A stretch of 64,000 nucleotides of DNA from positions 1,381 to 65,380 of the forward strand of contig JAFVWP010000137.1 of the NCBI GenBank assembly GCA_017501565.1, given 5' to 3'. Positions 1 to 64,000 of the stretch are shown piece after piece. The position numbers and the translations under genes were made by a program. The stretch's first letter is position 1. Each line of letters opens with the position of its first letter. The notes beneath the pieces were generated by a model. That model saw nothing but the letters and a program-made list of their open reading frames with translations. It made no database searches and was not told where the DNA came from. This DNA is from Elusimicrobiaceae bacterium (lineage in GTDB: Bacteria; Elusimicrobiota; Elusimicrobia; Elusimicrobiales; Elusimicrobiaceae).

Positions 1-251
1 TGCTCATCAGAACCAAAAATCTGCATAGAAACAGGCTTTTCCCGCTCGCTGATAGAAAGCATACGCAAACTGCGCGGGTTTTCGTAATGCAAGGCGTGTG
101 CCGATACCATTTCCGCACAGACTACCCCCGCACCGCCACGCAAACAAAGCGCACGGAAAGGGCCGTCGGTAATACCCGCCATCGGGGCCAACCACACATT
201 ATTAGGAGCCGTAAAGGCACCTATTTGTAGCGGGCGGATTAAAGGGCTCAT
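1..251 (-). CDS. dusB: tRNA-dihydrouridine synthase (DusB-like), N-terminal part; runs off the left window edge
   Basis: Not in the ORF track. Manual translation from the ATG at 251 (ATGA overlap with the upstream stop) gives MSPLIRPLQIGAFTAPNNVWLAPMAGITDGPFRALC...VCAEMVSAHAL...PVSMQIFGSD, with the Dus motifs LAPMAG, EMV and QIFG. Confidence 0.9.
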   Translation of the reverse strand, partial: MSPLIRPLQIGAFTAPNNVWLAPMAGITDGPFRALCLRGGAGVVCAEMVSAHALHYENPRSLRMLSISEREKPVSMQIFGSDE

Positions 252-1738
252 TTGGCAGTTCTCCATCGGTTTATTTCCGGCTTAGGGGTGGTATTTTTAC
301 CGGATAAACACAAACGCAAAATCGTACGCATTTCCACTTGCGTATTTTTAAACTCCAACGAATCTATAAATCCGTCATGCCCCGCACCGCCGGCTAACAT
401 ATAGTCGGTTACCGCCACTTTATAGGTGGCTTTAGGGGACAAAGGCACGCCGTTTACGGAAACAGCCAAAATCTTTTTCCCCGTTGCGGCATTAGGGTTA
501 TAGCGTACTTTCAAACCGGATATTTGCGGAAAATGGTCCTTTTCGTCCAACCCCGCTTCCAAGGCAGAAAGCAGGATGTCGCCTTTCATCGTTAAATAAG
601 TTACATGGTCTGCATACGGATACAGGCGGTATAAATCATATTGGGTGATTTCCCCCGCGGGTAATGCTTCGCGCAAAGAATCGGAATTAAGAATGGCCAC
701 GTCAGTTTTGGCCCATTTACGCAAGCAATCCGCGGCAAAATTGCCCAAAGCAGATTCCGCATTTAAATCCCCTTGCAAAGCTTGGTCCATTTTTCCTACA
801 AAACGATTCATCTGCCCGCGGGTACTACGGCGCAAATTAGCGGTTAAATCCGCCACGTGGGCATCTTCGCCGAAATCGCGGCGGTACAAAACAACATCTT
901 CAAATTCCGCTTTGGAAAGCTCTTTATTTTTGTTAAAAAACAAACGCATTTGACCGACGCTGTCCAACTTAGAACCGGGATAAACAATCCACGTTTTCCC
1001 CACGCGTATGCTTTCGGCTTCTTGGCGGCCCAAATTGGCACTTACAATAATATCAATACCCGGCACTTCTTCGGCTAAGCGGCTATCTGTAATGGCTTCT
1101 TTGTCATCAGGGGTACCTAATGCACTGATAAGCACCACTACTTGGGCCCCTTTTTCGCGCAACAGCTGGACCGCTTTTTGGGCAGATTCTATTTCATCAT
1201 GGATTTTCAGACCGCCCAAACGTTGTTTGCCTTTCATGCCATGGCGGCTTACCAAGCCAAAAACACCTACTTTTATACCGGCGGTTTCTTCCAACAGCCA
1301 GGCACGCATTCCGGCGGGCAATTTTCCGTTGGAAAGCGTAACATTTGCCAACACAAACGGAGCGGGAGAATCTTTGACAATATGGCTCAAAGCCCCCCAG
1401 CCGTAGAGCAAGTCTTTTTCGGTAAACAAGCGCGCGGAATAAGGCAAAGAAGATGCCGTTTCATTAAAATATTCCCCTTTGGTCAGTGTTCCTTCCGGGG
1501 TTTGGGCGTACCAATTGCCCCCTTCCAATAAAATGAAAGGCAACGTTTGTTTGTCTAAAAAGGATTTCAAAACAGAAAGACCGCCTGTTACTTCATTGCC
1601 GTAGCGCGGCTCCGGACGGGGCCAAAAAACGCCTTCTATATCCGAAGTGAAAAACAAGTTCAGCGTCGGCTGTTGGGCAGGAGCACACCCCCACACCCAA
1701 CCTAACAGCAAAGCAAGTAAACAAGCGGTCTTTTTCAT
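248..1738 (-). CDS. 5'-nucleotidase-like lipoprotein with degenerate metal-binding motifs
   Basis: 496 aa, lipobox-like VWGC. Metallophosphoesterase plus 5'-NT C-terminal layout (GNFAADC, AILNSDSLR, FPQISG). The DxH, GD and GNHE motifs read DIE, GN and TEKD. Confidence 0.8.
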   Translation of the reverse strand: MKKTACLLALLLGWVWGCAPAQQPTLNLFFTSDIEGVFWPRPEPRYGNEVTGGLSVLKSFLDKQTLPFILLEGGNWYAQTPEGTLTKGEYFNETASSLPYSARLFTEKDLLYGWGALSHIVKDSPAPFVLANVTLSNGKLPAGMRAWLLEETAGIKVGVFGLVSRHGMKGKQRLGGLKIHDEIESAQKAVQLLREKGAQVVVLISALGTPDDKEAITDSRLAEEVPGIDIIVSANLGRQEAESIRVGKTWIVYPGSKLDSVGQMRLFFNKNKELSKAEFEDVVLYRRDFGEDAHVADLTANLRRSTRGQMNRFVGKMDQALQGDLNAESALGNFAADCLRKWAKTDVAILNSDSLREALPAGEITQYDLYRLYPYADHVTYLTMKGDILLSALEAGLDEKDHFPQISGLKVRYNPNAATGKKILAVSVNGVPLSPKATYKVAVTDYMLAGGAGHDGFIDSLEFKNTQVEMRTILRLCLSGKNTTPKPEINRWRTAK

Positions 1739-3203
1739 TACTTAAATTCTACGATGCGCCCGGTCGGCAAGGGTTTAACCGGGGAATATTGTTTGATGCC
1801 GTTTTCCAAAATAGTACGGACATTGCCTTTGCCTACGGCTTGTTTTTTTGCATCATCAATGCGCTTAAACGGCCAGCCTTCGCTACCGCCGAAAGCAATA
1901 TACTCATTGGTAGCCAAAGTATAGATTTTTTTATTTTCTACCGGCTTGCCGTCCACCAAAATTTGCAAATCTTTTACTTTGCCGTTTTTATTGCGGTAAG
2001 TAACACTCATACCGGAATAAGTAAACAAACTGCGCGGCAAAAGAGACTTTTGACTAAAAATTTCAAAAACTTTCCGTCCACTTCCATCTTAACGATGGTG
2101 TTTTCAAAGGGGTGCATATCCACCGTTTCGCGTTTGGTAACGGGGCCTTGCTCCATATCCACGCGGGTACCGCCGTTATTATGCACAAAAATCTGCGTAC
2201 CGGCATAGGCGCGGCCTAAGTCCGCAATCCAATTGTTAAGCGGGCCGTCTTTGTGTTCTTTAACGGAAGAATTGCGGCTGATTTTTTCGGCCGCTTCCCC
2301 AAAGACTTCGTCCATGCCCGGCTCTTTGATAGATTCGGCATAGGCCGCCATTTCTTCATCTTGGCCTACTTTTTCCACGTCCAAAGCAATCAGCTCAGAT
2401 TTAGCGGAAACAAATTTGCCTGTTTTATCATCGGTTTCAATGGTTACCTTGCTGACATTTTTCAAGTAACAGCCGCTTTCCACAAATAAAACTTTATTTA
2501 CATATTCGTTTTGGAAAATTTTATGCGCATGACCGCCCAACACGATATGCACCCGCCCGCTGTATTTGCGGCCGATGTCCCCCACGTAAGCCATCACGCC
2601 GTGTTTATCGTCTTGCAAAGAATCATGCACCAACACCACCACTACGTCTGCTTTTTGGGATTCCACTTCTTTTAAATTTCTTTCCAATGCCGCTAAAGGT
2701 TTGGTAATTTTATAAAGTTTGCCTTTATTGGTCGGGTGTTGGTTGGCAATACCGATCACCGCTATTTTAATATCGTCCACTTCATAGATTTGGTAGGGTT
2801 TTACATTAACAGGGTGTTTGCCGCTTTGTTTTTCAAATAAGTTAGCCGCCAAAAACGGAAATTCTGCTTTTTTAAGAATAGGTTCCACACCGGGGTCTTT
2901 GAAGTCAAATTCATGATTGCCGATGGTGGCGCCGTCATAACCCAGCTTATTCATCAAATCCACACTTTTTAAACCTTTGGAGCGTTTGGCTTCTGCCGTT
3001 CCGTTGGAAAAGTCACCCGAGTCCAACAACAAATAATCTTCGTCTTCTTCGTCCAATACTTCCGCCAAGGCCGCCACGCCGCCTTGTCCGCCTTTGGGAT
3101 AATAAAAACCATGTATATCGCTTGTATGATACAGGACCGCAGTTTTGGCAAACAAACCTACGGCTACAAAAGGCAACAACAGCAGTAAAAGAAATTTCTT
3201 CAT
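1738..3203 (-). pseudogene. Secreted 5'-nucleotidase/metallophosphatase, frameshifted near 2039-2042
   Basis: ORF 2007..3203 has intact motifs (HTSDIHG, DSGD, GNHEFD, GGHAH, NNGGTR). The C-terminal domain continues in another frame (1738..2040, PRSLFTYSGM...YTLATNEYIAFGGSEG). Adding one base in the T4 run joins them into about 488 aa. Confidence 0.8.
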
Positions 3204-3267
3204 ATTTTCTCCTGGGTTTTGGGGTTGTTTCGGTGCAAATTGCGTCTATTTTATCCTAACAAAAACC

Positions 3268-3294
3268 AAACACCCGCTTCAAGAGCGGGTGTTT
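3268..3294. terminator. Intrinsic terminator-like hairpin after nifS
   Basis: AAACACCCGCT-N5-AGCGGGTGTTT inverted repeat with A/T flanks. Confidence 0.7.
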
Positions 3295-3309
3295 TAAGAA
3301 AAACAGCAT

Positions 3310-4476
3310 TTACTTCATTCGGGAAAACGGCGATATTTTGCGTAAGTTTTCTATAATGCCCGGCATGACTTCCAATACTTTATCCACGTCCTCACCGGTG
3401 GTTTGTTCAGACAGCGAAAAGCGCACCGAACCATGGGCAAACTTAAAATCCACCCCCATCGCGCGCAAAACGTGAGAAGGCTCCAAAGAGCCAGACGTAC
3501 AGGCCGAGCCGGAAGAAGCACAAATGCCATACTCGTTTAGGTGCATTAAAATCGCTTCCCCTTCCACATACCCAAAGCTGATATTGGCAGTATTGGGTAC
3601 GCGGTTGTCCGGGTCTCCGTTTAATTTAGCATCGGCAATAGAAGACAACAGCCCCGCTTGCAGTCGGTCCCGCAACGCAGCTATACGGGCCAAAGACCCG
3701 TCTGACACTCTTTTTTGTGCCAATTCAGCCGCTACGCCCAAACCCACGATATAAGGGATATTTTCCGTACCGCCGCGGCGGCCTTTTTCCTGATGGCCCC
3801 CCATCATAAATTCTGTAAAGCGGGTACCGCGTTTGACGTACAAGGCCCCCACCCCTTTGGGTGCGTGGAATTTATGACCGGACAAAGAAAGCATATCTAT
3901 TTTTGTTTCCTGCACATTCACAGGCATTTTACCGATGACTTGCACCGCATCGGTATGAAATAAAGCGCCGTGTTCTTTGGCCAAAGCGGCAATTTCGGCA
4001 ATCGGAAAAATGGTGCCTGTTTCACTATTGGCCCACATCACAGATACCAAAGCGGTGTTGGCGTCCAAAGCGGCTTTGTATTGGTCCATATCAAAGCGGC
4101 CGTTTGCGTCCACGCCGATATAATCTACTTTATAGCCTTGGCTTTCCAAAAATTTATAAGGGTGTAGTACGGCGGGGTGCTCTACTTTGGAAGTAATGAT
4201 ATGTTTTTTCTGCGCATAGGCACGTACGGCAGAAAATATAGCCGTATTGTCGCTTTCGGTGGCACAAGAAGTGAAAATGATTTCGTCCGGATACGCCGCC
4301 CCGATTAAAGCAGCCACTTGCGCACGCGCACGCTCCATAGCGTGATGCGCCTCTGCCGCCATCGGATACATGCTGGAAGCATTGCCGTATTTTTGCGTAA
4401 AATAAGGCAACATAGCTTCCGTTACGGCGGGGGCTACTTGGGTGGTGGCATTGTTATCCAGATAAATCGTTTTCAC
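3310..4476 (-). CDS. nifS: Cysteine desulfurase NifS/IscS
   Basis: YLDNNATT, SGHKFH (PLP Lys) and SSGSACTS (catalytic Cys); adjacent to nifU. Confidence 0.95.
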   Translation of the reverse strand: MKTIYLDNNATTQVAPAVTEAMLPYFTQKYGNASSMYPMAAEAHHAMERARAQVAALIGAAYPDEIIFTSCATESDNTAIFSAVRAYAQKKHIITSKVEHPAVLHPYKFLESQGYKVDYIGVDANGRFDMDQYKAALDANTALVSVMWANSETGTIFPIAEIAALAKEHGALFHTDAVQVIGKMPVNVQETKIDMLSLSGHKFHAPKGVGALYVKRGTRFTEFMMGGHQEKGRRGGTENIPYIVGLGVAAELAQKRVSDGSLARIAALRDRLQAGLLSSIADAKLNGDPDNRVPNTANISFGYVEGEAILMHLNEYGICASSGSACTSGSLEPSHVLRAMGVDFKFAHGSVRFSLSEQTTGEDVDKVLEVMPGIIENLRKISPFSRMK

Positions 4477-4485
4477 ACAAACTCC

Positions 4486-5340
4486 TTAAGCTCTTTCTAC
4501 ACTGATGGAATCGTCTAACTTTTCTTTTAAAGTTTTTTCAATAAAACCCTTCAAGGTGGCATCAGCCGCCAAGCAACCGCTGCACATACCCAACAAACGC
4601 ACTTTTACCACAGCACCGCTTACGTCTATTAACTCTACGTTTCCGCCGTCCATATTCAGCTGGGGGCGGACGTCTTCTTCCAACACTTTTTCAATGCGTT
4701 TGATTTTTTCCACAATGGTCAAACTTTCAAAGGGTTTCTCTTCGGTGTCGGCTGGTTGGGGCACTGCACAGGAATTGACCTTATCTAAAATCTTTTGAAT
4801 TTCCCCTTTGCAACGTCCGCACGCACCGCCGGCTTTGGTAAAGTAGGTCACATCTTCCACAGATGTTAAATGATTGGTGCGAATGGCTTTAATAATCGCT
4901 TCTTCAGACACATTAAAACAATGACAGACAATGTTTTCCGACTCTTGCTCAAACACCACAGGTTTGCCGCCTTGGCGATAACTTTCAATAGCCGCTTCCA
5001 AAGCTTCCATACCCATAACGGAGCAGTGCATTTTTTCAGCCGGCAGAGAGCCTAGCTCATCGGCAATATCCTGGTTGGTAATTTTTGCCGCTTCACTCAG
5101 CGTTTTTCCTTTAATCATTTCCGTTAATACGGAAGAAGACGCAATCGCGCTGGCACAACCGAAAGTTTCAAATTTAGCATCTTCAATTACTTCGGTTTCT
5201 TTATTGATTTTCAACGTCAATTTCAAAGCATCGCCGCAAACCAAACTGCCCACTTGGCCGGTGGCATCGGCATTTTCAATAGCCCCCACATTGCGCGGGT
5301 GGCGGAAATGTTCCATTACTTTATCGGTATAATCCCACAT
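4486..5340 (-). CDS. nifU: Three-domain Fe-S scaffold NifU
   Basis: IscU-like domain (CGD, GCASA, KMHC), BFD-like CxC...CxxC (VCHCF, GACGRC) and Nfu domain GMCSGC. Confidence 0.95.
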
Positions 5341-5451
5341 AAAAACTCCTTATCTGTCTCTGGATATATTATACAATTTATATACTGCACAAACAGCCCT
5401 AAAAGAGGGTTATTTGTTATAATGAGTTGTTCAGAAAACAAAGGAGTTTCT

Positions 5452-5943
5452 ATGAAAAAAGGTTTTACCCTGATTGAATTATTAGTCGTTGTGTTAATCA
5501 TTGGTATTTTATCTGCCGTTGCATTGCCCCAATACCAAAAAGCCGTAGCCAAAAGCCGTGCCACCGAAGCGCTTGCGATTTTAAAAGCGCTTACAGACGC
5601 ACAGGAAATTTATTATATGGCAAACGGCGCTTACGCAGAAGATTTGGAAGCGTTAGATATTCAAGTTCGTCCCGAAGGAAATTATTTTTCCTACGCTTGC
5701 AAAGAAGGGCGCACCTGTCAGGCTTCTCCCAAACAGGCCGGTTACCCTGTTTTTGAGTTTCACTTACAAAACATCGGCACCGGCCAAGACGTCCGCAGCG
5801 GTAAACATTGGTGTATGGTACAACGCCTGGTCAATAATGGCGCAAGTGAAAGCGAAATCCAAAAAGCCCGTGATTTATGCAAGTCCTTCGGACCGCTGGA
5901 CCCGGAAATGACAGAAGGCTATCATTATTTACTTTCCTATTAA
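5452..5943 (+). CDS. Type IV pilin-like protein (PilE family)
   Basis: MKKG|[24 protein letters not shown] prepilin cleavage/methylation motif; SD AAGGAG; TGnTATAAT upstream. ATG at 5452 chosen over the longer ORF-track start. Confidence 0.9.
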
Positions 5944-5991
5944 CAGCCGTTTATGCGGGAAGTTTTCTCTTTTTGCTAAAATAATTTTAAT

Positions 5992-6834
5992 ATGCCTTTT
6001 CATAAAATTGTTTTAGTATGCAACCCTTCTCAACCGCTGGCCGCGCAATTGGCCGGTGACTTGGCGCGTTTCTTGCACCCAAAAGGGGTGCAAAGCGAAA
6101 TTTTAAACGATTACCGCCTTTTGCCACAAATTCCGCAAGCCGATTTATGCATCAGCTTGGGCGGCGACGGCACGGCCTTGCGTTGCGCCCGTCAGACGGC
6201 CCCTTTGGGCTTGCCGCTACTAGCCATCAATTGTGGCAGTTTGGGTTTCTTGTCAGCCTGTGAAGCGCAAGAAGCGCAACACTATTTAGCACAAATTTTA
6301 GACGGCAATTACAGCACCACCCACCGCGCACTTTTGCAAGGCACTATCCGGCGGCAAAATGCCGACAAAATAGAAAATTTATTGGCTTTTAACGATTGTG
6401 TCATTAAAACCACTTCTCCGTTGGCTTTTACTTTGCGGGCCGATTGGAACGGCAAAGAACTGAAACATTTTTACGGAGACGGCGTCATCATATCCACCCC
6501 GGCGGGCTCTACCGCGTATTCTTTAGCGGCCGGCGGGCCGATTCTCGCGCCGGATTTAGATGCGTGGGTCATTACTCCCATTTGCCCGCACAGCCTGACC
6601 GAAAGACCTTTGGTTTTACGCGCAGACGGCGTGTTGAATTTTGAACCGGTATTTAAAAATCACCAAGATAATGCCGTTGTCAGTTTTGACGGACAACACA
6701 GCTACTCTTTGCAACCCGGCGATAAAGTTTGCCTGCAACGTTGCCCGCACCAAGCCCGGCTTATCAGCGCGGGAACTTATGATTTTTTTGGCAGACTCCG
6801 TCAAAAATTAGAATGGGGGAACCGCAATGCTTAA
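5992..6834 (+). CDS. nadK: NAD(+) kinase
   Basis: GGDGT, GSLGF, FND, GDG...STPAGSTAYSLAAGG and PICPH motifs. Confidence 0.95.
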   Translation: MPFHKIVLVCNPSQPLAAQLAGDLARFLHPKGVQSEILNDYRLLPQIPQADLCISLGGDGTALRCARQTAPLGLPLLAINCGSLGFLSACEAQEAQHYLAQILDGNYSTTHRALLQGTIRRQNADKIENLLAFNDCVIKTTSPLAFTLRADWNGKELKHFYGDGVIISTPAGSTAYSLAAGGPILAPDLDAWVITPICPHSLTERPLVLRADGVLNFEPVFKNHQDNAVVSFDGQHSYSLQPGDKVCLQRCPHQARLISAGTYDFFGRLRQKLEWGNRNA

Positions 6835-8482
6835 ATCTCTTTGTGTGAAAAACTTTGCCGTCATCTCATCGGTAGAATTTTCCCCGAAACCCGGGTTAAA
6901 CGTCTTCACCGGAGAAACGGGAGCCGGCAAATCCGTTGCCATTTCCGCGCTAAGCTTTGCCTTAGGCAGCAGAGGTTCTGTTTCTTTAATCAAAGACGGA
7001 GCGGATAAATTAGAAGTGCAAGCCGTTTTTGACACGTCTTCTTTGCCCCGGGAAATCTGCCAAAAATACAATTTACAAGGCACGTTTTGTTTAACCCGCA
7101 CCTTGGACCGCAAAGGAAAAGGAAAAGCTTTTATTAACAAAATGCCGGTACCGGTAACAGCTTTGGCGGAAATAGGTAAAGAGTTGGTAGATTTCCACGG
7201 ACAGCACGAGCACCAAAGTTTACTGCACGCCGACGTGCAACTTAATTTATTGGACCATTATGCCCGATTGCAAACCTTGAAAAGCCAAGTTTTTTCCGCT
7301 TGGAAAAAATGGCAAGAAGCCTCAGCCCAACTGCAAGCGGCCCAAATGAGCGAACAGGAAAAACAACGGCAATTGGATCTCTGTGCTTTTCAGTTAAAAG
7401 AAATTGAGTCCGTCCACCCCAAACCGGGAGAAGATTTAGAGCTAGACCAAAAACTCCCCCAAATCAAACACGCGGGGAAATTATTGGAATTAGCCGCCCA
7501 AGCCTATCAATTTTTATACGAAGATGAAAACTCTGCCACCGCCCTTTTGGGCCGCGCATCGCGCCAAGTGGCAGATATGGCACAAATGGACGAAAGTTTG
7601 GAGCGTGTAGCCGATGCGTTGGCCCAAGCCGAAAGTTTGATATCCGATGCTTGCGCCGAAATCAGCGATTACCGCGACGGCCTGGATGCAGACCCGCAAA
7701 CCATAGATGAAATATTAACGCGGCACGAAAAATTAAAACGCTTAAAGCTTAAATACGGCCCCGAACTAGAAGACGTGCTGAAAACAGCGGCAGAAATGAA
7801 AGCGCAAATAGAAAGATTGCAAAACGCTCATTTATTGGAAGAAGAATTACAAAAAACCGCACAAAAATACCGCCAACAGCTAGACAGCTTGTGTGACGAA
7901 ATACACGAAAAACGCTGTGGGGCGGCGCAAAAACTTTCTGCCCTTTTGCAAAAAGAAATATCCCCCTTGGGCTTTGACGGACTTTGCTTTGAAATTGCCG
8001 TAGAAATGGACCCGCAAACCCCCGGGCCGACAGGTGCGGATCAGGTAGAATTTTTATTCTCGCCCAACCCGGGCCAAACACCCAGACCGCTGCGCCAAAC
8101 AGCTTCCGGCGGGGAGCTATCCCGCGTGATGCTCGGCTTAAAAACCATTTTGGCGGGTGAAATAGGCACTATGATTTTTGATGAAGTAGATACCGGCATC
8201 GGCGGAAGAACGGCCACATTGGTCGGACAAAAATTACGCCAAGTGGCGCAAGGGCGGCAAGTTTTATGCGTTACGCATTTGGCATCGGTCGCGGCGGGAG
8301 CCGATGCGCATTTTTTCATAGAAAAAACGACGGACGGCAAAACAACGCAAGTAGGGCTAAAAGAATTAAGCCCGAAAGAGATACCGCAAGAAATAGCCCG
8401 TATGCTGGGTGCTTTGTCCGATACGGACGCAGTGGCACTCTCTCATGCGCAACAGATGATAGATGCCGCGCACGGAAAATAA
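6827..8482 (+). CDS. recN: DNA repair protein RecN
   Basis: GETGAGKS Walker A, DFHGQHEHQ, SGGELSR signature and FDEVDTG. Confidence 0.95.
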   Translation: MLKSLCVKNFAVISSVEFSPKPGLNVFTGETGAGKSVAISALSFALGSRGSVSLIKDGADKLEVQAVFDTSSLPREICQKYNLQGTFCLTRTLDRKGKGKAFINKMPVPVTALAEIGKELVDFHGQHEHQSLLHADVQLNLLDHYARLQTLKSQVFSAWKKWQEASAQLQAAQMSEQEKQRQLDLCAFQLKEIESVHPKPGEDLELDQKLPQIKHAGKLLELAAQAYQFLYEDENSATALLGRASRQVADMAQMDESLERVADALAQAESLISDACAEISDYRDGLDADPQTIDEILTRHEKLKRLKLKYGPELEDVLKTAAEMKAQIERLQNAHLLEEELQKTAQKYRQQLDSLCDEIHEKRCGAAQKLSALLQKEISPLGFDGLCFEIAVEMDPQTPGPTGADQVEFLFSPNPGQTPRPLRQTASGGELSRVMLGLKTILAGEIGTMIFDEVDTGIGGRTATLVGQKLRQVAQGRQVLCVTHLASVAAGADAHFFIEKTTDGKTTQVGLKELSPKEIPQEIARMLGALSDTDAVALSHAQQMIDAAHGK

Positions 8483-8586
8483 TAATTTATTGACCCTTTC
8501 TTTTGGGTTTTCTTTTGATACAATATAAAGTGAAAGCGGCAGTGGGGGTGTTTCCCTGCCGGATTTTAAATAAAGGAGAAATAACC

Positions 8587-8916
8587 ATGGCTTGTAAAAA
8601 TAAATGGTGGCCGCACAATTGGTTCTGCCTCAAATGCCTGTATTGGGTATTTGTTGTATTGTTCTATCTTACCTTCGCTTATGCAATTTATATTGCTTAT
8701 GCGATGACCGCTACCCCGATGTTGACGGGCCGCGTCTATGTGGAAACGTTGTTTAGTTTCTTGCTCAGCGCCGGTAGCTTGATGTTGGGTTTTATTACCA
8801 TTGCCAAATTGATTCAAGCGGTGGCTAAAATCAAAAAAGCGGTAGCGCCCTGCTGCTGTGAAATGAAAGAAGAAGCCGTCGTAGTCGTATCCACTCAAGA
8901 AGAACAAAACAAATAA
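8587..8916 (+). CDS. Small hypothetical membrane protein (2 TM)
   Basis: SD AAGGAG before the ATG at 8587; two hydrophobic segments; followed by a terminator. Confidence 0.7.
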   Translation: MACKNKWWPHNWFCLKCLYWVFVVLFYLTFAYAIYIAYAMTATPMLTGRVYVETLFSFLLSAGSLMLGFITIAKLIQAVAKIKKAVAPCCCEMKEEAVVVVSTQEEQNK

Positions 8917-8922
8917 TCTGTT

Positions 8923-8955
8923 AAAAGGCGGCATACACCATGCCGCCTTTTTTTG
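8923..8955 (+). terminator. Intrinsic terminator
   Basis: AAAAGGCGGCAT-ACACC-ATGCCGCCTTTT followed by a T run. Confidence 0.8.
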
Positions 8956-8973
8956 ACTTTGACGGAGTATTGC

Positions 8974-10344
8974 ATGAAAAAAAGCGCAGCCCTTTTTTTA
9001 TCCCTTTTCCTTTTTACGTTTTCTTTTGCCGAAACGATTAAACTCAAAGATGGTACCTTTATCAACGGATCTATCGTATCCCAAACGGAATATACTTTAA
9101 ATTTAAATACTTCCTATGGTCCGGTGGTGCTCAACCAACGCGAAGTGGAAGCCATCATGCCGGACAAGCACCGCATCTTCTTAAAAGGCGGCACGCAAAT
9201 TGTCGGGGTAATTATAGACTTAGACGAATTTAACATGAAGTTACAAACCGATAACGGCGTCGTCAATATTGATATGCCCCAAATCGTATCGGTGGAAGTC
9301 TATGACTATGAACAAGGCGATACGGCCCAACAAACCATTGCCCAAAAGCAAGCCCAACACCAAGCCGCCCAACAGGCCATGGCCGAAAGACAAGCGGCTT
9401 TGGCTACCGGTTCTGCTCAAGGGGCAGGAGCCGAGACGGAAAAAGTACCTGCCGCCGGGGGACTTACGTTTGATTCCGACATTGAAAAAGTTTTTGATGT
9501 GAAAAAAGCCGAAGTAGTCAACGGACAAGTACAAACTATTCAAGAAGTATCCGCCGCCGAAATACGCGCCCAACGCGCCAATGCTTTAACCGATGAAGAA
9601 GCTTTTTTAAAGGGCACACAAAAAGAAGCAAAAATTGAGCAAACCGCCGAAGCGGCCCGAAGCGGAAAATTGGAAAAAATGAAAAAGGCCGAAGCCAAAA
9701 AAGCCAAACGCCCCAAAGATGCCAACAGCAACAAATATTTTGCCATCACCATCGGCGCCCAAACCGGCGAACTGGAATTGGATAACTCTTCTAAAGAAGG
9801 CTTTGCCGGTACCGATACCTACGAAGTGGGCGGAACAGGGGTGCGTGCGGAAGCAACGTTTTTATGGCGTTTGAAAAGCAGTAATTTATGGATGGGTCCT
9901 TCTTTGGCGATTGCCAACATTCCCAATGCTTCTTTTAAAGATTTAGACCCGGCTATTGAAGCGGCCAATGACCAAGCACAAAGTACAGGAGACCCTTTAC
10001 CCTATCCCCCCGGCGATGACTTGGACGTCAGCACCAGCGGGCAAATGATAGATCTCATGGCAAAGGCCAATTACTATTTTAACCCCGACGATTTATTTTC
10101 TTTTTATCTCACCGGGGCAGCGGGATACAGAATGCTTTCTCTGAATTACCGCGGAGTTATTGAATCTACTTCCGTGGACTCAAACGGATTTGTAGGTGCG
10201 GTGGGGGTCGGGGTAGAAACCTATGTAGATGATATGATGTTAGGCTTGGAAGTACAAGAATTTTTCAGCCCGTATTCTTCCGAATTTAAAGATTCTTCTG
10301 CCGCCAATTTAGTAGTTTCAGCCAAAATCAATTGGAAATTTTAA
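8974..10344 (+). CDS. Outer-membrane beta-barrel protein with a duplicated N-terminal small beta domain
   Basis: Signal peptide; two similar units (IKLKDGTFINGSI / IFLKGGTQIVGVI); Q/A-rich linker; amphipathic strands ending in INWKF. Confidence 0.65.
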   Translation: MKKSAALFLSLFLFTFSFAETIKLKDGTFINGSIVSQTEYTLNLNTSYGPVVLNQREVEAIMPDKHRIFLKGGTQIVGVIIDLDEFNMKLQTDNGVVNIDMPQIVSVEVYDYEQGDTAQQTIAQKQAQHQAAQQAMAERQAALATGSAQGAGAETEKVPAAGGLTFDSDIEKVFDVKKAEVVNGQVQTIQEVSAAEIRAQRANALTDEEAFLKGTQKEAKIEQTAEAARSGKLEKMKKAEAKKAKRPKDANSNKYFAITIGAQTGELELDNSSKEGFAGTDTYEVGGTGVRAEATFLWRLKSSNLWMGPSLAIANIPNASFKDLDPAIEAANDQAQSTGDPLPYPPGDDLDVSTSGQMIDLMAKANYYFNPDDLFSFYLTGAAGYRMLSLNYRGVIESTSVDSNGFVGAVGVGVETYVDDMMLGLEVQEFFSPYSSEFKDSSAANLVVSAKINWKF

Positions 10345-11450
10345 TGAACATCTTGCTTTTGCCCAATAGTTTAAAAGGTTCTTTAAATGCGCGCCAAACG
10401 GCGCGCATTTTAGAAAATGCGTTGGGGAAAAAGCACACACTTAAAACATTTCTTTTATCTGACGGCGGAGACGGATTTATAGATTTCTTCGCTTCGTTAT
10501 ACCCGCAAGCGCAAAAAGTGCGGGTACGCGCACAAAATGCTTTCGGCAAAAAAACCTATACCCATTATTTGTGGCTAGCCACAACCAAGACGGCGGTTTT
10601 GGAAACAGCACGCATCTGTGGCTTAGGCAGTGCAAAAAAACAAGAGCTAGACCCTTTAGGGGCTACGTCTTTCGGGGTAGGGGAAGTGATGCTGCATGCC
10701 TTAAAAAAGGGAGCTAAAAAGATTTTCATCGGCCTGGGCGGAGTGGCATGCAACGACGGCGGCGCGGGAATTGCGCAAGCCTTGGGCATACAACTTTTAG
10801 ATAAAAAAAATCAGCCCTTACCCAAAGGAGCCGAGCCTTTGCTACGCTTAAACCGCATTGATTTTTCTTCTCTGAATAAATCCCTTAAATCCGTCCGAAT
10901 TTACGCGGTGGCTGATGTTACCAATCCGCTTTTAGGGCCGCAAGGTTCCGCGCGGGTTTTCGGCCCGCAAAAAGGTGCTACCCCGGCCCAAGTACGCACC
11001 TTGGAAAAGGCATTATCCGTTTATGCCAAGCATATCCAAAAAGCCACGCAAAAAGACATTTCCCGCGTGCCCTCCACCGCCGCGGCGGGAGCTTTGTGTG
11101 CCGGGCTTTACGGCTTGTTGCAAGCGGAAATTATTTTAGGGTCGGATTTTTTAAAAAAACATTTGCCTTTGCAAAAATGGACCCGTTGGGCCGATTTACT
11201 GATTACTACCGAAGGGAAATTGGACTGCCAAACCTTGTACGGCAAAGCCCCTTTAGCCGCGTTGCAAGCAGCGGCAAAACAGCATAAAAAAGCTTTGTTT
11301 ATTTGCGGAACTTGTGAAGAAAAAGCCCTGAAAAATTTACCCAAAGGCTTGGATTTGTCCGTTCTTTGTCTAACTGATTTTGCCACTTGCGCTGAAGAAA
11401 GCATCAAGCACGCGGCGCACTTTTTACGTTTAGCCGCCAAAAGTATTTAA
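10344..11450 (+). CDS. Glycerate kinase (GlxK/GarK family)
   Basis: PNSLKGSL, SDGGDG, GLGGVACNDGG, VTNPLLG..G.A..FGPQKGA and TEGKLD.QT..GK motifs. Confidence 0.92.
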   Translation: MNILLLPNSLKGSLNARQTARILENALGKKHTLKTFLLSDGGDGFIDFFASLYPQAQKVRVRAQNAFGKKTYTHYLWLATTKTAVLETARICGLGSAKKQELDPLGATSFGVGEVMLHALKKGAKKIFIGLGGVACNDGGAGIAQALGIQLLDKKNQPLPKGAEPLLRLNRIDFSSLNKSLKSVRIYAVADVTNPLLGPQGSARVFGPQKGATPAQVRTLEKALSVYAKHIQKATQKDISRVPSTAAAGALCAGLYGLLQAEIILGSDFLKKHLPLQKWTRWADLLITTEGKLDCQTLYGKAPLAALQAAAKQHKKALFICGTCEEKALKNLPKGLDLSVLCLTDFATCAEESIKHAAHFLRLAAKSI

Positions 11451-12097
11451 TCCAAAAAATCTAAAATATCCGCCGCTTGATTTGCCACAAACGCAGGCTG
11501 ATATTTTTGCAATTCTTCCAAAGCGTGGAAACCCCATGTAACCGCACAAGCATCTACCCGGCTATTGATAGCGGTTTGCATATCCACATCGCTATCCCCT
11601 ACATACAAGGTGTCTTCGGCAGAGATTTGTGTATGTTGTAAAATTTCTTTTACCAATAACGGGTCCGGCTTGACGGGTAAACCTTCCCGCTGGCCTAATA
11701 CTTTGGCAAATTTTATTTCCGGGAAATAATGACGCACCAATTTTTCGGTAGCGCTTTGGTATTTGTTGGAAGCGACCGCCAACACAATTTTCTGCTCTTG
11801 CAAGCGGGCCAATAGATTTGAGATACCCGGATAAGGAGCCGTCAAATCCGCATTATGTTTGTCATAATACGGAACGAACAGGGCTTTCATTTTTTGCACA
11901 TTTTCAGCGGTGCGGTGCTTTTCGGGCAAGGCGCGCTCAAAGAGTTTAGCGATGCCACTGCCAACAAACTGATAATACGCTTTTTCTTTATGCGTGGCAA
12001 AGCCTAATTGTTGCAACGCGTAGTTGGTGGATTGGGCTAAATCCGCAATGGTGTTTAAAAGAGTGCCGTCCAAATCAAATATCACTAATTTTTTCAT
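11447..12097 (-). CDS. HAD-family phosphatase (phosphoglycolate phosphatase-like)
   Basis: FDLDGTL, SNK, KPDP and YVGDSDVD motifs. Confidence 0.9.
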   Translation of the reverse strand: MKKLVIFDLDGTLLNTIADLAQSTNYALQQLGFATHKEKAYYQFVGSGIAKLFERALPEKHRTAENVQKMKALFVPYYDKHNADLTAPYPGISNLLARLQEQKIVLAVASNKYQSATEKLVRHYFPEIKFAKVLGQREGLPVKPDPLLVKEILQHTQISAEDTLYVGDSDVDMQTAINSRVDACAVTWGFHALEELQKYQPAFVANQAADILDFLD

Positions 12098-12993
12098 TTC
12101 TTTTTTTCCTGTAAAATTTGTTTAAAGGCCGTAGCAAGCGCGGCGATAACATCACTTGCCAATACGCAACGATCCGTCAACTTTTCTGCCGCTATATCTG
12201 CACACAATCCATGTAAATATGCCCCGCAAGCGGCGGCCTTGAAAGCACTTTTTCCGTCAAATCCTTCCGCTATGCCTATCTGCGCCCATAGCCCCGCCAT
12301 CAGCCCCGCTAACACATCGCCTGTTCCGGCTTTGGATAAAGCTGGGCCGCCGGTAGGATTGATGTAAAATTTTTCTCCGTTGCTAATCACGCTATTTGAG
12401 CCTTTCAACAGCGCCACCCCGCCGCTTAATTGGGCCAGCTCTTGGGCATATTCTCTGCGGATTTGCGAATCAGAAGAAATAGGTTTAAGCAGTAATCTTT
12501 TCATCTCGCCGGGGTGCGGCGTAAGAATCAGCGGGAAACGGCCTTTCAACCAAGTGTGCCATTTTTTATCTGCGGCTAATTGATTAAGGGCATCGGCATC
12601 TAAAACACAAGGAATTTTATTTTTCTTTAAAAAAGCCGTTACGCAAGCCGTTTTGCCAAGGCCCGGGCCCATTAACAAAACATTCGGTTTATACTCTTGC
12701 GCAACTGCTTTTAATTTAGCCGCCGCCGTTAAAGAAAGCACGCCGTTTTTTTCCGGCAGAGCAAACGTTATCATTTCGGGCAGAGCCGCCGCGGCGACAC
12801 ATTGGCGGCTGCTTGGCAAGGCCAACGCCACCATTCCCGCCCCGCTCATCAAAGCCGCCCGCGCACACAGCACAGCCGCCCCGCTCATATTGGCAGAGCC
12901 GGCCACAATAAGCACACGCCCGAAGGTGCCTTTATGGGCATTCTTCGGGCGATGCGGTAAAAAGGATTTTACTTTGGCGCGGCTCAGGCGCAT
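12094..12993 (-). CDS. nnrD: ADP-dependent NAD(P)HX dehydratase (stand-alone)
   Basis: HKGTFGRV, GPGLG, LDADAL, TPHPGEM, LKG and GTGDVLAG; no N-terminal epimerase domain. Confidence 0.9.
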   Translation of the reverse strand: MRLSRAKVKSFLPHRPKNAHKGTFGRVLIVAGSANMSGAAVLCARAALMSGAGMVALALPSSRQCVAAAALPEMITFALPEKNGVLSLTAAAKLKAVAQEYKPNVLLMGPGLGKTACVTAFLKKNKIPCVLDADALNQLAADKKWHTWLKGRFPLILTPHPGEMKRLLLKPISSDSQIRREYAQELAQLSGGVALLKGSNSVISNGEKFYINPTGGPALSKAGTGDVLAGLMAGLWAQIGIAEGFDGKSAFKAAACGAYLHGLCADIAAEKLTDRCVLASDVIAALATAFKQILQEKKK

Positions 12994-12999
12994 AAGCGT

Positions 13000-14841
13000 T
13001 TACTCCACGGTTACACTTTTAGCCAAATTGCGCGGTTGGTCAATATCGCGTCCCAAGCGTTTGGCCACCCAATACGCAAAAAATTGCAAAGCTACTATGT
13101 CCAATACCGGTTGCAAATATTCGCTGGCTTGCGGCACGATGATTTGCTTGTCAGATACCGCTGCCGCTTCCTCTTTTCCGTCCGGGGTCGTCAACGCGAT
13201 AACAAAAGCTCCGCGCGCACGGCATTCCGCACAGGCCGACAACATTTTATCAAACAAAAGATTTTTAGGCATCAATATCAAAACAGGCGTACCTTTATCT
13301 ATAATAGAAATCGGGCCGTGCTTAATCTCCCCGGCGGCAAACCCTTCTGCCGACACATAAGAAATTTCTTTTAATTTTAAGGCTCCTTCCAAAGCAATCG
13401 GGTAATCCACATTGCGGCCTAAGAAAATAAAACGATCGGATTTATAAATTTTCTTGGTTAAATGGCGCACGTCATATTCAATTTTTAACGTATCCGCTAC
13501 CGCTTTGGGAACGGCCATCAATTCTTTATAAAGTTTATTGAATACCTTTTGGCTGATATTGCCCGAAGCGTGCCCCAAGAAAATAGCCAAAGCATATAAA
13601 GAAATAATCTGGCTGGTAAAAGCCTTGGTGGAAGCCACGCTGATTTCCGGACCGCAATGGGTAAAAAATACGCTGTTACACGCGCGCGTCAAACCAGACC
13701 CCAACACATTGCAGATAGCCAACCGCTTAAAACCCAGCTCTTTGGCCTTTTTAACAGCGCCCAATGTGTCAGCCGTTTCGCCGGATTGGCTAACAGCAAT
13801 ACACAACGTATTTTCTGCCGGCGGAATAGTGCGGTATTTAAACTCACTGGCCAAATCTACCGAAGCGGTCACTCCGGCAAAATTTTCCAAATAGTATTTG
13901 CCGATCATAGCCGCATGGTATGCAGTACCGCACGCCACCAAATAAACATTTTTAATGTTTCGCAAATCAGTGGTTTTTAACCCTAAAATACGTCCGAAAT
14001 CTTCCCGCGCGGTACGCAAGGTGTCTTCTAAGCCTTGGGGTTGCTCATAGATTTCTTTGAGCATAAAATGTTTATAGCCGCCTTTTTCGGCGGTTTTTTC
14101 GTCCCAAGAAATTTTGGTAGTTTTTACCTTAGTTTCCTGTCCGTCCATACCATAAAGTTTTACTCCGTCGGGAGTTAAAACAGCCGTTTGGCCGTCTTCT
14201 AAAAATAAAACTTTAGAAGTATATTTTAAAAAGGCAGGCACATCGGAAGCTAAAAAGTTTTCATTTTTTCCTAAACCGACCACCAAAGGACTTTGGTTTT
14301 TCACCCCGATAATTTGACGCGGCGTTTTGGCCCACATCACCCCATAGGCAAAGGCTCCGTGCAACTCAGCACTGGTTTTCATAACGGCGCGGAAAAGGCG
14401 CTGTTCATGACTGCCGCTGCGGGTATGTTTTAAGTTTTCTTCTATCAAATGGGCAATGACTTCCGTATCGGTTTCGCTTTGAAATTTGTGCCCCAAGGTT
14501 TGTAATTTTTCTTTTAAAGTCAGGTAGTTTTCTATAATGCCGTTATGCACTACCACAATTTCACCGCTGCAATCAGTGTGCGGGTGGGAATTTTCTTCAC
14601 TCGGTTTTCCGTGCGTCGCCCAACGGGTGTGGCCGATGCCGCAAGTGCCTTGCGGTTTATCTTGTGCGACGGCTTTTTCAAGCTCTGCCACTTTCCCTAC
14701 GGCACGAACACGCACGATTTGGCCGTCTTGCACCACGGCAATACCGGCAGAATCATAACCGCGGTATTCCAGCTTTTTTAGTCCGTCAATTAAAGCCGGA
14801 GTGCATTTTTTCGTCCCTACATAGCCGATAATTCCGCACAT
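13000..14841 (-). CDS. glmS: Glutamine-fructose-6-phosphate aminotransferase
   Basis: MCGI, RGYDSAG, GHTRWATHG, SQSGET and PRNLAKSVTVE. Confidence 0.98.
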   Translation of the reverse strand: MCGIIGYVGTKKCTPALIDGLKKLEYRGYDSAGIAVVQDGQIVRVRAVGKVAELEKAVAQDKPQGTCGIGHTRWATHGKPSEENSHPHTDCSGEIVVVHNGIIENYLTLKEKLQTLGHKFQSETDTEVIAHLIEENLKHTRSGSHEQRLFRAVMKTSAELHGAFAYGVMWAKTPRQIIGVKNQSPLVVGLGKNENFLASDVPAFLKYTSKVLFLEDGQTAVLTPDGVKLYGMDGQETKVKTTKISWDEKTAEKGGYKHFMLKEIYEQPQGLEDTLRTAREDFGRILGLKTTDLRNIKNVYLVACGTAYHAAMIGKYYLENFAGVTASVDLASEFKYRTIPPAENTLCIAVSQSGETADTLGAVKKAKELGFKRLAICNVLGSGLTRACNSVFFTHCGPEISVASTKAFTSQIISLYALAIFLGHASGNISQKVFNKLYKELMAVPKAVADTLKIEYDVRHLTKKIYKSDRFIFLGRNVDYPIALEGALKLKEISYVSAEGFAAGEIKHGPISIIDKGTPVLILMPKNLLFDKMLSACAECRARGAFVIALTTPDGKEEAAAVSDKQIIVPQASEYLQPVLDIVALQFFAYWVAKRLGRDIDQPRNLAKSVTVE

Positions 14842-14853
14842 AAGTTTACTCTC

Positions 14854-15570
14854 CTAAAGCAGCTCTTTCATGGCACAAACAGCATTGGGCAACCCCGCCA
14901 ATACAGCGCGGGAAATAATAGAAAAACCAATATTCATACAGCTTATACCGCACAAATCCGCCACCGGCAGAACATTTTCATAATCCAATCCATGCCCCGC
15001 GTGCACTTCCAACCCCAATTCTTTAGCCAACAAAGAAGCCAACGCCAACTCACTTAAAAGTTTGGCTTGTTCTTTTTTGTTTTTGGCTTCGCTGTAATCA
15101 CGGGTGCAAAGCTCCACGATGTCAGCCCCGCACTTAGCCGCGGCACGTATGGAGTCAGCTGTCGGGTCCACAAACAAACTGACCAAAATGCCTTTATCCT
15201 GTAAAGCTTGTGTCATTTGGCGAATGCGGTCAAAATTTTTAGGGGTAAATTTAAGCCCGCCGGTCGTGGTGATTTCTCCCGGCAACTCCGGCACGATACA
15301 AACAGAGCCGGGTTTATGTTTTAAAACCATTTTTTGCATTTCCAGGGAAGAGTTACATTCCAAATGGATTTGCTTGCGGTAAGCTTTGCATAAACGAGCC
15401 AAATCTTTTTCATTCATGTGGCGTTCATCACCGCGGACGTGAATGACAATATAATCAGCCCCTACACACAAACAAAGTTCCGCCGCCACCAACGGATCCG
15501 GATAAGAAGCTCTGCGTGCTTGACGCAGGGTAGCCACATGGTCAATATTAACACCTAGTTTTAATGCCAT
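14854..15570 (-). CDS. pdxJ: Pyridoxine 5'-phosphate synthase
   Basis: LGVNIDHVATLRQAR, VSLFVDP, HAGHGL and NIGFSII. Confidence 0.96.
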   Translation of the reverse strand: MALKLGVNIDHVATLRQARRASYPDPLVAAELCLCVGADYIVIHVRGDERHMNEKDLARLCKAYRKQIHLECNSSLEMQKMVLKHKPGSVCIVPELPGEITTTGGLKFTPKNFDRIRQMTQALQDKGILVSLFVDPTADSIRAAAKCGADIVELCTRDYSEAKNKKEQAKLLSELALASLLAKELGLEVHAGHGLDYENVLPVADLCGISCMNIGFSIISRAVLAGLPNAVCAMKELL

Positions 15571-16919
15571 TATTTTCCCTCCGTTTTGCTGCGGTAAAGA
15601 GTTTCGGCTTCTTCGGCGGTTTGTTTTACCAAAGATTCATCTTCCCCTTCTACTAAAATGCGTAATTTCGGCTCAGTGCCGCTGTAACGCACAAAAATAC
15701 GTCCTTTTCCGCCTAAGCGGTTTTCCAAAAATTGTATACCTTCCAAAAAGCCGGGTAAACTTTCCAAGGCGGGCTTTTGCTCAACGGCAATAGCGCGCAA
15801 CTCACAGGGATATTTTTTCCACCGCAAGGCAAACTCACTCATGGAAAGACCGGATTTTTTGGCTAATTGCAAAAATTGCAAAGCCGATAAAATTCCGTCG
15901 CCGGTATTGGAATAATACGGGAAAATAATATGGCCGGAAGTTTCCCCCCCAATAGCCAAGCCGTCCTTCTCCAAAGCTTGTGCCACATATTTATCCCCCA
16001 CCGGAGTAAGGGCCATTTCTACGCCGTTTTCTTTCAAATAATTAATACAGCCCAAATTGGCCATAATGGTCATAACGGCTTTGTTTTGTGGCAATTTCCC
16101 TTCTTGCTTTAGCGCCAAAGCAGAAGCGGCAATAATATATTCTCCGTCCAACGGACGTCCTTCTTCATCGGAAGCTATTACGCGGTCGGCATCGCCGTCA
16201 AAACTAAAGCCGGCATAGGCGTTTTCTTGTTTGACCAAAGCGCGCATTTTGGAAGTATGCAAAGCACCCACGCCTTCATTAATCAATGCGCCGTCATTTT
16301 TATCTGCCAACACGACTACTTTCATACCCAAAGATTTAAATACTTCCGGGGCAATTTTATAAGCAGCGCCGTTGGCACAATCCAATACTACTTTGGTATC
16401 TTTAAAAACTCGCGGGTCAATGGTCGCTTTTAAGAAATTCTTATACCCTTCCACCAATTCCGGCGCGGGGCGGTAAGTCCCCACCGCGGCGGGTACTTCG
16501 GTTAATTTTTCAATAGCGGCTTCAATGCTGTCTTCCATTTCTTCGGGCAGTTTGGTGCCGCGGTGGGAGAAAAATTTAATGCCGTTAAACTCCGGCGGGT
16601 TATGGCTGGCAGAAATAACGATGCCACATAAAGAGCCGGTTTGTTTGACCGCAGTAGCCACTGCCGGAGTAGGGGCAATCCCCATATCCAACACGTCTGC
16701 CCCGGCGGCACGAATACCGGCCGATAAATTTTCTAAAATAGACGGGCCGGACAAGCGCGTATCACGCGCGATGATGACCTGATTTTTCAAATGCTGCTCT
16801 TGCGCCACGACGGCTAATTCTTTCAAGGCGCAATAGCCCAATTTAACAATAAAATCTTCCGTCAACGGAAATTGCCCTGCCACGGCACGAACGCCGTCTG
16901 TACCAAAATACTTACCCAT
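15570..16919 (-). CDS. glmM: Phosphoglucosamine mutase
   Basis: FGTDGVR, SASHNP, DGDADR, GGETSGH and RYSGTEP. Confidence 0.96.
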   Translation of the reverse strand: MGKYFGTDGVRAVAGQFPLTEDFIVKLGYCALKELAVVAQEQHLKNQVIIARDTRLSGPSILENLSAGIRAAGADVLDMGIAPTPAVATAVKQTGSLCGIVISASHNPPEFNGIKFFSHRGTKLPEEMEDSIEAAIEKLTEVPAAVGTYRPAPELVEGYKNFLKATIDPRVFKDTKVVLDCANGAAYKIAPEVFKSLGMKVVVLADKNDGALINEGVGALHTSKMRALVKQENAYAGFSFDGDADRVIASDEEGRPLDGEYIIAASALALKQEGKLPQNKAVMTIMANLGCINYLKENGVEMALTPVGDKYVAQALEKDGLAIGGETSGHIIFPYYSNTGDGILSALQFLQLAKKSGLSMSEFALRWKKYPCELRAIAVEQKPALESLPGFLEGIQFLENRLGGKGRIFVRYSGTEPKLRILVEGEDESLVKQTAEEAETLYRSKTEGK

Positions 16920-16978
16920 ACTTTCCTCTTTTCAGCTTACAATAGAAAATAGGCCCGCGCACCGGGCGCGGGCACAGC

Positions 16979-18922
16979 TTAAAACAATTGGGGTTGTTCG
17001 GGAGCCTTGTTTTCTTCGTTTTTATCTTCTTTTTTCGGCTCTGTTTTTTCTTGCGAAGCGGTTTCTTCTTTATCAGGAGTTTGCACCGGTTCTTCTTCTT
17101 TTTTAGCCGGAGCAAAACCTAAAATTTCGTCTATTTCGGCCGCTTCCACTACTTCTTTTTCCAACAACCGCTCCACCAACGTATCAAATTGAGCGCGGTG
17201 GGAAGTAATAATTTCTTTTGCACGGGCATAAGCCCCTTGTAAAGTATCGGAAATTTCCGCATCTATCCGGCGGGCCAAATCTTCGGAATATTGGCGATGG
17301 CGGGAGAAATCTCTTCCTAAGAAGACTTCCCCTTCTTCCCCGCTCGGCAAAGCAATCGGGCCGATTTTGTCGCTCATGCCCAACTCCGTAATCATCTTAC
17401 GAGCATAGGCGGTGGCTTTGTTTAAATCGTCGCTGGCGCCGGAAGTAATTTCCCCAAAAGAAATTTCTTCCGCTACACGTCCGGCTAAAAAGATGCAAAT
17501 GCGGTCCAAAATTTCGGATTTGCTGGTTAAGAACTTATCTTCCAACGGCAATTGCAAAGTATAGCCCAACGCCTGTCCGCGCGGGATAATGGTTACTTTA
17601 TGCACCGGGTCCGAATGATCGGTCAAGCGGGCCACCAAAGTATGCCCCACTTCATGCGCGGCAATAATCTTTTTTTCTTTTTCGGAAATGATACGGCTCT
17701 TTTTCTGCGGTCCGGCAATGACCCGTTCCACAGCTTCGTCCATGTCGGCATTGTCCACGGCATCTTTATCGGCGCGGGCGGCTAAAATGGCCGCTTCGTT
17801 AATAACATTGGCCAAATCTGCCCCCACAAAACCGGGGGTACCTTTGGCAATGGTTTTTAAATCCACTTCCGGAGCCAATTTTACTTTTTTGGCATGCACT
17901 TTTAAGATTTCTTCCCGTCCTTTCAAATCCGGCGCGGGGACGGAAACGTGTCTGTCAAAGCGGCCGGGGCGCACCAAGGCAGGGTCCAATACGTCCGGGC
18001 GGTTGGTAGAAGCCATTAAAATAATGCCTTGTTTGCTTTCAAAGCCGTCCAACTCAATTAAAAGTTGGTTTAAGGTTTGTTCGCGTTCATCATGACCGCC
18101 GCCGATACCGGCAAAACGTCTGCGGCCTACGGCATCTAATTCGTCAATAAAAATGATGGCGGGGGAATTTTTCTTGGCTTGGTCAAACAAATCCCGCACG
18201 CGGGCCGCACCGACCCCTACAAACATTTCCACAAATTCAGAAGCAGACGCACTAAAGAAAGCCACTCCGGCTTCTCCGGCTACGGCTTTGGCCAGCAAAG
18301 TCTTACCTGTACCGGGAGCGCCGTAAAGCAAAATACCTTTGGGCAATTTACCGCCAAGTTTTTGGAATTTTTTCGGATTTTTCAAAAATTTAATAACGTC
18401 TTGCAGTTCTTCTTTGGCTTCTTCCACACCGGCCACGTCTTTAAACGTAATGTTTTGTTTGGAAGGATCTTGCATTTTGGCTTTGCTGCGGGCAAAGTTC
18501 ATGGCGCTTTTTCCGTCGTTTCTTTGCGGACGGATAAAAACGAACCACCACAAACCGATAAGCACAAAAATCCATAAAACATTAAAGAAAATACTGCTCA
18601 ACCAACTATTATCCGCTTGCGCCTTAAAAGAAATATCCTTCGCCGTCAGCTCTCTGACCAAGTCGGGGTCTTCCATGCGAATGGTTTTGAAAGTGCTTTC
18701 TTTTCCGTCGGCATCTTTTACTTTCCCGCTGATAAGGGTGGGAGCAATCGTCAAATCAGACACTTCCGCCGACGCTACTTTTTGCTTAAAGGCAGAATAA
18801 TCCAATGTTTTGGCTTGATTACCCGGACGATTGAAGAAAAATACGGCCAGGCCAAAAATAGCCACCCACATCAAAATTTGATGAAAGGACACAATACGGC
18901 GCTTATTATTTTTGTTATTCAT
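16979..18922 (-). CDS. ftsH: ATP-dependent zinc metalloprotease FtsH
   Basis: Two TM segments, [15 protein letters not shown] ([19 protein letters not shown]) and HEVGH. Confidence 0.98.
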
Positions 18923-19449
18923 TATTTCTTAAATACTCCGATATAAGGCAAGTTGCGGTAAAGCTCATTGTAGTCTAAACCATAACCGATAACAAATTCA
19001 TTTTCAATTTGAAAGCCGATATATTTCGGGTGGACTTCCGCCTTGCGGTTGGCGGGTTTATCCAACAAACAGCAAATTTCTATGCTGGCGGCACCGCGGC
19101 TTTGTAAGTTTTTCATCAGATAATCCAACGTTAAACCGGTATCTACGATGTCTTCTACGATAATTACATGGCGGCCTTTAATGCTTTCACGCAAGTCCAA
19201 CATGGTGCGCACTTCACCGGTGGAGCTGGTGCCGCAATAAGAAGACAAACACATAAAGTCCATATTGCAATCTACGCTTACCGCACGCAATAAATCTGCA
19301 TAAAACATTATACAACCACGCAAAATACCGACGAACAAAGGCTGTTTGCCTCTGTAATCGGCAGAAATTTCACGGCCTAGTTCATTCACTCTTTCGGCCA
19401 ATTGATCTTGAGAAAATAAAACACGCTGTAAAACCGGCGTATCAGACAT
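18922..19449 (-). CDS. hpt: Hypoxanthine phosphoribosyltransferase
   Basis: IVEDIVDTG PRPP motif and FVIGYGLDY; upstream of ftsH as is usual. Confidence 0.96.
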   Translation of the reverse strand: MSDTPVLQRVLFSQDQLAERVNELGREISADYRGKQPLFVGILRGCIMFYADLLRAVSVDCNMDFMCLSSYCGTSSTGEVRTMLDLRESIKGRHVIIVEDIVDTGLTLDYLMKNLQSRGAASIEICCLLDKPANRKAEVHPKYIGFQIENEFVIGYGLDYNELYRNLPYIGVFKK

Positions 19450-19523
19450 AAAGCCTCCAATAGAATTTATATAAATACAGGATACCTTTTTTTACGCGTT
19501 CTGTGAAGATATTATTTCATAAA

Positions 19524-19550
19524 AAAACGCCCGCTTTTCGCGGGCGTTTT
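19524..19550 (-). terminator. Intrinsic terminator after mutL
   Basis: AAAACGCCCGC-TTTTC-GCGGGCGTTTT. Confidence 0.75.
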
Positions 19551-19575
19551 ATTGGGTTCTCTTCTTTTTAAATTT

Positions 19576-21453
19576 TTATCTACCAAATAATTTAGCAATG
19601 TCTTTAATAGCTAAAGACACCACACAGGGCCGTCCGTGCGGGCAGTGCATGCCGTCTTTGCATTTCTTCATGCTATCCAGCAAGGCTTCCGCTTCGGCGG
19701 CAGAAATAACATCATGCGCTTTAATCGCTTTTTTACAGGCCAACATCGCCACCATCTTTTTCTTCAGGCTGTCGTCTGATTTAGCGGGGTCTCCCACAAT
19801 TTGCGCCAAAGATTGCACGAAATTTTTCATATCATTTTCTTTAAAGCGCAAGACCGCCGGCAAACTATTAAGCAAAATCGTACGGGCCGAAAAAAGACTA
19901 ATATCAAACCCGGCTGTTTTCAGCCAAGGGGCCCAACTCATCAAACTTTCGGCATTGCTGGGCGGCAAATCTACATGTATAGGAAAAATCAGCTCTTGCA
20001 CCGCAATATCTTGTTTTTCAAAAGAATCTAAATATTGCTCGTACAAGACACGCTCTTGCGCCGCGTGCTGGTCTATTAAAATCAAGCCGTCCGGATTTTC
20101 AAACACCAAATATGTATTTTGTAATTGCCCCAAATAGCGGTAGGGGCCTTTCCACCAAGCGGGCAAATTTTCTTGGCCCGCGGGCAGCGCATTGCCCGAC
20201 GGAGCTTTTTCTGCCGGGGCACCGGAGCCATAAGGCACCGGCTCTTCCGTTTCGCGCACCATAAAAGTCGGTTTAGGCGTAAAAACAGAAGGCTTTTGCG
20301 CCGGAACAGATAAGGGTAAAGCGGAAGGTTTTTCTTCAAAAAGCGGAGCCGATTCTTTCGGAGCGGGAGTTAGCTCTTTCAGCACAGACAAGGGGGCTTT
20401 TACGTCCGTTGTTTGGGCAGAAGCAGAAGACTCTTTTACCGACATAGGCACTGCAGTAGCCGAATAAAAAATCGTTTCGCTGACGGCATTTAACACGGCA
20501 TTAAACATTGCGCGTTCATCGGCAAAGCGGATATCGCGCTTTTGCGGGTGAATATTCACATCAAAAGAAGCGGGGTCTAATTCTAAATAAATAATAAAAG
20601 CCGGGTGGCGGTCTTTAGAGCGGACATTTTGAAACGCTCTGTAAATGGCCTGTTGAATCGTTTTGCTTTCCACCGGACGGCGATTAACAAACACAAACTG
20701 CAAATCCCGCGTAGCTACTAATTTTTCCGGTGGAGTAACAAATATTTTAAGACCTAAATTTTCAAAACTTTTGGCTAATAAAGATCCGCCTACTTCCGTA
20801 CCCAAAATCTCTTTGGCGCGCGTAATAACGGCTTCTTCTACGGGGCCGTCTTGCGCGGGCAGACGATATTTTTCGCGTCCGTTGCTAAATACGCTATACC
20901 CCACTTGTAAATTTGCCAAAGCGCTTTCTTCCACCACTTTTAACAGACAGGCATTCTCATAAGCTTCGCTTTTTAAGAATTTTAAGCGGGCGGGTACATT
21001 AAAAAATAAATCTTTGATTTCTATGGTAGTGCCCGCAATGGCCGGAGCGGGGCTTTGGGACAGCACCTTTCCGCCGGATACTTCCACCCGGCTACCCACA
21101 CCGCCCGGCACACAGCTGGTTAAGGTCATATTAGACACAGCCGCCACCGAGTATAACGCTTCCCCGCGAAACCCAAAACTGCGCAAGGTGTTTAAATCGT
21201 TAAATGTTTTAATTTTGCTGGTAGCATGGCGCAAAATACTTGTTGCCAAGTCTTCGGCAGTCATACCACAGCCGTTATCGTTAATGCGGATTAATTCCCG
21301 CCCCCCGCCTTTGATGTCTATATTAATGCTGGTGGCCCCCGCATCTACGGAGTTTTCCAACAATTCTTTCAATACACCGGCGGGCCGCTCTATTACTTCT
21401 CCGGCAGCAATTTGGCTGGCGGTGGCTTCGTCCAATACGTGAATTTTATTCAT
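19576..21453 (-). CDS. mutL: DNA mismatch repair protein MutL
   Basis: GHKL motifs (ELLENSVDAG, DNGCG, GFRGEAL); endonuclease motifs DQHAAQERVLYE, ACK and CPHGRP. Confidence 0.98.
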   Translation of the reverse strand: MNKIHVLDEATASQIAAGEVIERPAGVLKELLENSVDAGATSINIDIKGGGRELIRINDNGCGMTAEDLATSILRHATSKIKTFNDLNTLRSFGFRGEALYSVAAVSNMTLTSCVPGGVGSRVEVSGGKVLSQSPAPAIAGTTIEIKDLFFNVPARLKFLKSEAYENACLLKVVEESALANLQVGYSVFSNGREKYRLPAQDGPVEEAVITRAKEILGTEVGGSLLAKSFENLGLKIFVTPPEKLVATRDLQFVFVNRRPVESKTIQQAIYRAFQNVRSKDRHPAFIIYLELDPASFDVNIHPQKRDIRFADERAMFNAVLNAVSETIFYSATAVPMSVKESSASAQTTDVKAPLSVLKELTPAPKESAPLFEEKPSALPLSVPAQKPSVFTPKPTFMVRETEEPVPYGSGAPAEKAPSGNALPAGQENLPAWWKGPYRYLGQLQNTYLVFENPDGLILIDQHAAQERVLYEQYLDSFEKQDIAVQELIFPIHVDLPPSNAESLMSWAPWLKTAGFDISLFSARTILLNSLPAVLRFKENDMKNFVQSLAQIVGDPAKSDDSLKKKMVAMLACKKAIKAHDVISAAEAEALLDSMKKCKDGMHCPHGRPCVVSLAIKDIAKLFGR

Positions 21454-24016
21454 TTTCTACTCTCTTTTTCCACTCGGCAATCAGTTGCAATGCACCCATC
21501 GGGGTCAGTTTATCGGGGTCAGTCATTTTTATTTCTTGTACGATAGGGGCAGAAAACAAATCCTGTACCGGGTCTTTTTCCTTCGCGGAAATACGAGTAC
21601 CTTTTTTGGCTTCCAAATCTTTCAACACTTTGCGGGCCCGTATGGTAACAGCCGCCGGCAACCCGGCAATTTCTGCCACGTGAATACCATAAGATTGATC
21701 CGCCGCACCGGGCAAAATTTGGTACAAAAAGGCCAATTTGCTTTCGCCGTTCACATCTTTATACTCTTTGGCTTCCACATGAAAATTCTTTACGCTGGGA
21801 TACTTATTTTCCAAATCTATCAATTCAAAATAATGCGTGGCAAACAACACTTTAGCCCCGCCGCGCGGTTTGTATAAATATTCCACAATGGCCCAAGCGA
21901 TGGAAATGCCGTCAAAGGTAGAAGTACCGCGGCCCACTTCGTCTAACAAAATCAGACTGCGCGACGTCTGCGAAGACAAAATATGCGCCGTTTCATTCAT
22001 TTCCACCATAAAAGTAGAGTTACCGCGCTGTAAGGCATCATGTGCGCCGATGCGGGTCATAATTTTATCTACTACACCCACTAAAGCTTGCTTGGCGGGC
22101 ACAAAACTGCCGATTTGCGCCATAATAACAATCAAGGCGGTTTGTTTCAAATATACACTTTTACCGCCCATATTAGGCCCTGTAATCAGCATAAGCTGCG
22201 TGTTTAGGCCGTCCACGTCCAAATCATTCGGCACAAAAGAGCCCGCCGGCAGTAAAGACTCCACAATCGGGTGCCGCCCCGCCTGGTAAGAAAGGGCCAT
22301 GCCGTCATTTACTACCGGGCGCACATAATGATATTTCATAGCCGCTAAAGCCAAAGATAGGAAAACGTCCAATTCCGCGGCGGTTTGGGCAAATTCGCGC
22401 ATGGCATTCATTTGCAAAGCGGCCGCTTTGCGGATTTCGTCAAACAAAATGCTTTCCAAACGCAAAATGCGGCTGTCGGCATTTAAGATTTTATTTTCCA
22501 ATTCTTTTAATTCTTCGGTAATAAAACGCTCGGCATTGGTTAAGGTTTGGCGGCGGGTATAGTTATAAGGCACTTTATCTATGTGGGATTTGGTTACTTC
22601 CAAATAATACCCATACACAGAGTTAAACCCTGCTTTCATGTTGGCAATACCTGTTTTTTCCCGCTCGCGTTGGCATAACTCTTCCAAGGCTTTTCCGCTG
22701 CCGCTTCTTAAATTGCGCAGTTCGTCCAACTCGGCATGATAGCCCGGACGAATAATATTGCCGTCGCCGATGCGCAAAGGCGGCTCTTGCTGGATAGACT
22801 CATACAAAAGTTTCGCCAGCTCTTGAGTAGCCGGATAAATACAATCAAAGCGTTCTTTCAACTGCGGAGTAATTTGTGCGCCGTATTTTTCCAACCAACG
22901 GCAAAGCGGTTCGCTATGAAGCAAAGATTGGCGCAAGCCGCCCAAATCGCGCGGGGAAGCATTACCCGCCGCTACCCGCGTCATGATACGTTCCACGTCG
23001 GAAATATTTTGCAAAATAGCCGCCAACGCCGCTAGGGCTTCTTGGTTTTTGATAAGGCCTTCCACGCTGTCTTGACGGCGGGTAATTTCTTCTACCGATA
23101 AAGACGGATGTAAAATCCATTCTTTCAGTTTGCGGCTTCCAAAAGAGGTTTTGGTATGGTCCAATAAATGCCACAGGCTTCCTACGCGGCCCCCTTCCTG
23201 GCTTTTGACCAACTCCAATGAATTAACGGCATTTTCATCAATTTGTAAAAATTCGCTTAATTCCCTGTAAAAAGGAACCAATGTATCTTTAACGCCCGGC
23301 TCGGTAGAAGATACATAATTTAAAATTTCCAGCGCGCAAGAAAGTGCCAACTGCCGCTCTTGCCAATCCGCAAAAGACGGCCAAGAAGCCGGCAAATCAA
23401 AATTTCCGTCAAAAGCGGGGATTTCCGTCAACGGAAGCTGTTGCGGCAAAATGATTTTATTTTGCAAACGTTGCAAGGTGGCGCCGTCGGCTACAATTTC
23501 GGCCGGATTTACCGACGCCAAAGCCCCGGCTAAAGCGGTTAAATGTTCATCATCTGTATTTTGTGTGACCCAAAATTGCCCCGTTGAAACTTCTACACAG
23601 GCCAAACCCCAACCCTTTTTTTCGCAACGCAAAGCCACCAAAAAGTTGGATTGGTTGGCGTCCAACATATTATCTTCCATGATGGTACCGGGGGTAATGA
23701 TCCGAATGACTTTCCGTTCAAAAAGTTTGCTTTTGCTGTCCGACGGAGCCCCAACTTGCTCACAAATGCCTATTTTTTTACCGGCTTTGAGCAGACGCGC
23801 AATATAGGTGGCCGCGGCATGAAAAGGGATACCGCACATCGGCACGCCGTGGCGCTGGGTAAGGGTCAGGCTTAAAATAGCACTTACTTCACGCGCTTGG
23901 TCGTCAAACATTTCATAAAAATCCCCTAACCGGAAAAAAAGAATAATGCCCGGGTTTTGGTTTTTGATGTCGTAATATTGCTTCATCAAAGGGGTATTGT
24001 GGGTCGTGTTCTGCAT
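21446..24016 (-). CDS. mutS: DNA mismatch repair protein MutS
   Basis: TPLMKQY, FRLGDFYE, GPNMGGKS, STFMVEM, DEVGRGTS and SYGIHVA. Confidence 0.98.
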   Translation of the reverse strand: MQNTTHNTPLMKQYYDIKNQNPGIILFFRLGDFYEMFDDQAREVSAILSLTLTQRHGVPMCGIPFHAAATYIARLLKAGKKIGICEQVGAPSDSKSKLFERKVIRIITPGTIMEDNMLDANQSNFLVALRCEKKGWGLACVEVSTGQFWVTQNTDDEHLTALAGALASVNPAEIVADGATLQRLQNKIILPQQLPLTEIPAFDGNFDLPASWPSFADWQERQLALSCALEILNYVSSTEPGVKDTLVPFYRELSEFLQIDENAVNSLELVKSQEGGRVGSLWHLLDHTKTSFGSRKLKEWILHPSLSVEEITRRQDSVEGLIKNQEALAALAAILQNISDVERIMTRVAAGNASPRDLGGLRQSLLHSEPLCRWLEKYGAQITPQLKERFDCIYPATQELAKLLYESIQQEPPLRIGDGNIIRPGYHAELDELRNLRSGSGKALEELCQREREKTGIANMKAGFNSVYGYYLEVTKSHIDKVPYNYTRRQTLTNAERFITEELKELENKILNADSRILRLESILFDEIRKAAALQMNAMREFAQTAAELDVFLSLALAAMKYHYVRPVVNDGMALSYQAGRHPIVESLLPAGSFVPNDLDVDGLNTQLMLITGPNMGGKSVYLKQTALIVIMAQIGSFVPAKQALVGVVDKIMTRIGAHDALQRGNSTFMVEMNETAHILSSQTSRSLILLDEVGRGTSTFDGISIAWAIVEYLYKPRGGAKVLFATHYFELIDLENKYPSVKNFHVEAKEYKDVNGESKLAFLYQILPGAADQSYGIHVAEIAGLPAAVTIRARKVLKDLEAKKGTRISAKEKDPVQDLFSAPIVQEIKMTDPDKLTPMGALQLIAEWKKRVENE

Positions 24017-24089
24017 AAGGGTATTTTAGCAATTTTGGGGCTTTTTTTTGCTTTCGCTTTGAATAGAAAAGAGATTTTTCGGTAAAAAA

Positions 24090-24119
24090 ATGACAAATAG
24101 CCGATTTTTTTGTTATAAT
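24090..24119 (+). promoter_or_regulatory. Probable sigma70 promoter for tRNA-Tyr
   Basis: ATGACA (24090-24095), N18, then extended -10 TGTTATAAT (24111-24119). Confidence 0.6.
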
Positions 24120-24186
24120 AAATATGTCCAAAGTAAATCTTTGACCCGGCTGCGTAGAAAACGCAGCGTTTTTAATCCCTTTGTTC

Positions 24187-24270
24187 GGTAGGGTGGCTGA
24201 GTGGTCAAAAGCAACGGTCTGTAAAACCGTCGGGCTACGCCCTACATAGGTTCGAATCCTATCCCTACCA
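24187..24270 (+). tRNA. tRNA-Tyr(GTA); CCA not encoded
   Basis: Acceptor GGTAGGG/CCCTACC plus discriminator A; anticodon arm ACGGT-CTGTAAA-ACCGT; long variable arm GGGC-TAC-GCCC; T arm ATAGG-TTCGAAT-CCTAT. Confidence 0.97.
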
Positions 24271-24275
24271 AAATT

Positions 24276-24348
24276 TAAACCCCGCTTAAGCGGGGTTTAT
24301 TTTTTTGTAAATTCTCTAAAAAAATCCCCCGTTTTAACGGGGGATTTT
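24276..24348. terminator. Two back-to-back terminators between tRNA-Tyr and the convergent beta-barrel gene
   Basis: TAAACCCCGCTT/AAGCGGGGTTTA plus T run (24276-24306); AAAATCCCCCGTT-TT-AACGGGGGATTTT (24321-24348). Confidence 0.8.
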
Positions 24349-24363
24349 GCTGAAAAACAAATT

Positions 24364-25491
24364 TTACAAAGTGGCTTTTAAGAACAGGCCCCCTTTATTG
24401 CTGTTGTACTCATTCTCATATGTGTTAGAGTGTCTGCTGCGCAACTGGTACCATGCTCCCGCCGAAAGCCATTTATTCAATTGATACGTCACTTCGGGAC
24501 GGACGCCGTATAAATCGTCGGATCTTTTAACTCCTTGATTGTTGGCATGTTCGTAATCCATATTTTCATAAGACAGCGTCACCGCCGCTTTTAAGCGGTT
24601 AGAAAGCTGATGAGAAAAATACAAAGAAATCAACGTATCGGCAAAATAACGATTGTTCACATAGGTAGATTCTTCAAACTTTCTTATTCCTGACAAACGG
24701 ATTACATTTCTGCCGGTCGGTCTATATTCTAAAGAAAGGTCATAACCGAATAAATCTTCGTAAGTGCTGTAACCGGAAAGATGATGCGTATAATCGCGCA
24801 TGGCATAAGTGGCCTTAGCCATACCGGTCACTTTCGGGGCGATTTTTCCTTCTACCCCCAAAGCCAAGGTGCTTCCGTCGGAGTTATGTTCGTCATTGTA
24901 TTTATAGTTTACATTGCTATACATATATTCCACAAAAGCACTTGTTTTAGAAGAAATATTCCAAAACCCCTGCACCGCGGCATTGATTCTGTTTAAATCC
25001 AAGGCCGTTTGCCACGGGTGATCATAGTAATAGTCATAAGAATCATTGGCAGAAAAGCCCAATCCGAAAGTCTTTTCTCTGGAAGTTCTGGCAGAAAGAT
25101 AAACATTATTATTAAATCTTCTTACCATATCCGTCAATTCGGAGTTAGCCAAATCGGACGTATACACAAAGGTATTACCGATATTTAGCAAATCATTAGC
25201 CAAATCCACATTGGCAAACGCGTTCCAAAAGCCGTTTTGGCCATTTTCTTTGGTATAGGCATTATAACCGCCGAAAGCCGTCGCATTAAAAACAAGTCCG
25301 CTATTAGGAACCGCTGTTTTATATTTCATACCCACTTGCGTGGAGTTAATGACGGAACTTTCTTCTTGCGTATTGGAAAGATAAATATTGTCATCATATA
25401 TCAAATCTTCCCAAACAGAAAAAGTCAAATTTTTACCATAGCCCAAAGAAGCCGTTAACAGACAAATTAATAAAATGCTTAGTTTTTTCAT
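24364..25491 (-). CDS. Outer-membrane beta-barrel protein, BBP2/VpsM-like (polysaccharide export-associated)
   Basis: Signal peptide, N-terminal YDDNIYLS motif, many Tyr-rich amphipathic strands, C-terminal Y..R.R.SN...Y..N..GLFLKATL. Confidence 0.7.
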   Translation of the reverse strand: MKKLSILLICLLTASLGYGKNLTFSVWEDLIYDDNIYLSNTQEESSVINSTQVGMKYKTAVPNSGLVFNATAFGGYNAYTKENGQNGFWNAFANVDLANDLLNIGNTFVYTSDLANSELTDMVRRFNNNVYLSARTSREKTFGLGFSANDSYDYYYDHPWQTALDLNRINAAVQGFWNISSKTSAFVEYMYSNVNYKYNDEHNSDGSTLALGVEGKIAPKVTGMAKATYAMRDYTHHLSGYSTYEDLFGYDLSLEYRPTGRNVIRLSGIRKFEESTYVNNRYFADTLISLYFSHQLSNRLKAAVTLSYENMDYEHANNQGVKRSDDLYGVRPEVTYQLNKWLSAGAWYQLRSRHSNTYENEYNSNKGGLFLKATL

Positions 25492-25507
25492 TTTGTTTTC
25501 TCCTGTA

Positions 25508-26062
25508 TTACGGCTCGGGGTTGCTCAATACGTCTTGGATAGCCTGTTGAGTGGCGGTATTAGTTTCTGAAGAAATAACAAAAGAAGGCACTTGCAAAGG
25601 TTCTTCTTCCTGTAACGTAACTTGGAGCGCGTCTTGGGTAGGGGTATTGTTTGGTTGCGCAAAAGAAAATGCCTTTCCTTTTTTAAGAGAAATTTTCTTT
25701 CCGTCATCTCTGGTCAAAAAGGCTTTTTTCCCTTCCAACAACGTAATCGTATTTTTTTGCGTATCAATGGAAACTTTCGTTTTCCCTTTGGATTGGAAAG
25801 TATAAGCGTTTAATCTTACGTTGGAAAAAGAATCCCCTAGAATGGTTAATTTTTTATCCTTATACTGCTCAATGGTTGCTTTTAAATTTTTAGGAAAAAC
25901 CAATTTACTTTCACCGAACGAAAGCTGGGTTCTTTGTACTCCGCTGATTTGAAAAGCAGAAGCGCCGGAATGGACGGCGGGATTAGTTTTTTCGGCGGTT
26001 TGGGCATTTACACCAATACCACAAACCAAAAGAGCCGTTAGGGCAAGCAATAATTTCTTCAT
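25508..26062 (-). CDS. Secreted hypothetical protein (beta-rich, weakly FecR-like)
   Basis: SD AAGGAG, signal peptide; probably co-transcribed with the barrel gene (16-bp gap). Confidence 0.6.
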   Translation of the reverse strand: MKKLLLALTALLVCGIGVNAQTAEKTNPAVHSGASAFQISGVQRTQLSFGESKLVFPKNLKATIEQYKDKKLTILGDSFSNVRLNAYTFQSKGKTKVSIDTQKNTITLLEGKKAFLTRDDGKKISLKKGKAFSFAQPNNTPTQDALQVTLQEEEPLQVPSFVISSETNTATQQAIQDVLSNPEP

Positions 26063-26160
26063 CAAACACTCCTTTTTATAGTATAAGAATATGCTATAAA
26101 ATTATAGTTTGATGAAAAATAATCATTTTTAGCTATTAAAAAATTAATCTTTTCAATTAG

Positions 26161-26427
26161 CTATTTAGACGTTTCCTTTTCCAGGGCCGCCCCGATAGCG
26201 CGGGCCAATTGGTCTGCACAAGAAGTGCCACGGCCGCCGCAATCATTGCCGGACAAAAGCGCCGCTATTTTAGCGGCATCGGCCCCTTCGGTCAATTTAG
26301 AAATAGCCGACAAATTCCCCGGGCAACCGCCAATAAAACAAACCTGATGCAATCTTCCTTGTTCGTCTATTTCAAAACGGATTTCCTGTGAGCATACGCC
26401 CATGGTTTGGTATTTGTAAAAAGCCAT
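26161..26427 (-). CDS. Small TSCPD-domain protein (TIGR03905-like)
   Basis: GVCS.EI.F...GGCPGNL..I..L.EG...C..RGTSCADQLA.A; start at the ATG at 26427. Confidence 0.85.
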   Translation of the reverse strand: MAFYKYQTMGVCSQEIRFEIDEQGRLHQVCFIGGCPGNLSAISKLTEGADAAKIAALLSGNDCGGRGTSCADQLARAIGAALEKETSK

Positions 26428-26437
26428 ATTTATCCCT

Positions 26438-29400
26438 TTACTCAAAGCTCCAGGCATTGCTGCCCAAAGTATTTTCTATATAATCTAGCAATGCGCGGTG
26501 TACTTGGATAGATTTCCCGGTACGTATGCGGTGTATTTTGGTAGGGTCTGCTTTAGAAGGCACTTCCAGATATACGCGGGTGGTGCCGACACCGGCATCT
26601 AAATGCGCTTTAAGTTTTTGTAAATGAGATTGCGAATAGTTGGACGTTAAACGAATGGTCAATTTGCTAGCCAAAGCAGAAATCATACCCGTTACGCTAT
26701 ACACATCGTCTAAAGAAATTTCTACCCGTGCGCTATCGTCATCTTCGCGCACTTCGCCCTGAAAGCACAAAATAGCATTCGGCGATACCCTGTCTAAAAC
26801 TTTTTTCCAAGTTTTTGAAAAAGCATTAACCATAATAGAGCCGGAGCAATCTTCTATCACAAATTGAGCCCATTCTTCTTTGGTACGCTTGCTTTGGCGT
26901 TTTTTTAGGCGGGTAACAATGCCGATTACTTTTACTTTGTTGGCCGCTTTTTTGTCTTGCGGATTTTGTGGCAGTTCTTCAGCGGGTGGATTTTCTTTTT
27001 TGTCAAACAAATCCGCAATAGCCACACAACCCAATTTCGGGAAATATTTTTGATATTGGGCAATGGGGTGACCGCTAAAGTAAATACCCATTACTTCTTT
27101 TTCATTGGCTAAAAGCTCTCTGTGCGGTAGGGGCAAAACAGGGGCCGTACTTTTTCTTTTAAAAGCGGTAATGACAGAAAAATCATCTCCGAACAAGCTG
27201 ACCGCACCGGCTTCTTTTTCTTTGGCAATAGCATGGGCCGTATCAACGGCATCGTCTAAATCAGCCAATAATTCGGCACGTACTTCATGCGGGTCTTTTT
27301 GCGGCATTAAACAATCCAATGCCCCGGCTTTGATTAAACTTTCAATTGTTTTCTTATTGGCCTGAAAAAGGTCCACCCGGGCGCATAAATCTTTCAAGGA
27401 AGTAAACGGCGCTTTCGCCGCTTCTTGCGCAATAGAAATGCAGCCTTCCGTACCGGCATTTTTGACAGCTTCCAACGCATAGCGGATACATTCTTTGCCG
27501 TCTTTTTCTTCTACGGAAAACTCCGGCTGGGACTTATTAATATCCGGCGGCAAAATTTCAAAACCCATTTTTTTGGCATCTTCCAAATAGGTGGCAATTT
27601 TATTTTCTTTATCATCAGATCCGATAGCATTATGGCCGATTTCGTTGGTCAGGGCCGCGCACATAAATTCTATGGGATAATTGGCCTTTAAGTAAGCGGT
27701 TTGATACGAAACCAAAGCATAGGCGTAGGAGTGGGATTTATTAAACCCGTATCCGGCAAAGGCTTTCATCTGCTCGTACAGGTGCGAAGATACTTTCTCC
27801 GGGATTTTATGTATTTTTGCCCCTTCCACAAATTTCTTACCGAAGGCTTCCATGACGTCTAATTTCTTTTTACCCATGGCTTTACGCAACGTATCGGCTT
27901 CCCCGGGAGTAAAACCGCCCAACGTTTTGGATATTTGCATGATTTGTTCCTGATAAACCATACAACCATAGGTATCTTTGAGTAAGTCTTCCAAAAGGGG
28001 TGTCTCGTAAGTGATGGCTTCTTGGCCGTTTTTACGTCGCACGAACATATCCATCATGCCCGATTCCATCGGCCCCGGGCGGTAGAGAGCCACCAAAGCG
28101 GAAATATCACTAAATTGGGTCGGTTGCAGTTTTTTAATCAAGTCCCGCATACCGCCGCTTTCCAATTGGAAAATGCCCAACGTTTGGCAAGCGCATAACA
28201 AATCGTATGTTTTCTTATCGTCTAAAGCAATGGTATTAATATCAAAATCGGGGTTATGGCGGGCGCGAATCATCTTCTCGGCATTATCAATAACCGTTAA
28301 GGTGCGCAAGCCCAAAAAGTCCATTTTCAGCAACCCTAAGTTAGAACAGGGCTCCCCTTCAAACTGCGTGGTGACGGAGCCGTCTTTGGCGCGGGCTAAA
28401 GGAATATAGTCTGCCACCGGGTCACGCGTGATCAGCACGCCTGCGGCGTGAATGCCGGTATGACGTTTGAGCCCTTCAATTTTTTTAGACATTTCAAACA
28501 ACTGCTTGGATACGGGATTGTTTTGAATTTCCGTTTGCAATTCTTTTACATTGGCCAAAGCATCATCTAAAGTAATTTTAGGGTCATTGGGAATCATCTT
28601 GGCTACGCGGTTGGTTTCCGCCACGCTGATACCCATCACGCGGGCCACATCGCGCACTGCCAATTTGGCTTTCATTGTACCGAAAGTAATAATTTGGGAA
28701 ACTTTATCTTGCCCGTACTTATTGCGCACATAGTCAATCACGCGCTCGCGCCCGGTGTCGGACATGTCAATATCCAAGTCGGGCATGCTGACGCGGTCCG
28801 GGTTTAAGAAACGCTCAAACAGCAATTTGCTTTTGATAGGGTCCACGCGGGTAATGTCTAAGCTGTACGCCACAATACTGCCGGCGCCGGAGCCGCGGCC
28901 CGGCCCTATGGGAATGCCGTTGGCCCGCGCCCAATTGATAAAATCTTGCACAATTAAAAAATAGCAATCAAACCCCATGGTAATAATGACGTCAAATTCA
29001 TATTCCAATTGCTTGATGTATTCGGGCGGAACCTGGCCGTTCATCTTTTTTTCCAACCCTTTACGGCACAAATCTTTAAAATAATCGGCTGTGGTGGCAA
29101 ATTGGGGCGGAATATCAAAATTAGGCAAAATAAAGCCGTGTTTCGGAAACTCCAAATTACATTTCTCGGCAATTTCTAAAGTGGTGGTTAACGCTTCCGG
29201 CGTGTGGGAAAACAGCGCATACATTTCTTCGGGAGATTTAAAGTAAAGTTCATGGGTGGTCATCTTCATGCGGTTTTCGTCTTTCAACGTCTTTTGCGTA
29301 GAAATACATAAGTTGACGTCATGCGCTTCCCAATCTTCTTTTTTCTCGTAGTGGCAATCGTTGGTGGCTACCACAGGTATCCCCAATTTTTTGCCCACTT

Positions 29401-29986
29401 CCTTTAAAATAGGTAAGGCTTCCTGTTCTTCGCGGATACCATGGTCCATTAACTCAATATAATAGTTGCCTTTGTCCATGATGTCTTGATATTCTTGAGC
29501 CAAAGCACAGGCTTGCTCAAAAGACTTGGTCAACACATCTTGCGCCAAAAAACCTTTCAAACAGCCCGACAGCGCAATCAATCCGTCTGCATATTGGGCC
29601 AACAGCTCTTTGTCTATGCGGGGCTTGCCGTAAAATCCGTCCACCCAGGCTTTAGAGTTGAGCTTCATCAAATTCAAATAGCCTTGGTAATTTTTGGCCA
29701 ACAAGGTTAAGTGTCCGCGGCGTTGAGTTTTATCCCGGTCGGTATGTTTGCCTTCGGTGATATATACTTCACACCCCACAATAGGCTTAAGGCCAGCCCC
29801 TTTGGCAGCATCATAAAAATCCAAAGCGCCGTACATATTGCCATGATCGGTCAGCGCCATGGCCTTGATGCCGCTTTCGGCCAAGCCGCGTAAAAAACGT
29901 GACGGCTTGTGCTTTTCGGACAAGCGGAGCATTCCGTCTAATAAAGAGTACTCTGAATGGTTATGTAAATGGATAAATTCTTTCAT
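26438..29986 (-). CDS. dnaE: DNA polymerase III alpha subunit
   Basis: PHP motifs (HLHNHSEYS, TDHG, ATNDCHY), GRGSGAGS, PDLDID, YGFNKSH and OB fold; no intein seen. Confidence 0.98.
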   Translation of the reverse strand: MKEFIHLHNHSEYSLLDGMLRLSEKHKPSRFLRGLAESGIKAMALTDHGNMYGALDFYDAAKGAGLKPIVGCEVYITEGKHTDRDKTQRRGHLTLLAKNYQGYLNLMKLNSKAWVDGFYGKPRIDKELLAQYADGLIALSGCLKGFLAQDVLTKSFEQACALAQEYQDIMDKGNYYIELMDHGIREEQEALPILKEVGKKLGIPVVATNDCHYEKKEDWEAHDVNLCISTQKTLKDENRMKMTTHELYFKSPEEMYALFSHTPEALTTTLEIAEKCNLEFPKHGFILPNFDIPPQFATTADYFKDLCRKGLEKKMNGQVPPEYIKQLEYEFDVIITMGFDCYFLIVQDFINWARANGIPIGPGRGSGAGSIVAYSLDITRVDPIKSKLLFERFLNPDRVSMPDLDIDMSDTGRERVIDYVRNKYGQDKVSQIITFGTMKAKLAVRDVARVMGISVAETNRVAKMIPNDPKITLDDALANVKELQTEIQNNPVSKQLFEMSKKIEGLKRHTGIHAAGVLITRDPVADYIPLARAKDGSVTTQFEGEPCSNLGLLKMDFLGLRTLTVIDNAEKMIRARHNPDFDINTIALDDKKTYDLLCACQTLGIFQLESGGMRDLIKKLQPTQFSDISALVALYRPGPMESGMMDMFVRRKNGQEAITYETPLLEDLLKDTYGCMVYQEQIMQISKTLGGFTPGEADTLRKAMGKKKLDVMEAFGKKFVEGAKIHKIPEKVSSHLYEQMKAFAGYGFNKSHSYAYALVSYQTAYLKANYPIEFMCAALTNEIGHNAIGSDDKENKIATYLEDAKKMGFEILPPDINKSQPEFSVEEKDGKECIRYALEAVKNAGTEGCISIAQEAAKAPFTSLKDLCARVDLFQANKKTIESLIKAGALDCLMPQKDPHEVRAELLADLDDAVDTAHAIAKEKEAGAVSLFGDDFSVITAFKRKSTAPVLPLPHRELLANEKEVMGIYFSGHPIAQYQKYFPKLGCVAIADLFDKKENPPAEELPQNPQDKKAANKVKVIGIVTRLKKRQSKRTKEEWAQFVIEDCSGSIMVNAFSKTWKKVLDRVSPNAILCFQGEVREDDDSARVEISLDDVYSVTGMISALASKLTIRLTSNYSQSHLQKLKAHLDAGVGTTRVYLEVPSKADPTKIHRIRTGKSIQVHRALLDYIENTLGSNAWSFE

Positions 29987-30017
29987 ATACAAGGCGCTTT
30001 TTTATAAGATAAATGGT

Positions 30018-30563
30018 ATGAAACATTATAGTAAATTAAAAGAAATCAAGCTCTCTTCTCAAACCCTCTATACAGGAGTAGTGGGGTTTAATTGTGACCA
30101 GGTAAAATTGGTCAACGGAAAAACCGCTTCGCGCGTGTATTTGGTGCATAAAGGAGCCAGCGCCGTTTTGCCTATTGAAGATGATTGTGTCTATTTAGTG
30201 CAGCAGTTTCGCTACCCTATCGGGCGCGTAACGTGGGAATTGCCCGCCGGCAAGCGCGAAGATTACCAAACTTTTTTGACTTGCGCCAAAGCAGAGCTGG
30301 AGCAAGAAGCCGGGTTGAAAGCGTCCCGCTGGAAAAAATTGTGTGTTTTTAACCCCAGCAATGCTTTTTCCAACGAAGACTTACACATCTATTTGGCGCA
30401 AGGGCTGAAAAAAGTAAGCCAAGATTTAGACGAAGACGAATTTGTGAATGTAAAAAAAATCCCGCTCAAAAAAGCCTATCAGATGATAAAGAGCGGCAAA
30501 ATACAAGACGCTAAAACACTCATTGCGCTATTAATGTATCGCAATTTTTGCGAAAAAAAATAA
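30018..30563 (+). CDS. NUDIX hydrolase (ADP-ribose pyrophosphatase-like)
   Basis: QFRYP, WELPAGK...AKAELEQEAG Nudix box and DEDEF. Confidence 0.9.
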   Translation: MKHYSKLKEIKLSSQTLYTGVVGFNCDQVKLVNGKTASRVYLVHKGASAVLPIEDDCVYLVQQFRYPIGRVTWELPAGKREDYQTFLTCAKAELEQEAGLKASRWKKLCVFNPSNAFSNEDLHIYLAQGLKKVSQDLDEDEFVNVKKIPLKKAYQMIKSGKIQDAKTLIALLMYRNFCEKK

Positions 30564-30583
30564 AGTTTTACAAAAAAAATTAA

Positions 30584-30619
30584 TTTTGGTTTAATGGGAG
30601 TATACCCATTAAACCAAAA
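30584..30619. repeat. 15-bp perfect inverted repeat upstream of the second pilin
   Basis: TTTTGGTTTAATGGG-AGTATA-CCCATTAAACCAAAA. Confidence 0.9.
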
Positions 30620-30630
30620 AAGGATAGAAT

Positions 30631-31176
30631 ATGAAAAAAATATATAACTCAAACCACAAAGGTTTTACGCTTATTGAACTTTTGGTAGTAGTATTGATTA
30701 TCGGTATTTTGTCAGCCGTAGCATTGCCGCAGTACAAAAGAGCGGTAATAAAAAGCCGCTTCACACAAGCCATTGTTTGGGGGGATGCCCTAAAGAAAGA
30801 AGCAGAGATTTATTATATGGCTAACGGAGAGTATCCCACTAATTTTGAATTCGTAACTTCTCTTCCTATTGGAAGCGGTTTGTATATAAAAGACCCAAAA
30901 AACGGACTAACCATTGCTCATGCATACATGGCAGAAGAATCGGGATTTATTTGGATATCCCTTAAATCAAGTAGGTACTTCCCGGGAATGACCAGTATCG
31001 GATACGCAACAGCATTAAATCATGCTTCGCAACAATATCGTGGAAAAAGCTATTGTTTGGCCAATGGCCAAGCGACCAGTATCAATGATTTATGTAAAGG
31101 AATATCAGGGTCGAAGGTACTCTCCAGCACGCCGAAAGGGATCAATAGCCAATACAGAGCTTACGAAATGAAGTAA
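30631..31176 (+). CDS. Type IV pilin-like protein (PilE family)
   Basis: KG|[24 protein letters not shown]; C-terminal Cys pair. Confidence 0.9.
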   Translation: MKKIYNSNHKGFTLIELLVVVLIIGILSAVALPQYKRAVIKSRFTQAIVWGDALKKEAEIYYMANGEYPTNFEFVTSLPIGSGLYIKDPKNGLTIAHAYMAEESGFIWISLKSSRYFPGMTSIGYATALNHASQQYRGKSYCLANGQATSINDLCKGISGSKVLSSTPKGINSQYRAYEMK

Positions 31177-31668
31177 CTATTGGTATTGATTGGATTTTGT
31201 ACCGCCCCAATATTCATAACCCAGGTCATTTTTTATCAGTTCTTGGGCTAAGTTTTGCCCCCGGGCATTGGTAACATCGCAGAGAAGACGGAAATATTTG
31301 TCGCGGCTGCAGTTACTTAAAGAAATGGGTCCGTCATTTAAAAAATCTTTGCTAAACGCCTTGGCTTTTTTAGCCAGGCGTTTTTCTTTTTCGGTTTTTC
31401 CTTTTATTTCTGGGGTATCTACCCCCAACACACGCACAGGCACTTTTTCACAATAAAAAGCTAAAGAGCAATTTAAATTAATCTTAAATGTATCCCCATC
31501 GTATACCGATGCTACGGACACATTTTGCAAAGAAGATTGGGTAGGCATGGGGGCTTGGTCGCTGACGGGTTTGCCGTTCTGTTGCATGAACCACCCTAAA
31601 ACAGCCACAAGGATATAAGCCCAAAATTTAGCTTGTTTTTTAGTATATTTTCTTCTTTTCTTTGCCAT
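31177..31668 (-). CDS. Membrane-anchored thermonuclease (SNase family)
   Basis: VYDGDTF, VRVLGVDTPE and DKYFRLL motifs; N-terminal anchor. Confidence 0.9.
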   Translation of the reverse strand: MAKKRRKYTKKQAKFWAYILVAVLGWFMQQNGKPVSDQAPMPTQSSLQNVSVASVYDGDTFKINLNCSLAFYCEKVPVRVLGVDTPEIKGKTEKEKRLAKKAKAFSKDFLNDGPISLSNCSRDKYFRLLCDVTNARGQNLAQELIKNDLGYEYWGGTKSNQYQ

Positions 31669-31669
31669 A

Positions 31670-32551
31670 TTAAAAGCGGTGCGGAATTAATATATTTAAG
31701 GATTTAGGACGCATGGAAATTGTTAATTCCCGCCGGGCTACTTTCGGCTCTCCGTCCAAGTGGTACACAATATCTCCTTCTGCGCGGATAACGGCTTGGG
31801 GCGTTTTGCGGGTGTCGGTCACATCAAAAGGGCGAAAAGTTTTACTGAAAAACGTAGGCAAAGCAAGCAAAAGCTTCCACTTGCCGGTATTATGCACTTG
31901 CACCATATCCAACAGGCCGTCCGTCAAATCCGCGCGGGGGGCAATATTAAAATTACTGCCGTATTGCGTGCCGTTGGCAAACACCAAAGTCAGCGGGGTG
32001 ACAATTTCTTCTTTGCCGTTGTAAGACACTTGCAACGTTTGCGCCCGGTACGAAAAAATATCTTTAGCGGCTAATTTAAAATAAGGCCATTTACCGCGTT
32101 TGCCGATTTTTCCGTATTCGGCAAAATCTTGGGCAATTTGTGCTTCTATTCCTACACCGGCCATATTGAAAAAATATTCTCCGTTGGCTACCCCTACATC
32201 ACAAGCCGTAGGCGTTGCTTTTTGCAAAGCCACCCAGGCTTCTTCATACATCATCGGCATACCTATTTCACGCGCCAGGCCGTTGCCGGAGCCTTTGGGC
32301 ACAATGCCCAAGGCGGTTTTCGTACCCACCAAAGCTTTAGCCGTTTCGTTAATGGTGCCGTCTCCACCGGCGGCAATTACCGCATCATACCCTTCTTGTA
32401 CGGCTTTGGCGGCCAACTCCGTAGCGTGTCCGGCATATTTGGTAAATACGCCGTCTGCGTGCGGAAAATTAATCCGTGCCACCCGCTCTAATGTGGCCTT
32501 ATCTCTATGTTCGCCGCCGCTGATGGGGTTGATGATGATAAGGGTTTTCAT
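31670..32551 (-). CDS. Diacylglycerol/lipid kinase family (YegS/BmrU-like)
   Basis: INPISG, GGDGT, PKGSGNGLAR and DGE motifs. Confidence 0.9.
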   Translation of the reverse strand: MKTLIIINPISGGEHRDKATLERVARINFPHADGVFTKYAGHATELAAKAVQEGYDAVIAAGGDGTINETAKALVGTKTALGIVPKGSGNGLAREIGMPMMYEEAWVALQKATPTACDVGVANGEYFFNMAGVGIEAQIAQDFAEYGKIGKRGKWPYFKLAAKDIFSYRAQTLQVSYNGKEEIVTPLTLVFANGTQYGSNFNIAPRADLTDGLLDMVQVHNTGKWKLLLALPTFFSKTFRPFDVTDTRKTPQAVIRAEGDIVYHLDGEPKVARRELTISMRPKSLNILIPHRF

Positions 32552-32901
32552 AAACGTTGAATATCTTTTTGTTTATCCAAAGCTTCTTTGACAGATAATG
32601 TTTGCAAGGTTTCGCAAATGCGTTCGGTTTTGAGCAAGTTATTGCCGATACCGGCCACTTTCGCCCCGAGCCCCGCCAAAAACATCATCAGCAAAGCAAA
32701 TAAAGAGAGATTTAATATTTGGTTTACGCTGGAGGCTTCCATCTCAATCGGGCCGTATTGTGTATTGACATTGAAGTTTTTAAGTTGCAAAACTTGCACG
32801 ACGGGCTTTTTGTTTACAAATGTCTGATACATGCCCGTGAAAGAAAAGAAAAGGGTCGCTAAACCCACAAACAACAAGAAATAAGCTATTATTTTGTGCA
32901 T
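32548..32901 (-). CDS. Hypothetical membrane protein (2 TM)
   Basis: Two hydrophobic segments; 4-bp overlap with the kinase gene. Confidence 0.65.
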   Translation of the reverse strand: MHKIIAYFLLFVGLATLFFSFTGMYQTFVNKKPVVQVLQLKNFNVNTQYGPIEMEASSVNQILNLSLFALLMMFLAGLGAKVAGIGNNLLKTERICETLQTLSVKEALDKQKDIQRL

Positions 32902-33000
32902 ATCTCATTATAATAAATTCATGCCCGGGCGGGGAGTTTTGTCTATATCGTATTTGATATAATGAATATATATCTTCAAAATATACAGGAAACAATACTT

Positions 33001-35610
33001 ATGAAAAGCACCGAAATAAGAAGCGGTTTTTTACAATTTTTCAATTCCAAAGGGTTGCCGGTTAAACCTTCCAGCTCTTTAATCCCCCATTCGGATCCGA
33101 CTTTGCTGTTTACTTCGGCGGGTATGGTCCAATTTAAGGCCAATTTTTTAGGCATTGATAAATCTTTAAAAAATGCTGCCACTTGCCAAAAATGCGTCCG
33201 CACCACCGATATTGACAGCGTGGGTTTCACCGAACGCCACCTGACGTTTTTTGAAATGTTGGGAAACTTTTCTTTCGGTGATTATTTTAAAAATGAAGCA
33301 ATTGCCTGGGCTTGGGAGTATTTAACCAAGGTCTTGCAAATCCCCGCGGAAAAACTTTCTGTCAGTATTTACAAAGGCGGCATTGCACCGCGCGACGAAG
33401 AAGCCTACAATGCCTGGCTGAAATATGTGCCTGCGGAACGGATTTTTGAATTGGGCGAAGCCGATAACTTTTGGACCATGGGTCCTACCGGTCCTTGCGG
33501 GCCTTGCTCCGAAATTTACTATGATTTTGGCGATAAAGGTTGCACCAATCCCCATTGTGATATTACGTGCAACTGCGGCCGTTATGTGGAAATTTGGAAC
33601 TTGGTCTTTACCCAATTTGACCGCCAAGAAGACGGCACCTTAAATGCCTTGCCCCATAAAAACATTGATACAGGTATGGGTTTAGAACGCTTGTGTATGG
33701 CCATGCAAAATGCCCGCAACGTTTTTGAAACCGATTTGTTCACTCCGCTTACCCGTCAAGCGCAAAAAGATTTGGGCATTGAAGGAAAAACAAAAGAAGA
33801 AATTTCCGCTTTGCGTATTATTGCCGACCACGTGCGTAGCTCTTCTTTCTTAATTGCGGAAGGGATTTTGCCCTCCAACGAAGGCCGCGGGTATATCTTG
33901 CGCCGTTTGATTCGCCGCGCCGCCCGCTACGGCAAATTGATGGGCAATGACAAACCCTATTTATATACCTTGGTACCGGTCGTGCAAGGTATTTTCGGCG
34001 GCTTGTACCCTGAAATTGATAAAAATGCCCAACATATTCAAGACGTACTTAAACAAGAAGAAAGCACTTTCTTAAAAACATTGGTCACCGGCGAAGAAAA
34101 ATTGGCCCAGCTCTTGGCTACTTGCGGTAAAACCTTGCCCGGGGCGGAAGCCTTCCACCTGCACGAAACCTATGGTTTTCCGCTAGAGCTTACCAAAGAA
34201 ATCGCCGCGGCTAAAAATGTGGCGGTAGATGAAGAAGGTTACGAAAAAGCCAAAGAATCTGCCCAAGAAAAAAGCCGTTCTTATGCTGATGAATTTTCTA
34301 AGGAAAAGGCCGTCATCATGCAAAAGGTGGAAAACAGCTACCCCGCCACCTTGTTTGTAGGGTATGAACAATTAACCGCTCAAGCCAAAGTATTGGCCTT
34401 ATTAAACGATAAATTTGAATTTGTAGACAGCTTAAACGGACAAGGTTATGCTGTTTTCAACCAAACCCCATTCTATGCCGAATCCGGCGGTCAGGTGGGC
34501 GATAAAGGGGTCGTGTGCCACAACGGACAAGAAACCGCACACATCACCGATACCCAAAAACCCTTGGGCAAAGTATATTTGCACAAAGTAAACGGCGCTT
34601 TACAAACGGGTGACGAAGTAACTTTATCGGTAGATGTCGCCCGCCGTAAACGTTGCATGGCCAACCACAGCGCCATTCACTTGGTCAATGCGGCTTTGCG
34701 TCAGGTATTTGGCAACAGCGTACACCAAAGCGGTTCTTTTGTATCTGAAGAACGCTTCCGCTTTGACTATACACTCTCCAGAACGCCGAGCGCCGAAGAA
34801 TTGAAAAAGGCTTGGAAAATAGCCAACGAAGCGGCCGAAGCGGCTTTGCCGGTGTATTGCCAAGAACGTCCTTTGGCCGATGCAGACCGCTTGGGTGCCG
34901 TGACCCTTTTGGGAGAAACCTATGCAGACCCGGCCCGCTTTGTATTGATGGGCGGCAGCTTTGAAAACCCCCAAGAAAAATACAGCTTGGAATTGTGCGG
35001 TGGGACACACGTAAAAAACACCGCAGAAGTCATGAGTATTTTGGTGCTGAAAGAAGGCTCCGTTTCTGCCGGGGTACGCCGTATTGAAGGCGTAGCCGGA
35101 TATGCCGCGTTGGACTATTTGAAAAATGTCCATGCACAAGCCGAAGAATTGGCCGCGCGCCTGGTGGTGCCCGCCAAAGACGTTTTCCAACGCGTAAATA
35201 CCATCATGGACGAATTGAAAGAAGTGAAAAAACGCTTCACGCAATTTAGAGAGAAAACATTAGCCGCCGGCGGGGTAAACGAAACAACCTTTACCATGCA
35301 AAACGGCACTACAGTAGTGTTGCGTAATGCCGAAGGAGCCGAGCCGAAAGAATTGCGTAATATTGCCGATACAATTGCCCAAAAACACCAACAAGCCTTA
35401 ATCATCGTAACGTGCGACAAAGAAGGCAAACGCTCTTTTGTGGTAAAAATGGTAGGCAAGCTGCCCAATACCGATGCCGTATCCGTAGCCAAAATGATAG
35501 CCGCTGACTTAAACGGACGCGCAGGCGGGCGGGCGGATTTTGCCCAAGGCGGCGGAGAAGCCAAACGCCCGATGTTGGACTTAATCGGCTCCATGAAAGA
35601 AAGTTTATAA
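33001..35610 (+). CDS. alaS: Alanine-tRNA ligase
   Basis: DPTLLFTSAGM, HLTFFEMLGNF, DTGMGLER; editing motifs HxxxH and ELCGGTH; C-Ala GGRADFAQGG. Confidence 0.98.
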   Translation: MKSTEIRSGFLQFFNSKGLPVKPSSSLIPHSDPTLLFTSAGMVQFKANFLGIDKSLKNAATCQKCVRTTDIDSVGFTERHLTFFEMLGNFSFGDYFKNEAIAWAWEYLTKVLQIPAEKLSVSIYKGGIAPRDEEAYNAWLKYVPAERIFELGEADNFWTMGPTGPCGPCSEIYYDFGDKGCTNPHCDITCNCGRYVEIWNLVFTQFDRQEDGTLNALPHKNIDTGMGLERLCMAMQNARNVFETDLFTPLTRQAQKDLGIEGKTKEEISALRIIADHVRSSSFLIAEGILPSNEGRGYILRRLIRRAARYGKLMGNDKPYLYTLVPVVQGIFGGLYPEIDKNAQHIQDVLKQEESTFLKTLVTGEEKLAQLLATCGKTLPGAEAFHLHETYGFPLELTKEIAAAKNVAVDEEGYEKAKESAQEKSRSYADEFSKEKAVIMQKVENSYPATLFVGYEQLTAQAKVLALLNDKFEFVDSLNGQGYAVFNQTPFYAESGGQVGDKGVVCHNGQETAHITDTQKPLGKVYLHKVNGALQTGDEVTLSVDVARRKRCMANHSAIHLVNAALRQVFGNSVHQSGSFVSEERFRFDYTLSRTPSAEELKKAWKIANEAAEAALPVYCQERPLADADRLGAVTLLGETYADPARFVLMGGSFENPQEKYSLELCGGTHVKNTAEVMSILVLKEGSVSAGVRRIEGVAGYAALDYLKNVHAQAEELAARLVVPAKDVFQRVNTIMDELKEVKKRFTQFREKTLAAGGVNETTFTMQNGTTVVLRNAEGAEPKELRNIADTIAQKHQQALIIVTCDKEGKRSFVVKMVGKLPNTDAVSVAKMIAADLNGRAGGRADFAQGGGEAKRPMLDLIGSMKESL

Positions 35611-35612
35611 TC

Positions 35613-35638
35613 AAAACCCCGGGTAACCGGGGTTTTTT
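35613..35638 (+). terminator. Intrinsic terminator after alaS
   Basis: AAAACCCCGG-GTAA-CCGGGGTTTTTT. Confidence 0.85.
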
Positions 35639-35761
35639 AGGGCCCAGAAAAACATAGGTCCAAATTCCCACAAAAATAGGTCCAAGGACCCTAGAAACAG
35701 ATATAGAGAAAGTCTATACTATAAGTGTAGAAGAAGTAAAAACAAAAAGGAGAACAATTTT

Positions 35762-36328
35762 ATGAAAAAAATGGCTTTATTGTTGGTACTAGCTTTTGTT
35801 TTACCCGCGGTAGCTTCTGCTTATGAATTTCCCTATGGCCGCGAAGGCAAAATTATGGCTTCTGTTGAAAATCTTATGAAAGAAGCGGACAAAAAAAATA
35901 AAGAACAACTTCAAAAGGCTCAAGAAGATGCTAAAAAAGCCGAAGAAGAAGCGAAAGCAAAAGAAAAAATGAGAATCACCGCTCAACAAGAAGCCCAAAA
36001 AGCAACGGAAGCTTTGCTTGCTTTGCAAGAAGCTTACCCTGAATATGCCGAAGAAGTGGCAAGATTCTCTCGCATTCATACTTACTTTGTAGGATTTGCT
36101 GATGGAAAAAATGCAAAAGACAGAAAAGAAGCCTTTGGCAATATCTTTATGCAATTAGAACATTTTTATAGCTGTCTGGAAGATTTGCCGGAAGAAGTGT
36201 CCAAACAGGTTTACGAAATTATGAACCACCAATATTGGATTCAATTTTCCGAAGACTCTTACAGCTTAAGAGGTTTAGGTCCTGCGGCAAAACGCGAAAC
36301 CGGTGTTTTTGATAGTGATTATTTCTAA
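35762..36328 (+). CDS. Secreted helical hypothetical protein (paralogue of 59100..59684)
   Basis: Signal peptide ending ASA; K/E/A-rich coiled coil; SD AGGAG. Confidence 0.75.
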   Translation: MKKMALLLVLAFVLPAVASAYEFPYGREGKIMASVENLMKEADKKNKEQLQKAQEDAKKAEEEAKAKEKMRITAQQEAQKATEALLALQEAYPEYAEEVARFSRIHTYFVGFADGKNAKDRKEAFGNIFMQLEHFYSCLEDLPEEVSKQVYEIMNHQYWIQFSEDSYSLRGLGPAAKRETGVFDSDYF

Positions 36329-36341
36329 AAAGTTGTTTTTT

Positions 36342-36370
36342 AAAAGCCCCGCATTTTGCGGGGCTTTTTT
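36342..36370. terminator. Bidirectional terminator marking the end of the polysaccharide locus
   Basis: AAAAGCCCCGCA-TTT-TGCGGGGCTTTT between convergent genes. Confidence 0.85.
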
Positions 36371-36377
36371 ATTGGAT

Positions 36378-37436
36378 TTACAAAAGGGATAAAAAAGTTT
36401 CCGCGCTGATTTTTAGACGTTTTTCATCAAAATTTTCTATCACCTTTCCGCCCCAGGCCCACAGCATATCCAAGTGTGGGGTCGGTACCTGTAAGATTTC
36501 CGCAATGCAGTGAAGCATAGCCAAACCGAAACAAAAATCTTCCGTAAAATAGCGGTTTGCAAAATCCGGCACAAAGCGGTCGGTCCCCTGTTTTTTCATA
36601 GGGGCTTTGATGCCTTGAAAGGCTTGGATAGAGCGAATTTTGTTCGTCAAAGCAGCCGCGTCTTGGCTTTCGTAATAGGTTAAAAGCGGGGGAACAGGGC
36701 TTAATTTTGCCGGATTCGCTCTCATAACTGCCTGAAACTCGGCATCGCACGCCACCAACAGCAAAGAACTTTCTAAATCCCAATCTTCATAAAACAAAAT
36801 TTCTTTTTCATAAGGACGCTGCGAAGAAAAGCGGTGAAACAAAGAGTATAGGCGGCTGGTGTGTAAAATAGGATTGCTGTTGGTTAAACAGGTCTGCAAA
36901 AAATGCGGCAACAGCACTACGGGCGTGGCAAACATTTCTTCCAGCGTTTCTGCTAATGCTTGTCCCGCCGCATGATGCAAGGTAGCCACCGCTAATTCTT
37001 TTTTATATCCCAACAAACAAGCACTACGTCCGTACTCTTTCACACGGGCAATAAAAGGCACCCGTTGAAAAGCAAATAAAGGGTTTTGGTCTCCCAAAAT
37101 TTCATGTGCTAAAAAGAAAAATCCGCTACTGCCCACCACACACCCCACTTGCGTCTGTTTAGACAAATGCGGTTTAATCCGGCGCAAAGCATCGGCGATG
37201 CAATAGCCGGGAAGGCAAAGCAATAGCATATCGGCATTTTTTACGATGGAAGGATCTTGCGAAATATGAAATAAATCTCCCCGCAAAACAGCGCCCCCGG
37301 GCGTATATATTTGCAGTGTTTTTTGCCATTTTTCCGCAGAAGAAGTGAGCAAAGAAACCTGATAGTCTCTATGCGCTAAAAAACCGCCGATGACATGCCC
37401 TAAATGGCCGCCGCCGCAAATGCAAATATGTTTCAT
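36378..37436 (-). CDS. NAD/NADP-dependent opine (octopine/nopaline) dehydrogenase family
   Basis: Rossmann ICGGGHLG; TNSNPILH, FYEDW and RYFTEDFCFGL motifs. Confidence 0.85.
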   Translation of the reverse strand: MKHICICGGGHLGHVIGGFLAHRDYQVSLLTSSAEKWQKTLQIYTPGGAVLRGDLFHISQDPSIVKNADMLLLCLPGYCIADALRRIKPHLSKQTQVGCVVGSSGFFFLAHEILGDQNPLFAFQRVPFIARVKEYGRSACLLGYKKELAVATLHHAAGQALAETLEEMFATPVVLLPHFLQTCLTNSNPILHTSRLYSLFHRFSSQRPYEKEILFYEDWDLESSLLLVACDAEFQAVMRANPAKLSPVPPLLTYYESQDAAALTNKIRSIQAFQGIKAPMKKQGTDRFVPDFANRYFTEDFCFGLAMLHCIAEILQVPTPHLDMLWAWGGKVIENFDEKRLKISAETFLSLL

Positions 37437-37438
37437 GA

Positions 37439-39229
37439 TTATAATGCTTCAATTAGCGCCGCATTGTCGGCTCTGTTTCGGATCGCAATGCGAATATAGT
37501 TCTTTTGCGCAAAGCCTTTTTTAGCGGAACAATCTTTAATAAAAATTTTCCGTTTCAAAAGTTCTTCTGCCAAGGCCGTCGCTGTTTTGGGCGGCAAAAC
37601 TTCGCACAAAAAATAATTCGCTTGCGAAGGATATACCCGCAAATAGGAAATCTTTTTTAGTTGCTGATAAAAAGTCTCCCGCTCTTGCGCAAAGAGCTGA
37701 CAAGCATTTTTATAATCGGCTTCATACTTGTGGTAAATTTGCAAAAAGAACTCGGCAAACGAGTTAATATTCCAAATAGATAACCGACGGCGCAAATCGT
37801 CCATCAACGCTGTATCTGCACTTGCGGCAATCCCTAAACGAAGCCCCGGTACACCATAAGATTTGGAAATACTTTTTAAAATAATCATCTGCGGGTAGCG
37901 GACTAAAATATCGTTTTTCAGCAAAGAGCTTTCCGCTCCTTTTTCCGCAAAATCCACAAAAGACTCATCTAAAACTAAACGGACTTGTTTAGCCCGGCAC
38001 CAATCCAACAAAGTCAACAAATCTTCTTTTCCGATAAAATTGCCGGACGGATTATCCGGATTAATCAGTAAAAGTGAAGATATGGCTTTGTCTTCAAAAT
38101 AAGCCATCACATCTTTTGCTGTATAAGAAAAACCCGGAGTTTGCGGGGTCCATATCACTAAATCTTGTTGTTTTCGGTTGGGGTACTCTTCAAAAGTAGG
38201 ATAAATCACCCCCATTTTTCCCGGCAATAAAGGCAATAGCTCTTTAATAATTTCCGCCGCGCCGTTTCCGACGGCTAAATACGGAGCATAAACATCAAAG
38301 TTTTTTGCCGCCAGCATACCCATTACACCCGCGCCGGAAGGATATTGGCAGAGTAAATCTTCAAAATTACTTTTTATTTCATCGCACATCTTTTGGGGCG
38401 GGAAATAAGGATTAACCAAATAACAAAAATCTTTCAACCCCGAAAAACGCCAATAGCCGCCGAATCTTTTTTGATAGCGTTGCAAAGTATTTTCTTGGGA
38501 GAAAATCATTTCTGCCGTATCCAAATCTTGCATATCGTCTATTTCATACCAACGCTCCCCTTGCAACGTGCGGGCGCGAATTTGGGCATTTTCAAGAGTA
38601 GATAAAACACGCAACACCTGCTCATAAAAGCCGTTATGCCCCAAAGCCTGGCAATAAGCCTCTAAAAAAGGAACATATTGTTTGGCAGAAAATTCTTTGG
38701 AAAATTTATAAATATTGATGGTTTTATAATAAGAATCTTTTTCGGCAAATTTAAAATTATTTTTAGCAATAAAAGACTCTATTCTTCCGTCATCGGAAAT
38801 TTTTACACAAGTGCCGTCATTCCAATTTTCGTACTTATTTACCAGCGCAATCGTGGGATAAGGGTCTTGCAAAATTTTATCCAACACGGCATCTTCAAAA
38901 ATAAGGTCCGACTCTAAGAGTAAAGTATCTTCTTGGGTCAAATATTCTTTGGCCAGCGCCAAAGAATAAATATTATTGGTTTTATCGTATATCGGGTTTT
39001 CTACAAAAACGATGGGTATATCCAACCCCAAACTTTTTACAAAACAGACCAAAGACTCGGCCTTGTACCCCACCACCAAAACAATGCGAGATAAATTCCG
39101 CCCGGCCAACTGCTTTAACATTCTTTCAATCAGCGTAACGCCGTTTACTTTGACCATACATTTGGTGTTATGCGCGGTCAACTCTTTCAATCTCCGGCCC
39201 AGGCCGGCTGCTAAAATAATGGCTTGCAT
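37439..39229 (-). CDS. Fusion of a LicC-like cytidylyltransferase and a class I/II PLP enzyme (HisC/CobD-like)
   Basis: N-terminus: AIILAAGLGRRL...TKCMV, LLESDL, WYEIDD. C-terminus: GNGAAE, NPDNPSG, DESF.DF, KSISKSYGVPGLRLG. Confidence 0.88.
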   Translation of the reverse strand: MQAIILAAGLGRRLKELTAHNTKCMVKVNGVTLIERMLKQLAGRNLSRIVLVVGYKAESLVCFVKSLGLDIPIVFVENPIYDKTNNIYSLALAKEYLTQEDTLLLESDLIFEDAVLDKILQDPYPTIALVNKYENWNDGTCVKISDDGRIESFIAKNNFKFAEKDSYYKTINIYKFSKEFSAKQYVPFLEAYCQALGHNGFYEQVLRVLSTLENAQIRARTLQGERWYEIDDMQDLDTAEMIFSQENTLQRYQKRFGGYWRFSGLKDFCYLVNPYFPPQKMCDEIKSNFEDLLCQYPSGAGVMGMLAAKNFDVYAPYLAVGNGAAEIIKELLPLLPGKMGVIYPTFEEYPNRKQQDLVIWTPQTPGFSYTAKDVMAYFEDKAISSLLLINPDNPSGNFIGKEDLLTLLDWCRAKQVRLVLDESFVDFAEKGAESSLLKNDILVRYPQMIILKSISKSYGVPGLRLGIAASADTALMDDLRRRLSIWNINSFAEFFLQIYHKYEADYKNACQLFAQERETFYQQLKKISYLRVYPSQANYFLCEVLPPKTATALAEELLKRKIFIKDCSAKKGFAQKNYIRIAIRNRADNAALIEAL

Positions 39230-39249
39230 AGATACTCCAAAAAGAAAAG

Positions 39250-40581
39250 TTAGCTATTTTTACCGATATGTTTGTCTTTTAAAAAAGCTCTTTTGGCTGT
39301 TTTTAAAATAATTTCCACATCTAAAAATAAAGATCTGTTTTTGATATACCACAGGTCATACGCCAAGCGCAAAACCGCATCTTGCAGTTTTTCCTGTGGA
39401 ATTTTTTTGTCTTTATCCAAATCTGCCAACACACAATACGTAGGCGGGGCTTTAAAATTAAGCTGGGCCCACCCGGTCAAACCCGGCTGAATAATATTTC
39501 TGATGCGGTGGCAATAAATATGTTCATTTAAAAACTGATATTCCCTATCCCACACCGGGCGCGGGCCGACAATAGAAATATCCCCCCGCAAAATATTGAT
39601 AAGTTGCGGAATTTCATCTAAACGAAAACGCCTTAAAAAAGCTCCCAAACGGGTCACTTCCTGTGTATGGGGTTTCATGGTTCTAAACTTATAAATGCAA
39701 ATGCGGCGGTCATTTCTGCCCATTCTGACTTGCGGGAAAAAAGGTGGCATTTTATCTGTATATTTAATAAGCCCGTAAATACACAACCCCAACGGAAAAA
39801 AGAGCGGAATAAGCACCAAACTAAAGCCAATATCTATGGCACGTTTTACCAACGGAAAAATGGTACGGCTTTGCCGTTGGGAAAGGCTTTGCACCAGCCA
39901 ATGCGGATTTTGCAAAGCTTCTGCAGAACAGCGGTTAAAAAGCCGCTCGTAAAACTGATAATCCGTTTCCAACAAAACGCCTTTGCAAATTAATTTTTCC
40001 AAAATCAGCGGCCACGCTTGGGGTGCTTTTTCCAAGCAATTATGTGCCATAATCATCAGATCCGGCAAAGGGGTATCCGGGCCAAGGGCTTCTTGCGCCG
40101 TAGCACAACGGCCGGCAATAACATATTCTTTATAAAAGGCCAAATCTTTTTCTATGGCTTTTAGGGTTTCGCTTTGGCCGACAAGCAATATTTTTTGCCG
40201 TACAAAAGCATACGAAGCATAGATTTTTCTGGACAAATAAAGATATGAAAAATAAACGACAAAAACGGAAAGCAAAATCAGCTTTGGCGTGGCAACATTA
40301 AAAAAAGACGTTGTATAATAAATACCGAAGCCGGAAGATAACAAAGAAATGGTAAAAGCCACCAGGATATTTTGATAATTCAGGCGTTGCTTTTTAATAG
40401 TGTTTATATCATAAAAAGAGAAAACCCACAAAATGAGTGTTACCAAACAAAACACCGGCATCAGTACTTGTATGGTAGGCACTAAAACAGAAGGGGAAAA
40501 ATCTTGATAACGCAGGATAACAACCCAGGATATAGTGGCAAAGAAAGAGATAAAATCCAGCAGTAAAAATAAAGCTCTCAT
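39250..40581 (-). CDS. Initiating polyprenyl-phosphate sugar-1-phosphate transferase (WcaJ/WbaP-like)
   Basis: Four N-terminal TMs; KRAIDI, YKFRTM, RLDEIPQLINILRGDISIVGPRP, PGLTGWAQ and DLWYIKNRS. Confidence 0.93.
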   Translation of the reverse strand: MRALFLLLDFISFFATISWVVILRYQDFSPSVLVPTIQVLMPVFCLVTLILWVFSFYDINTIKKQRLNYQNILVAFTISLLSSGFGIYYTTSFFNVATPKLILLSVFVVYFSYLYLSRKIYASYAFVRQKILLVGQSETLKAIEKDLAFYKEYVIAGRCATAQEALGPDTPLPDLMIMAHNCLEKAPQAWPLILEKLICKGVLLETDYQFYERLFNRCSAEALQNPHWLVQSLSQRQSRTIFPLVKRAIDIGFSLVLIPLFFPLGLCIYGLIKYTDKMPPFFPQVRMGRNDRRICIYKFRTMKPHTQEVTRLGAFLRRFRLDEIPQLINILRGDISIVGPRPVWDREYQFLNEHIYCHRIRNIIQPGLTGWAQLNFKAPPTYCVLADLDKDKKIPQEKLQDAVLRLAYDLWYIKNRSLFLDVEIILKTAKRAFLKDKHIGKNS

Positions 40582-41516
40582 AACTCCTTCTGCCCCAAAA
40601 TCATTTTTTGCAGACCCTCTTTTAAGCTGACTTTGGCTTCAAACCCGAGTTTGCAGATTTTACCTGTATCTGCCAAAGAGTGCCGCACATCGGCTTCTCT
40701 TTTAGGCGCAAAACGTATTTTAACAGGCTTACCCGTTACCGCTTCTATCTCTTGGATTAAAGCCAATAAAGACGTGCTCTTTGCACTGCCCACATTATAA
40801 ATTTCGCCCGCTTGGCCGTTTTGCATAACCGCCAGGGTAGCGCGGGCCACGTCTTCTACATAAATAAAATCGCGGGTTTGTTGCCCGTCCCAATCCACCA
40901 CGCATTCTTGCCCTTGCAAGGCTTGCTGTATAAATTTGGCTATCACCGCCGCATAGGCACTTTGCGCATTTTGACGCGGGCCAAATACATTAAAGTATCG
41001 CACCGCCATGGCAGACAGGCCGTACGTTTGATGATAGGTTTGGCATAGTTTTTCCCCGGCAAGCTTGCTAAAAGCGTACGGAGACAAACAAGCCGTAGAA
41101 GCATCTTCGGCATAAGGAGCCTGGGGCTTGTTGCCGTAAACCGCGCTGGAAGAAGCCAACACCACTTTCGGCACGTTTTATTCACACGCGGCTTTTAGGA
41201 CATTCAAAGTGCCTTCTACATTGATTTTTTGGGTCAAGGCCGGCTCTTGCACCGATAGCGGCACAGACACCAAGGCCGCTAAATGAAAAATGCCGTCTAT
41301 CCCCGCTAAAGATTTCTTTAAGGAAGGAAAATCTAAAATATCCCCCTTAATAAATGTAATTTTATCTTGAATTGCGGCTAAGTTTTCCGTTTTGCCTGAT
41401 GAAAGATTATCATAGACCACTACCCCATGCCCTTGGCGAAGCAAAAACGCTGCCAAGTGAGAGCCGATAAATCCGGCACCGCCGGTAATTAAAAAAGTGG
41501 AATTATTCTTTTTCAT
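40578..41516 (-). pseudogene. UDP-hexose/HexNAc 4-epimerase (WbpP-like) with an in-frame TAA at 41178-41180
   Basis: GGAGFIGSH and HLAALVSV upstream of the stop; SSSAVYG, YAFSK and RYFNVFGPRQ downstream. The sequence reads TGT GAA TAA AAC GTG CCG in one frame. Confidence 0.9.
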
Positions 41517-43218
41517 CTGTCTGATAATATTGATAGGATTTTTTGTAATAGCCGTATTTAGAGTAAGACATGGCCTTGGGTTGAAAGTGGCCCAGCACCG
41601 CACCTAAAATCTCAATACCCGCCTTGTTTAATTTATCCATTGCCGCCGCCGCCAAATGCGCATGCGTTTGCCCTTGTTTAAGCACAAATACCGCCCGGGG
41701 AATATAACGTCCCCACAATAAAGTATCCGAAACCGGCACAATGGCGGGGCAATCCACCAACACCTGGTCATAGTTTTTCTCTGCCCACGCAATTAAATCT
41801 GCCAAACGAGCCGAGTTCAAAAGCTCCGCCGGGTTGGGCGGGCGTTGACCCGCCGTCATTACAAAAAGATTTTCTACATCTGGCACTGCTTGCACATTAT
41901 AGCTATATTGGGCTTTTTCCCCTTCTTTTACCCAAAGATTACTCAAGCCTTTATCGGGTGACAGGTGAAACGCTTTATGCAGGCGGGAGCGGCGCAAATC
42001 CCCATCTATTAACAATGTCTTCTTTCCGGTTTGTGCCAGAGCAACAGCCAAATTGGTAGAGAGATGGCTTTTTCCTTCACCTTGCAAAGCACTTGTAATC
42101 AAAATGGGAGCATGCGGAGTTTTGGTTAAAGTAAAAGCCAGCATCGTGCGAATATTGCGCACGTTTTCTGCCAATAAGAAATGTCCTTCTTTCGTCATAA
42201 AGGCATATTCCGGCTCGTTCTTTTTAGTCTTTTCTTTAGGAACAAAACCCAAAAAAGCGACCCGGAGCTTTTTTTCCAAATCTTCGGCATTTTGAATGGT
42301 TTGGTCCAGGTAAGACAACACAAAAACAAACCCCAACCCCAGCAAACCGCCAGCCGACATACCGATTAATAAGTTTAAAAGTTTACGGGGCCGCACCGGG
42401 CTTTCGGCGGCGACGGCGGCATCTACTACGCGGATATTGTTGCCCGAAAATTGGCCGGACAACTCTATTTTAATGCTCTGCACCAAGCGTTTGGTTTCCA
42501 AAGCAATTTTATTTTGTACGGCGGCTAATTGCTTGTTTAAAGAAATCACTTCCGGGTGTTTTTGGGTATATTTGGCCGAGTATTGCGCCTGCTTGTTCAG
42601 CAGTTGCGCTTCTTGCAGTTTTAAGTTTTTAATAAAATCGCTATTAACCACTTGCGGCATGGAGTTCAAGAGCTCTTGGTCATCGCGGCTGCGCTCCGTG
42701 CTTTCCAACGCACGGATTACATCGGCCCCCATAGAAATTCTGTTTTTCACATTGTCTGCCACAAAAGTATCGGCTATTTCATTGGCTATTTCTGCCGATA
42801 AATGGCGGTCATACGCAGTCACGCTCACTTGCACCAAACGCGAACGCAACACAGGCACTACTTTTAATGATTTTAAAAGTTTTTTCCACCCGTAAGGATT
42901 TTTAAATTCATCATATTGGTTCAAATCCATTTTATCGTAAACTCTTTGCAACAGGTTACGGCTTTCCAATAGTTTATATTGCGTGCGGTAATAGTCTTCT
43001 GCCGAAGAAAAAGAAGTATAAGGATTGGTTTCTATTTTGCCCGCTTGCTCTTGATTAATCATCAGCAAAGCCGTAGATTGATAAGCCGGGCGCATAAAAG
43101 TATTGACCAATACCGCCCCCAAAAGCCCCAGCAATACAAAAGCCATCAGCACCCAACTATGTTTGAGTAGAATTTCAAAACATTGTGCAAGATTTATTTC
43201 TTCGTTTTTCTTTTCCAT
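41503..43218 (-). CDS. wzc: Wzc-like polysaccharide co-polymerase/BY-kinase
   Basis: Two TMs; Walker A GEGKS, A' LIDGD, B VLVD; C-terminal Tyr cluster YSKYGYYKKSYQYY. Confidence 0.93.
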   Translation of the reverse strand: MEKKNEEINLAQCFEILLKHSWVLMAFVLLGLLGAVLVNTFMRPAYQSTALLMINQEQAGKIETNPYTSFSSAEDYYRTQYKLLESRNLLQRVYDKMDLNQYDEFKNPYGWKKLLKSLKVVPVLRSRLVQVSVTAYDRHLSAEIANEIADTFVADNVKNRISMGADVIRALESTERSRDDQELLNSMPQVVNSDFIKNLKLQEAQLLNKQAQYSAKYTQKHPEVISLNKQLAAVQNKIALETKRLVQSIKIELSGQFSGNNIRVVDAAVAAESPVRPRKLLNLLIGMSAGGLLGLGFVFVLSYLDQTIQNAEDLEKKLRVAFLGFVPKEKTKKNEPEYAFMTKEGHFLLAENVRNIRTMLAFTLTKTPHAPILITSALQGEGKSHLSTNLAVALAQTGKKTLLIDGDLRRSRLHKAFHLSPDKGLSNLWVKEGEKAQYSYNVQAVPDVENLFVMTAGQRPPNPAELLNSARLADLIAWAEKNYDQVLVDCPAIVPVSDTLLWGRYIPRAVFVLKQGQTHAHLAAAAMDKLNKAGIEILGAVLGHFQPKAMSYSKYGYYKKSYQYYQTDEKE

Positions 43219-43227
43219 ATCCAACCC

Positions 43228-43872
43228 TTAAAACATACTTTGCGGCACAAAAACAATATCGCCCGCTTGCAACACCATATCCAACGCTTTATTGCCTTGC
43301 TTGGTAATTTGGGCAACATCTACGTCCAACGCGGTTTGTTGTCCGTTCTCCATACGCAAAACGCGCACCTTGCTGATAGCGGCCAAATCCGTAAATCCGC
43401 CCACGGAAGTAATTGCTTCCAATAAAGTAAGCGGTTTCTCAGGTAGCAAAGCAAGGGCCGCCGGTTTGGCTACCTGACCCAACACATACACATTGTGATT
43501 GCCATACTCTTTAATCAGCAAAGAAACTTGCGGGTCTTTAATATATTCTTCCAATGCAACCGCCAATACTTTTTCCGCTTGGGAAACGGACAGCCCGGCT
43601 ATTTGAATATTGCCTACCAGCGGATAAGTAATGGTACCGCCCGTGGATATGCGCAACGTGCGCAACATATCCTTTTCCATAAATACCTGTATTTCCAGCA
43701 AATCGCCCGGTTGCAGTTTATATTCCGCGCTGGTCTTTAATTGCGTCAAATTGTCGTTTAAAATTGTTTCGGTGGGCACTCCGGCAGGGATTTCCTGGCG
43801 CGGATCAGTGGCGGCACAAGCCCCCAAAAAGCCCAAAAGCAGAAAAAAGGAAAAATATTTGTATAGGTTCAT
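43228..43872 (-). CDS. wza: Short OPX/Wza-like export lipoprotein (Poly_export plus one SLBB)
   Basis: Lipobox LGAC, YKLQPGD, GTITYPLVG, VYVLGQV and LLEAI..GG; ends at GDIVFVPQSMF with no OM helix. Confidence 0.9.
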   Translation of the reverse strand: MNLYKYFSFFLLLGFLGACAATDPRQEIPAGVPTETILNDNLTQLKTSAEYKLQPGDLLEIQVFMEKDMLRTLRISTGGTITYPLVGNIQIAGLSVSQAEKVLAVALEEYIKDPQVSLLIKEYGNHNVYVLGQVAKPAALALLPEKPLTLLEAITSVGGFTDLAAISKVRVLRMENGQQTALDVDVAQITKQGNKALDMVLQAGDIVFVPQSMF

Positions 43873-43906
43873 TTTTATATTTTACTATATATCTTCCTAT
43901 ACAAAA

Positions 43907-45535
43907 CTAATCTAAAGTATTTATAAAAAGGGCAGATAATTCTTTTTCTTTAGGGTATTTTTTTAAGTATTTTTCAGCCAATGCGTGTGCTTGTTGGCGG
44001 TATTGTTTTTGTTGGGCAAGCGATATTTGGTTATCCAAACTTTTATGATAAAGTGAAAGCCCTAATTCCAACGCATAACGCGGAGACGGATAATAAGAAA
44101 GAACTTTTTGTTGATAGGCAATCTTTTGCTCAAATTTAAACCCCTTACCCAAGCGCCCCAACTGCCACGCAATCGTTTTGCACACCGGGACGTATAAACA
44201 AACCGCTAACAACAATCCCATAGCCGCTAAAACAAGCGGACGCACAGACTTCCTTTGGCCTTCTTCGCGCCAGAAAGTTTCCCCGCATAAAAGACCCGAT
44301 AAGATAAAAAAGAATACGCCACAAGCGGGAATATAAAAGTGAAAATCCACCATCGTCGCACACACAAAACCGGTTAAACCGCAAAAAATGCCCCCCATCA
44401 ATAATGCCTTGTGGCGGGGAAGAACAAAAAGACGTTTCAAAAGCCTTAAAATCCCCATTAGCAGTAAGAGCAGTAAAGGCACAGCGCCCACAAAACCCAC
44501 GCCGAGCAACAACTCTAATCCGTCGCTATGCAAACGCGCCACATATAGGTGCAGGGGTTTATCCATATAAACAGGAAGTACCACCGGCAAACTGCCTACG
44601 CCAAAACCAAAAAGGGGACGCTCTTTAAAAGCTTTTCCGGCCGCCTGATAGAGCTGCACACGGGTATCTGCCGAAAAGGACGAATTTCTTTTGGCAAAGG
44701 TTTGAATGGCGTTTTCGGCCTGAAGCCCGCCTATCAACAGCACTCCAAAAAATAACACAATCCCCAACACCGCACCTATTTTCTGCCAAGTCTTTTTAAG
44801 TAGTAAACAAACCGCTAAAACAGAAAAGCAAAACCCTGATACCCAAAAGGCCAACAACACCCCTCTGGAACGGCTAAACACCGCACTAAAGCAAAGCAGT
44901 AGCGACAAAAGCAACCAGACACTTTGTTTAGCATAAAAATCGGCCCGGCGGTTTTGCAAGGCATATTGGCGGCGCTGTGTTAAAAAACTCCCCCACAAAG
45001 CCAAAGCCGTAAAACCGCCCAAAAATAAAAAGATACCGCCGTTATTTCGGTTCAAAAAGGGTCCAACGCCGTCTTTAAGCCCGCTAAAAAATTTTAAATA
45101 TCCCCCGGGCCAAACCATGTGCAGCAGTGCCACCGCCCCGCAAATGCCACACAATCCCAGCAAAAAAAGCCGGGTTTCTTTCAGATTGCGGCACAAGCAG
45201 GCCGACAATACAAAAACGCTCCACCACAGCACAAATAAACCGGCATGCTCCAGCCCAAACAAAGGCATTACGCTAGAAGGATAAAAAGGCGGATTTTCCA
45301 ATAATGTAGTGGGAAAACACGTCTGCAACAGGGTATATAAGATAAGAAAGGCAAAGAAAAAAGAGAGTATTTTACCGACCGGTGAAAAATAAATTTTCCG
45401 TTGGCAAAAGTAGCTCACAAACAAGATTGAAAACAACACCTGATACGTACTTAAAGTCCAGGCTTGCGTACCGCCAAAAGCAAACACCAGAAAGGAAAAT
45501 AAAAACAAGAAAAAACTTTTATAAAACAGGCTCAT
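43907..45535 (-). CDS. O-antigen ligase/oligosaccharyltransferase-like membrane protein (Wzy_C)
   Basis: Many TMs; GPFLNRN, SRSRG, FGFGVGS and LHSDGLE motifs. The start position is uncertain. Confidence 0.75.
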   Translation of the reverse strand: MSLFYKSFFLFLFSFLVFAFGGTQAWTLSTYQVLFSILFVSYFCQRKIYFSPVGKILSFFFAFLILYTLLQTCFPTTLLENPPFYPSSVMPLFGLEHAGLFVLWWSVFVLSACLCRNLKETRLFLLGLCGICGAVALLHMVWPGGYLKFFSGLKDGVGPFLNRNNGGIFLFLGGFTALALWGSFLTQRRQYALQNRRADFYAKQSVWLLLSLLLCFSAVFSRSRGVLLAFWVSGFCFSVLAVCLLLKKTWQKIGAVLGIVLFFGVLLIGGLQAENAIQTFAKRNSSFSADTRVQLYQAAGKAFKERPLFGFGVGSLPVVLPVYMDKPLHLYVARLHSDGLELLLGVGFVGAVPLLLLLLMGILRLLKRLFVLPRHKALLMGGIFCGLTGFVCATMVDFHFYIPACGVFFFILSGLLCGETFWREEGQRKSVRPLVLAAMGLLLAVCLYVPVCKTIAWQLGRLGKGFKFEQKIAYQQKVLSYYPSPRYALELGLSLYHKSLDNQISLAQQKQYRQQAHALAEKYLKKYPKEKELSALFINTLD

Positions 45536-45574
45536 ACCTTTCATTCTATAAAATTTGATATATTGGAATAAGTT

Positions 45575-46039
45575 ATGAAAATATGTTTTGTCTGCCAAGC
45601 CAACATTTGCCGAAGTTTTGTAGCGCAACAATTGCTCCAACACCTTTTAACGCAAAATAAAAAGCCGAATATAGAGATTATTTCCCGCGGGATTTATACT
45701 TCACCCGCTTATGCGGTGCCGGATAAAATCAAAAATTTTTTGGCCCAAAAACAAATTTTGCCACAAGCTCACACACCTGTATTGCTCTCTAAGCAAGATT
45801 TGGCCCAAAGCGATTTGGTATTAGTCATGACGCAAGAACAATGGGATTTTGTATTTAATCAAGCCCCGCAATTTACCGACAAATATCACTTATTGGCTGA
45901 ATATGCCCTGGGGCAAGAGCAAGACATAGAAGACCCCATTTCTTTGACAGGCAAAGCGTTTGACCGGGTCATGACCCAATTAGAAAAGGCCGTCTTGGAA
46001 GTTTACCGAAAAATTACCCGTCCCGATACCGCCCTATAA
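45575..46039 (+). CDS. wzb: Low-molecular-weight protein tyrosine phosphatase (Wzb-like)
   Basis: CQANICRS (CX5R) and DIEDP. Confidence 0.9.
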   Translation: MKICFVCQANICRSFVAQQLLQHLLTQNKKPNIEIISRGIYTSPAYAVPDKIKNFLAQKQILPQAHTPVLLSKQDLAQSDLVLVMTQEQWDFVFNQAPQFTDKYHLLAEYALGQEQDIEDPISLTGKAFDRVMTQLEKAVLEVYRKITRPDTAL

Positions 46040-46936
46040 GCGCTCTGTCGCCGCATCAAAAGCAATGACAAAATGACGTTCCCTTTTTTCGGGTGGGGGC
46101 ACTTGCATATAGTCTTTTCCGTAAATAGAGCTTAAATAAATTTTGGGTTGCTGGGGCAAAACTACTTCTACCCCTTCAAACAGCCCCTTCTTACCGGGCA
46201 AATAAATATCTTTGGAAAGGACATTATTAAAATATCTGCCGCAAGCAATGGTCATCAGATGGCTTTTGCGGCCCGACATCATTTTATCGGCCCAATTACA
46301 CCAGGTCCGGTGCGGAATGACCGACAAACCTTTGCCAAACATTTTGCGAATAAAAAAGGCCGATTTTGTTTTGCGGCTTTGGCTCATAAAAAGAGCCATT
46401 TCCGCGCTGGGGTATTGCGCGTAAAAAACAGACACCGCTATTTGGCATAACAAATTACAAAACGCGCCTTTTATCCAACGTAAAAATTTATTTTCAGGCG
46501 CATAGTCTAACGGAAAAATATCTATATAAATGCCTTTAGGAAAAGAAGTTTGCGTATCGGATATTTCCAAAAACAAAGTGCCTTTTTTATAGATTTTGGT
46601 GAAATTATTTTTAGATTCTTTGCCGGTATTAGGGGCTGTAAACTCGTATTTATCGCCTAATTCCCGCTCAAAAATAGTAAAAAATTTAGGCAAATCTTTT
46701 CGCAAAACCAACAGGTCCAAATCGTCGTCCCAAGGGATAAAGCCCCCATGGCGCACCGCCCCCAAACAAGAGCCAAAGCCCAACATATACGTTATATGAT
46801 GTTTTTCAAAAACACGCATCAAGTCTTGCAACATTTCAAGCAATGCTTTTTTCAGTTGTGCTTTTTCTTCTTCCGTTAAAGCATGCAATTGTGTGCTTTT
46901 GCGTGCCAAAACATTCATATCGGCCGTTGTGCCCAT
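46034..46936 (-). CDS. licD: LicD-family CDP-alcohol phosphotransferase
   Basis: GSCLGAVRHGGFIPWDDDLD, IDIFPLD and YL..IYG.DYMQVPP. Confidence 0.92.
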   Translation of the reverse strand: MGTTADMNVLARKSTQLHALTEEEKAQLKKALLEMLQDLMRVFEKHHITYMLGFGSCLGAVRHGGFIPWDDDLDLLVLRKDLPKFFTIFERELGDKYEFTAPNTGKESKNNFTKIYKKGTLFLEISDTQTSFPKGIYIDIFPLDYAPENKFLRWIKGAFCNLLCQIAVSVFYAQYPSAEMALFMSQSRKTKSAFFIRKMFGKGLSVIPHRTWCNWADKMMSGRKSHLMTIACGRYFNNVLSKDIYLPGKKGLFEGVEVVLPQQPKIYLSSIYGKDYMQVPPPEKRERHFVIAFDAATERL

Positions 46937-46949
46937 ATTTTTCCCCTTT

Positions 46950-48155
46950 CTATTTTCCGTCAAAAAATCTTTGGTATATTTTTTTAACCAGCGTAACACA
47001 AAAAGGCTTTATTCCCAAAAGTTCGCGCAATAAAGCGTTCAAAGGCTCTTTTCGCCATCGCACAAAAAATTCGGACCGCTTAGCATGCGGTATGCAAGAG
47101 CGGAAAATAGCCGGATTATGCAACATAGCCTGGCGGGCGTCTATCTCCATCGTTTTTATCCCGCTTTTACGCACATATTCGGCCCCTTTAGGCGTATTTA
47201 CCCCCAAGAAAGAAACTCCTTCGTGTTTATTCTTAGGAGTTAAAATATCCGGCCACTCGCCCCACAAATCCCCCAGCGTTACATCGGCCATGCGTTTTTC
47301 CAAATCTTTAGACAGACACAAGTGGCAACTCGGCCGCAGAAAAAGCCCCGCCAAATATCCGCGCAGAAAAAGATTGTGAAACACAAAAGCAGGCGTCATG
47401 GAAAAGAAAGAAAAAATTTTCTCAGCCAAGGTTTGTTTTTGGCTGTGCGCTACCCATTGCCTGCCGACACGAAAACCTAAAAAATACCGGCTCCAACCGC
47501 CGTCTTTTTTACGAAAATTAATCTCTTGCGGAAAAGTGGACGGGAAATTTTCCCGCAAAAATCTTTGCCACACGCCCGTAGAGGCCACACCCAAGCAAAT
47601 AAGTTGTGCCGTTAACAAATGCGCGTAATCTTTATTTAAATAATTACGCAGACCGGCTATTTGGCAAGGAGTGCCCACAAACAGCACACGCCGCCCTTGC
47701 TCCAAAAATTCGTGCGCCTGCCGATAGCTTTGACCAATATCGCTTTGCACATATTTGGAACGGCGCAATTTATCCAAGTCTGACTCGTTATCCACCCATT
47801 GATGAAACACGCGGTATCTTTCATCAAAACAGGCCCCAAACACTACCCCTTTTTCCTTTAATATTTCTTCTGCCAGGGCCGAAAAAACACCCCCCGAAGA
47901 ACTTTTGAGTAAAATTTCCATTTGGCCATGTCGGGCCGCATACACTTGCTGTTGGACAAACATATCGGGCTTGCGCAAAGAAGGGCAGACCGAACGGCAA
48001 AGCCCGCAACCGATGCACCGGGCATGATCTATATGCGGATACAAAAAGCCTTCTCCGTCCGCTTCCATAGAAATACACCCATGCGTGCAAATATTTACGC
48101 ACGCCTGGCAACCGCTGCATTTGTTTTTATCTACTACCGGGATCATCTGTTCCAT
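46950..48155 (-). CDS. FrhB-like (F420 hydrogenase beta-like) oxidoreductase with two 4Fe-4S motifs
   Basis: CSGCQACVNIC, CIGCGLCRSVCP, SSSGG, SKYVQS, GTPCQ, RPSCHLC and DVTLGDLWG. Confidence 0.88.
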   Translation of the reverse strand: MEQMIPVVDKNKCSGCQACVNICTHGCISMEADGEGFLYPHIDHARCIGCGLCRSVCPSLRKPDMFVQQQVYAARHGQMEILLKSSSGGVFSALAEEILKEKGVVFGACFDERYRVFHQWVDNESDLDKLRRSKYVQSDIGQSYRQAHEFLEQGRRVLFVGTPCQIAGLRNYLNKDYAHLLTAQLICLGVASTGVWQRFLRENFPSTFPQEINFRKKDGGWSRYFLGFRVGRQWVAHSQKQTLAEKIFSFFSMTPAFVFHNLFLRGYLAGLFLRPSCHLCLSKDLEKRMADVTLGDLWGEWPDILTPKNKHEGVSFLGVNTPKGAEYVRKSGIKTMEIDARQAMLHNPAIFRSCIPHAKRSEFFVRWRKEPLNALLRELLGIKPFCVTLVKKIYQRFFDGK

Positions 48156-49648
48156 ATTTTTCTAAAAGGAGCTTTCAATAAATTTTTTTCGTATTCGTTC
48201 ATTGCCAAAAACCACATCGCAGCACCATACAACAAGCTAAAGCCGACAATTTCCGCTCCCAAGCTCCAAATACAAAGCGGCCACGTCAGCACATTTTTTA
48301 ACAGCATCATCAGGCCCACCGGCAAAAGCATACAAAGCCACAAACGCACGATTTGCGCGAAAAAAGACTTTATGCAAAAACCAAGCCTAGCATAATAAAT
48401 ATTTAAAATAATTCCTTGCCCCAACAGCAAGCACCCCGCCGTAACGGCCGCACAGGCCATTGCGCCGTAGTGTTTAGCCAAAGGGACCGCCACCAACACA
48501 TTCAGCACCGCAATCAAGGCAAACACTACCGCCCGAAAAGCGTGTTTATTTCTGGCTTGTAAAATAAAAATGCCGGTATTTTGAATTAAAGGTAAAATCA
48601 GAGCCGCCATCAAAAGTAATGTATAAGCATAAGCCGGCAAAAAGTTTTCTCCCGCCCACAGCCGTAAAAAGGATTTACCGAACAAAGCAAATCCCCAAAA
48701 AAACAACATCACCACATAACACTGCAAACGGCCCACTTTAAGAAAAATCTGATTCATTTCCGTCATAGAGCCTTTGGCCGCCAAGGCCGACAAATGCGGT
48801 AAAAACACACCGCTCATATTGGCAGACACATTCATATAAGAAAGGCACAATTGCACAGCCACGGCATATACGGCCACCACCATTGTACCGCTGATCGCAC
48901 CTAAAATCAATTGGCCGCTTTTCCAATAAATCTGGTCCATAACCGCATTTAAAAAAATGAAAAAAGAAAAGAATAAAATTTCTTTTACAAAGGGCCTATC
49001 CCAACCATGTAAACGAAAACGTACTTTTAATTGAAACAAACAATAATACACATTGGCTAAGAATAAGGCAAAATTGCAAAGTGTCTGCACGCACACCAAA
49101 GCAATGATATTGGCCCGAAAATGCAAAACCACAAACACCAAAACCGGCTGTAAAATGATATTCAAAAGAGTCGCACATCGTAAAAAAATAAATTTTTCAT
49201 GCGATTGGATAATCGCCGAAAAAATATGCCCCGGTATCACAAACGCCACATTTATAAGCATAATGGCATAGACATATTTGGCCGTCAGCATATCGGCCGA
49301 AGAAAGCGTTTTGGCATAAAAAGGAACAAGTACTTGCCAAAGCCCCGCACCGACCAATAAAATCAAAACGGAAATGCCTCCATAAATACGCAACATCGTC
49401 GCCAACAGGTTTTCTTGTTTTTCGCGGTCCTGTTGTGCCAAAAAGCGGGAATAATAACGAATGGTGGTATTGGAAAGGCCAAAGTCCATAATAGCGATAT
49501 ATGCAATCATAGAACCGACCAATTGGTACAAGCCATATTGCTGTTGGCTTAAAAAAGCCAGCAACATTGGCACATACAACAAGCCGATCAGGCCGTTGAT
49601 CCCCATGGTCAAATAAGAAAGCAAAACGCCTATTTTTCGCTGGTTCAT
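48143..49648 (-). CDS. wzx: Wzx flippase
   Basis: About 12-14 TMs; YGLYQLVGS..Y..IMDFGL start motif. Confidence 0.88.
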   Translation of the reverse strand: MNQRKIGVLLSYLTMGINGLIGLLYVPMLLAFLSQQQYGLYQLVGSMIAYIAIMDFGLSNTTIRYYSRFLAQQDREKQENLLATMLRIYGGISVLILLVGAGLWQVLVPFYAKTLSSADMLTAKYVYAIMLINVAFVIPGHIFSAIIQSHEKFIFLRCATLLNIILQPVLVFVVLHFRANIIALVCVQTLCNFALFLANVYYCLFQLKVRFRLHGWDRPFVKEILFFSFFIFLNAVMDQIYWKSGQLILGAISGTMVVAVYAVAVQLCLSYMNVSANMSGVFLPHLSALAAKGSMTEMNQIFLKVGRLQCYVVMLFFWGFALFGKSFLRLWAGENFLPAYAYTLLLMAALILPLIQNTGIFILQARNKHAFRAVVFALIAVLNVLVAVPLAKHYGAMACAAVTAGCLLLGQGIILNIYYARLGFCIKSFFAQIVRLWLCMLLPVGLMMLLKNVLTWPLCIWSLGAEIVGFSLLYGAAMWFLAMNEYEKNLLKAPFRKIWNR

Positions 49649-49654
49649 ACCCTT

Positions 49655-50755
49655 TTAAGATAAATATTGCTTTAACAACTGCGCAATTTTTTCACAAGCG
49701 TGTCCGTCTCCGTAAGGATTGACGGACGTGCTCATTCGGCGTAAAAGGGACGGCTCAGACAGCAACTCTTTACACGCCAGGTATATCTTTTCTTGTGAAG
49801 TTCCTGCCAAGCGCAAAATACCGCTGTTTACCCCTTCCGGGCGTTCGGTGGTATCCCTTAACACTAAAACAGGTTTAGCCAAGGCACAGGCTTCTTCTTG
49901 TATGCCGCCGCTATCGGTTAAAATAAACTCACTGCGCGACATAATATTATGAAAATCAACCACCCCCAAAGGTGCGGTCAGGCAAATCCGCTCTTGGCCC
50001 GTCAAATATTGTTGGGCCAAAGCCGTTACTTGCGGGTTCGGGTGAACAGGATAAAGCACTTTTACATTTTCAAATTCGTCCGCTATTTGCCGCACCGCCC
50101 GAAAAATATGCGTCATTTTTTTTCCCCAATTTTCGCGGCGGTGTGCTGTCAGTAAAATTAAACGGCTTCCTTGCGCCCAGGTTAAAAGCGGGTGAGAATA
50201 GTTCGGCAAAAGAGTCGTATTCAAAGCATCTACGATCGTGTTACCGGTTACAAAAATATGTTCGGCTTTTTTTCCTTCTCTTAATAAATTTTCTTTTGCA
50301 ACGGAAGTAGGCGCAAAATGCAAAGCAGCCGTCAGGGATACGGCTTGGCGGTTGAACTCTTCCGGAAAGGGAGCGTAAATATCACCGGTGCGAAGCCCCG
50401 CTTCCACATGGCCCACCGGTATTTGCAAGTAATAACAGGCCAAAGCCGCGGCAAAAGAAGTGGTGGTATCTCCGTGCACCAACACCATATCGGGCTTTTC
50501 CCGCAAAAGAACCGGCGGAAAAGCATGAAGCACCGCCGCAGTAATATCAAAAAGTGTTTGGGCATTTTTCATAATGGACAAATCATAATCCGCCACTACC
50601 GAAAAAGCCTGCAAAACCTGGTCTAACATTTGGCGGTGTTGGCCTGTTACGCATACTTTTACGTCGCACCAAGACAGGGTCTTGAGCACTTTTACCAACG
50701 GACACATTTTAATAGCTTCCGGGCGTGTACCGAAAACCAACATGATTTTTTTCAT
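49655..50755 (-). CDS. wecB: UDP-GlcNAc 2-epimerase (non-hydrolysing)
   Basis: FGTRPEAIKM, TGQHRQML, VHGDT, HVEAGLR, PEEFNR and TDSGGIQEE. Confidence 0.96.
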   Translation of the reverse strand: MKKIMLVFGTRPEAIKMCPLVKVLKTLSWCDVKVCVTGQHRQMLDQVLQAFSVVADYDLSIMKNAQTLFDITAAVLHAFPPVLLREKPDMVLVHGDTTTSFAAALACYYLQIPVGHVEAGLRTGDIYAPFPEEFNRQAVSLTAALHFAPTSVAKENLLREGKKAEHIFVTGNTIVDALNTTLLPNYSHPLLTWAQGSRLILLTAHRRENWGKKMTHIFRAVRQIADEFENVKVLYPVHPNPQVTALAQQYLTGQERICLTAPLGVVDFHNIMSRSEFILTDSGGIQEEACALAKPVLVLRDTTERPEGVNSGILRLAGTSQEKIYLACKELLSEPSLLRRMSTSVNPYGDGHACEKIAQLLKQYLS

Positions 50756-50783
50756 TTAAATGGCTCCCTGTTGCTTAAAAATC

Positions 50784-51995
50784 CTATTTTAACATTTCTT
50801 CACAGCCCTTCCGATAATCCAGCTCTATTTGGCGGTTGCGTTCTTTCAAAAACGCCGCAACAGACTCCTTTTGCCCCAACATTTCCCGGGCCAGGGCCGG
50901 CAATTCCAGCGGGGCTTGTTGCAAAGGCAAAACCCATTTCTCATGCCCATACACATATTGGGCCATACCGCGGCTTTTTTGGCTGTAAGACAAAAACAAA
51001 GCGGGAATATTTTCCGTTAAAGCATTAACAGCACAATGCATACGCGCCGCAATGACTATTTCGCATTGATACATCTCTTGCTTGATGCCTAAAAATCCTT
51101 TGTGATAGTTTGCTATTTTAAGTCGTCCGCGGTATTTCTCGTCCACCGTGTCTTTGAGCAATGTCATAAAATGCAAATCATTATCCAGCGGATTTTTAGC
51201 CAAAACATGCGGCAATAATAAAATATCCTGGGAAAAACTCTCACAAAGTTTTTCTACCATTTCCGCCAAAGGCTTTATCTGTTGACGGGCGGAGCGGCCG
51301 TAAAGCTCCTGTAAAGACAAAGGAGACAAGTTTAAACCAATATATTTTTTTTCTTGGGTGGCGGTAGCGGGCCCTTTGACAATAAAGGCTGGGTCCGGCA
51401 TAAAAGCCGTATTGGTAAGCCCCAAAGCACGCAAATATTGCACGGATTTTTCTTCCCGGCAAATAATTTTTTGGTACTTAGCCAAATGATGGCGGTAATA
51501 CTGCACTGCTTTGGGATACTCGCCGAAAGGACCGACCGAAGCCCCATAAACATATACATCTTTCCCCAAAGCAAAACACCGCTCGCAAAAATCCACCAAG
51601 CTATTGTAATAGGGGTAACGCTTTTTTTGCAGAAGCCGTTGCGCAATGGTATAAATATCCCCGCCGATGGAAAAAAAACAATCAACCGAGTTAATCATCT
51701 TTTTGTAATCAAAACTAAAAATCCGCTTTTCACAACCGATGATTTGTAAAAACTTATTCACGCACTTTAACGGCAAACTTTGGCGAGTGCGGATTTGGAC
51801 CACTTCAATTTCCAAATCTGCCAACACTTCTTTATCATATTCGTAGTGGTAAGAGAAATAAACAATGCGGCTGTGCGGATAGACGGATTTGAGCATTTGA
51901 TAAGTACCGCGGACAATCGCTTCACAACCAAAGTTATATAAGCCGTAAATGCCGTACAATCCGATGGTTTTAAAAGTGTTAGCAGATGGTTTCAT
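50784..51995 (-). CDS. Polysaccharide pyruvyl transferase family
   Basis: NFGCEAI, GGDIY, GASVGPF, CREEKS, MPDPAF and AARMH. Confidence 0.88.
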   Translation of the reverse strand: MKPSANTFKTIGLYGIYGLYNFGCEAIVRGTYQMLKSVYPHSRIVYFSYHYEYDKEVLADLEIEVVQIRTRQSLPLKCVNKFLQIIGCEKRIFSFDYKKMINSVDCFFSIGGDIYTIAQRLLQKKRYPYYNSLVDFCERCFALGKDVYVYGASVGPFGEYPKAVQYYRHHLAKYQKIICREEKSVQYLRALGLTNTAFMPDPAFIVKGPATATQEKKYIGLNLSPLSLQELYGRSARQQIKPLAEMVEKLCESFSQDILLLPHVLAKNPLDNDLHFMTLLKDTVDEKYRGRLKIANYHKGFLGIKQEMYQCEIVIAARMHCAVNALTENIPALFLSYSQKSRGMAQYVYGHEKWVLPLQQAPLELPALAREMLGQKESVAAFLKERNRQIELDYRKGCEEMLK

Positions 51996-53214
51996 ATTTT
52001 TTTAATACTCCCAACAAAATAAACAAAGTAAACAGCTCTTGCGGTTGGTGAAACGGATTGCCTGATAACGCATAAATCATAATAAAAGCAATACCTGATA
52101 AAGCGCCGAAACTCCATTCTTGCCCAGGGGCTTCGGAACGTAACAAGCCGTTTTTTACCCCTTTTAACATCTGCCGAAACAAAAGCGGAAAAAACAACAA
52201 AACACCCAAAAGACCCCACTCGGCCAAAAGTTGCAAATAGCCATTATGCGCACCGGCAAATTCAAAGAAATAATTACGGATACCGGACTCATTAAAAGCC
52301 ACATCATAGCTATTGGCTCCGTTACCGACAAAAGGGCTTTGTATAAACATTTCCCAAGCCAATTGCCACAAAGGCTCTCTGGCAGAAAGCTCTATTTGTT
52401 GTGCGGTCCCTTTTGTTAAAAGCAAAGAGATTTGCTCTGCCAAAAAGCTCCAACAAAGCACCAACAACACACCTCCGGCAATTGCCGTAAAAATTCTCCT
52501 GCGCGTAGGCTTTTTTACCAAAGCGGCACACCCGAATAAAAGCGATAAAAAAGAGATGGCTAAAATCATGCTTCGTTTTTGGGTTTCCCATAAGGCATAA
52601 TAAAACAAACCCAGCAAGCAAATACGCCCGACACACCAAACGAAAGAGCTTTTTTGCGCACTGAAGAATAATTTTCCGTACACCAAACAAAAGGCAATCC
52701 CCAGGTAAAAGCCCGTCAAACTCGGCTCTATAAAAAGCCCGGTATAGTGTTTGGCCACCGCCCCTGAGAGATAAACCATTTCAGCCTGGTTTCCCCAAAA
52801 AAACCATTTTTGCGAAGCGGCATAAAAAAAGCCCGGAAAAAACTTTTGCAATAAAACCGAAACCGCCAGCAGGACGCCTACACCTGTAAATAATTTCCAT
52901 AAAAGCCGATAGGCCCGCTCATCTAATTGCACATGCATACACACCACACAAGCGGAAAACATCGCCGCATACAACAACCCTTGCGGAAAATTCATCAGCC
53001 CGCTTAAACACACATACAACAAAAGTAACCCCCAGCCAAACGTTATTTTTGTGATCTCTATTTTACGCAAAAAAGCCAAGGCAGACACAAATCCCCCCAC
53101 CGCACAACACCACAGAGCGGCGGCTTTTGCCCCGGCCAAAGGTCCCGCATACGCACACAGAACACTTAAAAAAGCCAACACCGCCAAAACACTGCCACGC
53201 ACACAGATTTTCAT
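51979..53214 (-). CDS. wzy: Wzy polymerase (O-antigen ligase-like family)
   Basis: Many TMs; GLFIEP, QKRS, SPFVGNG and AHNGYLQLLAEWGLLG; lies among the glycosyltransferases. Confidence 0.75.
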   Translation of the reverse strand: MKICVRGSVLAVLAFLSVLCAYAGPLAGAKAAALWCCAVGGFVSALAFLRKIEITKITFGWGLLLLYVCLSGLMNFPQGLLYAAMFSACVVCMHVQLDERAYRLLWKLFTGVGVLLAVSVLLQKFFPGFFYAASQKWFFWGNQAEMVYLSGAVAKHYTGLFIEPSLTGFYLGIAFCLVYGKLFFSAQKSSFVWCVGRICLLGLFYYALWETQKRSMILAISFLSLLFGCAALVKKPTRRRIFTAIAGGVLLVLCWSFLAEQISLLLTKGTAQQIELSAREPLWQLAWEMFIQSPFVGNGANSYDVAFNESGIRNYFFEFAGAHNGYLQLLAEWGLLGVLLFFPLLFRQMLKGVKNGLLRSEAPGQEWSFGALSGIAFIMIYALSGNPFHQPQELFTLFILLGVLKKYETIC

Positions 53215-54407
53215 AATAAACCCGCCTTGGCAAAAATTTGGCGCACGATATGAGCCGGGCTAAAAGACTCCAAAGGTTCGTTTTTAATTTGTGAATTTCC
53301 AACCAGGATTTCGGCTAAGGCCTTTTTAATATCCGCTGCATTATTTCGGCAAAAGTAAAAACGCTGAAACGGCTCTAAAAAGCGGCGCAGTACTTCCTGT
53401 TCAGCCGGAGTGCCGTCTAAAATAAACAGCACTTTTTTATACGTTGCGGCATATTGGTAAATTTTCCCCGGGATTTGCCCACCCTTTTTGTTAGCTAAAC
53501 AGACCAAAATGCCTGTTTCCTGTTCGCGGCGCTTCAAATCCGCCAAGTCCAAGCGGGGATAAATGGAAATTTTTTCCGTAGGCTCAAATAAACTTTCCGG
53601 AGATCCGCAAATACAAACGGAAACATTGCTTTGTTTGGCAGCTTGATAAAAAGGAGTCAAATCCCGCGAAAAAGGAAAATAATCGCCGAAATAGCCGAAA
53701 TGATGGTTCGGGGCGGTGGCTTGGGCTTCTTTGTAATAATAAGGCAAAGCTACCCAATCCATTTTACCCGCCGAATCCGTGAACAATTCTTTTTGATATT
53801 GAAGGGTTAAAGGGCTTACATAAAAGACCCGGTCGCAAGCGGATAGCAATTCTTTTTCCATGGTAAATTGTTGCTTGTTTTTTTGGCGGTTGTATAAATC
53901 CAAATACCAAGGGTCTTCCCAAATTTCTATATGTTTTTTACAACGCACTTTTTTCTTTTTAATCAGTTGTACCGCCACCCAATGGCTATGCACCGGGGAA
54001 GAAAGAGAAATCACCACGTCATAATAGGGCAGAGCATTAAAACCGCGCACTGCGTTTTTGGCCCAAGCTCCATGCAAGCCGAAAGGTCCGTAAAAAGAGT
54101 TGACGGCTTTTCTTAGATAAGCAATGATATTGGTTTTCCAACTTTTACGTTGGTTTTGCAGATTGTTTTTGGTTTGTTTCCAAGAAGACGGCCGCATAAA
54201 GCGGTAAAGAAAATTATCGGGAAAGTAACAATATTGTGCTCCTTCGGGCAAGACCATGGAATCATCTGTCACTTGGCCTTTTTCTTCCACACAAAGCACT
54301 TGCACTTGATGTCCGTTTTCCACCAACCCGCGAATATATGCCAAATGGCACAAATTGGCAGAAGAATTAACCCGCAGACAGCTGCCCGCCACCACTAATA
54401 TTTTCAT
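53211..54407 (-). CDS. Putative GT-B glycosyltransferase
   Basis: MKILVV start, DVVISLSSP, PGKIYQY near the C-terminus; locus context. Confidence 0.65.
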   Translation of the reverse strand: MKILVVAGSCLRVNSSANLCHLAYIRGLVENGHQVQVLCVEEKGQVTDDSMVLPEGAQYCYFPDNFLYRFMRPSSWKQTKNNLQNQRKSWKTNIIAYLRKAVNSFYGPFGLHGAWAKNAVRGFNALPYYDVVISLSSPVHSHWVAVQLIKKKKVRCKKHIEIWEDPWYLDLYNRQKNKQQFTMEKELLSACDRVFYVSPLTLQYQKELFTDSAGKMDWVALPYYYKEAQATAPNHHFGYFGDYFPFSRDLTPFYQAAKQSNVSVCICGSPESLFEPTEKISIYPRLDLADLKRREQETGILVCLANKKGGQIPGKIYQYAATYKKVLFILDGTPAEQEVLRRFLEPFQRFYFCRNNAADIKKALAEILVGNSQIKNEPLESFSPAHIVRQIFAKAGLL

Positions 54408-55522
54408 AAAGTTCCCCCGGGCATAGACTCATAAAATTTTTGCATTTGCAGGGCACTATCCGAAATATCAAATCCTTTTTGTTTCAAGAGTTCTATGCCT
54501 TGTTTTCGCTCAAAACAAACTTGTGTTAACAGCCGTTGGGCCCATGCTTCGGGGCCCGCTTCCAGCGGTAAACGGCCACTGCAAGGCAACAGAACGCTTT
54601 CATCGGTAATACCGCAAGACAACACACAAGCTAACCCCGCCGCTTGCGCTTCTACCGCTGCTAACGGAAGCCCTTCATAAAAAGAGGGCATACAAAACAC
54701 ATCAAACGCTTGTAAAAGTGCGGGGGTATCTCGGCGCGCCCCTAAAAATTTCACTTTATTATCCAACCCCATTAGGCGGACCTTTGCCTTGATTTTCTCT
54801 TCCAAAGGCCCACTACCCACAAGCAAAAGAACGCACTGCGGATTTAACTTTACCGCTTCGGCAAAAGTATCCACTAAAAAAGTATGATTTTTTTGCTCAT
54901 TGAAGCGACCGATATGCCCGATCACAAAAAGATTTTCCACCCCCAATTCTTTGCGTTTTTCGGCACGCGCTTGAGGGGTGTAAGTAAACTTTTCCAATTC
55001 AATGGCATTGTTAACAAGGGTAAATTTTTTGCCGAAATAAAACTTGCCCGCCGCCGTAGAACACGCCATTTGATGTGTTATTAACGGCCGCACCGCCCCG
55101 AGCATCAGGCGGTTGCGCAAAGCCGGTAAAGCCTTGTCGCTGTACTGCGTGCCATGGGCATGCTGAATAATAGTTTTCGCGCCAAAAAACTTAGCTAAAG
55201 GAAAAAAAAGCAAGTTTAAATGCGTAATGTGCGAATGAATCGTCAAGTAGCGGTGTTGACGAAAAAAAGCCACCGCAGATTTTAGAAAACGAAAGGGATT
55301 TTTCCCGATATTCGGCAATTGTTCCACGCGCCCGCCCAAGGCTTCTATTTCGGCCTGACAGGAGTGACAGGTAGGCAATAAAAACAAATAATCAAACTGC
55401 ACCTTGCTTCTGTCCAGGCGGCGGTGCCAATTTAACACCACTTGTAAAACCCCGCTGCCCACATAGGCGCTGGAAACAATTTGCAAAATCCGCACAGGAG
55501 TAGAATTTTCTTTTTTATTCAT
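54404..55522 (-). CDS. GT4-family glycosyltransferase (EpsF/CapH-like)
   Basis: HIGRFNEQKNH, PSFYEGLP...VEAQAAG; start at MNKKENS. Confidence 0.9.
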   Translation of the reverse strand: MNKKENSTPVRILQIVSSAYVGSGVLQVVLNWHRRLDRSKVQFDYLFLLPTCHSCQAEIEALGGRVEQLPNIGKNPFRFLKSAVAFFRQHRYLTIHSHITHLNLLFFPLAKFFGAKTIIQHAHGTQYSDKALPALRNRLMLGAVRPLITHQMACSTAAGKFYFGKKFTLVNNAIELEKFTYTPQARAEKRKELGVENLFVIGHIGRFNEQKNHTFLVDTFAEAVKLNPQCVLLLVGSGPLEEKIKAKVRLMGLDNKVKFLGARRDTPALLQAFDVFCMPSFYEGLPLAAVEAQAAGLACVLSCGITDESVLLPCSGRLPLEAGPEAWAQRLLTQVCFERKQGIELLKQKGFDISDSALQMQKFYESMPGGTL

Positions 55523-55524
55523 TT

Positions 55525-56349
55525 TTAACGCAGAACTTTTCGGTAAAATAAACCGCGCCACGAATTGGGCAATAATACTTGCACGCAGAAACGTACCCCT
55601 ACGTTGTGCCCATGCGTCAGCCAGGAAATAAGCCCCAACTGCCGCAAACGGCGGCTCAAGGCGTAATTGCTTTTGAAATATTTCCACCCGCCGCGGCGGG
55701 CATACATATTTTCATCTACGCGGGCATTGACTAATATGTTAGGCAAATTTGCCATCGGGTATTTTGCCGCCGCCAAACGCGCCCACAAATAATAATCTTC
55801 CAACAAATAAAAAGGCTGATAACCGCCCACAGCCGTAACAGCGCTTTTCTTAAACATAACGCTCATGTGATTAAAAGGGCAACGCTTTTTGAGAAATTTT
55901 AAAATATCAGCCGGTTTTTCCGGTACGCGGCGCACCGATAGGGGCGTTAAAGTTGCGCTATCTGTCTCCTGCACCCAGCCGCCCAATACGGCTATATCCG
56001 TATTTTGTTTCAAAAAAGATATTTGTTGGGCAAAACGTCCGGGCAAGGAAATATCATCGGCGTCCATGCGCGCTACCCAGGGGCACGAGCAGACCGAAAG
56101 ACCTTTATTCAGTGCTGCGCCCAACCCTACATTTTTGTCTAAAGGCAGTAAGCGTATCAAAGGGTTTTTCTGCGTAAAATCTGTTAAAACTTTTTGCAAA
56201 TCCGCCCCGATAGGGCCGTCGGTCACCACCACGATTTCCTTTGGCAAAAGGCTGTTTTGCAAAACACTATCCAAAGCTTGGGCCAGCCATAGGGGGCGGT
56301 CCTTAGCGTAGACAGACATCAAAACAGAAAAAGAAAAATCCTGTTTCAT
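55525..56349 (-). CDS. GT2-family glycosyltransferase (AmsE-like)
   Basis: FSVLMSVY, VVTDG, NVGLG.AL, ARMDADD, FNHMSV and EDY.LW. Confidence 0.92.
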   Translation of the reverse strand: MKQDFSFSVLMSVYAKDRPLWLAQALDSVLQNSLLPKEIVVVTDGPIGADLQKVLTDFTQKNPLIRLLPLDKNVGLGAALNKGLSVCSCPWVARMDADDISLPGRFAQQISFLKQNTDIAVLGGWVQETDSATLTPLSVRRVPEKPADILKFLKKRCPFNHMSVMFKKSAVTAVGGYQPFYLLEDYYLWARLAAAKYPMANLPNILVNARVDENMYARRGGWKYFKSNYALSRRLRQLGLISWLTHGHNVGVRFCVQVLLPNSWRGLFYRKVLR

Positions 56350-56548
56350 ATCCTAAATTATATGAATTTTTACTGCCCCTACGTACGCGTTTGCGGGGTT
56401 TCAGCCAAGGCCCTTTACATTTATGCCGCCCGATGCAACAAATCATATAATCTAAAATTTGATATTCACAAAAAAGATTTTTTATTTCATACTGCTAATA
56501 CAGGGAGAAGGGCGGCAACACTATATTTATCCGCTCTTAAAAAGCAGT

Positions 56549-57643
56549 ATGAAAAAAATAACAGCCTTATTGGCAGCAGCCACATTTACGGCTACGGCCG
56601 TTTCTCCGGCTTTGGCATGTACGGGGATTTCTCTGTCCGCCGAAGACGGAACCCGTATTCAAGCGCGTACCATTGAATGGAGCGGATACGATTTAAAGGC
56701 CAAATTGGCCGTTTGGCCGCGCGGTGTGAAAAAAACGTCTTATACACCTGAAGGAAAAAACGGCCTGAGCTGGACTACCCGCTATGGGGTAGTGGGGGCC
56801 ACCACGATCATGGACGAGTTTATTACCGAAGGTATTAATGAAAAGGGGCTTTCGGCGGGGATTTTCTTTTTTTCCCATTATGGCAGTTTGGCGCCGTACA
56901 ATCCTAAAAAAGCCAAACAATCGGTCAGCGATGCTGAGCTGGTCCCGTGGATATTGTCTAACTTTGCTTCGGTAGATGAAGTATTAAAACATCTTAAAAA
57001 GATAGATATTATTCCGATTGCCAAACCCGACGAAAAAGGTAATTATAATACCGGACATTGGCGCATTGCCGATGCCAGCGGACGCAACATTGTATTAGAA
57101 ATCACCAACCGCGGAGAACGCAAAATCTATGAAAATAAAATCGGTGTGTTAACAAACTCTCCCGATTTTGCTTGGCATTTGGGCAACTTGAACAATTACA
57201 TCAATCTCATGCCGGGCACGATACCCGCCAAAACCTTTGGCGGAGCGGATTTATTTTCGTTGGGGTCCGGCTCGGCGCTGTTGGGCATACCCGGTGATTT
57301 TACTCCGCCATCGCGCTTTATCCGTGCGTTCTTTTGGTTGCATGGTTCGCGCACGCCTGCCGATAAATACGGGGCAGTCACACAGGCTTTTCACATCTTA
57401 AATGCGTTTGATATTCCGATAGGGGCCGAGTTCGCACCGGACCAACCGATTCCGAATATACCCAGCGCTACCCAAGTGACCTGCGTTAGCGACACCACCC
57501 ATCCGGCGTTTTATTACCGCACTATGTATAATTCTCAAATCCGCAAAGTGGATTTGACCCAAATAGACTTTAAAAAAGTCCCGTACACAACAACAGCTTT
57601 GGACGAAGATCCGAAAGAACAAATCAAAGAACGGACTTTCTGA
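56549..57643 (+). CDS. Secreted Ntn linear amide C-N hydrolase (penicillin V acylase/bile salt hydrolase family)
   Basis: Signal peptide ALA|C places Cys at the mature N-terminus; ARTIEW, GINEKGL, TNSP and PGDFT..SRF. Confidence 0.9.
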   Translation: MKKITALLAAATFTATAVSPALACTGISLSAEDGTRIQARTIEWSGYDLKAKLAVWPRGVKKTSYTPEGKNGLSWTTRYGVVGATTIMDEFITEGINEKGLSAGIFFFSHYGSLAPYNPKKAKQSVSDAELVPWILSNFASVDEVLKHLKKIDIIPIAKPDEKGNYNTGHWRIADASGRNIVLEITNRGERKIYENKIGVLTNSPDFAWHLGNLNNYINLMPGTIPAKTFGGADLFSLGSGSALLGIPGDFTPPSRFIRAFFWLHGSRTPADKYGAVTQAFHILNAFDIPIGAEFAPDQPIPNIPSATQVTCVSDTTHPAFYYRTMYNSQIRKVDLTQIDFKKVPYTTTALDEDPKEQIKERTF

Positions 57644-57655
57644 TCCGCACAATAC

Positions 57656-57688
57656 AAAAAGGCCCCTTTGCGCAAGGGGCCTTTTTTT
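57656..57688 (+). terminator. Intrinsic terminator
   Basis: AAAAAGGCCCCTT-N5-AAGGGGCCTTTTTTT. Confidence 0.8.
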
Positions 57689-57755
57689 GCGGGTGAAAAT
57701 AGCTTTTTATTTTCTTTTGTATAATCTAACTAGCAAAAAACACCAGGAAATTTTT

Positions 57756-58361
57756 ATGAAGAAAATATTTGCATTATTATTGGGGTTAAATTTTTTGTCC
57801 GGTTGTACGGCTTTTTGTTTAAGCAAAGCAACGGCAGCACCGAATCGGGATTTTGAAGATAGATTACCCTATTTACAAGCGGTTTTTTTAAATGAAGAAT
57901 CTTTAGAAAATTTCAATCCCGAAGCAGAGTTTGCTAGGGCAGATGACCCCATGGCTGAGAGATTTTACCGCGAAGTGGAAGCGAACTTAATTGAACCGGG
58001 AGAAAAAAAGGGATATTTGGTATTACTGCCACAGATGAATATAGCCCGAAACGGAGCATCTTTATATACGTTTTTGTCTGTGGTTACGTTAGGGCTTTCG
58101 CCGGCTTTAGGCTTACCGATCACGACGTTCACAAGCGTTACTGATTTGGAATTAAACGTATTGAATGCCCAGGGCGAATTGATAAAACAATATACTTCGC
58201 AAGCGTTCGTTCAAAATAAAGTCGGCTTCTATCACGGCGATTGCAATAGTGCGCGCAATTGTTATACCAAAGTCGCCTGGGAAGGCTATGAAAGGGCCTT
58301 AGACAACATTATTCAACAAGTTTACAAAGACAGGGCCTACTTAAGAGAACAATTAAATTAG
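57756..58361 (+). CDS. Hypothetical lipoprotein
   Basis: Lipobox LSGC after MKKIFALLLG. Confidence 0.7.
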   Translation: MKKIFALLLGLNFLSGCTAFCLSKATAAPNRDFEDRLPYLQAVFLNEESLENFNPEAEFARADDPMAERFYREVEANLIEPGEKKGYLVLLPQMNIARNGASLYTFLSVVTLGLSPALGLPITTFTSVTDLELNVLNAQGELIKQYTSQAFVQNKVGFYHGDCNSARNCYTKVAWEGYERALDNIIQQVYKDRAYLREQLN

Positions 58362-58414
58362 TGCTTTTTTTCGGTTTCAAAACGCGTTCTATTGGCCCAT
58401 TTTTTCAACGCTAT

Positions 58415-58690
58415 TTAATGTTGCAACTTGTTAAAAAGTTCTTTAATCTCGGCAATTTTTTCTTGGGCAGCATTTTTATTGTCAAAAGAATCCGCCACAC
58501 ATTTTTCCAAGTGGGTAGATAAAATATTTTTTTCTACGGATATAATTGCCGAGCGTACCGCTTTTAATTGAATCAGGATTTCGGGACAATACCGCTGCTC
58601 ATCTATCATTTTTTTAATACCTTCCAGCTGTCCGATCACTCTGTTTAAGCGGGGAAGTTCGGCCTTATGGCAAAGGTGTTTGTTTTCCAT
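58415..58690 (-). CDS. csoR: CsoR-family metal-sensing repressor with a Cu(I)-type fingerprint
   Basis: RLNRVIGQLEGIKKM; Y34-C35, H60, C64 and E81. Confidence 0.92.
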   Translation of the reverse strand: MENKHLCHKAELPRLNRVIGQLEGIKKMIDEQRYCPEILIQLKAVRSAIISVEKNILSTHLEKCVADSFDNKNAAQEKIAEIKELFNKLQH

Positions 58691-58709
58691 AATTTTCTCT
58701 CATTTCTTC

Positions 58710-58740
58710 TATTTCCCCGGAGATATTATCCGGGGAAATA
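58710..58740. repeat. 12-bp stem hairpin between the metallothionein-like ORF and csoR
   Basis: TATTTCCCCGGA-N7-TCCGGGGAAATA; no U-tract follows it on the minus strand. Confidence 0.85.
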
Positions 58741-58750
58741 TATTCTCATA

Positions 58751-58861
58751 TTATTTTTTGTCTGCCGGTTTCGGACATTTGCAAGTGGTTCCGTCGCATT
58801 GGCAGTTATCGCCACAAGTGCAAGGATCACAAGTGCATTTCGGATTTGAACATTTAGCCAT
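58751..58861 (-). CDS. Metallothionein-like peptide (36 aa, 9 Cys), missed by the ORF track
   Basis: MAKCSNPKCTCDPCTCGDNCQCDGTTCKCPKPADKK*; SD TAAGGAGGT 4 nt before the ATG. Confidence 0.88.
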   Translation of the reverse strand: MAKCSNPKCTCDPCTCGDNCQCDGTTCKCPKPADKK

Positions 58862-58873
58862 ATTTACCTCCTT

Positions 58874-58926
58874 ATACCCTTGCGGGTATCTGTCTATATT
58901 ATATACCCCCAGGGGGTATATGTCAA
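58874..58926 (-). promoter_or_regulatory. Consensus sigma70 promoter with two CsoR-type operators
   Basis: TTGACA (58926-58921), N17, TATAAT (58903-58898). Palindrome ATATACCCCC-A-GGGGGTATAT (58901-58921) and ATACCC-TTGC-GGGTAT (58874-58889). Confidence 0.9.
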
Positions 58927-59099
58927 GAAATATTTTACATTATGCAAAAAAGCGTGGTTAACCCGAAAAAGATTTTACTTACTTCTTTTCAGATGTTTAG
59001 TATTTATCCGATAAGGAAATTGATATTAGTGGGGTTATTTGGTATAGTGAAAGGGTAGTTTAACCCATTCAAACCCGGTTGGTGTAAAGGATAAAGTTT

Positions 59100-59684
59100 A
59101 TGAAAAAAATTTGGTTAGTTTTTGGAGTTTTATTTTTTGTTTCCACGAGTGCATCAGCCCAACTTACATCTGGCTTGATGAACTACGAAGTAACGCATAA
59201 TTTGTTGCCGAAGGACAAATGGGAAACATCATTTAAAAAAGCAAATCAAAAAGCAGTAAATCAAATTCGGGCCGAAAAAGGCGCCGCTGCTGCTCAAGAA
59301 CACTTAAAAAGTCTCTTAGATTACTACAAAAAATTTGCAGAAGATTCTACTCAACCCGAAGTGGTAAGAGAAAAAAGAATGGCTTCTTATAAACTGCTGA
59401 TTTCTTTTACCGAACAACATTCCAAACTAGTAGAGCTTGCCGCTCAAGAAAAACCGGAAGAAATTGTTTTGCAAAATCTGCGCTATCAAATGGAAGCTCT
59501 GTACCATTCTTGGGCGGAAATAAAGACGTTAGATGGCAGTATGGCTTATCATATAAGGGAAATTGTCAGAGGGCATAAATATTGGATAGAATGTCTTGAC
59601 ACCGCTGTTTCTTTATATGGAGTGGTAAACGAAATTCACAGAATAACCATTCGGATTGAAGGCGAAGGAGAAAATTTCTTTTAG
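59100..59684 (+). CDS. Secreted helical hypothetical protein (paralogue of 35762..36328)
   Basis: Signal peptide ending ASA; shares the EI...H.YWI......SL.G C-terminal motif. Confidence 0.75.
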   Translation: MKKIWLVFGVLFFVSTSASAQLTSGLMNYEVTHNLLPKDKWETSFKKANQKAVNQIRAEKGAAAAQEHLKSLLDYYKKFAEDSTQPEVVREKRMASYKLLISFTEQHSKLVELAAQEKPEEIVLQNLRYQMEALYHSWAEIKTLDGSMAYHIREIVRGHKYWIECLDTAVSLYGVVNEIHRITIRIEGEGENFF

Positions 59685-59951
59685 AGTGTAAAAGCGCGGT
59701 ACAGGGATTGTCCTTTAAAACAGAAAGTTTATGTAGAAAAAGGACTTTTGCAAAGGATTAAATCAAAGGTGTGATTTTTATTCGTCGGCAAGAAACGAAA
59801 AAAAAAATTTAAAAACGCAGAGAGCTTTCGGGAAAACAATCGGATATTTTCTTTTTTAAAAAATCCCCCATCTTTTTGCTGTTTTTTTATTGAATCTTTC
59901 TTTTTATCTCATACTTTTGCTATAATAAATAGGTAGTCAAAACCGATTTTA

Positions 59952-59988
59952 GCCCAGTTGGCGCAGGGGTAGCGCGTTCCCTTGACAT
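59952..59988 (+). pseudogene. 5' half of tRNA-Val(GAC), truncated at the end of the anticodon loop
   Basis: GCCCAGT-TG-GCGC-AGGGGTA-GCGC-G-TTCCC-TTGACAT, followed by AGCCC instead of GGGAA. TGnTATAAT lies at 59918-59926. Confidence 0.7.
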
Positions 59989-60026
59989 AGCCCCCTCAGA
60001 AGTCACAAATTTATCATTTTTTATAC

Positions 60027-60060
60027 AAATCTCCGACGAAGAATCGGAGATTTTCTTTTT
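60027..60060 (+). terminator. Intrinsic terminator downstream of the tRNA fragment
   Basis: AAATCTCCGA-N7-TCGGAGATTT then TCTTTTT. Confidence 0.7.
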
Positions 60061-60334
60061 TAAGAAAAAATTTACAAATCCTCTGTTTTTTTGCAGTTTT
60101 TTGCTGTTTTTTGAACCTTTATGTAAATTTTTTGTAAATTTTTTTCTGGACCGTTTAAAAAATTTAGGGTTTAATTTAGATTAGTTAAATTAAGCATTTT
60201 AGGTTATTTATTGTATGCTCCCCACTTTTTCATTCGGTTATTAAAGATGTGTAAAAATATAAAAAACCAATAGCACCTGTAAAAACTTGATAAAAATAAA
60301 GACTTTTTACATGCTAAACATCTGATAAATCAGT

Positions 60335-61486
60335 TTATTTGAGAATACTCCACCATGGTTTAGCCATAACCTGCGGATGTAATGGCATCTCTGTAGAATT
60401 TAAAGATAAGATAGCCCTATTGGTGGCAGGCAAATCAACATTCTTTAATTTTCTGGCAAAGTCACTATGAATAGTCTGAGTGGCTTTGATTTCATATAAG
60501 TCTATGCTTTGGCCTTTATCTATAACCAAATCCGCTTCCACTTGATTTGAATCTCTGTAAAAATACAAATTATGTCCGGTGCGATTATAGATATTCTCTT
60601 TTACCGCTTCCATAATAATCATATTTTCAAATATAGCCCCTGCCATAGGTCCTTTAAGCAAGGTATCTGCATCTTTATAACGAAGCAAATATGCCAACAG
60701 CCCCGTATCCGTAAAATACACCTTGGGGGTTTTGACTAGTCTCTTGCTTGCATTATTAAAATAAGGGCGAAGCAAATAAATAATACGGCTGGATTCTAAA
60801 ATAGAAATCCAATTTTTAACCGTAGCATTGGCTACCCCACAGTCATTGGCTAAGTCTTGCATATTGAGTAAATTGCCCACTCTGGCAGCTAATAATTCTA
60901 AAAACCGTTGGAAGGTAGCAATATCATGAATATTTTTTATTTGACGAACATCTCTTTCTACATAAGTAGATAAATAACTGCCGTAAAAGAGCTGTAAGTC
61001 CATCTCTTGCGTATTAGGAGTAGGATAAAACCCTTTAATAATTTGCTCAAAACAAGGAATGGGGTCTTGCGGTACCTTGTTTAACTCTTGAAAAGACAAT
61101 GGCAAAAGCTCAAATAAAGCAACTCTTCCTGCCAAAGTTTCGGACATACCTTGCATTACATTAAACATTTGAGAACCCGTTAGCAGAAACCGTCCGTTTA
61201 CCCTTTCTTTATCAATGTGCATTTTGATGTAGCTCAAAAGTTCCGGAATATATTGAATTTCATCAATAATAACGGGAGTTTGTAAGGTGGAAACAAATAA
61301 AGCCGGATCTTTTTTGGCGATGTTTCTGACGCTCAAATCATCAAATGTCACATAGTGATAGGTAGGGAAAAGCTGCTTAAGCAAAGTAGATTTTCCGGTC
61401 TGACGCGGTCCGGTCAGCACAACAGCAGGAAATTGTTGTACCGCAGATAACAAACTTTTTTCTAGGGTTCTATGTATGTATTGCAT
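60335..61486 (-). CDS. AAA ATPase with DUF4143 (PD-(D/E)XK-like) C-terminus
   Basis: GPRQTGKS, IIDEIQ, LLTGS, KRLVKTPKVYFTDTGL and FYRDSNQVEADLV...YEIK. Confidence 0.9.
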   Translation of the reverse strand: MQYIHRTLEKSLLSAVQQFPAVVLTGPRQTGKSTLLKQLFPTYHYVTFDDLSVRNIAKKDPALFVSTLQTPVIIDEIQYIPELLSYIKMHIDKERVNGRFLLTGSQMFNVMQGMSETLAGRVALFELLPLSFQELNKVPQDPIPCFEQIIKGFYPTPNTQEMDLQLFYGSYLSTYVERDVRQIKNIHDIATFQRFLELLAARVGNLLNMQDLANDCGVANATVKNWISILESSRIIYLLRPYFNNASKRLVKTPKVYFTDTGLLAYLLRYKDADTLLKGPMAGAIFENMIIMEAVKENIYNRTGHNLYFYRDSNQVEADLVIDKGQSIDLYEIKATQTIHSDFARKLKNVDLPATNRAILSLNSTEMPLHPQVMAKPWWSILK

Positions 61487-61492
61487 ATTAAA

Positions 61493-61521
61493 AGTATAAT
61501 TAAATTTATGATAAATGTAAA
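61493..61521 (-). promoter_or_regulatory. Sigma70 promoter, leaderless configuration, for the AAA-DUF4143 gene
   Basis: TTTACA, N17, TATACT, then 6 nt and the ATG; no SD. Confidence 0.65.
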
Positions 61522-61674
61522 GTGTATTTTATAATTATCATAAAAAATACTCCATATGCTTATCATTTGTCCTAAAAATATGCTGAAAATCGATAATTTA
61601 TCCTAAATTTAGGATAAATATAAAGTCAACTTGTAAATTATCATAAGAATATAGCAAATCGGTAATTTCTGTTC

Positions 61675-61729
61675 AATGTCTACTTTTCAGCCATGAATGT
61701 CTACTTTTGAGGTCCTAATGTCTACTTTT
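61675..61729. repeat. Three 13-bp direct repeats with a 21-bp period (iteron-like)
   Basis: AATGTCTACTTTT at 61675, 61696 and 61717. Confidence 0.9.
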
Positions 61730-62574
61730 TGGATATATGGCTGATATATGGCACTTGATTAAAGAGAGGGTTTTTTTCTTCTAAAAAACTAAATGCCTGT
61801 TTTCTAAAAAGAGATAAGGGCGGAGAGAACACGCCCGCCCTTATATTATATTATGTCTTTGTAAGTAAGATAAAAATAATAACTTCAACTATATTCTCTA
61901 ACCTAATGTATCCAGTCTGTTTTCCCAATTGAAAAAATTCAATAAAAATATGCTTTAACATTAATCAAATATTATTTTTATTTAACCTTGCATCAATAGT
62001 TTTTCTATTCAAAAAAGAATATTTTTTGATTTTATAACAAAAGCAATTTATGTTTTCATTATGATTATTTTTAATCCGATTCTAGTTTCTTTATCCATCT
62101 GATAAAAGCCTGTTATAACTTATTTTTAAGTAATTAAATTTATTTTTATCTATTGTTTAAAGTTATGACAAATTAATCATTTTTTGTAGTTGTTATGATA
62201 ATTTAAAAATGAAATTTATATTTATCCGAATTTTAAGATTTTTTGATAATTTTCAATGGAATCTCCTTTCTACAATCTGTCATAAACCTATTTTTGTACA
62301 TAAAATATAATCCAATCATAATCTTCTGTTATTTCTAACAAAATATCATTTGAAAATAAACATTTGCAATAAAGTTAATTTAAATTTAAAAGACTTTAAC
62401 ACAGGAGACAGAGTCAAAATGGAGAATAATAAATCAAAACAAGAATCCAAAGCCCGTTGGACAAGGCTATTAAAACCCACTTTTAAGACCAAGGCAAGGA
62501 AAACCAAGACTCGTTGGACTATTTTATTGAAATAGAAGGTAGGTTAGTTATTCTGTAGCCCTAGCAGATAAATA

Positions 62575-64000
62575 TTAGTTGGAATCCTGTGTATGAGGTT
62601 TCCAATCTTTATAATATTCTTTTATTTCCTGTAATTCTTGACGATGGGTTAAATCTGGTTGCTGTAACAACTGCTCAATAATATCAAAGATATTTTCTTT
62701 TCCCCAAGTCTTCAAAGTATCATTCATAGAGTAACCCTGTGTACTCCTATATAATGTTTCACCTATTGCTTCCCAAAATATAAGTTCGTCTTCTTTAAAT
62801 ACAACTATAGAGTCTGCTTGTCGTTTTTCTAAATAATGGGCAGGATATTTGAAGTCTCTTAACCAGTCATAGAATGCAGCAAAATTATAGTAAGATTGTT
62901 TATAATAAAAACAATCCGATAATACATCTTTAGCATTCCAGTTTTGTTTTTGCAAAAAACCGATTAATTCTTTTGCCTCTTCAGAATTTTCTTGTAACAG
63001 AATGTGATATAAATAAATTTTATAGCAAATAGAATTAACCTCAAAAGCTATTTCTAATAAGGTCTGAGAGGGTATTTTTTTGTCTTTAACTATTTCTTTT
63101 ATTTTTTCAAAAATAGAATCCAGTTCTCCTTTTTTAAAGGGAGTATTTTGCTGATTTATTAAATTTTTCCATGCAAAAGGGAGATAATTTAAAGATTTTA
63201 AATCTAAATTTTGTAAATGGAAGGAAATGTAAGAAAAGAAGCTACCTAATCCTTCTTGATTTTTCACAAGAAAGGCTTGAAGGTTTTCTACAGCGACATC
63301 CTGATTATGCTCTACTTTCAAATTATTCCACAAAGCATCTAATACTTTATCTGGAATTGTAGCTGGTGATAGGGTGTGATTAAAATACCTGTAAAAATAG
63401 TTCTTACTATTTAAGGGTTTCTGAATATAAGAAACGGCCTTGTGCCTTTTTTCGTATAGAATTTCAAAATTGGTATAGGAGGAACCTTCTTTATCATATA
63501 AAAAAGTTAAATAAGCATGATTTAGTATGATAAATATTGGTTTTAAAAAATCTCCTCTTTCCGGATATAGGCTATACAGTGAGGAAAAATAGTTATCCCA
63601 CTCTTTAAAAGTTTCTTCCTGAGTATTAACATTCTTATTATACGCATCTGTTACCCAAAATCTTTCGTTTTGGAAGATTTTATTATAGACCTCAGGAAAA
63701 GAAACCGATAAAATAGTTACTAGAAGAAACTGAAAAGGATCTACTTCTGTTTGTACTTTTTCTTGAAAAAAGGAATTCGTGAAACCTACTAAGATTTTTT
63801 TAGCTTCCCTTAAATTTTTAAAATTTAAATTCGGAAAATTTTCCCCTAAATCATTTCCTTGAAGAAATTTAATATTTTTTTCTTTTTCAATAGACTCTAA
63901 GTTTTTAATAAAAAAATCTCTAATGAAGTAAGGGTGGGGCGCCGGTAATTTAATTATATTCGTTGCGATTTTATCAATATAACCTGAATAATAGGAATAT
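62575..64000 (-). CDS. KAP-family P-loop NTPase, C-terminal part (5' end outside the window)
   Basis: The frame of ORF 62575..63333 stays open to the window edge. Manual translation gives YIDKIATNIIKLP, NLREAKKIL, FLLVTILSVSFPEVYNKI and NYFYRYF, matching post-Walker-B KAP patterns. The Walker motifs are not in view. Confidence 0.65.
   Translation of the reverse strand, partial: YSYYSGYIDKIATNIIKLPAPHPYFIRDFFIKNLESIEKEKNIKFLQGNDLGENFPNLNFKNLREAKKILVGFTNSFFQEKVQTEVDPFQFLLVTILSVSFPEVYNKIFQNERFWVTDAYNKNVNTQEETFKEWDNYFSSLYSLYPERGDFLKPIFIILNHAYLTFLYDKEGSSYTNFEILYEKRHKAVSYIQKPLNSKNYFYRYFNHTLSPATIPDKVLDALWNNLKVEHNQDVAVENLQAFLVKNQEGLGSFFSYISFHLQNLDLKSLNYLPFAWKNLINQQNTPFKKGELDSIFEKIKEIVKDKKIPSQTLLEIAFEVNSICYKIYLYHILLQENSEEAKELIGFLQKQNWNAKDVLSDCFYYKQSYYNFAAFYDWLRDFKYPAHYLEKRQADSIVVFKEDELIFWEAIGETLYRSTQGYSMNDTLKTWGKENIFDIIEQLLQQPDLTHRQELQEIKEYYKDWKPHTQDSN

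Follow-up and report, generated by a model that had tools for sequence, protein, structure and literature searches.

In the Lic phosphocholine pathway of Streptococcus pneumoniae and Haemophilus (LicA/LicB/LicC/LicD), LicC makes a CDP-amino-alcohol and LicD carries out the transfer. A similar logic is apparent for the two genes described here, which encode a 596-aa cytidylyltransferase/PLP fusion with a LicC-like domain (hereafter FUS) and an opine dehydrogenase (ODH) and which share their locus with a LicD. Unlike the Lic pathway, this cassette comprises neither a kinase nor an uptake step, the fused PLP enzyme would make the amino alcohol phosphate de novo, and an opine-type N-alkylation step would be added. 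The PntC-AEPT Tde1415 of Treponema denticola (6pd1) is likewise a fusion, in which a LicC-like cytidylyltransferase precedes a PLP enzyme, and it feeds LicD-type transferases; however, its PLP domain is a class V AEP transaminase acting on a phosphonate, and FUS matches only its N-terminal domain (1e-11, residues 2-239). FrbH, from FR-900098 biosynthesis in Streptomyces rubellomurinus, presumably joins an N-terminal PF12804-type cytidylyltransferase to a C-terminal CobD-like PLP decarboxylase. FUS combines the same kinds of domain in the same order, a PF12804 nucleotidyltransferase followed by a CobD-like PLP domain, and, judged by this architecture and not by sequence, FrbH is its closest characterised enzyme. 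In the FR-900098 pathway the amine is tailored on the CMP conjugate after the FrbH step, and CMP is removed later. The two enzymes differ in setting, as the substrate of FrbH is a phosphonate and its pathway yields an antibiotic, whereas FUS belongs to a glycan locus with a LicD, in a genome that gave no PEP mutase match, and an opine dehydrogenase would tailor its amine. The substrate that FrbH cytidylylates is L-2-amino-4-phosphonobutyrate (Rice et al. 2019).

The C-terminal domain of FUS is likened here to SMUL_1544, CobD and Cj1436, which are fold-type I PLP decarboxylases of O-phospho-amino acids. Cj1436 decarboxylates serine phosphate to ethanolamine phosphate for the Campylobacter jejuni capsule. 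In contrast to FUS, they exist as separate proteins, and no cytidylylation of their products follows; the C. jejuni product is amide-linked to glucuronate, as opposed to the phosphodiester linkage predicted for the FUS/ODH cassette. ODH shares its two-domain fold with octopine dehydrogenase (OcDH, Pecten), CENDH (Arthrobacter) and the staphylopine and pseudopaline dehydrogenases, and its His/Arg/Asp set with OcDH. Known opine dehydrogenases make a D/(R) centre. The substrates of OcDH, CENDH and the staphylopine and pseudopaline dehydrogenases are amines resembling nicotianamine, or free amino acids, whereas the predicted amine for ODH is (CDP-)ethanolamine phosphate; ODH also departs from known opine dehydrogenases in being often fused to LicD and in carrying a serine at the position of OcDH Gln118.

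The O-antigen of Proteus mirabilis O14 carries N-[(R)-1-carboxyethyl]ethanolamine phosphate (R-Cet-EtnP), which is exactly the product predicted for the cassette, with an (R) centre matching that expected of an opine dehydrogenase. The paper describing the O14 gene cluster (GenBank KY710694) assigns no genes to this substituent. If our interpretation is true, it would provide the first gene assignment known to us for N-carboxyethyl-aminoethyl phosphate substituents, which are chemically known from Proteus.

The FUS/ODH pair in its polysaccharide locus

We analysed a stretch of 64,000 nucleotides (the window) from a 92%-complete MAG of a gut Elusimicrobiaceae bacterium. Its minus strand carries a Wzx/Wzy-dependent polysaccharide locus (36378-56349) that is closed by the genes for FUS (37439-39229, 596 aa) and ODH (36378-37436, 352 aa), separated by 2 nt and followed by a convergent gene. 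A sequence-only reading of this DNA had claimed two open reading frames at 36378-39229 as the last two genes of the locus, and both are present at exactly these coordinates on the minus strand. A gap of 20 nt separates the pair from the gene for the initiating polyprenyl-phosphate glycosylphosphotransferase (39250-40581, minus strand; PF02397 2e-47, TIGR03025 2e-62), which has the same orientation and is probably co-transcribed with it; scanning 35500-40700 for promoters and terminators yielded numbers close to those expected by chance. Pfam and NCBIfam scans of the rest of the locus (40578-56349, minus strand) identified an epimerase, Wzc, Wza, a Wzy_C protein, LicD, an FrhB-like protein, Wzx, a UDP-GlcNAc 2-epimerase, a pyruvyl transferase, Wzy and three glycosyltransferases. 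The gene for the first-named epimerase contains an in-frame TAA stop, and the locus is therefore possibly not fully functional in the MAG strain.

The LicD-family phosphotransferase (46034-46936, minus strand; PF04991 3e-42, DDDLD motif) lies where the same reading had placed it, and its match (46034-46999) is the only one to PF04991 genome-wide. Its reading frame has an alternative upstream limit at 46999; a syntenic 300-aa LicD in the sister contig L123 supports the ATG at 46936, which gives a protein of the same length. Genome-wide searches of the 92%-complete MAG for a choline/ethanolamine kinase of the LicA type (Choline_kinase, PF01633) and for the phosphonate (AEP) route (PEP_mutase, PF13714) returned no match to either family, in agreement with the claim that choline kinase and phosphonate genes are absent.

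Predicted reaction type and substrate of the fusion protein

Pfam, NCBIfam and PDB matches agree with the proposed fusion of a LicC-like cytidylyltransferase to a HisC/CobD-like PLP enzyme, NTP_transferase/NTP_transf_3 being matched at the N-terminus and Aminotran_1_2 at the C-terminus. The N-terminal domain (residues ~1-245; 38495-39229, minus strand) scores above the cut-offs of both PF12804 and PF00483, matches LicC (1jyk, 4e-13) as well as PntC-AEPT, and displays the nucleotidyltransferase signature, a G-loop LAAGLGRRL (6-14) with a conserved Lys following in TK, within residues 6-23. Going by its nearest relatives only, this domain would use CTP on a small phospho-alcohol.

For the C-terminal domain (residues ~255-596; 37442-38467, minus strand), the best NCBIfam model is CobD (TIGR01140, 177 bits), followed by HisC (144 bits), both below their cut-offs. 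The score of 177 bits lies well under the CobD equivalog cut-off of 290.55, and by this measure the PLP domain forms a subfamily of its own and is not CobD itself. Against the PDB, the 596-aa protein is closest to SMUL_1544 (6oux, 5e-37) and CobD (1lc5, 3e-32); the C-terminal domain taken separately gives 2e-37 and 132.8 bits for 6oux, 1e-32 and 116.9 bits for 1lc5, and 94 bits for the best HisC. The predicted Schiff-base lysine, K456 in SISKSYGVPGLRLG, aligns with the lysine of the LTKFY motif of CobD chain 1lc5, which we take to be K216. This intact PLP lysine argues for amine chemistry, and the CDP-2-glycerol pathway (pneumococcal Gtp1-3 plus WchX) is on that account a less favoured reading.

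These comparisons lead us to predict, on a modest margin over HisC, that the PLP domain is a phospho-amino-acid decarboxylase. The HisC model is just 33 bits under the CobD model, and a transaminase could convert DHAP, which is universally available, into serinol phosphate, or produce another amino-alcohol phosphate, ahead of cytidylylation, ODH and LicD; Cj1437 shows that such chemistry occurs in capsule loci. We nevertheless regard a transaminase as unlikely. The best solved relatives (6oux and 1lc5) are decarboxylases, and FUS lacks the HisC motifs NENP and DEAY, having LVNP and DESF in their place. The N-terminal GG motif resembles CobD, CYLxNPY resembles SMUL_1544, with which the full DFCYLVNPY motif is shared, and the overall architecture matches that of the decarboxylase FrbH. 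The PLP lysine and other motifs of the PLP site are conserved, NPDNPSG and DESF throughout the family. The choice of Phe or Tyr in DExF/Y was considered as a discriminator between decarboxylases and transaminases and proved unreliable, as a CobD-like paralogue of Phocaeicola vulgatus has Tyr. The decarboxylase-type assignment of the sequence-only reading is thus strengthened by closest similarity to the phosphoserine decarboxylase SMUL_1544 and by the missing HisC hallmarks.

The identity of the amino acid is a separate matter. With L-threonine phosphate as substrate, the head group would not be ethanolamine phosphate but the product of the CobD reaction, (R)-1-amino-2-propanol phosphate, and the best NCBIfam model is indeed that of the threonine-phosphate decarboxylase CobD. 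We consider this quite improbable, because the closest solved relative, SMUL_1544, presumably prefers serine phosphate, and because threonine phosphate needs a dedicated kinase, none of which is conserved in the cassette. Phosphoserine, in contrast, is a central metabolite, and the MAG genome contains an adjacent serC-like/serA-like gene pair that makes it. The same genome has no separate CobD or HisC.

ODH and the proposed pathway

ODH aligns over its full length with octopine dehydrogenase (3c7a, 7.5e-30) and matches Octopine_DH far above the cut-off (PF02317, 9e-32; 110.6 bits versus 30), following an ApbA-type Rossmann N-terminal domain whose GxGxxG motif reads ICICGGGHLGH (residues 4-14). 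Its H192, R295 and D300 align with the catalytic H212, R324 and D329 of OcDH and are invariant in 15 homologues, and in the 3c7a alignment the position of OcDH Gln118, presumably a pyruvate ligand, is occupied by Ser103. Foldseek searches with the AF2 model of ODH (pLDDT 91.5) returned OcDH as the best match (TM 0.82-0.84), then CENDH (0.80) and the staphylopine, pseudopaline and yersinopine dehydrogenases (0.66-0.72), with ketopantoate reductases lower (~0.62). The catalytic residues and fold of an opine dehydrogenase are hence retained, as had been claimed, and we predict from the sequence that ODH reductively N-carboxyalkylates an amino-alcohol head group using NAD(P)H.

It is conceivable that ODH acts not on the CDP-linked donor but on free ethanolamine phosphate ahead of cytidylylation, or on a head group that LicD has already transferred to the lipid-linked glycan, or that it is simply a carbonyl reductase whose reaction does not involve the amine. 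The existing ODH-LicD fusions would be equally compatible with modification after transfer, and the fold is also common to ketopantoate and mandelate reductases. Both the His/Arg/Asp set and the best structural matches point, however, to opine dehydrogenases and not to ketopantoate reductases, and in the FrbH pathway tailoring takes place on the CMP conjugate. FUS, moreover, occurs in many loci without ODH, and ODH-linked and ODH-less proteins are interspersed on the tree, which argues that the cytidylyltransferase takes the unmodified compound. Overall, we judge these other roles for ODH to be improbable.

We favour, with reasonable confidence, a scheme in which the two genes contribute one half, synthesis and tailoring of the donor, to a pathway of head-group decoration leading from phosphoserine through CDP-ethanolamine and an N-carboxyalkyl head group to LicD. 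In the first step, FUS would convert L-phosphoserine, available through the cell's own serA/serC-like genes, and CTP into CDP-ethanolamine, one domain performing the cytidylylation and the other the decarboxylation. In FrbH decarboxylation presumably follows cytidylylation, and this analogy suggests that cytidylylation may come first in FUS, in which case a CMP-linked amino acid would be decarboxylated rather than ethanolamine phosphate cytidylylated. In the second step, ODH would condense a 2-oxo acid, of which pyruvate is the likeliest, with the free primary amine, and NAD(P)H would reduce the resulting imine to give a CDP-linked N-(1-carboxyalkyl)ethanolamine. ODH must act after the PLP step, since PLP forms no aldimine with a secondary amine. 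The last step, still cytoplasmic and preceding Wzx flipping and Wzy polymerisation, would be transfer of the phospho-head group by LicD to a hydroxyl on one of the sugars in the lipid-linked repeat unit. Counting against the scheme, the LicD of the window is 7 kb away from the pair and only ~29% identical to the cassette-linked ones. The substrates (phosphoserine and pyruvate), the nucleotide, the order of the steps and the acceptor are what we infer for this scheme.

Linkage and distribution of the cassette

Among 65 ODH loci with full flanks from other species, FUS directly adjoins ODH in 62, and LicD is either fused to ODH (9 loci) or located within 2.5 kb (44 loci), that is, fused or near in 53 of the 65; the remaining 12 have no LicD within 10 kb. 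All 27 strong ODH matches in 251 genomes of one Bacteroidota family adjoin FUS. Relatives of ODH occur in at least 522 species, and 598-aa ODH-LicD fusion proteins are numerous. A search for a fourth conserved gene of the FUS/ODH/LicD cassette found none.

This linkage bears on whether the pair could be adjacent to the polysaccharide genes by chance and make a soluble metabolite or a lipid head group instead. Some pairs of FUS with a reductase do occur in housekeeping contexts without a nearby transferase, such as FUS with an OCD-family reductase in a dapB-lepB context, and a second Elusimicrobiaceae genus has a FUS-ODH pair without LicD within 10 kb. Set against this are the position of the pair directly behind the initiating transferase in the same orientation, an arrangement that is syntenic in the sister strain, the presence of LicD fused to or near ODH in most other loci, and a locus with no other donor pathway for LicD. 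We consider chance adjacency very improbable, and a role in polysaccharide decoration remains our preferred reading.

Co-occurrence of the three families had been set as a test by the sequence-only reading, and it is tight across hundreds of species, ODH-LicD fusions included. The background facts given there on Cj1436 and Cj1437 and on R-Cet-EtnP in P. mirabilis O14 are correct according to the literature; FrbH did not figure in that reading. The computationally testable parts of its interpretation are supported, and for the chemical identity of the product we infer that N-(1-carboxyalkyl)ethanolamine phosphate, as in Proteus O14, is the most likely.

The cassette is absent from all 51 sampled congeners of the MAG, which makes horizontal acquisition probable. 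Within an Elusimicrobiaceae capsule locus it is a rare addition. An even, phylum-wide sample had it in 1 of 400 genomes, a count that only shows rarity outside host-associated Bacteroidales. Its carriers include Phocaeicola vulgatus ATCC 8482 and many Prevotella species. More tentatively than the scheme itself, we suggest a kinase-independent route from phosphoserine to CDP-ethanolamine by an FrbH-like fusion, feeding a new class of opine-type (N-carboxyalkyl-aminoethyl phosphate) phosphodiester decorations of surface glycans, whose head group bears positive as well as negative charge. Such a module may have spread by horizontal transfer among hundreds of species of gut, rumen and mouth, P. 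vulgatus and Prevotella included, and would supply the missing genetics for substituents like the Cet-EtnP of Proteus O14. The literature that we searched contains no description of the FUS/ODH cassette and no paper combining LicD with an opine or octopine dehydrogenase, and searches on serine phosphate decarboxylase, or on CDP-ethanolamine plus LicD, gave nothing useful; a '1-carboxyethyl' match in Odoribacter has no bearing here, being an O-lactyl ether attached to mannose. If true, the scheme would amount to a self-contained synthesis of CDP-ethanolamine from a central metabolite, followed by formation of an opine-like head group with both positive and negative charge, and would widen the substrate range of opine dehydrogenases to amines that are phosphorylated or linked to a nucleotide. 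The charge pattern of surface polysaccharides of gut Bacteroidota shapes immune recognition, to which the cassette may be relevant through its occurrence in abundant commensals.

Where FUS occurs without ODH, it adjoins LicD or a TagF-like PF04464 gene, and these settings show FUS to be sufficient by itself to supply a CDP-alcohol transferase. In three loci, ODH is replaced by an OCD/mu-crystallin-family gene (PF02423) of the imine-reductase family, unrelated to it in sequence. As FUS is thus found without ODH or with an imine-reductase-family gene, ODH is an optional add-on to FUS and not its obligatory partner, with a predicted amine-tailoring step on the CDP-amino-alcohol.

Predicted chemistry of the terminal gene pair

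Both open reading frames placed by the sequence-only reading at the end of the polysaccharide locus are present on the minus strand: that of a 352-aa opine-dehydrogenase-family protein (ODH, 36378-37436) and that of a 596-aa fusion protein (FUS, 37439-39229). The two genes are separated by 2 nt, and the gene of the initiating phosphoglycosyltransferase lies 20 nt ahead of the pair. ODH carries an Octopine_DH domain (9e-32) C-terminal to an ApbA-type Rossmann domain and, in a PDB sequence search, matches Pecten octopine dehydrogenase (3c7a) over its whole length (7.5e-30). Its AlphaFold2 model (pLDDT 91.5) superimposes best on octopine dehydrogenase (TM 0.82-0.84), ahead of the Arthrobacter opine dehydrogenase CENDH (0.80), the staphylopine and pseudopaline dehydrogenases (0.67-0.72) and ketopantoate and mandelate reductases (~0.62). 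H192, R295 and D300, which are invariant in 15 homologues, align to H212, R324 and D329 of octopine dehydrogenase.

FUS consists of an N-terminal nucleotidyltransferase domain (PF12804/PF00483; G-loop LAAGLGRRL) and a C-terminal class I/II PLP domain. The former matches LicC (1jyk, 4e-13) and the PntC domain of Tde1415 (6pd1, 1e-11) in the PDB, and the latter SMUL_1544 (6oux, entitled 'threonine phosphate decarboxylase-like'; 5e-37) and Salmonella CobD (1lc5, 3e-32), both ahead of HisC structures. The top NCBIfam model is CobD (177 bits), followed by HisC (144 bits), each score being below the model's own cut-off. The Schiff-base lysine of the PLP domain is K456, within SISKSYGVPGLRLG. The family-invariant DFCYLVNPYF of FUS corresponds to DACYLSNPY in SMUL_1544, reportedly an L-serine-O-phosphate decarboxylase, and FUS has LVNP and DESF whereas the HisC-like paralogues of the same genomes have NENP and DEAY. 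This SMUL_1544-like motif and the replacement of the HisC motifs thus favour, without proving it, a decarboxylase. The Campylobacter background invoked for such a step is sound: Cj1436 decarboxylates L-serine phosphate, and Cj1437 transaminates DHAP (PMC11800397).

The pair terminates a minus-strand locus that extends to 56349 and encodes three glycosyltransferases, Wzy, a pyruvyl transferase, a UDP-GlcNAc 2-epimerase, Wzx, an FrhB-like protein, LicD (46034-46936), a second Wzy_C protein, Wza, Wzc and an epimerase. This LicD and ODH are the sole LicD and Octopine_DH proteins of the genome, and FUS is its only strong CobD/HisC member, so that it would not serve double duty as a cobalamin or histidine enzyme. 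The reported absence of choline kinase and phosphonate genes holds for the assembly (1.47 Mb, 92% complete), in which neither a choline/ethanolamine kinase nor a PEP mutase was found. A serC-like and a serA-like gene adjoin each other in this genome and can supply phosphoserine.

Co-occurrence of FUS, ODH and LicD

With one genome scanned for each species, at least 522 species proved to have ODH relatives. The best 80 are nearly all Bacteroidota, with Fibrobacter in addition; they include Prevotella, Phocaeicola vulgatus ATCC 8482, P. sartorii, Hoylesella timonensis, Odoribacter and Fluviicola. Six-frame ORFs of the ODH loci were searched with the FUS, ODH and LicD proteins of the window, counts being restricted to the 65 loci flanked on both sides by 3 kb or more. 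FUS lies within 300 bp of ODH in 62 of these. LicD is fused at the ODH C-terminus in nine, lies within 2.5 kb of ODH in 44, and was not seen within ±10 kb in 12. A compact trio is present in 51/65 loci, and many ODH-LicD fusion proteins of 596-599 aa are found in the protein database. The co-occurrence of the three families, which the sequence-only reading had proposed as a check, is borne out by these counts. Clustering of all ORFs within ±7 kb of the loci revealed no fourth widely shared gene, kinases included.

Of 251 genomes sampled evenly from the GTDB family of P. vulgatus, 47 have FUS and 27 a strong ODH match, which in every case (27/27) adjoins FUS on the same contig. By comparison, ODH occurs in only one of 400 other genomes sampled evenly across the phylum; host-associated Bacteroidales are thus where the cassette is concentrated.

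In about 30 of the 80 ODH loci (for example, L001:5445-20356), from many Bacteroidales, the cassette lies in a small conserved glycan locus beside metG, the methionyl-tRNA synthetase gene. In P. vulgatus-type genomes this locus also encodes Wzx, three glycosyltransferases and a YfhO-family protein; it resembles a fixed position in the chromosome more than a variable capsule locus.

FUS without ODH and the order of steps

Among the 47 FUS-positive genomes of the P. vulgatus family sample, 20 have no ODH, and in about nine of these LicD lies within 4 kb. A capsule locus of P. vulgatus contains a second copy of FUS, directly followed by a TagF-like CDP-alcohol phosphotransferase (PF04464). In this copy (L100:8539-11525; genome G101, contig C35), FUS is translationally coupled to the TagF-like CDP-glycerol-type gene, which replaces ODH and LicD, and the two lie beside the FrhB-like and pyruvyl-transferase pair that the window also has. 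In three genomes, FUS is immediately followed by an ornithine-cyclodeaminase/mu-crystallin-family protein (PF02423). The members of PF02423 are NAD(P)H imine reductases without sequence kinship to ODH; a tauropine dehydrogenase is among them. These pairs (L110:7083-9876, L116 and L121) are surrounded by housekeeping genes (dapB-lepB ... nadA), and neither glycan genes nor a transferase lie close by; they may be head-group modules whose target is encoded elsewhere. A small FUS clade (L109, L113 and L117; homologues of ~42% identity) lacks the PLP lysine and has DIATAYG and degraded PLP-site motifs, with the cytidylyltransferase domain kept; the PLP domain may here be a pseudo-enzyme domain. In two of these three loci (L109 and L117), the gene lies downstream of an M13 peptidase gene.

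Members linked to ODH and members without it are mixed on a FastTree phylogeny of 95 FUS proteins, in which well-supported branches force at least eight changes; the ODH-linked loci were sampled via ODH, and the tree is uninformative on frequency. In our reading of these data, FUS alone would provide a CDP-linked head group usable by LicD or TagF-type transferases, and ODH or an analogous imine reductase would be an optional amine-tailoring enzyme; whether ODH is present or absent, FUS probably makes one and the same product.

PLP chemistry requires a primary amine, and N-alkylation must therefore come after the PLP step. In the FR-900098 pathway, the CobD-like C-terminal domain of FrbH reportedly decarboxylates the CMP conjugate after CMP transfer, and the amine is said to be tailored by later enzymes while CMP-linked. 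FrbH, also a PF12804 enzyme, moves CMP onto L-2-amino-4-phosphonobutyrate (Rice et al. 2019). By analogy, FUS may generate CDP-serine and then CDP-ethanolamine, the latter being the presumed substrate of ODH. This order agrees with the existence of ODH-LicD fusions and with the mixed distribution in the FUS tree, but both are also compatible with ODH acting on the head group after transfer or on ethanolamine phosphate in free form.

Strong comparative evidence now stands behind the proposed opine-type logic of PLP enzyme, CTP activation, N-carboxyalkylation and LicD transfer. The cassette is a type of CDP-alcohol/LicD head-group decoration built from an FrbH-like fused synthase and an opine-type tailoring enzyme. 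Equating its domains with the pneumococcal CDP-2-glycerol pathway is disfavoured by the intact PLP site. Its product is quite likely a CDP-activated, N-modified amino-alcohol phosphate destined for a glycan; its identification specifically as N-(1-carboxyethyl)ethanolamine phosphate is more tentative, falling slightly short of an even call. The Proteus mirabilis O14 O-antigen does carry N-[(R)-1-carboxyethyl]ethanolamine phosphate, the structure being confirmed in the literature, at O-6 of galactose. The published Proteus O-antigen cluster paper contains no gene assignment for this substituent, and no paper linking LicD with an opine dehydrogenase was found in the literature searched.

Origin in Elusimicrobiaceae and further features of the locus

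An adjoining alanyl-tRNA synthetase (AlaRS) shares 86% identity with one labelled 'Elusimicrobiaceae bacterium', which places the window in a gut-type Elusimicrobiaceae MAG. A sister-strain contig (L123) carries this locus with identical gene order, with identities of 97% for AlaRS, 90% for FUS and 88% for ODH. Among 100 other genomes of the family, none of the 51 congeners has an ODH relative, and a single genome, of another genus (G071), does. Its ODH shares 34% identity with that of the window and is convergent with the adjoining FUS gene (L087:7567-10554); a search of ±10 kb showed no LicD. The closest non-self relatives are Bacteroidales proteins (~60% identity for FUS, 50-53% for ODH). 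This distribution indicates that the cassette is sporadic in the lineage, and the window's copy, one further member of the type, was probably acquired horizontally. The 7 kb between LicD and the FUS-ODH pair in the window is an unusual placement for the cassette.

The SDR sugar epimerase/dehydratase gene of the window (40578-41603, minus strand) has one in-frame TAA at 41178-41180 (…AACE*NVPKVV…), and its counterpart at the equivalent position of the sister contig (L123:7713-8651) is uninterrupted and encodes 312 aa; the TAA reflects a nonsense mutation particular to this strain or else an error of assembly. On the opposite strand within the locus, the window has a 154-aa ORF (45575-46039, plus strand); the corresponding position of the sister contig is occupied by a gene for a low-molecular-weight phosphotyrosine phosphatase (LMWPc, Wzb-like). 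Lastly, the locus encodes two Wzy_C-domain membrane proteins on the minus strand (43907-45643, 578 aa; 51979-53214, 411 aa), one of which may be a polymerase and the other ligase-like or a second polymerase.

Follow-up and report, generated by a model that had tools for sequence, protein, structure and literature searches.

Genes at the locus

The window, i.e., the whole analysed stretch of 64,000 nucleotides from an Elusimicrobiaceae bacterium, carries a polysaccharide locus with all genes on the reverse strand (36378-56349; Pfam, NCBIfam). Its features are summarized in Table 1. The locus ends with two genes, encoding a 596-aa fusion protein (37439-39229) and an opine dehydrogenase (ODH), where the start codon of the latter immediately follows the stop codon of the former. 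Further downstream, a forward-strand hypothetical ORF and alaS are found.

Table 1. Features of the polysaccharide locus (window positions).
Feature	Position	Strand	Evidence
Opine dehydrogenase family protein, 352 aa	36378-37436	-	Pfam Octopine_DH, PDB
CobD-like fold-type-I PLP domain of the fusion, predicted amino-acid-phosphate decarboxylase, residues ~262-596 + stop	37439-38446	-	Pfam, NCBIfam
LicC-like nucleotidyltransferase domain of the fusion (predicted cytidylyltransferase), residues ~1-247	38489-39229	-	Pfam, PDB
Bac_transf, initiating polyprenyl-phosphate sugar-phosphate transferase	39250-40581	-	Pfam (E 1.7e-46); TIGR03025
NAD-dependent sugar epimerase/dehydratase frame, one in-frame TAA at 41178-41180	40578-41603	-	PF01370; read-through translation
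Wzc-like chain-length/tyrosine kinase protein	41503-43224	-	Pfam Wzz/GNVR/CbiA
Wza-like exporter	43228-43872	-	Pfam Poly_export/SLBB
Wzy_C-family membrane protein, 578 aa	43907-45643	-	Pfam Wzy_C
LicD-family phosphotransferase, predicted phospho-substituent transfer from a CDP donor to the repeat unit	46034-46936	-	Pfam
FrhB-like Fe-S protein, Wzx flippase, WecB UDP-GlcNAc 2-epimerase	within 46950-56349	-	Pfam, NCBIfam
Polysaccharide pyruvyl transferase, Wzy-like polymerase	within 46950-56349	-	Pfam, NCBIfam
Weak Glyco_transf_4 (GT4-like) match, GT4 and GT2 glycosyltransferases	within 46950-56349	-	Pfam, NCBIfam

The LicD gene lies about 7 kb from the fusion and ODH genes, and a 390-bp gap (45644-46033) parts it from their gene block. 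Its product matches PF04991 over nearly the whole profile (E 3.4e-42, 145.5 bits vs. 22.6, positions 2-227/227) and shows the acidic DxD-type motifs WDDDLD and DIFPLD. The frame has an ATG at 46936, while a longer, GTG-started version extends to 46999. The epimerase gene is split into two ORFs that correspond to the N- and C-terminal halves of PF01370. This in-frame stop may mean that some function of the locus is lost in the strain, unless it is an error of the metagenome-assembled genome. A promoter and terminator scan of 35500-46200 yielded sites no more numerous than in shuffled sequence.

We also searched the organism's own genome, which is 92% complete. LicD, the ODH and the fusion protein are each encoded there once, while no match was found genome-wide for choline kinase (PF01633), PEP mutase (PF13714) or a TagF-like gene (PF04464). 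Within the polysaccharide locus, there is likewise no choline kinase, no choline transporter (LicB) or other transporter gene (Pfam, NCBIfam), no phosphonate gene and no methyltransferase. An earlier note on this DNA had placed the fusion, ODH and LicD genes exactly at the positions found here, and had rightly described the locus as free of choline kinase, choline transporter and phosphonate genes. A SerC-like gene is present in the genome, with a score below all SerC cut-offs; supply of phosphoserine via this gene is plausible.

Domain assignment of the fusion protein and the opine dehydrogenase

The earlier note had read the fusion as a LicC-like cytidylyltransferase joined to a HisC/CobD-like PLP enzyme, which Pfam, NCBIfam and PDB matches bear out. 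Residues 1-184 match NTP_transf_3 (E 6e-11) and NTP_transferase (E 1e-9) in Pfam. The best solved-structure match of the N-terminus is LicC (1jyk; E 4e-13, residues 2-247), and this half also matches the PntC fusion 6pd1. The translation contains the motif AAGLGRRL, i.e., the G-x-G-x-R-L signature of the LicC type. We infer CTP specificity and a phospho-amino-alcohol substrate for this domain only from its partners (LicD, TagF-like), which use CDP-alcohols.

The C-terminal half matches Aminotran_1_2 in Pfam (residues 365-596, E 7e-29). Among the NCBIfam models, CobD (TIGR01140) scores best with 177.1 bits, followed by HisC (TIGR01141) with 144 bits. Since the former value does not reach the equivalog cut-off of 290.55 bits, we name the domain CobD-like rather than CobD; the trusted cut-off of TIGR01141 is likewise missed. 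In the PDB, this half matches the decarboxylases 6oux, which we take to be the serine-phosphate decarboxylase SMUL_1544 of Sulfurospirillum, and 1lc5 (CobD). Its Schiff-base lysine motif SISKSYGVPGLRLG aligns with SLTKFYAIPGLRLG of 1lc5 and with SLSKDFGIAGVRLG of 6oux, and the PLP lysine is retained in 10/12 family members examined. A profile of the PLP family ranks 6oux first (199.6 bits), while 1lc5 obtains 134.3 and E. coli HisC 71.7 bits. The second-best match of this profile, with 158.9 bits, is 3ftb, a structure annotated as HisC. The CobD-like domain is thus predicted to decarboxylate O-phospho-L-serine or O-phospho-L-threonine. As it forms a separate subfamily below the CobD cut-off, it might instead have an aminotransferase activity (yielding serinol phosphate).

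For the second gene, the designation as an opine dehydrogenase holds, based on both the Octopine_DH match (PF02317; E 9e-32, 110.6 bits vs. a cut-off of 30, residues 176-332) and an intact His/Arg/Asp triad. That is, H192, R295 and D300 align with H212, R324 and D329 of Pecten octopine dehydrogenase (OcDH; 3c7a, structure match with E 7.5e-30), presumably the catalytic triad of this enzyme, and are invariant in 15 homologues. The N-terminus is an ApbA-type Rossmann domain (Pfam) with the dinucleotide motif ICICGGGHLGH, of which G8, G9, G10 and G13 are invariant in the same number of homologues. Furthermore, the basic residues R125, R195 and K266 are invariant in the ODH clade; the corresponding positions of Pecten OcDH are T, I and A. 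The predicted reaction of the enzyme joins an amine to a 2-oxo acid reductively, at the expense of NAD(P)H.

Co-occurrence of fusion, opine dehydrogenase and LicD

A relative of the ODH is encoded in 561 species-level genome stretches, of which we examined the best 80 loci, all from other species. Within this set, which was picked by ODH similarity and whose relatives are not independent, the fusion gene lies at most 300 bp from the ODH gene in 75 loci, and 3 of the other 5 end at a contig edge. LicD is either fused to the ODH (16 loci) or located within 3 kb, which together accounts for 68/80 loci. Many such ODH-LicD fusion proteins exist, with a length of about 598 aa.

Similar results are observed for 401 sampled Bacteroidaceae species genomes. 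The fusion is found in 89 (22%) and the ODH (counted at E<=1e-50) in 54 (13%), with 51/54 ODH genes located within 2.5 kb of the fusion and 48 within about 200 bp. The genome-level association is strong when phylogeny is ignored (Fisher p = 8e-41). In a set of 401 sampled Bacteroidales genomes, 6/6 ODH genes abut the fusion. A few genomes (G1020, G986) have an ODH that is unlinked to the fusion. Linkage and fusions of the cassette genes span three phyla. The best hits had at first suggested a Bacteroidales origin of the window, which was rejected because the organism belongs to Elusimicrobiaceae; within its own order the ODH is found in only 2/227 genomes. Thus, the three families that the earlier note had suggested to survey do co-occur. 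Its restriction to capsule and O-antigen loci proved too narrow, since the commonest home of the cassette in Bacteroidales is the metG-wzx protein O-glycosylation (LFG) locus, which harbours about half of the cassettes, including that of Phocaeicola vulgatus ATCC 8482.

Next, we considered fusion copies without ODH. Among 33 of these, the same slot is occupied by an ornithine cyclodeaminase (OCD)/mu-crystallin gene in 17, LicD is directly adjacent in 3 and a TagF-like transferase in one (P. vulgatus). OCD/mu-crystallin, an imine-reductase family unrelated to the ODH, therefore fills the same position. Both are mutually exclusive in CobD-type loci: out of 143, 90 have the ODH, 30 have OCD and none has both, and the type of reductase partner is intermixed on the fusion tree. 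The OCD family includes tauropine and strombine dehydrogenases (PMC4141209) as well as enzymes that alkylaminate keto acids (PMC8446579). We dropped the stricter view of OCD as an isofunctional substitute for the ODH, because three loci of the aminoethylphosphonate type described below have both, such that equivalence of the two reductases may not hold throughout.

With regard to the amine, a sister clade of the ODH is informative. In the respective loci, a complete 2-aminoethylphosphonate (AEP) pathway takes the place of the CobD-like fusion, i.e., the ODH gene directly follows PntC, PEP mutase, phosphonopyruvate decarboxylase and AEP transaminase (locus L143 and at least 10 metagenome contigs; PEP mutase is found in L143 and L162-L176). 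This arrangement points to an amine of the 2-aminoethyl-phosphorus type, such that ethanolamine phosphate is the likely substrate at our locus and is favoured over serinol phosphate, both of which the earlier note had offered.

Proposed route

Taken together, we propose that fusion, ODH and LicD form a four-activity cassette that adds an N-(carboxyalkyl)-aminoethyl phosphate ('phospho-opine') to the Wzx/Wzy-made polysaccharide of this gut bacterium, and assign this reading a probability of about 0.6. The CobD-like domain would decarboxylate O-phospho-L-serine to ethanolamine phosphate; this step has to be the first, since a PLP enzyme requires a primary amine. The fused LicC-like domain would then convert ethanolamine phosphate and CTP to CDP-ethanolamine, as suggested by the fusion itself and by loci with fusion and LicD that have no reductase. 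Using a 2-oxo acid and NAD(P)H, the ODH may subsequently act on the free amine to give CDP-N-(1-carboxyalkyl)ethanolamine. Pyruvate is our guess for the keto acid and would result in a carboxyethyl group, as known from Proteus O14. Finally, while the lipid-linked repeat unit is still in the cytoplasm and has not been flipped by Wzx, LicD would attach the phospho-substituent to one of its sugar hydroxyls. In an alternative order, the ODH may act just after the transfer, i.e., on the glycan-bound amine. For the LicD family, transfer of phosphoethanolamine from CDP-ethanolamine is reported for Mf1 (PMC11982090).

The logic of this route, namely a PLP-made amine, activation by CTP, N-carboxyalkylation and transfer by LicD, had been outlined in the earlier note and gains support from the co-occurrence, the ODH-LicD fusions, the replacement of ODH by OCD in the same slot and the AEP-linked clade, while none of our tests speaks against it.

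Alternative explanations

The same cassette may install a different amine, if the PLP domain were a HisC/Cj1437-like aminotransferase (DHAP to serinol phosphate) or a threonine-phosphate decarboxylase (yielding 1-amino-2-propanol phosphate). In that case, the polymer would carry serinol or aminopropanol phosphate with an N-carboxyalkyl group. Membership of the domain in the HisC/CobD superfamily, with scores below the trusted cut-offs of both models, is compatible with this, as is the rank of the HisC-annotated 3ftb, and Cj1437 provides a precedent for such chemistry in capsule loci (PMC11800397). The decarboxylases 6oux and CobD nevertheless outscore E. coli HisC clearly in the family profile, and the AEP that feeds the sister ODH clade corresponds, as a C-P isostere, to ethanolamine phosphate rather than to serinol phosphate. 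We thus regard this variant as unlikely. Alternatively, ODH and OCD may not alkylate an amine at all but serve as ordinary dehydrogenases that supply a keto or amino precursor, e.g., by oxidation of CDP-glycerol for transamination to CDP-serinol, or by an SbnB-like oxidative amine release. The N-terminus of the ODH does resemble the Rossmann domains of glycerol-3-phosphate and ketopantoate dehydrogenases, dehydrogenase-aminotransferase pairs are frequent in amino-sugar routes, and SbnB belongs to the OCD family. Such a role is quite improbable given the invariant opine dehydrogenase triad and three loci (L089, L138, L156) that combine LicD with a fusion of intact PLP lysine and have no reductase, which argues that the reductase is an add-on rather than a precursor supplier. 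In AEP-type loci, moreover, the amine is already complete ahead of the ODH.

The polymer might also carry plain phosphoethanolamine or phosphocholine only, with an ODH that lies there by coincidence and serves the metabolism of free opines or metallophores. LicC/LicD systems classically add phosphocholine, relatives of the ODH produce free opines and staphylopine-type metallophores, and LicD is not adjacent to the ODH in the window. This explanation is close to refuted by the adjacency of ODH and fusion in 51/54 and 75/80 cases, by the ODH-LicD fusions and by the start-stop abutment of both genes. In addition, neither a choline kinase in the genome (92% complete) nor a methyltransferase in the locus was found, and transporter and metallophore genes are absent nearby.

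Comparison with known systems

The predicted phospho-opine cassette resembles the Lic phosphocholine pathway of Streptococcus pneumoniae and Haemophilus influenzae (LicA kinase, LicB transporter, LicC, LicD), in that LicC-like and LicD proteins install a phosphodiester-linked amino alcohol from a CDP donor. In contrast to that pathway, it has no choline kinase, the phospho-amine is predicted to be made de novo by the fused PLP domain, and the extra dehydrogenase that tailors the amine would lead to an anionic or zwitterionic product instead of a quaternary amine.

With CobD, SMUL_1544 and Cj1436, the closest solved structures of the PLP domain, the latter shares both fold and PLP-lysine motif. 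It differs from them by its fusion to a nucleotidyltransferase and by a product that is predicted to remain a phosphodiester. In the Campylobacter jejuni route, ethanolamine phosphate is amide-linked and then dephosphorylated. That Cj1436 makes ethanolamine phosphate for capsule decoration, as stated in the earlier note, is confirmed in the literature (PMC11800397).

The Treponema denticola PntC-AEPT fusion (6pd1/6pd2) is also alike, i.e., a nucleotidyltransferase is fused or next to a PLP enzyme that makes a 2-aminoethyl-phosphorus compound. PntC systems likewise use a LicD or TagF-like enzyme for transfer to glycans, and the sister ODH clade is found in such loci. Here, the differences are the missing PEP mutase match in our genome and the PLP domain, which is class I/II CobD-like instead of a class V AEP transaminase. 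To our knowledge, the described PntC route has no ODH step.

Characterised opine dehydrogenases (Pecten octopine dehydrogenase, Arthrobacter CENDH, the Agrobacterium octopine/nopaline synthases and the staphylopine-type CntM) share family, Rossmann motif and His/Arg/Asp triad with our ODH at only about 25-30% identity. Unlike these, our ODH is predicted to use an amino alcohol that bears a phosphate or CDP instead of an amino acid, and its clade is often fused to LicD.

Enterobacteria usually attach phosphoethanolamine in the periplasm, taking it from phosphatidylethanolamine, such that the route in Proteus O14 is perhaps unrelated to the cassette. As a chemical precedent only, its substituent is exactly of the predicted type if the keto acid is pyruvate: the O-antigen of Proteus mirabilis O14 carries N-[(R)-1-carboxyethyl]ethanolamine phosphate (R-Cet-EtnP), in agreement with the earlier note (PMC5560731 supplement). 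The O14 gene cluster (KY710694) is described as simple, and neither an opine nor LicD, a cytidylyltransferase or a decarboxylase is mentioned in the paper or its supplements (PMC5560731). Within the open-access subset of the literature, we found no paper that combines opine dehydrogenase with LicD or with capsular polysaccharide, and carboxyethyl, ethanolamine phosphate and O-antigen came together only in a Proteus/Klebsiella review. In a review on gut LPS, the only such mention is an O-linked carboxyethyl mannose of Odoribacter. The earlier note knew of no biochemical description of the route, and none turned up in this open-access subset.

Implications

The cassette is widely conserved and apparently uncharacterised; current annotations are limited to 'aminotransferase class I/II-fold enzyme', 'octopine/nopaline dehydrogenase family protein' and 'ornithine cyclodeaminase'. 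We consider it about an even call that it stands for a large, so far overlooked family of 'phospho-opine' decorations on glycans. In these, the amine would originate from a CobD-like decarboxylase or the AEP pathway, followed by cytidylyl activation, N-carboxyalkylation by an opine dehydrogenase or OCD/mu-crystallin and transfer by a LicD or TagF-like enzyme. The decoration would be found on capsules and, chiefly, on the general O-glycans of proteins in many Bacteroidales from gut and rumen (including Phocaeicola vulgatus and Prevotella), and the family would also include Fibrobacter and Elusimicrobia.

If the prediction holds, it would provide the genetic basis for a substituent of the N-carboxyethyl-ethanolamine phosphate type, for which we found no published pathway, and reveal an unreported modification on the general O-glycan of Phocaeicola vulgatus and many Prevotella. 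It would further imply that a single tailoring step recruited two unrelated reductase families. Charged or zwitterionic glycan substituents such as phosphocholine, phosphoethanolamine and aminoethylphosphonate influence how bacteria are recognized by the immune system, how phages and antibodies bind to them, and how well they resist cationic peptides. If true, dominant gut commensals would display a new charged epitope on hundreds of their glycoproteins, both at the surface and in the periplasm.

Two abutting genes in the polysaccharide locus

The polysaccharide locus of the window ends with two genes (see table). The first encodes a fusion protein (hereafter the fusion), whose residues 1 to ~247 form a nucleotidyltransferase domain (Pfam NTP_transf_3 and NTP_transferase) and whose residues ~262-596 form a class I/II PLP domain. 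Among solved structures, LicC (1jyk) is the top match of the nucleotidyltransferase half, followed by the PntC fusion 6pd1. For the PLP domain, the NCBIfam model of CobD (TIGR01140) ranks highest with 177 bits vs. 144 bits for HisC, while neither reaches its trusted cut-off. The PLP-lysine motif SISKSYGVPGLRLG aligns with the motifs of CobD 1lc5 and of 6oux, which we take to be the Sulfurospirillum serine-phosphate decarboxylase. Scores from a 12-PLP-domain profile are 199.6 bits for 6oux, 134 for CobD and 72 for E. coli HisC.

The fusion's stop codon is directly followed by the ATG of the second gene, i.e., both ORFs abut. Its product is an opine dehydrogenase family member (ODH; Pfam Octopine_DH, 110.6 bits), matched by the Pecten octopine dehydrogenase (OcDH) 3c7a with E = 7.5e-30. 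Residues H192/R295/D300 align to OcDH H212/R324/D329 and, like the GGGxxG motif, show no variation in 15 homologues. The basic residues R125, R195 (three residues past the catalytic His) and K266 are invariant in the ODH clade; the corresponding positions of Pecten OcDH are occupied by T, I and A. This hints weakly at an anionic substrate. The earlier note's assignment of fusion and ODH, with a LicD gene in the same locus, is thus confirmed in full for ORFs, domains and motifs.

The source genome (1.47 Mb, 141 contigs, 92% complete) carries one gene each for ODH, fusion and LicD. Its MutS and WecB fall into 90% clusters whose named members place it in Elusimicrobiaceae ('Candidatus Avelusimicrobium'). 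Searches of this 92%-complete genome for a TagF-like transferase, a choline kinase and a PEP mutase found none; a SerC-like gene is present with a score under the model cut-offs. Since ODH occurs in only 2/227 genomes of the window's own order and the nearest relatives are Bacteroidales proteins (50-60% identity), the cassette of fusion, ODH and LicD was probably acquired horizontally. The sole other genome of the order with a fusion/ODH pair (G113) is from the same family. There, both genes are convergent rather than co-directional and the ODH is just 34% identical to that of the window, which suggests a separate acquisition.

Further observations concern the surroundings. The locus' gene for an NAD-dependent sugar epimerase/dehydratase holds a single in-frame TAA (...AACE*NVPKVV...), i.e., either a nonsense mutation and real defect or an assembly error. 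A polysaccharide pyruvyl transferase and an FrhB/F420-hydrogenase-like Fe-S protein are also encoded, and there are two separate Wzy_C-family membrane proteins. The polymer may be pyruvylated too. The adjoining choloylglycine hydrolase family gene (bile-salt-hydrolase-like, E = 4e-63) fits a gut habitat of this Elusimicrobiaceae bacterium. Towards the window's end, G+C falls from ~0.45 to 0.28-0.38 and the ORFs are without Pfam match except for one ATPase; this part may be foreign DNA.

Coordinates of features in the window and in related loci (L, locus; G, genome; C, contig)
Feature	Location	Strand	Remarks
Wzx/Wzy-type polysaccharide locus	window 36378-56349	same throughout	ends with fusion and ODH
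ODH gene	window 36378-37436	minus	352 aa, ORF call
Fusion gene	window 37439-39229	minus	596 aa, ORF call
Epimerase/dehydratase gene	window 40578-41603	minus	TAA at 41178-41180
Wzy_C-family proteins	window 43907-45643 and 51979-53214
LicD gene	window 46034-46936		inside polysaccharide locus
Pyruvyl transferase and FrhB-like protein	window 46950-48155 and 50784-51995
Choloylglycine hydrolase family gene	window 56459-57643		adjoins polysaccharide locus
Low-G+C part	window 58000-64000
DUF4143/AAA_14 ATPase	window 60335-61486
Cassette-bearing locus of P. vulgatus ATCC 8482	L028:2662-16025 (fusion 8190-9995, ODH 9992-11092)		metG, wzx, acyltransferase, fucosyltransferase-like gene, fusion, ODH, LicD, ORF without Pfam match, two family-1-type glycosyltransferases (GT4-like), GT2 glycosyltransferase
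Second P. vulgatus fusion copy	L085:7539-10525 (G227:C35)
OCD genes in the ODH slot	L086:9760-10671, L087:9790-10734, L088:9802-10752, L144:6855-7796		plus 13 more loci
Second fusion/ODH pair of the order	L093:6100-9009 (G113)
Divergent fusions	L127:5042-6859, L128:5047-6858
Phosphonate version	L143:807-7312 (G942)		PntC-like nucleotidyltransferase, cytidylyltransferase-like/PEP-mutase fusion, TPP-dependent phosphonopyruvate decarboxylase, 2-aminoethylphosphonate:pyruvate transaminase, ODH, TagF-like transferase, Wzx, GT2 glycosyltransferase
Further phosphonate-version loci	L161-L170, L175, L176		ODH, then LicD or TagF-like gene
ODH away from fusion	L158:2408-5580 (G1020:C70), L159 (G986:C79)

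Linkage of fusion, ODH and LicD across genomes

A scan of species-representative genomes identified 561 stretches with relatives of the window's ODH. We examined the best 80, picked by ODH similarity; relatives are not independent. These 80 loci stem from Prevotella, Phocaeicola, Bacteroides, Alloprevotella, Paraprevotella, Odoribacter, Muribaculum, Paludibacteraceae, Fluviicola and Fibrobacter. A fusion of ~600 aa lies within 300 bp of the ODH in 75/80 of these loci, nearly always directly upstream on the same strand, and a contig end cuts three of the five loci without nearby fusion. LicD is joined to the C-terminus of ODH in 16/80 and is fused or within 3 kb in 68/80 overall. As a separate line, a protein search yields many Octopine_DH+LicD proteins of ~598 aa. 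ORF calling in the related loci was mechanical and many of the genomes are MAGs.

Two further samples were not chosen by ODH. Within 401 Bacteroidales genomes, all six strong ODH matches abut one of 12 fusion copies. Of 401 Bacteroidaceae genomes, 89 carry the fusion and 54 an ODH at E≤1e-50; 51/54 ODH genes are on the same contig at most 2.5 kb from the fusion (48 within ~200 bp). The respective genome-level association (both/ODH only/fusion only/neither: 53/1/36/311) has a Fisher p-value of 8e-41, uncorrected for relatedness. The co-occurrence of the three families, whose lack the earlier note named as a refutation, is clearly borne out. For two Bacteroidaceae genomes (G1020, G986), the ODH is found away from the fusion, the latter being part of a capsule-type locus on a different contig; the ODH of G1020 is directly upstream of metG.

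The reductase slot

We also examined 33 Bacteroidaceae fusion copies without neighbouring ODH. In 17/33, a gene of ~315 aa from the ornithine cyclodeaminase/mu-crystallin family (OCD) is located exactly in the ODH slot, 3/33 have a directly adjacent LicD and 13/33 show neither arrangement. Within the Bacteroidales sample, an OCD gene is present in L086-L088 and an adjacent LicD in L089. P. vulgatus has a second fusion copy in another glycan locus; there, the next gene encodes a TagF-like CDP-glycerol-type phosphotransferase, and a reductase is absent. That is, the fusion is the core of the cassette and the reductase is optional. Given these LicD- or TagF-partnered loci without reductase, the fusion alone suffices to supply either transferase type, which fits a CDP-amino-alcohol product.

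Among 143 loci where the fusion would supply the amine (CobD-type), 90 have ODH, 30 OCD and none both; within such loci, the two are alternatives. Partner types are scattered over the fusion tree (27 changes vs. ~37 with shuffled labels). ODH and OCD show no sequence relationship, and opine-forming enzymes occur in both families; the OCD superfamily takes in tauropine and strombine dehydrogenases (PMC4141209) as well as an enzyme alkylaminating alpha-keto acids (PMC8446579). The recruitment of either of two unrelated families to one slot argues for a step that reduces the imine between an amine and a keto acid. With 5471 clusters at E≤1e-30, the OCD clade is large; ornithine cyclodeaminase is its only annotation.

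Divergent fusion proteins (42-46% identity; L127 and L128, also L130, L132 and L135) are without reductase partner. In L127 and L128, the two examined for it, the PLP lysine is replaced by E or T. Such a PLP domain has probably lost its activity, and the nucleotidyltransferase half may act on a different compound.

A phosphonate version and the likely identity of the amine

G942 is the sole sampled genome with ODH yet without a CobD-type fusion. Its ODH follows genes of an aminoethylphosphonate (AEP) pathway. The transaminase is found in two overlapping ORFs, matching 1m32 residues 5-179 and 197-357, and is probably split by a frameshift. A metagenome scan with this ODH provided at least 10 more contigs with the same order and a whole transaminase, often followed by LicD. 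Three of the AEP-type loci (L162, L163, L170) carry OCD and ODH in tandem; the two may therefore sometimes do different jobs.

PEP mutase, phosphonopyruvate decarboxylase and transaminase form the well-known pathway to 2-aminoethylphosphonate, which is a C-P-bonded isostere of ethanolamine phosphate. The two pathways that ODHs of this clade follow are thus non-homologous, yet both lead to a 2-aminoethyl-P compound. For the CobD-type route, the amine is therefore more likely to be ethanolamine phosphate than serinol phosphate or aminopropanol phosphate, in agreement with the PLP profile ranking (6oux, CobD, HisC).

Proposed pathway

What goes beyond domain identity and linkage we infer from sequence. 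The most economical order would be as follows: the PLP domain would convert phosphoserine to ethanolamine phosphate, the nucleotidyltransferase half would form CDP-ethanolamine from it, ODH would yield CDP-N-(1-carboxyalkyl)ethanolamine, and LicD would move the substituent onto the lipid-linked repeat unit. As established chemistry, a PLP enzyme requires a primary amine, such that the PLP step must precede N-alkylation. The nucleotidyltransferase forms one protein with the PLP domain, and reductase-free loci rely on the same fusion; most likely, the amino-alcohol phosphate is therefore activated while still unmodified. As ODH is often fused to LicD, both probably act in consecutive steps; N-alkylation could alternatively take place right after LicD transfer. 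LicD-family enzymes able to use CDP-ethanolamine are known, i.e., Mf1 (PMC11982090). If the keto acid is pyruvate, a group of the R-Cet-EtnP type would result, as described for the O-antigen of Proteus mirabilis O14 (PMC5560731 supplement). The substituent would have a residue mass of 195.0297 Da as N-carboxyethyl-PEtn and of 123.0085 Da as plain PEtn; N-alkylation would add 72.02 Da with pyruvate, 58.01 Da with glyoxylate or 130.03 Da with 2-oxoglutarate.

The cassette would operate like the Lic-type CDP-alcohol decoration pathway. In contrast to the latter, it is without kinase and uptake steps and adds an opine-type tailoring step; the amine phosphate is predicted to be made de novo, as for Cj1436 and CobD. 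Public annotations are generic for all three families, and no biochemical description of the cassette was found in the searchable literature. Its comparative-genomic support is unusually strong.

Protein O-glycosylation context

[quoted passage not shown] The arrangement in P. vulgatus ATCC 8482 matches its definition, as does that of Bacteroides sp. 224 (L002), where the cassette is within the same kind of metG-wzx-...-glycosyltransferase order and two ORFs between wzx and fusion are without recorded Pfam family. Among ODH loci with full flanks, metG is at most 10 kb away in 27/56. None of the characterised O-glycans reviewed in PMC12871550 is from a cassette carrier; phosphodiester-linked substituents do occur on such O-glycans in Prevotella intermedia (PMC10897501). 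With P. vulgatus ATCC 8482, a cultured cassette carrier exists for testing. From the cassette's location inside the LFG locus, we would expect a phospho-substituent, so far unreported, on the O-glycans of P. vulgatus ATCC 8482, Bacteroides sp. 224 and the species with the other metG-linked ODH loci.

Follow-up and report, generated by a model that had tools for sequence, protein, structure and literature searches.

An NT-PLP fusion protein (a LicC-like nucleotidyltransferase joined to a PLP enzyme), an opine-dehydrogenase-family protein (ODH) and a LicD-family phosphotransferase are the products of three genes that occur as a set in hundreds of bacteria from gut and rumen. Judging from the sequences, the three proteins are probably a tailoring module that adds an N-(1-carboxyalkyl)-aminoalkyl phosphate, namely a phosphodiester-linked opine, to a lipid-linked repeat unit. 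We propose that this route is a new form of CDP-alcohol glycan tailoring; full-text literature searches found no biochemical description of it. The set was analyzed in a 64,000-nucleotide stretch of DNA from an Elusimicrobiaceae bacterium (the window), where the following features were assigned. Those other than the ODH, fusion and LicD genes come from Pfam/NCBIfam scans.

36378-37436, minus strand: ODH, 352 aa, Octopine_DH PF02317
37439-38479, minus strand: CobD/HisC-like PLP domain, fusion residues ~251-596, Aminotran_1_2
38480-39229, minus strand: LicC-like nucleotidyltransferase (NT) domain, fusion residues 1 to ~250, NTP_transf_3/NTP_transferase
39250-40581, minus strand: Bac_transf (initiating transferase)
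40578-41603, minus strand: epimerase, split by an in-frame TAA
41503-43224, minus strand: Wzc-like kinase
43228-43872, minus strand: Wza-like exporter
43907-45643, minus strand: Wzy_C, first copy
46034-46936 (ORF to 46999), minus strand: LicD-family phosphotransferase, PF04991
46950-48155, minus strand: FrhB-like FeS protein
48143-49648, minus strand: flippase
49655-50755, minus strand: WecB
50784-51995, minus strand: pyruvyl transferase
51979-53214, minus strand: Wzy_C, second copy
53211-56349, minus strand: glycosyltransferases

The fusion gene and the ODH gene end a minus-strand polysaccharide locus that extends from 36378 to about 56349. The initial annotation had described a LicC-like/PLP fusion and an opine dehydrogenase as the final genes of the locus, and the ORFs lie where it placed them and carry matching domains. 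It had also placed a LicD inside the same locus, which is borne out by the PF04991 match and by the ATG at 46936, the start that it gave. In the window ORFs, ODH is downstream of the fusion with a spacing of 2 nt, and LicD is 7 kb upstream of ODH within one operon-like locus. If a cassette is defined by the three functions being adjacent or in one locus, the window contains one. The locus is of the Wzx/Wzy type with Wza and Wzc, that is, capsule-type, and we propose that its genes at 39250-56349 supply the acceptor for the predicted decoration. The in-frame stop in the epimerase gene raises the possibility that the locus has lost some of its function in the assembly.

The fusion protein (596 aa, 37439-39229, minus strand) matches NTP_transf_3/NTP_transferase at residues 1-184 and Aminotran_1_2 at residues 365-596 in the Pfam scan. 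The NT matches (PF12804, 43.2 bits; PF00483, 38.8 bits) both exceed the cut-off, and the motif LAAGLGRRL provides the N-terminal G-x-G-x-R-L of LicC-type enzymes. Solved structures that the NT domain resembles include LicC (1JYK, E 4e-13) and also the PntC-AEPT fusion (6PD1, E 1e-11). We propose that it is a CTP:amino-alcohol-phosphate cytidylyltransferase; the CDP-alcohol transferases encoded downstream (LicD, TagF-like, CDP-OH_P_transf) lead us to infer that it is specific for CTP and a phospho-alcohol. The PLP domain is of fold type I, and its Schiff-base lysine sits in a conserved SISKSYGVPGLRLG, aligned with the lysine of CobD 1LC5 and of 6OUX. Its best NCBIfam models are CobD TIGR01140 (177 bits, cut-off 290.55) and HisC TIGR01141 (144 bits, cut-off 276.55). 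Since both scores are under the equivalog cut-offs, they do not distinguish a decarboxylase from an aminotransferase. Its context is polysaccharide and not cobamide; it is outside the CobD equivalog, yet may have a CobD- or SMUL_1544-like activity. The top structural matches are 6OUX, a 'threonine phosphate decarboxylase-like enzyme' (E 6e-38), and CobD 1LC5 (E 3e-34), and HisC structures are also among the matches. From the identical product name, we take 6OUX to be SMUL_1544. The model scores and the PDB ranking lean towards a decarboxylase, without being decisive. We propose that the PLP domain is a phosphoserine decarboxylase giving ethanolamine phosphate, or alternatively a DHAP aminotransferase giving serinol phosphate. 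The CobD-type PLP chemistry assumed in the initial annotation agrees with the closest solved relatives, which are phosphoamino-acid decarboxylases.

ODH matches Octopine_DH PF02317 with E 9e-32 (110.6 bits against a cut-off of 30), in addition to an ApbA-type Rossmann domain, and this is the single occurrence of Octopine_DH in the whole assembly. A GGGxxG motif (GGGHLG) lies at residues 8-13. ODH also matches Pecten octopine dehydrogenase (3C7A, E 7.5e-30); H192 aligns with the Pecten catalytic His, and N-R295-Y-F-T-E299-D300 aligns with NRYLTED. A Rossmann motif is common to opine dehydrogenases, as is the His-Asp dyad that defines the family, and their products are R-configured (PMC10787698). 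The window protein has the PF02317 helical domain, the GxGxxG motif, the His-Asp dyad and the Arg to which the carboxylate of the 2-oxo acid binds. The catalytic residues and the Rossmann motif are invariant in 15 relatives (alignment A1), and the catalytic His and the NRYxTED residues are kept in loci L026 and L096 as well. The identification of this gene as a member of the opine dehydrogenase family holds, with the catalytic His and NRYxTED retained. The N-domain also matches the Rossmann models of ketopantoate reductase and glycerol-3-P dehydrogenase. R125, R195 and K266 are clade-specific invariants of cassette ODHs, at positions where Pecten has T, I and A, and they may have a role with an anionic phosphate substrate. 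We propose that ODH acts as an NAD(P)H-dependent N-(1-carboxyalkyl) synthase on an amino-alcohol phosphate, probably in its CDP form.

The window LicD matches PF04991 with E 3e-42 (145.5 bits against a cut-off of 22.6) and carries the acidic, DxD-type motifs DDDLDL and DIFPLD. It is the single LicD of the assembly, lies inside the polysaccharide locus and is 25-38% identical to cassette LicDs; this low identity and the distance of 7 kb to ODH count against the module. LicD is proposed to move the substituted amino-alcohol phosphate from the CDP donor to the repeat unit. A complex prediction of the window ODH with the window LicD scored 0.00, which is below the mark and speaks neither for nor against binding.

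The association of these genes was surveyed in the best 80 ODH loci from species genomes, a co-occurrence survey on which the initial annotation had beforehand staked its reading. In 74 of these loci, the fusion immediately preceded ODH in the same orientation (median gap 24 nt), and this association exceeds chance by far. LicD was mostly near: it lay directly 3' of ODH in 44/80 loci and within 3.5 kb in 21 more. Ten loci without a tblastn LicD match were inspected, of which two had a divergent LicD and four had a TagF-like CDP-alcohol phosphotransferase. The initial annotation would have taken a lack of co-occurrence as a refutation; what was seen is a conserved cassette with the gene order fusion, ODH, LicD. 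The 80 loci span Prevotella, Bacteroides, Phocaeicola, Alloprevotella, Fibrobacter, Fluviicola, Odoribacter and others. Of the 120 nearest ODH clusters, 21 consist of ODH-LicD fusion proteins of ~598 aa. Among 300 sampled Bacteroidales species, each of the six close ODHs adjoins a full-length fusion, and both of the more distant ODHs found in the window's phylum adjoin a fusion; the cassette is much commoner in Bacteroidales than in the window organism's own lineage. ODH relatives were found in over 500 stretches from species-representative genomes, and the fusion protein of the Phocaeicola vulgatus type is indexed in 824 metagenome-collection blocks. One MAG with an ODH-LicD fusion counts against the module, as the NT-PLP fusion was not found there with the query used. 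In two loci (L087, L088), a fusion without ODH adjoins a TagF-like or LicD transferase. This suggests that the NT-PLP unit alone yields a usable CDP donor and that ODH is an added tailoring step.

The cassette often serves protein O-glycosylation and not capsule, a point that the initial annotation had missed, as it had the greater frequency in Bacteroidales. In P. vulgatus ATCC 8482, it lies within the metG-linked protein O-glycosylation (LFG) locus. In four loci (L089, L090, L091 and L097), an OCD/mu-crystallin protein (PF02423) fills the slot between the fusion and LicD. L026 and L097 are orthologous LFG loci (identities: MetG 91%, fusion 76%, LicD 83%, GT4 80%) that differ in one gene, ODH versus OCD/mu-crystallin. 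By these sequence comparisons, this is a non-orthologous displacement of ODH by an unrelated imine-reducing family. None of the 80 ODH loci has an OCD-like gene. OCD-LicD fusions were absent from the 120 best OCD-like clusters, a set whose length filter would remove proteins of about 580 aa. The verrucomicrobial L096, with ODH and an OCD-like gene in tandem, is a misfit with simple equivalence, and L095 has an OCD-like gene without a fusion. The nearest models of the replacing protein are AlaDH, Pyr2C reductase and SbnB. An opine-forming step fits the slot because enzymes of either family reduce C=N bonds that arise from 2-oxo acids. To our knowledge, opine dehydrogenase is the sole activity that occurs in both families. 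The tauropine and strombine dehydrogenases of sponges are opine dehydrogenases of the OCD/mu-crystallin family, and taurine closely resembles ethanolamine phosphate.

Other routes and the supply of precursors were searched for in the assembly, which is 1.47 Mb and 91.8% complete. Choline kinase PF01633 had no match in it, nor did PEP mutase PF13714, a model that matches 11 of 14 control genomes. No choline kinase, choline transporter or phosphonate enzyme is encoded among the locus genes. Consequently, neither a Lic-1 phosphocholine system (LicA and a transporter with LicC and LicD) nor a Pnt phosphonate-tailoring system (Ppm beside or fused to the cytidylyltransferase) is seen, in agreement with the absence of both routes claimed earlier. 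The serC_1 model gave a weak match in the assembly, and a rescan gave a pair of serA-like and serC_3-like genes, both under the cut-off; this pair is a likely source of phosphoserine.

In the proposed pathway, the PLP domain would draw on central metabolism to form an amino-alcohol phosphate, most likely ethanolamine phosphate by decarboxylation of L-phosphoserine, and the LicC-like domain would convert it with CTP to a CDP-amino alcohol. ODH would then join the free amine to a 2-oxo acid, most likely pyruvate, and reduce the imine with NAD(P)H to give a CDP-N-(1-carboxyalkyl) derivative. Finally, LicD would put the phospho-alcohol on a sugar hydroxyl at the cytoplasmic face, before flipping and polymerisation. 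PLP, NT, ODH, LicD is the order that needs the fewest assumptions, in view of the NT-PLP fusion, the ODH-LicD fusions of many relatives and the arrangement of the genes; it is possible that the ODH step follows the LicD transfer. Ethanolamine, serinol or aminopropanol are candidates for the amino alcohol, and pyruvate or another 2-oxo acid for the second substrate. The interpretation offered in the initial annotation passed in all its computationally testable parts, namely co-occurrence, ODH-LicD fusions, the lack of choline and phosphonate routes, PLP relatives, ODH residues and the replacement family.

The PLP domain could instead be a HisC- or Cj1437-type aminotransferase, in which case DHAP would give serinol phosphate, then its CDP form and, via ODH and LicD, N-carboxyalkyl-serinol phosphate. 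DHAP is universally available, the natural substrate of HisC is an amino-alcohol phosphate, HisC structures are among the PDB matches, and the HisC model is 33 bits under CobD at 144 bits. Furthermore, Cj1437 catalyses exactly the amination of DHAP to serinol-P (PMC11800397). We nevertheless consider this unlikely, as the top model and the two closest solved relatives are decarboxylases, the serA-serC-like pair suggests that phosphoserine is available, and the sole known glycan opine-phosphate has an ethanolamine base. A route without any opine is quite improbable. In it, a CDP-polyol, for example CDP-glycerol, would be oxidised to a ketone by the ODH or OCD-like protein and then transaminated by the PLP domain to CDP-serinol for LicD, in parallel to the oxidoreductase/aminotransferase pairs of amino-sugar nucleotide synthesis. 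The pairing of a dehydrogenase with an aminotransferase is frequent in glycan loci, and the ketopantoate reductase and glycerol-3-P dehydrogenase matches of the ODH N-domain would suit an oxidation. However, the helical domain specific to ODHs, the catalytic His and NRYxTED are conserved, the replacing OCD/mu-crystallin family is known for C-N chemistry only, NT is fused to PLP and not separated from it by an oxidation step, and the fusions of L087 and L088 have neither partner.

It is also conceivable that the ODH or OCD-like protein is an amino-acid dehydrogenase that acts before the PLP step, for example on 3-phosphohydroxypyruvate and ammonia to give phosphoserine, so that the substituent would be plain phosphoethanolamine. 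Ammonia-using alanine dehydrogenases do exist in the OCD/mu-crystallin family and the serC match of the genome is under the cut-off, but we know of no ODH-family member that uses ammonia. Both the ODH-LicD fusions and the gene order put the enzyme beside the transfer step, and fusions in other loci work without ODH, which makes this reading very improbable. Finally, the locus might install a decoration of a classical type, either phosphocholine (LicC/LicD) or aminoethylphosphonate (PntC), ODH being unrelated and making, for instance, an amide-linked opine amino acid as on Proteus O13. Phosphocholine transfer is the best-known role of LicD, and the NT domain matches both LicC 1JYK and PntC 6PD1. 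This seems hardly credible given the tight linkage of ODH to the fusion and LicD across hundreds of genomes, a locus without an amide ligase, and an assembly, 91.8% complete, in which neither choline kinase nor PEP mutase was matched.

Carboxyethyl-amine (opine-type) substituents belong to decades-old polysaccharide chemistry, and a description of their biosynthesis was not found in full-text searches. The fusion-ODH-LicD cassette is a concrete, testable candidate route to them. A broader proposition, to which we give an even chance, is that opine phosphates are a widespread, hitherto undescribed class of glycan substituents, installed by the portable cassette on capsules and on the general protein O-glycan of such abundant gut Bacteroidales as P. 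vulgatus, with the opine step recruited twice from unrelated families (ODH and OCD/mu-crystallin); this could explain carboxyethyl-amines of the Proteus O14 type. The P. vulgatus cassette locus builds a glycan that is placed on many non-cytoplasmic proteins. If the prediction is true, the secondary amine, carboxylate and phosphate of such a substituent would alter surface charge, and antibody or lectin recognition, phage adsorption and possibly commensal immune modulation could be affected. Phospho- or CDP-linked amines would be a new substrate class for opine dehydrogenases. In addition, the displacement can guide the annotation of thousands of glycan-locus genes named 'aminotransferase', 'octopine dehydrogenase' or 'ornithine cyclodeaminase'. 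A 2025 review on Bacteroidota O-glycosylation lists no opine-phosphate modification, and the O-glycan of Prevotella intermedia has a hexitol phosphate with no amine.

The cassette resembles the Lic-1 system (LicA, LicB, LicC, LicD) of Streptococcus pneumoniae and Haemophilus in the LicC-like activation of a phospho-alcohol with CTP and in the phosphodiester transfer to a surface glycan by a LicD-family enzyme. Unlike Lic-1, it has no choline kinase or transporter; the fused PLP domain would make the phospho-alcohol in the cell, and an extra NAD(P)H enzyme would modify the amine. PntC-AEPT of Treponema denticola (Tde1415, 6PD1; PMC6697681) likewise begins with a LicC-like cytidylyltransferase, whose substrate is made by the PLP enzyme fused C-terminally to it. 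PntC-AEPT serves cell-surface tailoring with a CMP/CDP-activated 2-aminoethyl product, and the like is predicted for the fusion. PntC-AEPT has a class V AEP transaminase and needs PEP mutase, which was not found in the assembly, whereas the window fusion has a class I/II CobD/HisC-like PLP domain and the cassette adds an opine-type step.

CobD, SMUL_1544 (6OUX), Cj1436 and Cj1437 share their fold and PLP lysine with the PLP domain, and they yield amino-alcohol phosphates (aminopropanol-P, ethanolamine-P, serinol-P) from phosphoamino acids or DHAP. In C. jejuni, Cj1436 gives ethanolamine-P and Cj1437 gives serinol-P (PMC11800397). These two serve capsule decoration, but their products are joined by amides and then dephosphorylated, not transferred as phosphodiesters. 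The PLP domain differs from CobD in scoring under the equivalog cut-off, in having no cobamide context and in its fusion to a cytidylyltransferase. The O-antigen of Proteus mirabilis O14 bears N-[(R)-1-carboxyethyl]ethanolamine phosphate, R-Cet-EtnP (PMC5560731 S4 table; PMC9630907). The O14 gene-cluster paper and its supplements report no opine dehydrogenase, LicD, cytidylyltransferase or decarboxylase; O14 is known by its chemistry. R-Cet-EtnP is exactly the kind of substituent predicted for the cassette, and its R configuration agrees with the usual stereochemistry of ODHs. In enterobacteria, EtnP is usually added in the periplasm from phosphatidylethanolamine, so the O14 route may differ from the cassette. 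ODH shares the two-domain fold, GxGxxG, the catalytic His/Asp and the carboxylate-binding Arg with Pecten octopine dehydrogenase (3C7A), Arthrobacter CENDH (1BG6) and CntM of staphylopine-type metallophores. These known enzymes use free amino acids or metallophore intermediates, whereas the cassette ODH clade is tied to glycan loci and fused to LicD. Opine synthesis has arisen among OCD/mu-crystallin enzymes as well as among ODHs, as the sponge enzymes illustrate, and the displacement of one family by the other in the cassette parallels this.

The window carries a Wzx/Wzy-type polysaccharide locus on its minus strand, running from about 56349 to 36378. Its genes encode, in order, three glycosyltransferases, a Wzy_C protein, a pyruvyl transferase, WecB, a flippase, an FrhB-like iron-sulfur protein, LicD, a second Wzy_C protein, a Wza-like exporter, a Wzc-like chain-length regulator/kinase, an NAD-dependent epimerase and a Bac_transf initiating transferase. 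The final two genes encode a fusion of a LicC-like nucleotidyltransferase (NT) with a CobD/HisC-like PLP enzyme, and a protein of the opine dehydrogenase family (ODH). Together with LicD they form a cassette, which belongs to a capsule-type locus with Wza and Wzc. All the cassette genes of the initial annotation were recovered where it had placed them:

46034-46936 (or 46999), minus strand: LicD, the single LicD of the assembly
37439-39229, minus strand: NT-PLP fusion protein, 596 aa
36378-37436, minus strand: ODH, 352 aa

The same locus encodes the FrhB/FdhB-like 4Fe-4S protein at 46950-48155(-) and the polysaccharide pyruvyl transferase at 50784-51995(-); because of the latter, the polymer is probably pyruvylated too. 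The epimerase/dehydratase ORF at 40578-41603(-) is divided in two by one in-frame TAA (41178-41180; ...AACE*NVPKVVLASS...), so that the gene is either a pseudogene created by a nonsense mutation or, the genome being MAG-like, wrongly assembled. Elsewhere in the window, an outer-membrane beta-barrel gene (BBP2_2) lies at 24364-25491(-). Together with the Wza-like exporter, the small genome and an AlaRS nearest to Bacillota clusters, it suggests a diderm lineage of the Bacillota. G+C drops from about 0.45 to 0.28-0.38 in 58000-64000, and the ORFs there had no Pfam match except an AAA_14/DUF4143 ATPase at 60335-61486. This segment may be foreign or mobile.

The NT domain of the fusion spans residues 1 to about 250, is LicC-like with the motif LAAGLGRRL, and matched LicC (1JYK) and a PntC-AEPT fusion (6PD1) in comparison with the PDB. 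From about residue 251 the protein is a fold-type I PLP domain that keeps the Schiff-base lysine. Its top models were CobD (177 bits) and HisC (144 bits), both under curated cut-offs, by which it is not an equivalog of either. The closest solved structures were 6OUX, a 'threonine phosphate decarboxylase-like enzyme' (E 6e-38), and Salmonella CobD, 1LC5 (E 3e-34). The molecule name of 6OUX is, word for word, the product name of SMUL_1544, a gene governing norcobamide synthesis. Motif, model scores and PDB matches thus bear out the annotated fusion of a LicC-like cytidylyltransferase with a HisC/CobD-like enzyme. The PLP domain might act like CobD, SMUL_1544 (which we take to be a phosphoserine decarboxylase) or Cj1436, or else like Cj1437.

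The ODH gene starts 2 nt past the stop codon of the fusion. Its product scored 110.6 bits with Octopine_DH, matched Pecten octopine dehydrogenase (E 7.5e-30), and carries GGGxxG, the catalytic His (H192) and the NRYFTED motif (R295, E299, D300). It has all the sequence hallmarks of the opine dehydrogenase family, and the score, the Pecten match and the catalytic residues confirm the original assignment. R125, R195 and K266 are invariant in this ODH clade, and the aligned residues of the Pecten enzyme are T, I and A. Speculatively, these three residues could bind the amine substrate through its phosphate group.

Co-occurrence of the three families had been set beforehand as a test, and they do occur together. 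In a scan of one genome per species, more than 500 stretches encoded an ODH relative; the best 80 loci, analysed by tblastn, came from Prevotella, Bacteroides, Phocaeicola, Alloprevotella, Paraprevotella, Odoribacter, Muribaculum, Salinivirgaceae, Fluviicola and Fibrobacter. The fusion lay directly upstream of ODH on the same strand in 74 of these 80 (median gap 24 nt), was adjacent but convergent in two and elsewhere in the locus in one. Of the three loci with no fusion match, two had the fusion at another place in the genome or cut by contig ends; in the last, a MAG, it was not found with this query. LicD was directly downstream of ODH on the same strand in 44/80, and within 3.5 kb in 21 more. 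Ten of the ODH loci that gave no tblastn match to LicD were inspected, and Pfam revealed a divergent LicD in two of these ten and a TagF-like CDP-glycerol-type phosphotransferase in four. An even sample of 300 Bacteroidales species gave six close ODHs, each abutting a full-length fusion, and three distant family members (31-32% identity), none of which abutted one. ODH is rare in the phylum of the window (3/401 genomes) and was found in none of 77 other sampled species of its genus; the two other ODHs of the phylum (34-37% identity) also abut a fusion. Beyond near-identical metagenome contigs, the nearest relatives of the cassette are from Bacteroidales (50-61% identity), and therefore horizontal acquisition by the window's organism is likely.

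Some relatives are defective. The PLP domain is in two broken ORFs at 8111-9962 of L001, an ODH-LicD fusion locus, and single in-frame stops interrupt one ODH (TGA; G520:C32:66742-67749) and one fusion (TAG; G645:C16:112194-114005). These defects fit sequencing errors, or the decay or phase-like variation to which tailoring genes of this kind are frequently subject.

Proteins of about 598 aa that join an N-terminal ODH to a C-terminal LicD were found in 21 of the 120 nearest ODH clusters, and one such gene directly follows an NT-PLP gene beside a flippase and metG. Fusion of PLP to NT, frequent fusion of ODH to LicD and the gene order NT-PLP, ODH, LicD together point to the step order PLP, NT, ODH, LicD.

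The fusion does not always precede an ODH. The Bacteroidales sample contained 11 full-length fusions, six of them with ODH as the next gene. In three (L089, L090, L091) the next gene encoded a protein of 303-316 aa of the ornithine cyclodeaminase/mu-crystallin (OCD-like) family (E 1e-26 to 2e-33), with LicD one or two genes beyond. A LicD-like gene follows directly in L088. A second fusion copy of Phocaeicola vulgatus (L087 7839-10825, contig C35), which shares 59% identity with the first, precedes a gene for a TagF-like CDP-glycerol-type phosphotransferase, with no ODH or OCD-like gene alongside; this would be a plain, non-alkylated version of the decoration, or a phospho-alcohol polymer. On our reading, the fusion can function without an ODH. 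OCD-like genes between fusion and LicD are:

L089, 10860-11771
L090, 10890-11834
L091, 10902-11852
L097, 6001-6942

In L097 the fusion comes after metG and wzx, and behind it lie, in turn, the OCD-like gene, LicD, glycosyltransferases and YfhO. Against the P. vulgatus ATCC 8482 locus (L026; fusion at 8190-9995, ODH at 9992-11092), identity is 91% for MetG, 67% for Wzx, 76% for the fusion, 83% for LicD and 80% for GT4, whereas the slot between fusion and LicD holds ODH in L026 and the OCD-like protein in L097, with undetectable similarity. No OCD-like gene was present in any of the 80 best ODH loci. From these comparisons, the pattern is one of non-orthologous displacement in a cassette whose other genes are orthologous. 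The models that come closest to the OCD-like protein all describe C=N redox enzymes: alanine dehydrogenase, pyrroline/piperideine-2-carboxylate reductase and SbnB. The OCD/mu-crystallin family includes opine enzymes such as sponge tauropine and strombine dehydrogenases, and opine dehydrogenase is, to our knowledge, the sole activity known in both families. Of the new arguments that the reductase step would be an opine-type reductive N-alkylation, this displacement is the strongest. There are two exceptions. In a Verrucomicrobia MAG (L096 3069-7754), ODH and an OCD-like gene stand in tandem between fusion and LicD, so that there the two cannot simply be substitutes; two different oxo-acid adducts may be made, or the locus may be a recombination intermediate. 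In Parabacteroides (L095), an OCD-like gene occurs without the fusion.

In L092 (1922-4489) and L093 (6616-9503), NT and PLP are separate genes with 33-35% identity to the domains of the fusion, and a CDP-alcohol phosphatidyltransferase gene (PF01066) comes after them. In some Bacteroidales the amino-alcohol-phosphate logic may therefore serve a membrane-lipid head group as well.

In P. vulgatus ATCC 8482 (L026 1-21083) and the near-identical metagenomic L002 (fusion proteins 98% identical), the cassette lies between metG-wzx and conserved glycosyltransferases, with yfhO, mtnN and luxS as neighbours. The metG-wzx...GT-yfhO layout is that of the published LFG locus, a general protein O-glycosylation system (PMC8698959; PMC12871550; bioRxiv 10.64898/2026.07.27.740950). 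Since the cassette is inside this locus, the P. vulgatus protein O-glycan is predicted to carry the substituent. Among the known Bacteroidota O-glycans covered by a 2025 review, none is listed with an amine, ethanolamine or opine modification.

In the proposed route, phosphoserine would be decarboxylated to ethanolamine phosphate; alternative starting points would be DHAP, giving serinol-P by amination, or phosphothreonine, giving aminopropanol-P by decarboxylation. The product would be cytidylylated with CTP. Its primary amine would then condense with a 2-oxo acid, by analogy pyruvate, the adduct would be reduced by NAD(P)H, and LicD would move the result onto an undecaprenyl-linked repeat unit. 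A serA-like and serC-like gene pair is present in the assembly, each under cut-off, and therefore phosphoserine is probably available. Proteus mirabilis O14 carries the only glycan substituent known to be of this type, N-[(R)-1-carboxyethyl]ethanolamine phosphate. R-configured products are usual for ODHs (PMC10787698). All available computational tests favour the opine-type phosphodiester reading. We regard the general scheme, opine-phosphate tailoring by fusion, ODH and LicD, as moderately probable, its chemistry being unproven; that the substituent is carboxyethyl-ethanolamine phosphate specifically is a tentative and rather doubtful suggestion.

What appears new is that these genes are combined, that ODH is predicted to act on a phospho- or CDP-linked amine, that two imine-reducing families have apparently both been recruited, and that there is a putative link to Bacteroidales protein O-glycosylation. 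The absence of a choline kinase, transporter or phosphonate gene, first noticed in the sequence, held: no kinase, transporter or phosphonate enzyme is among the genes of the polysaccharide locus, and models for PEP mutase and choline kinase had no match in the 91.8% complete assembly (1.47 Mb, 141 contigs), which has one LicD and one Octopine_DH. Lic-1 phosphocholine and Pnt phosphonate tailoring share with the window module a cytidylyl-activated small head group and LicD-type transfer. By their defining tests, however, the module falls outside both, because it has no LicA, unlike Lic-1, and no Ppm, unlike Pnt.
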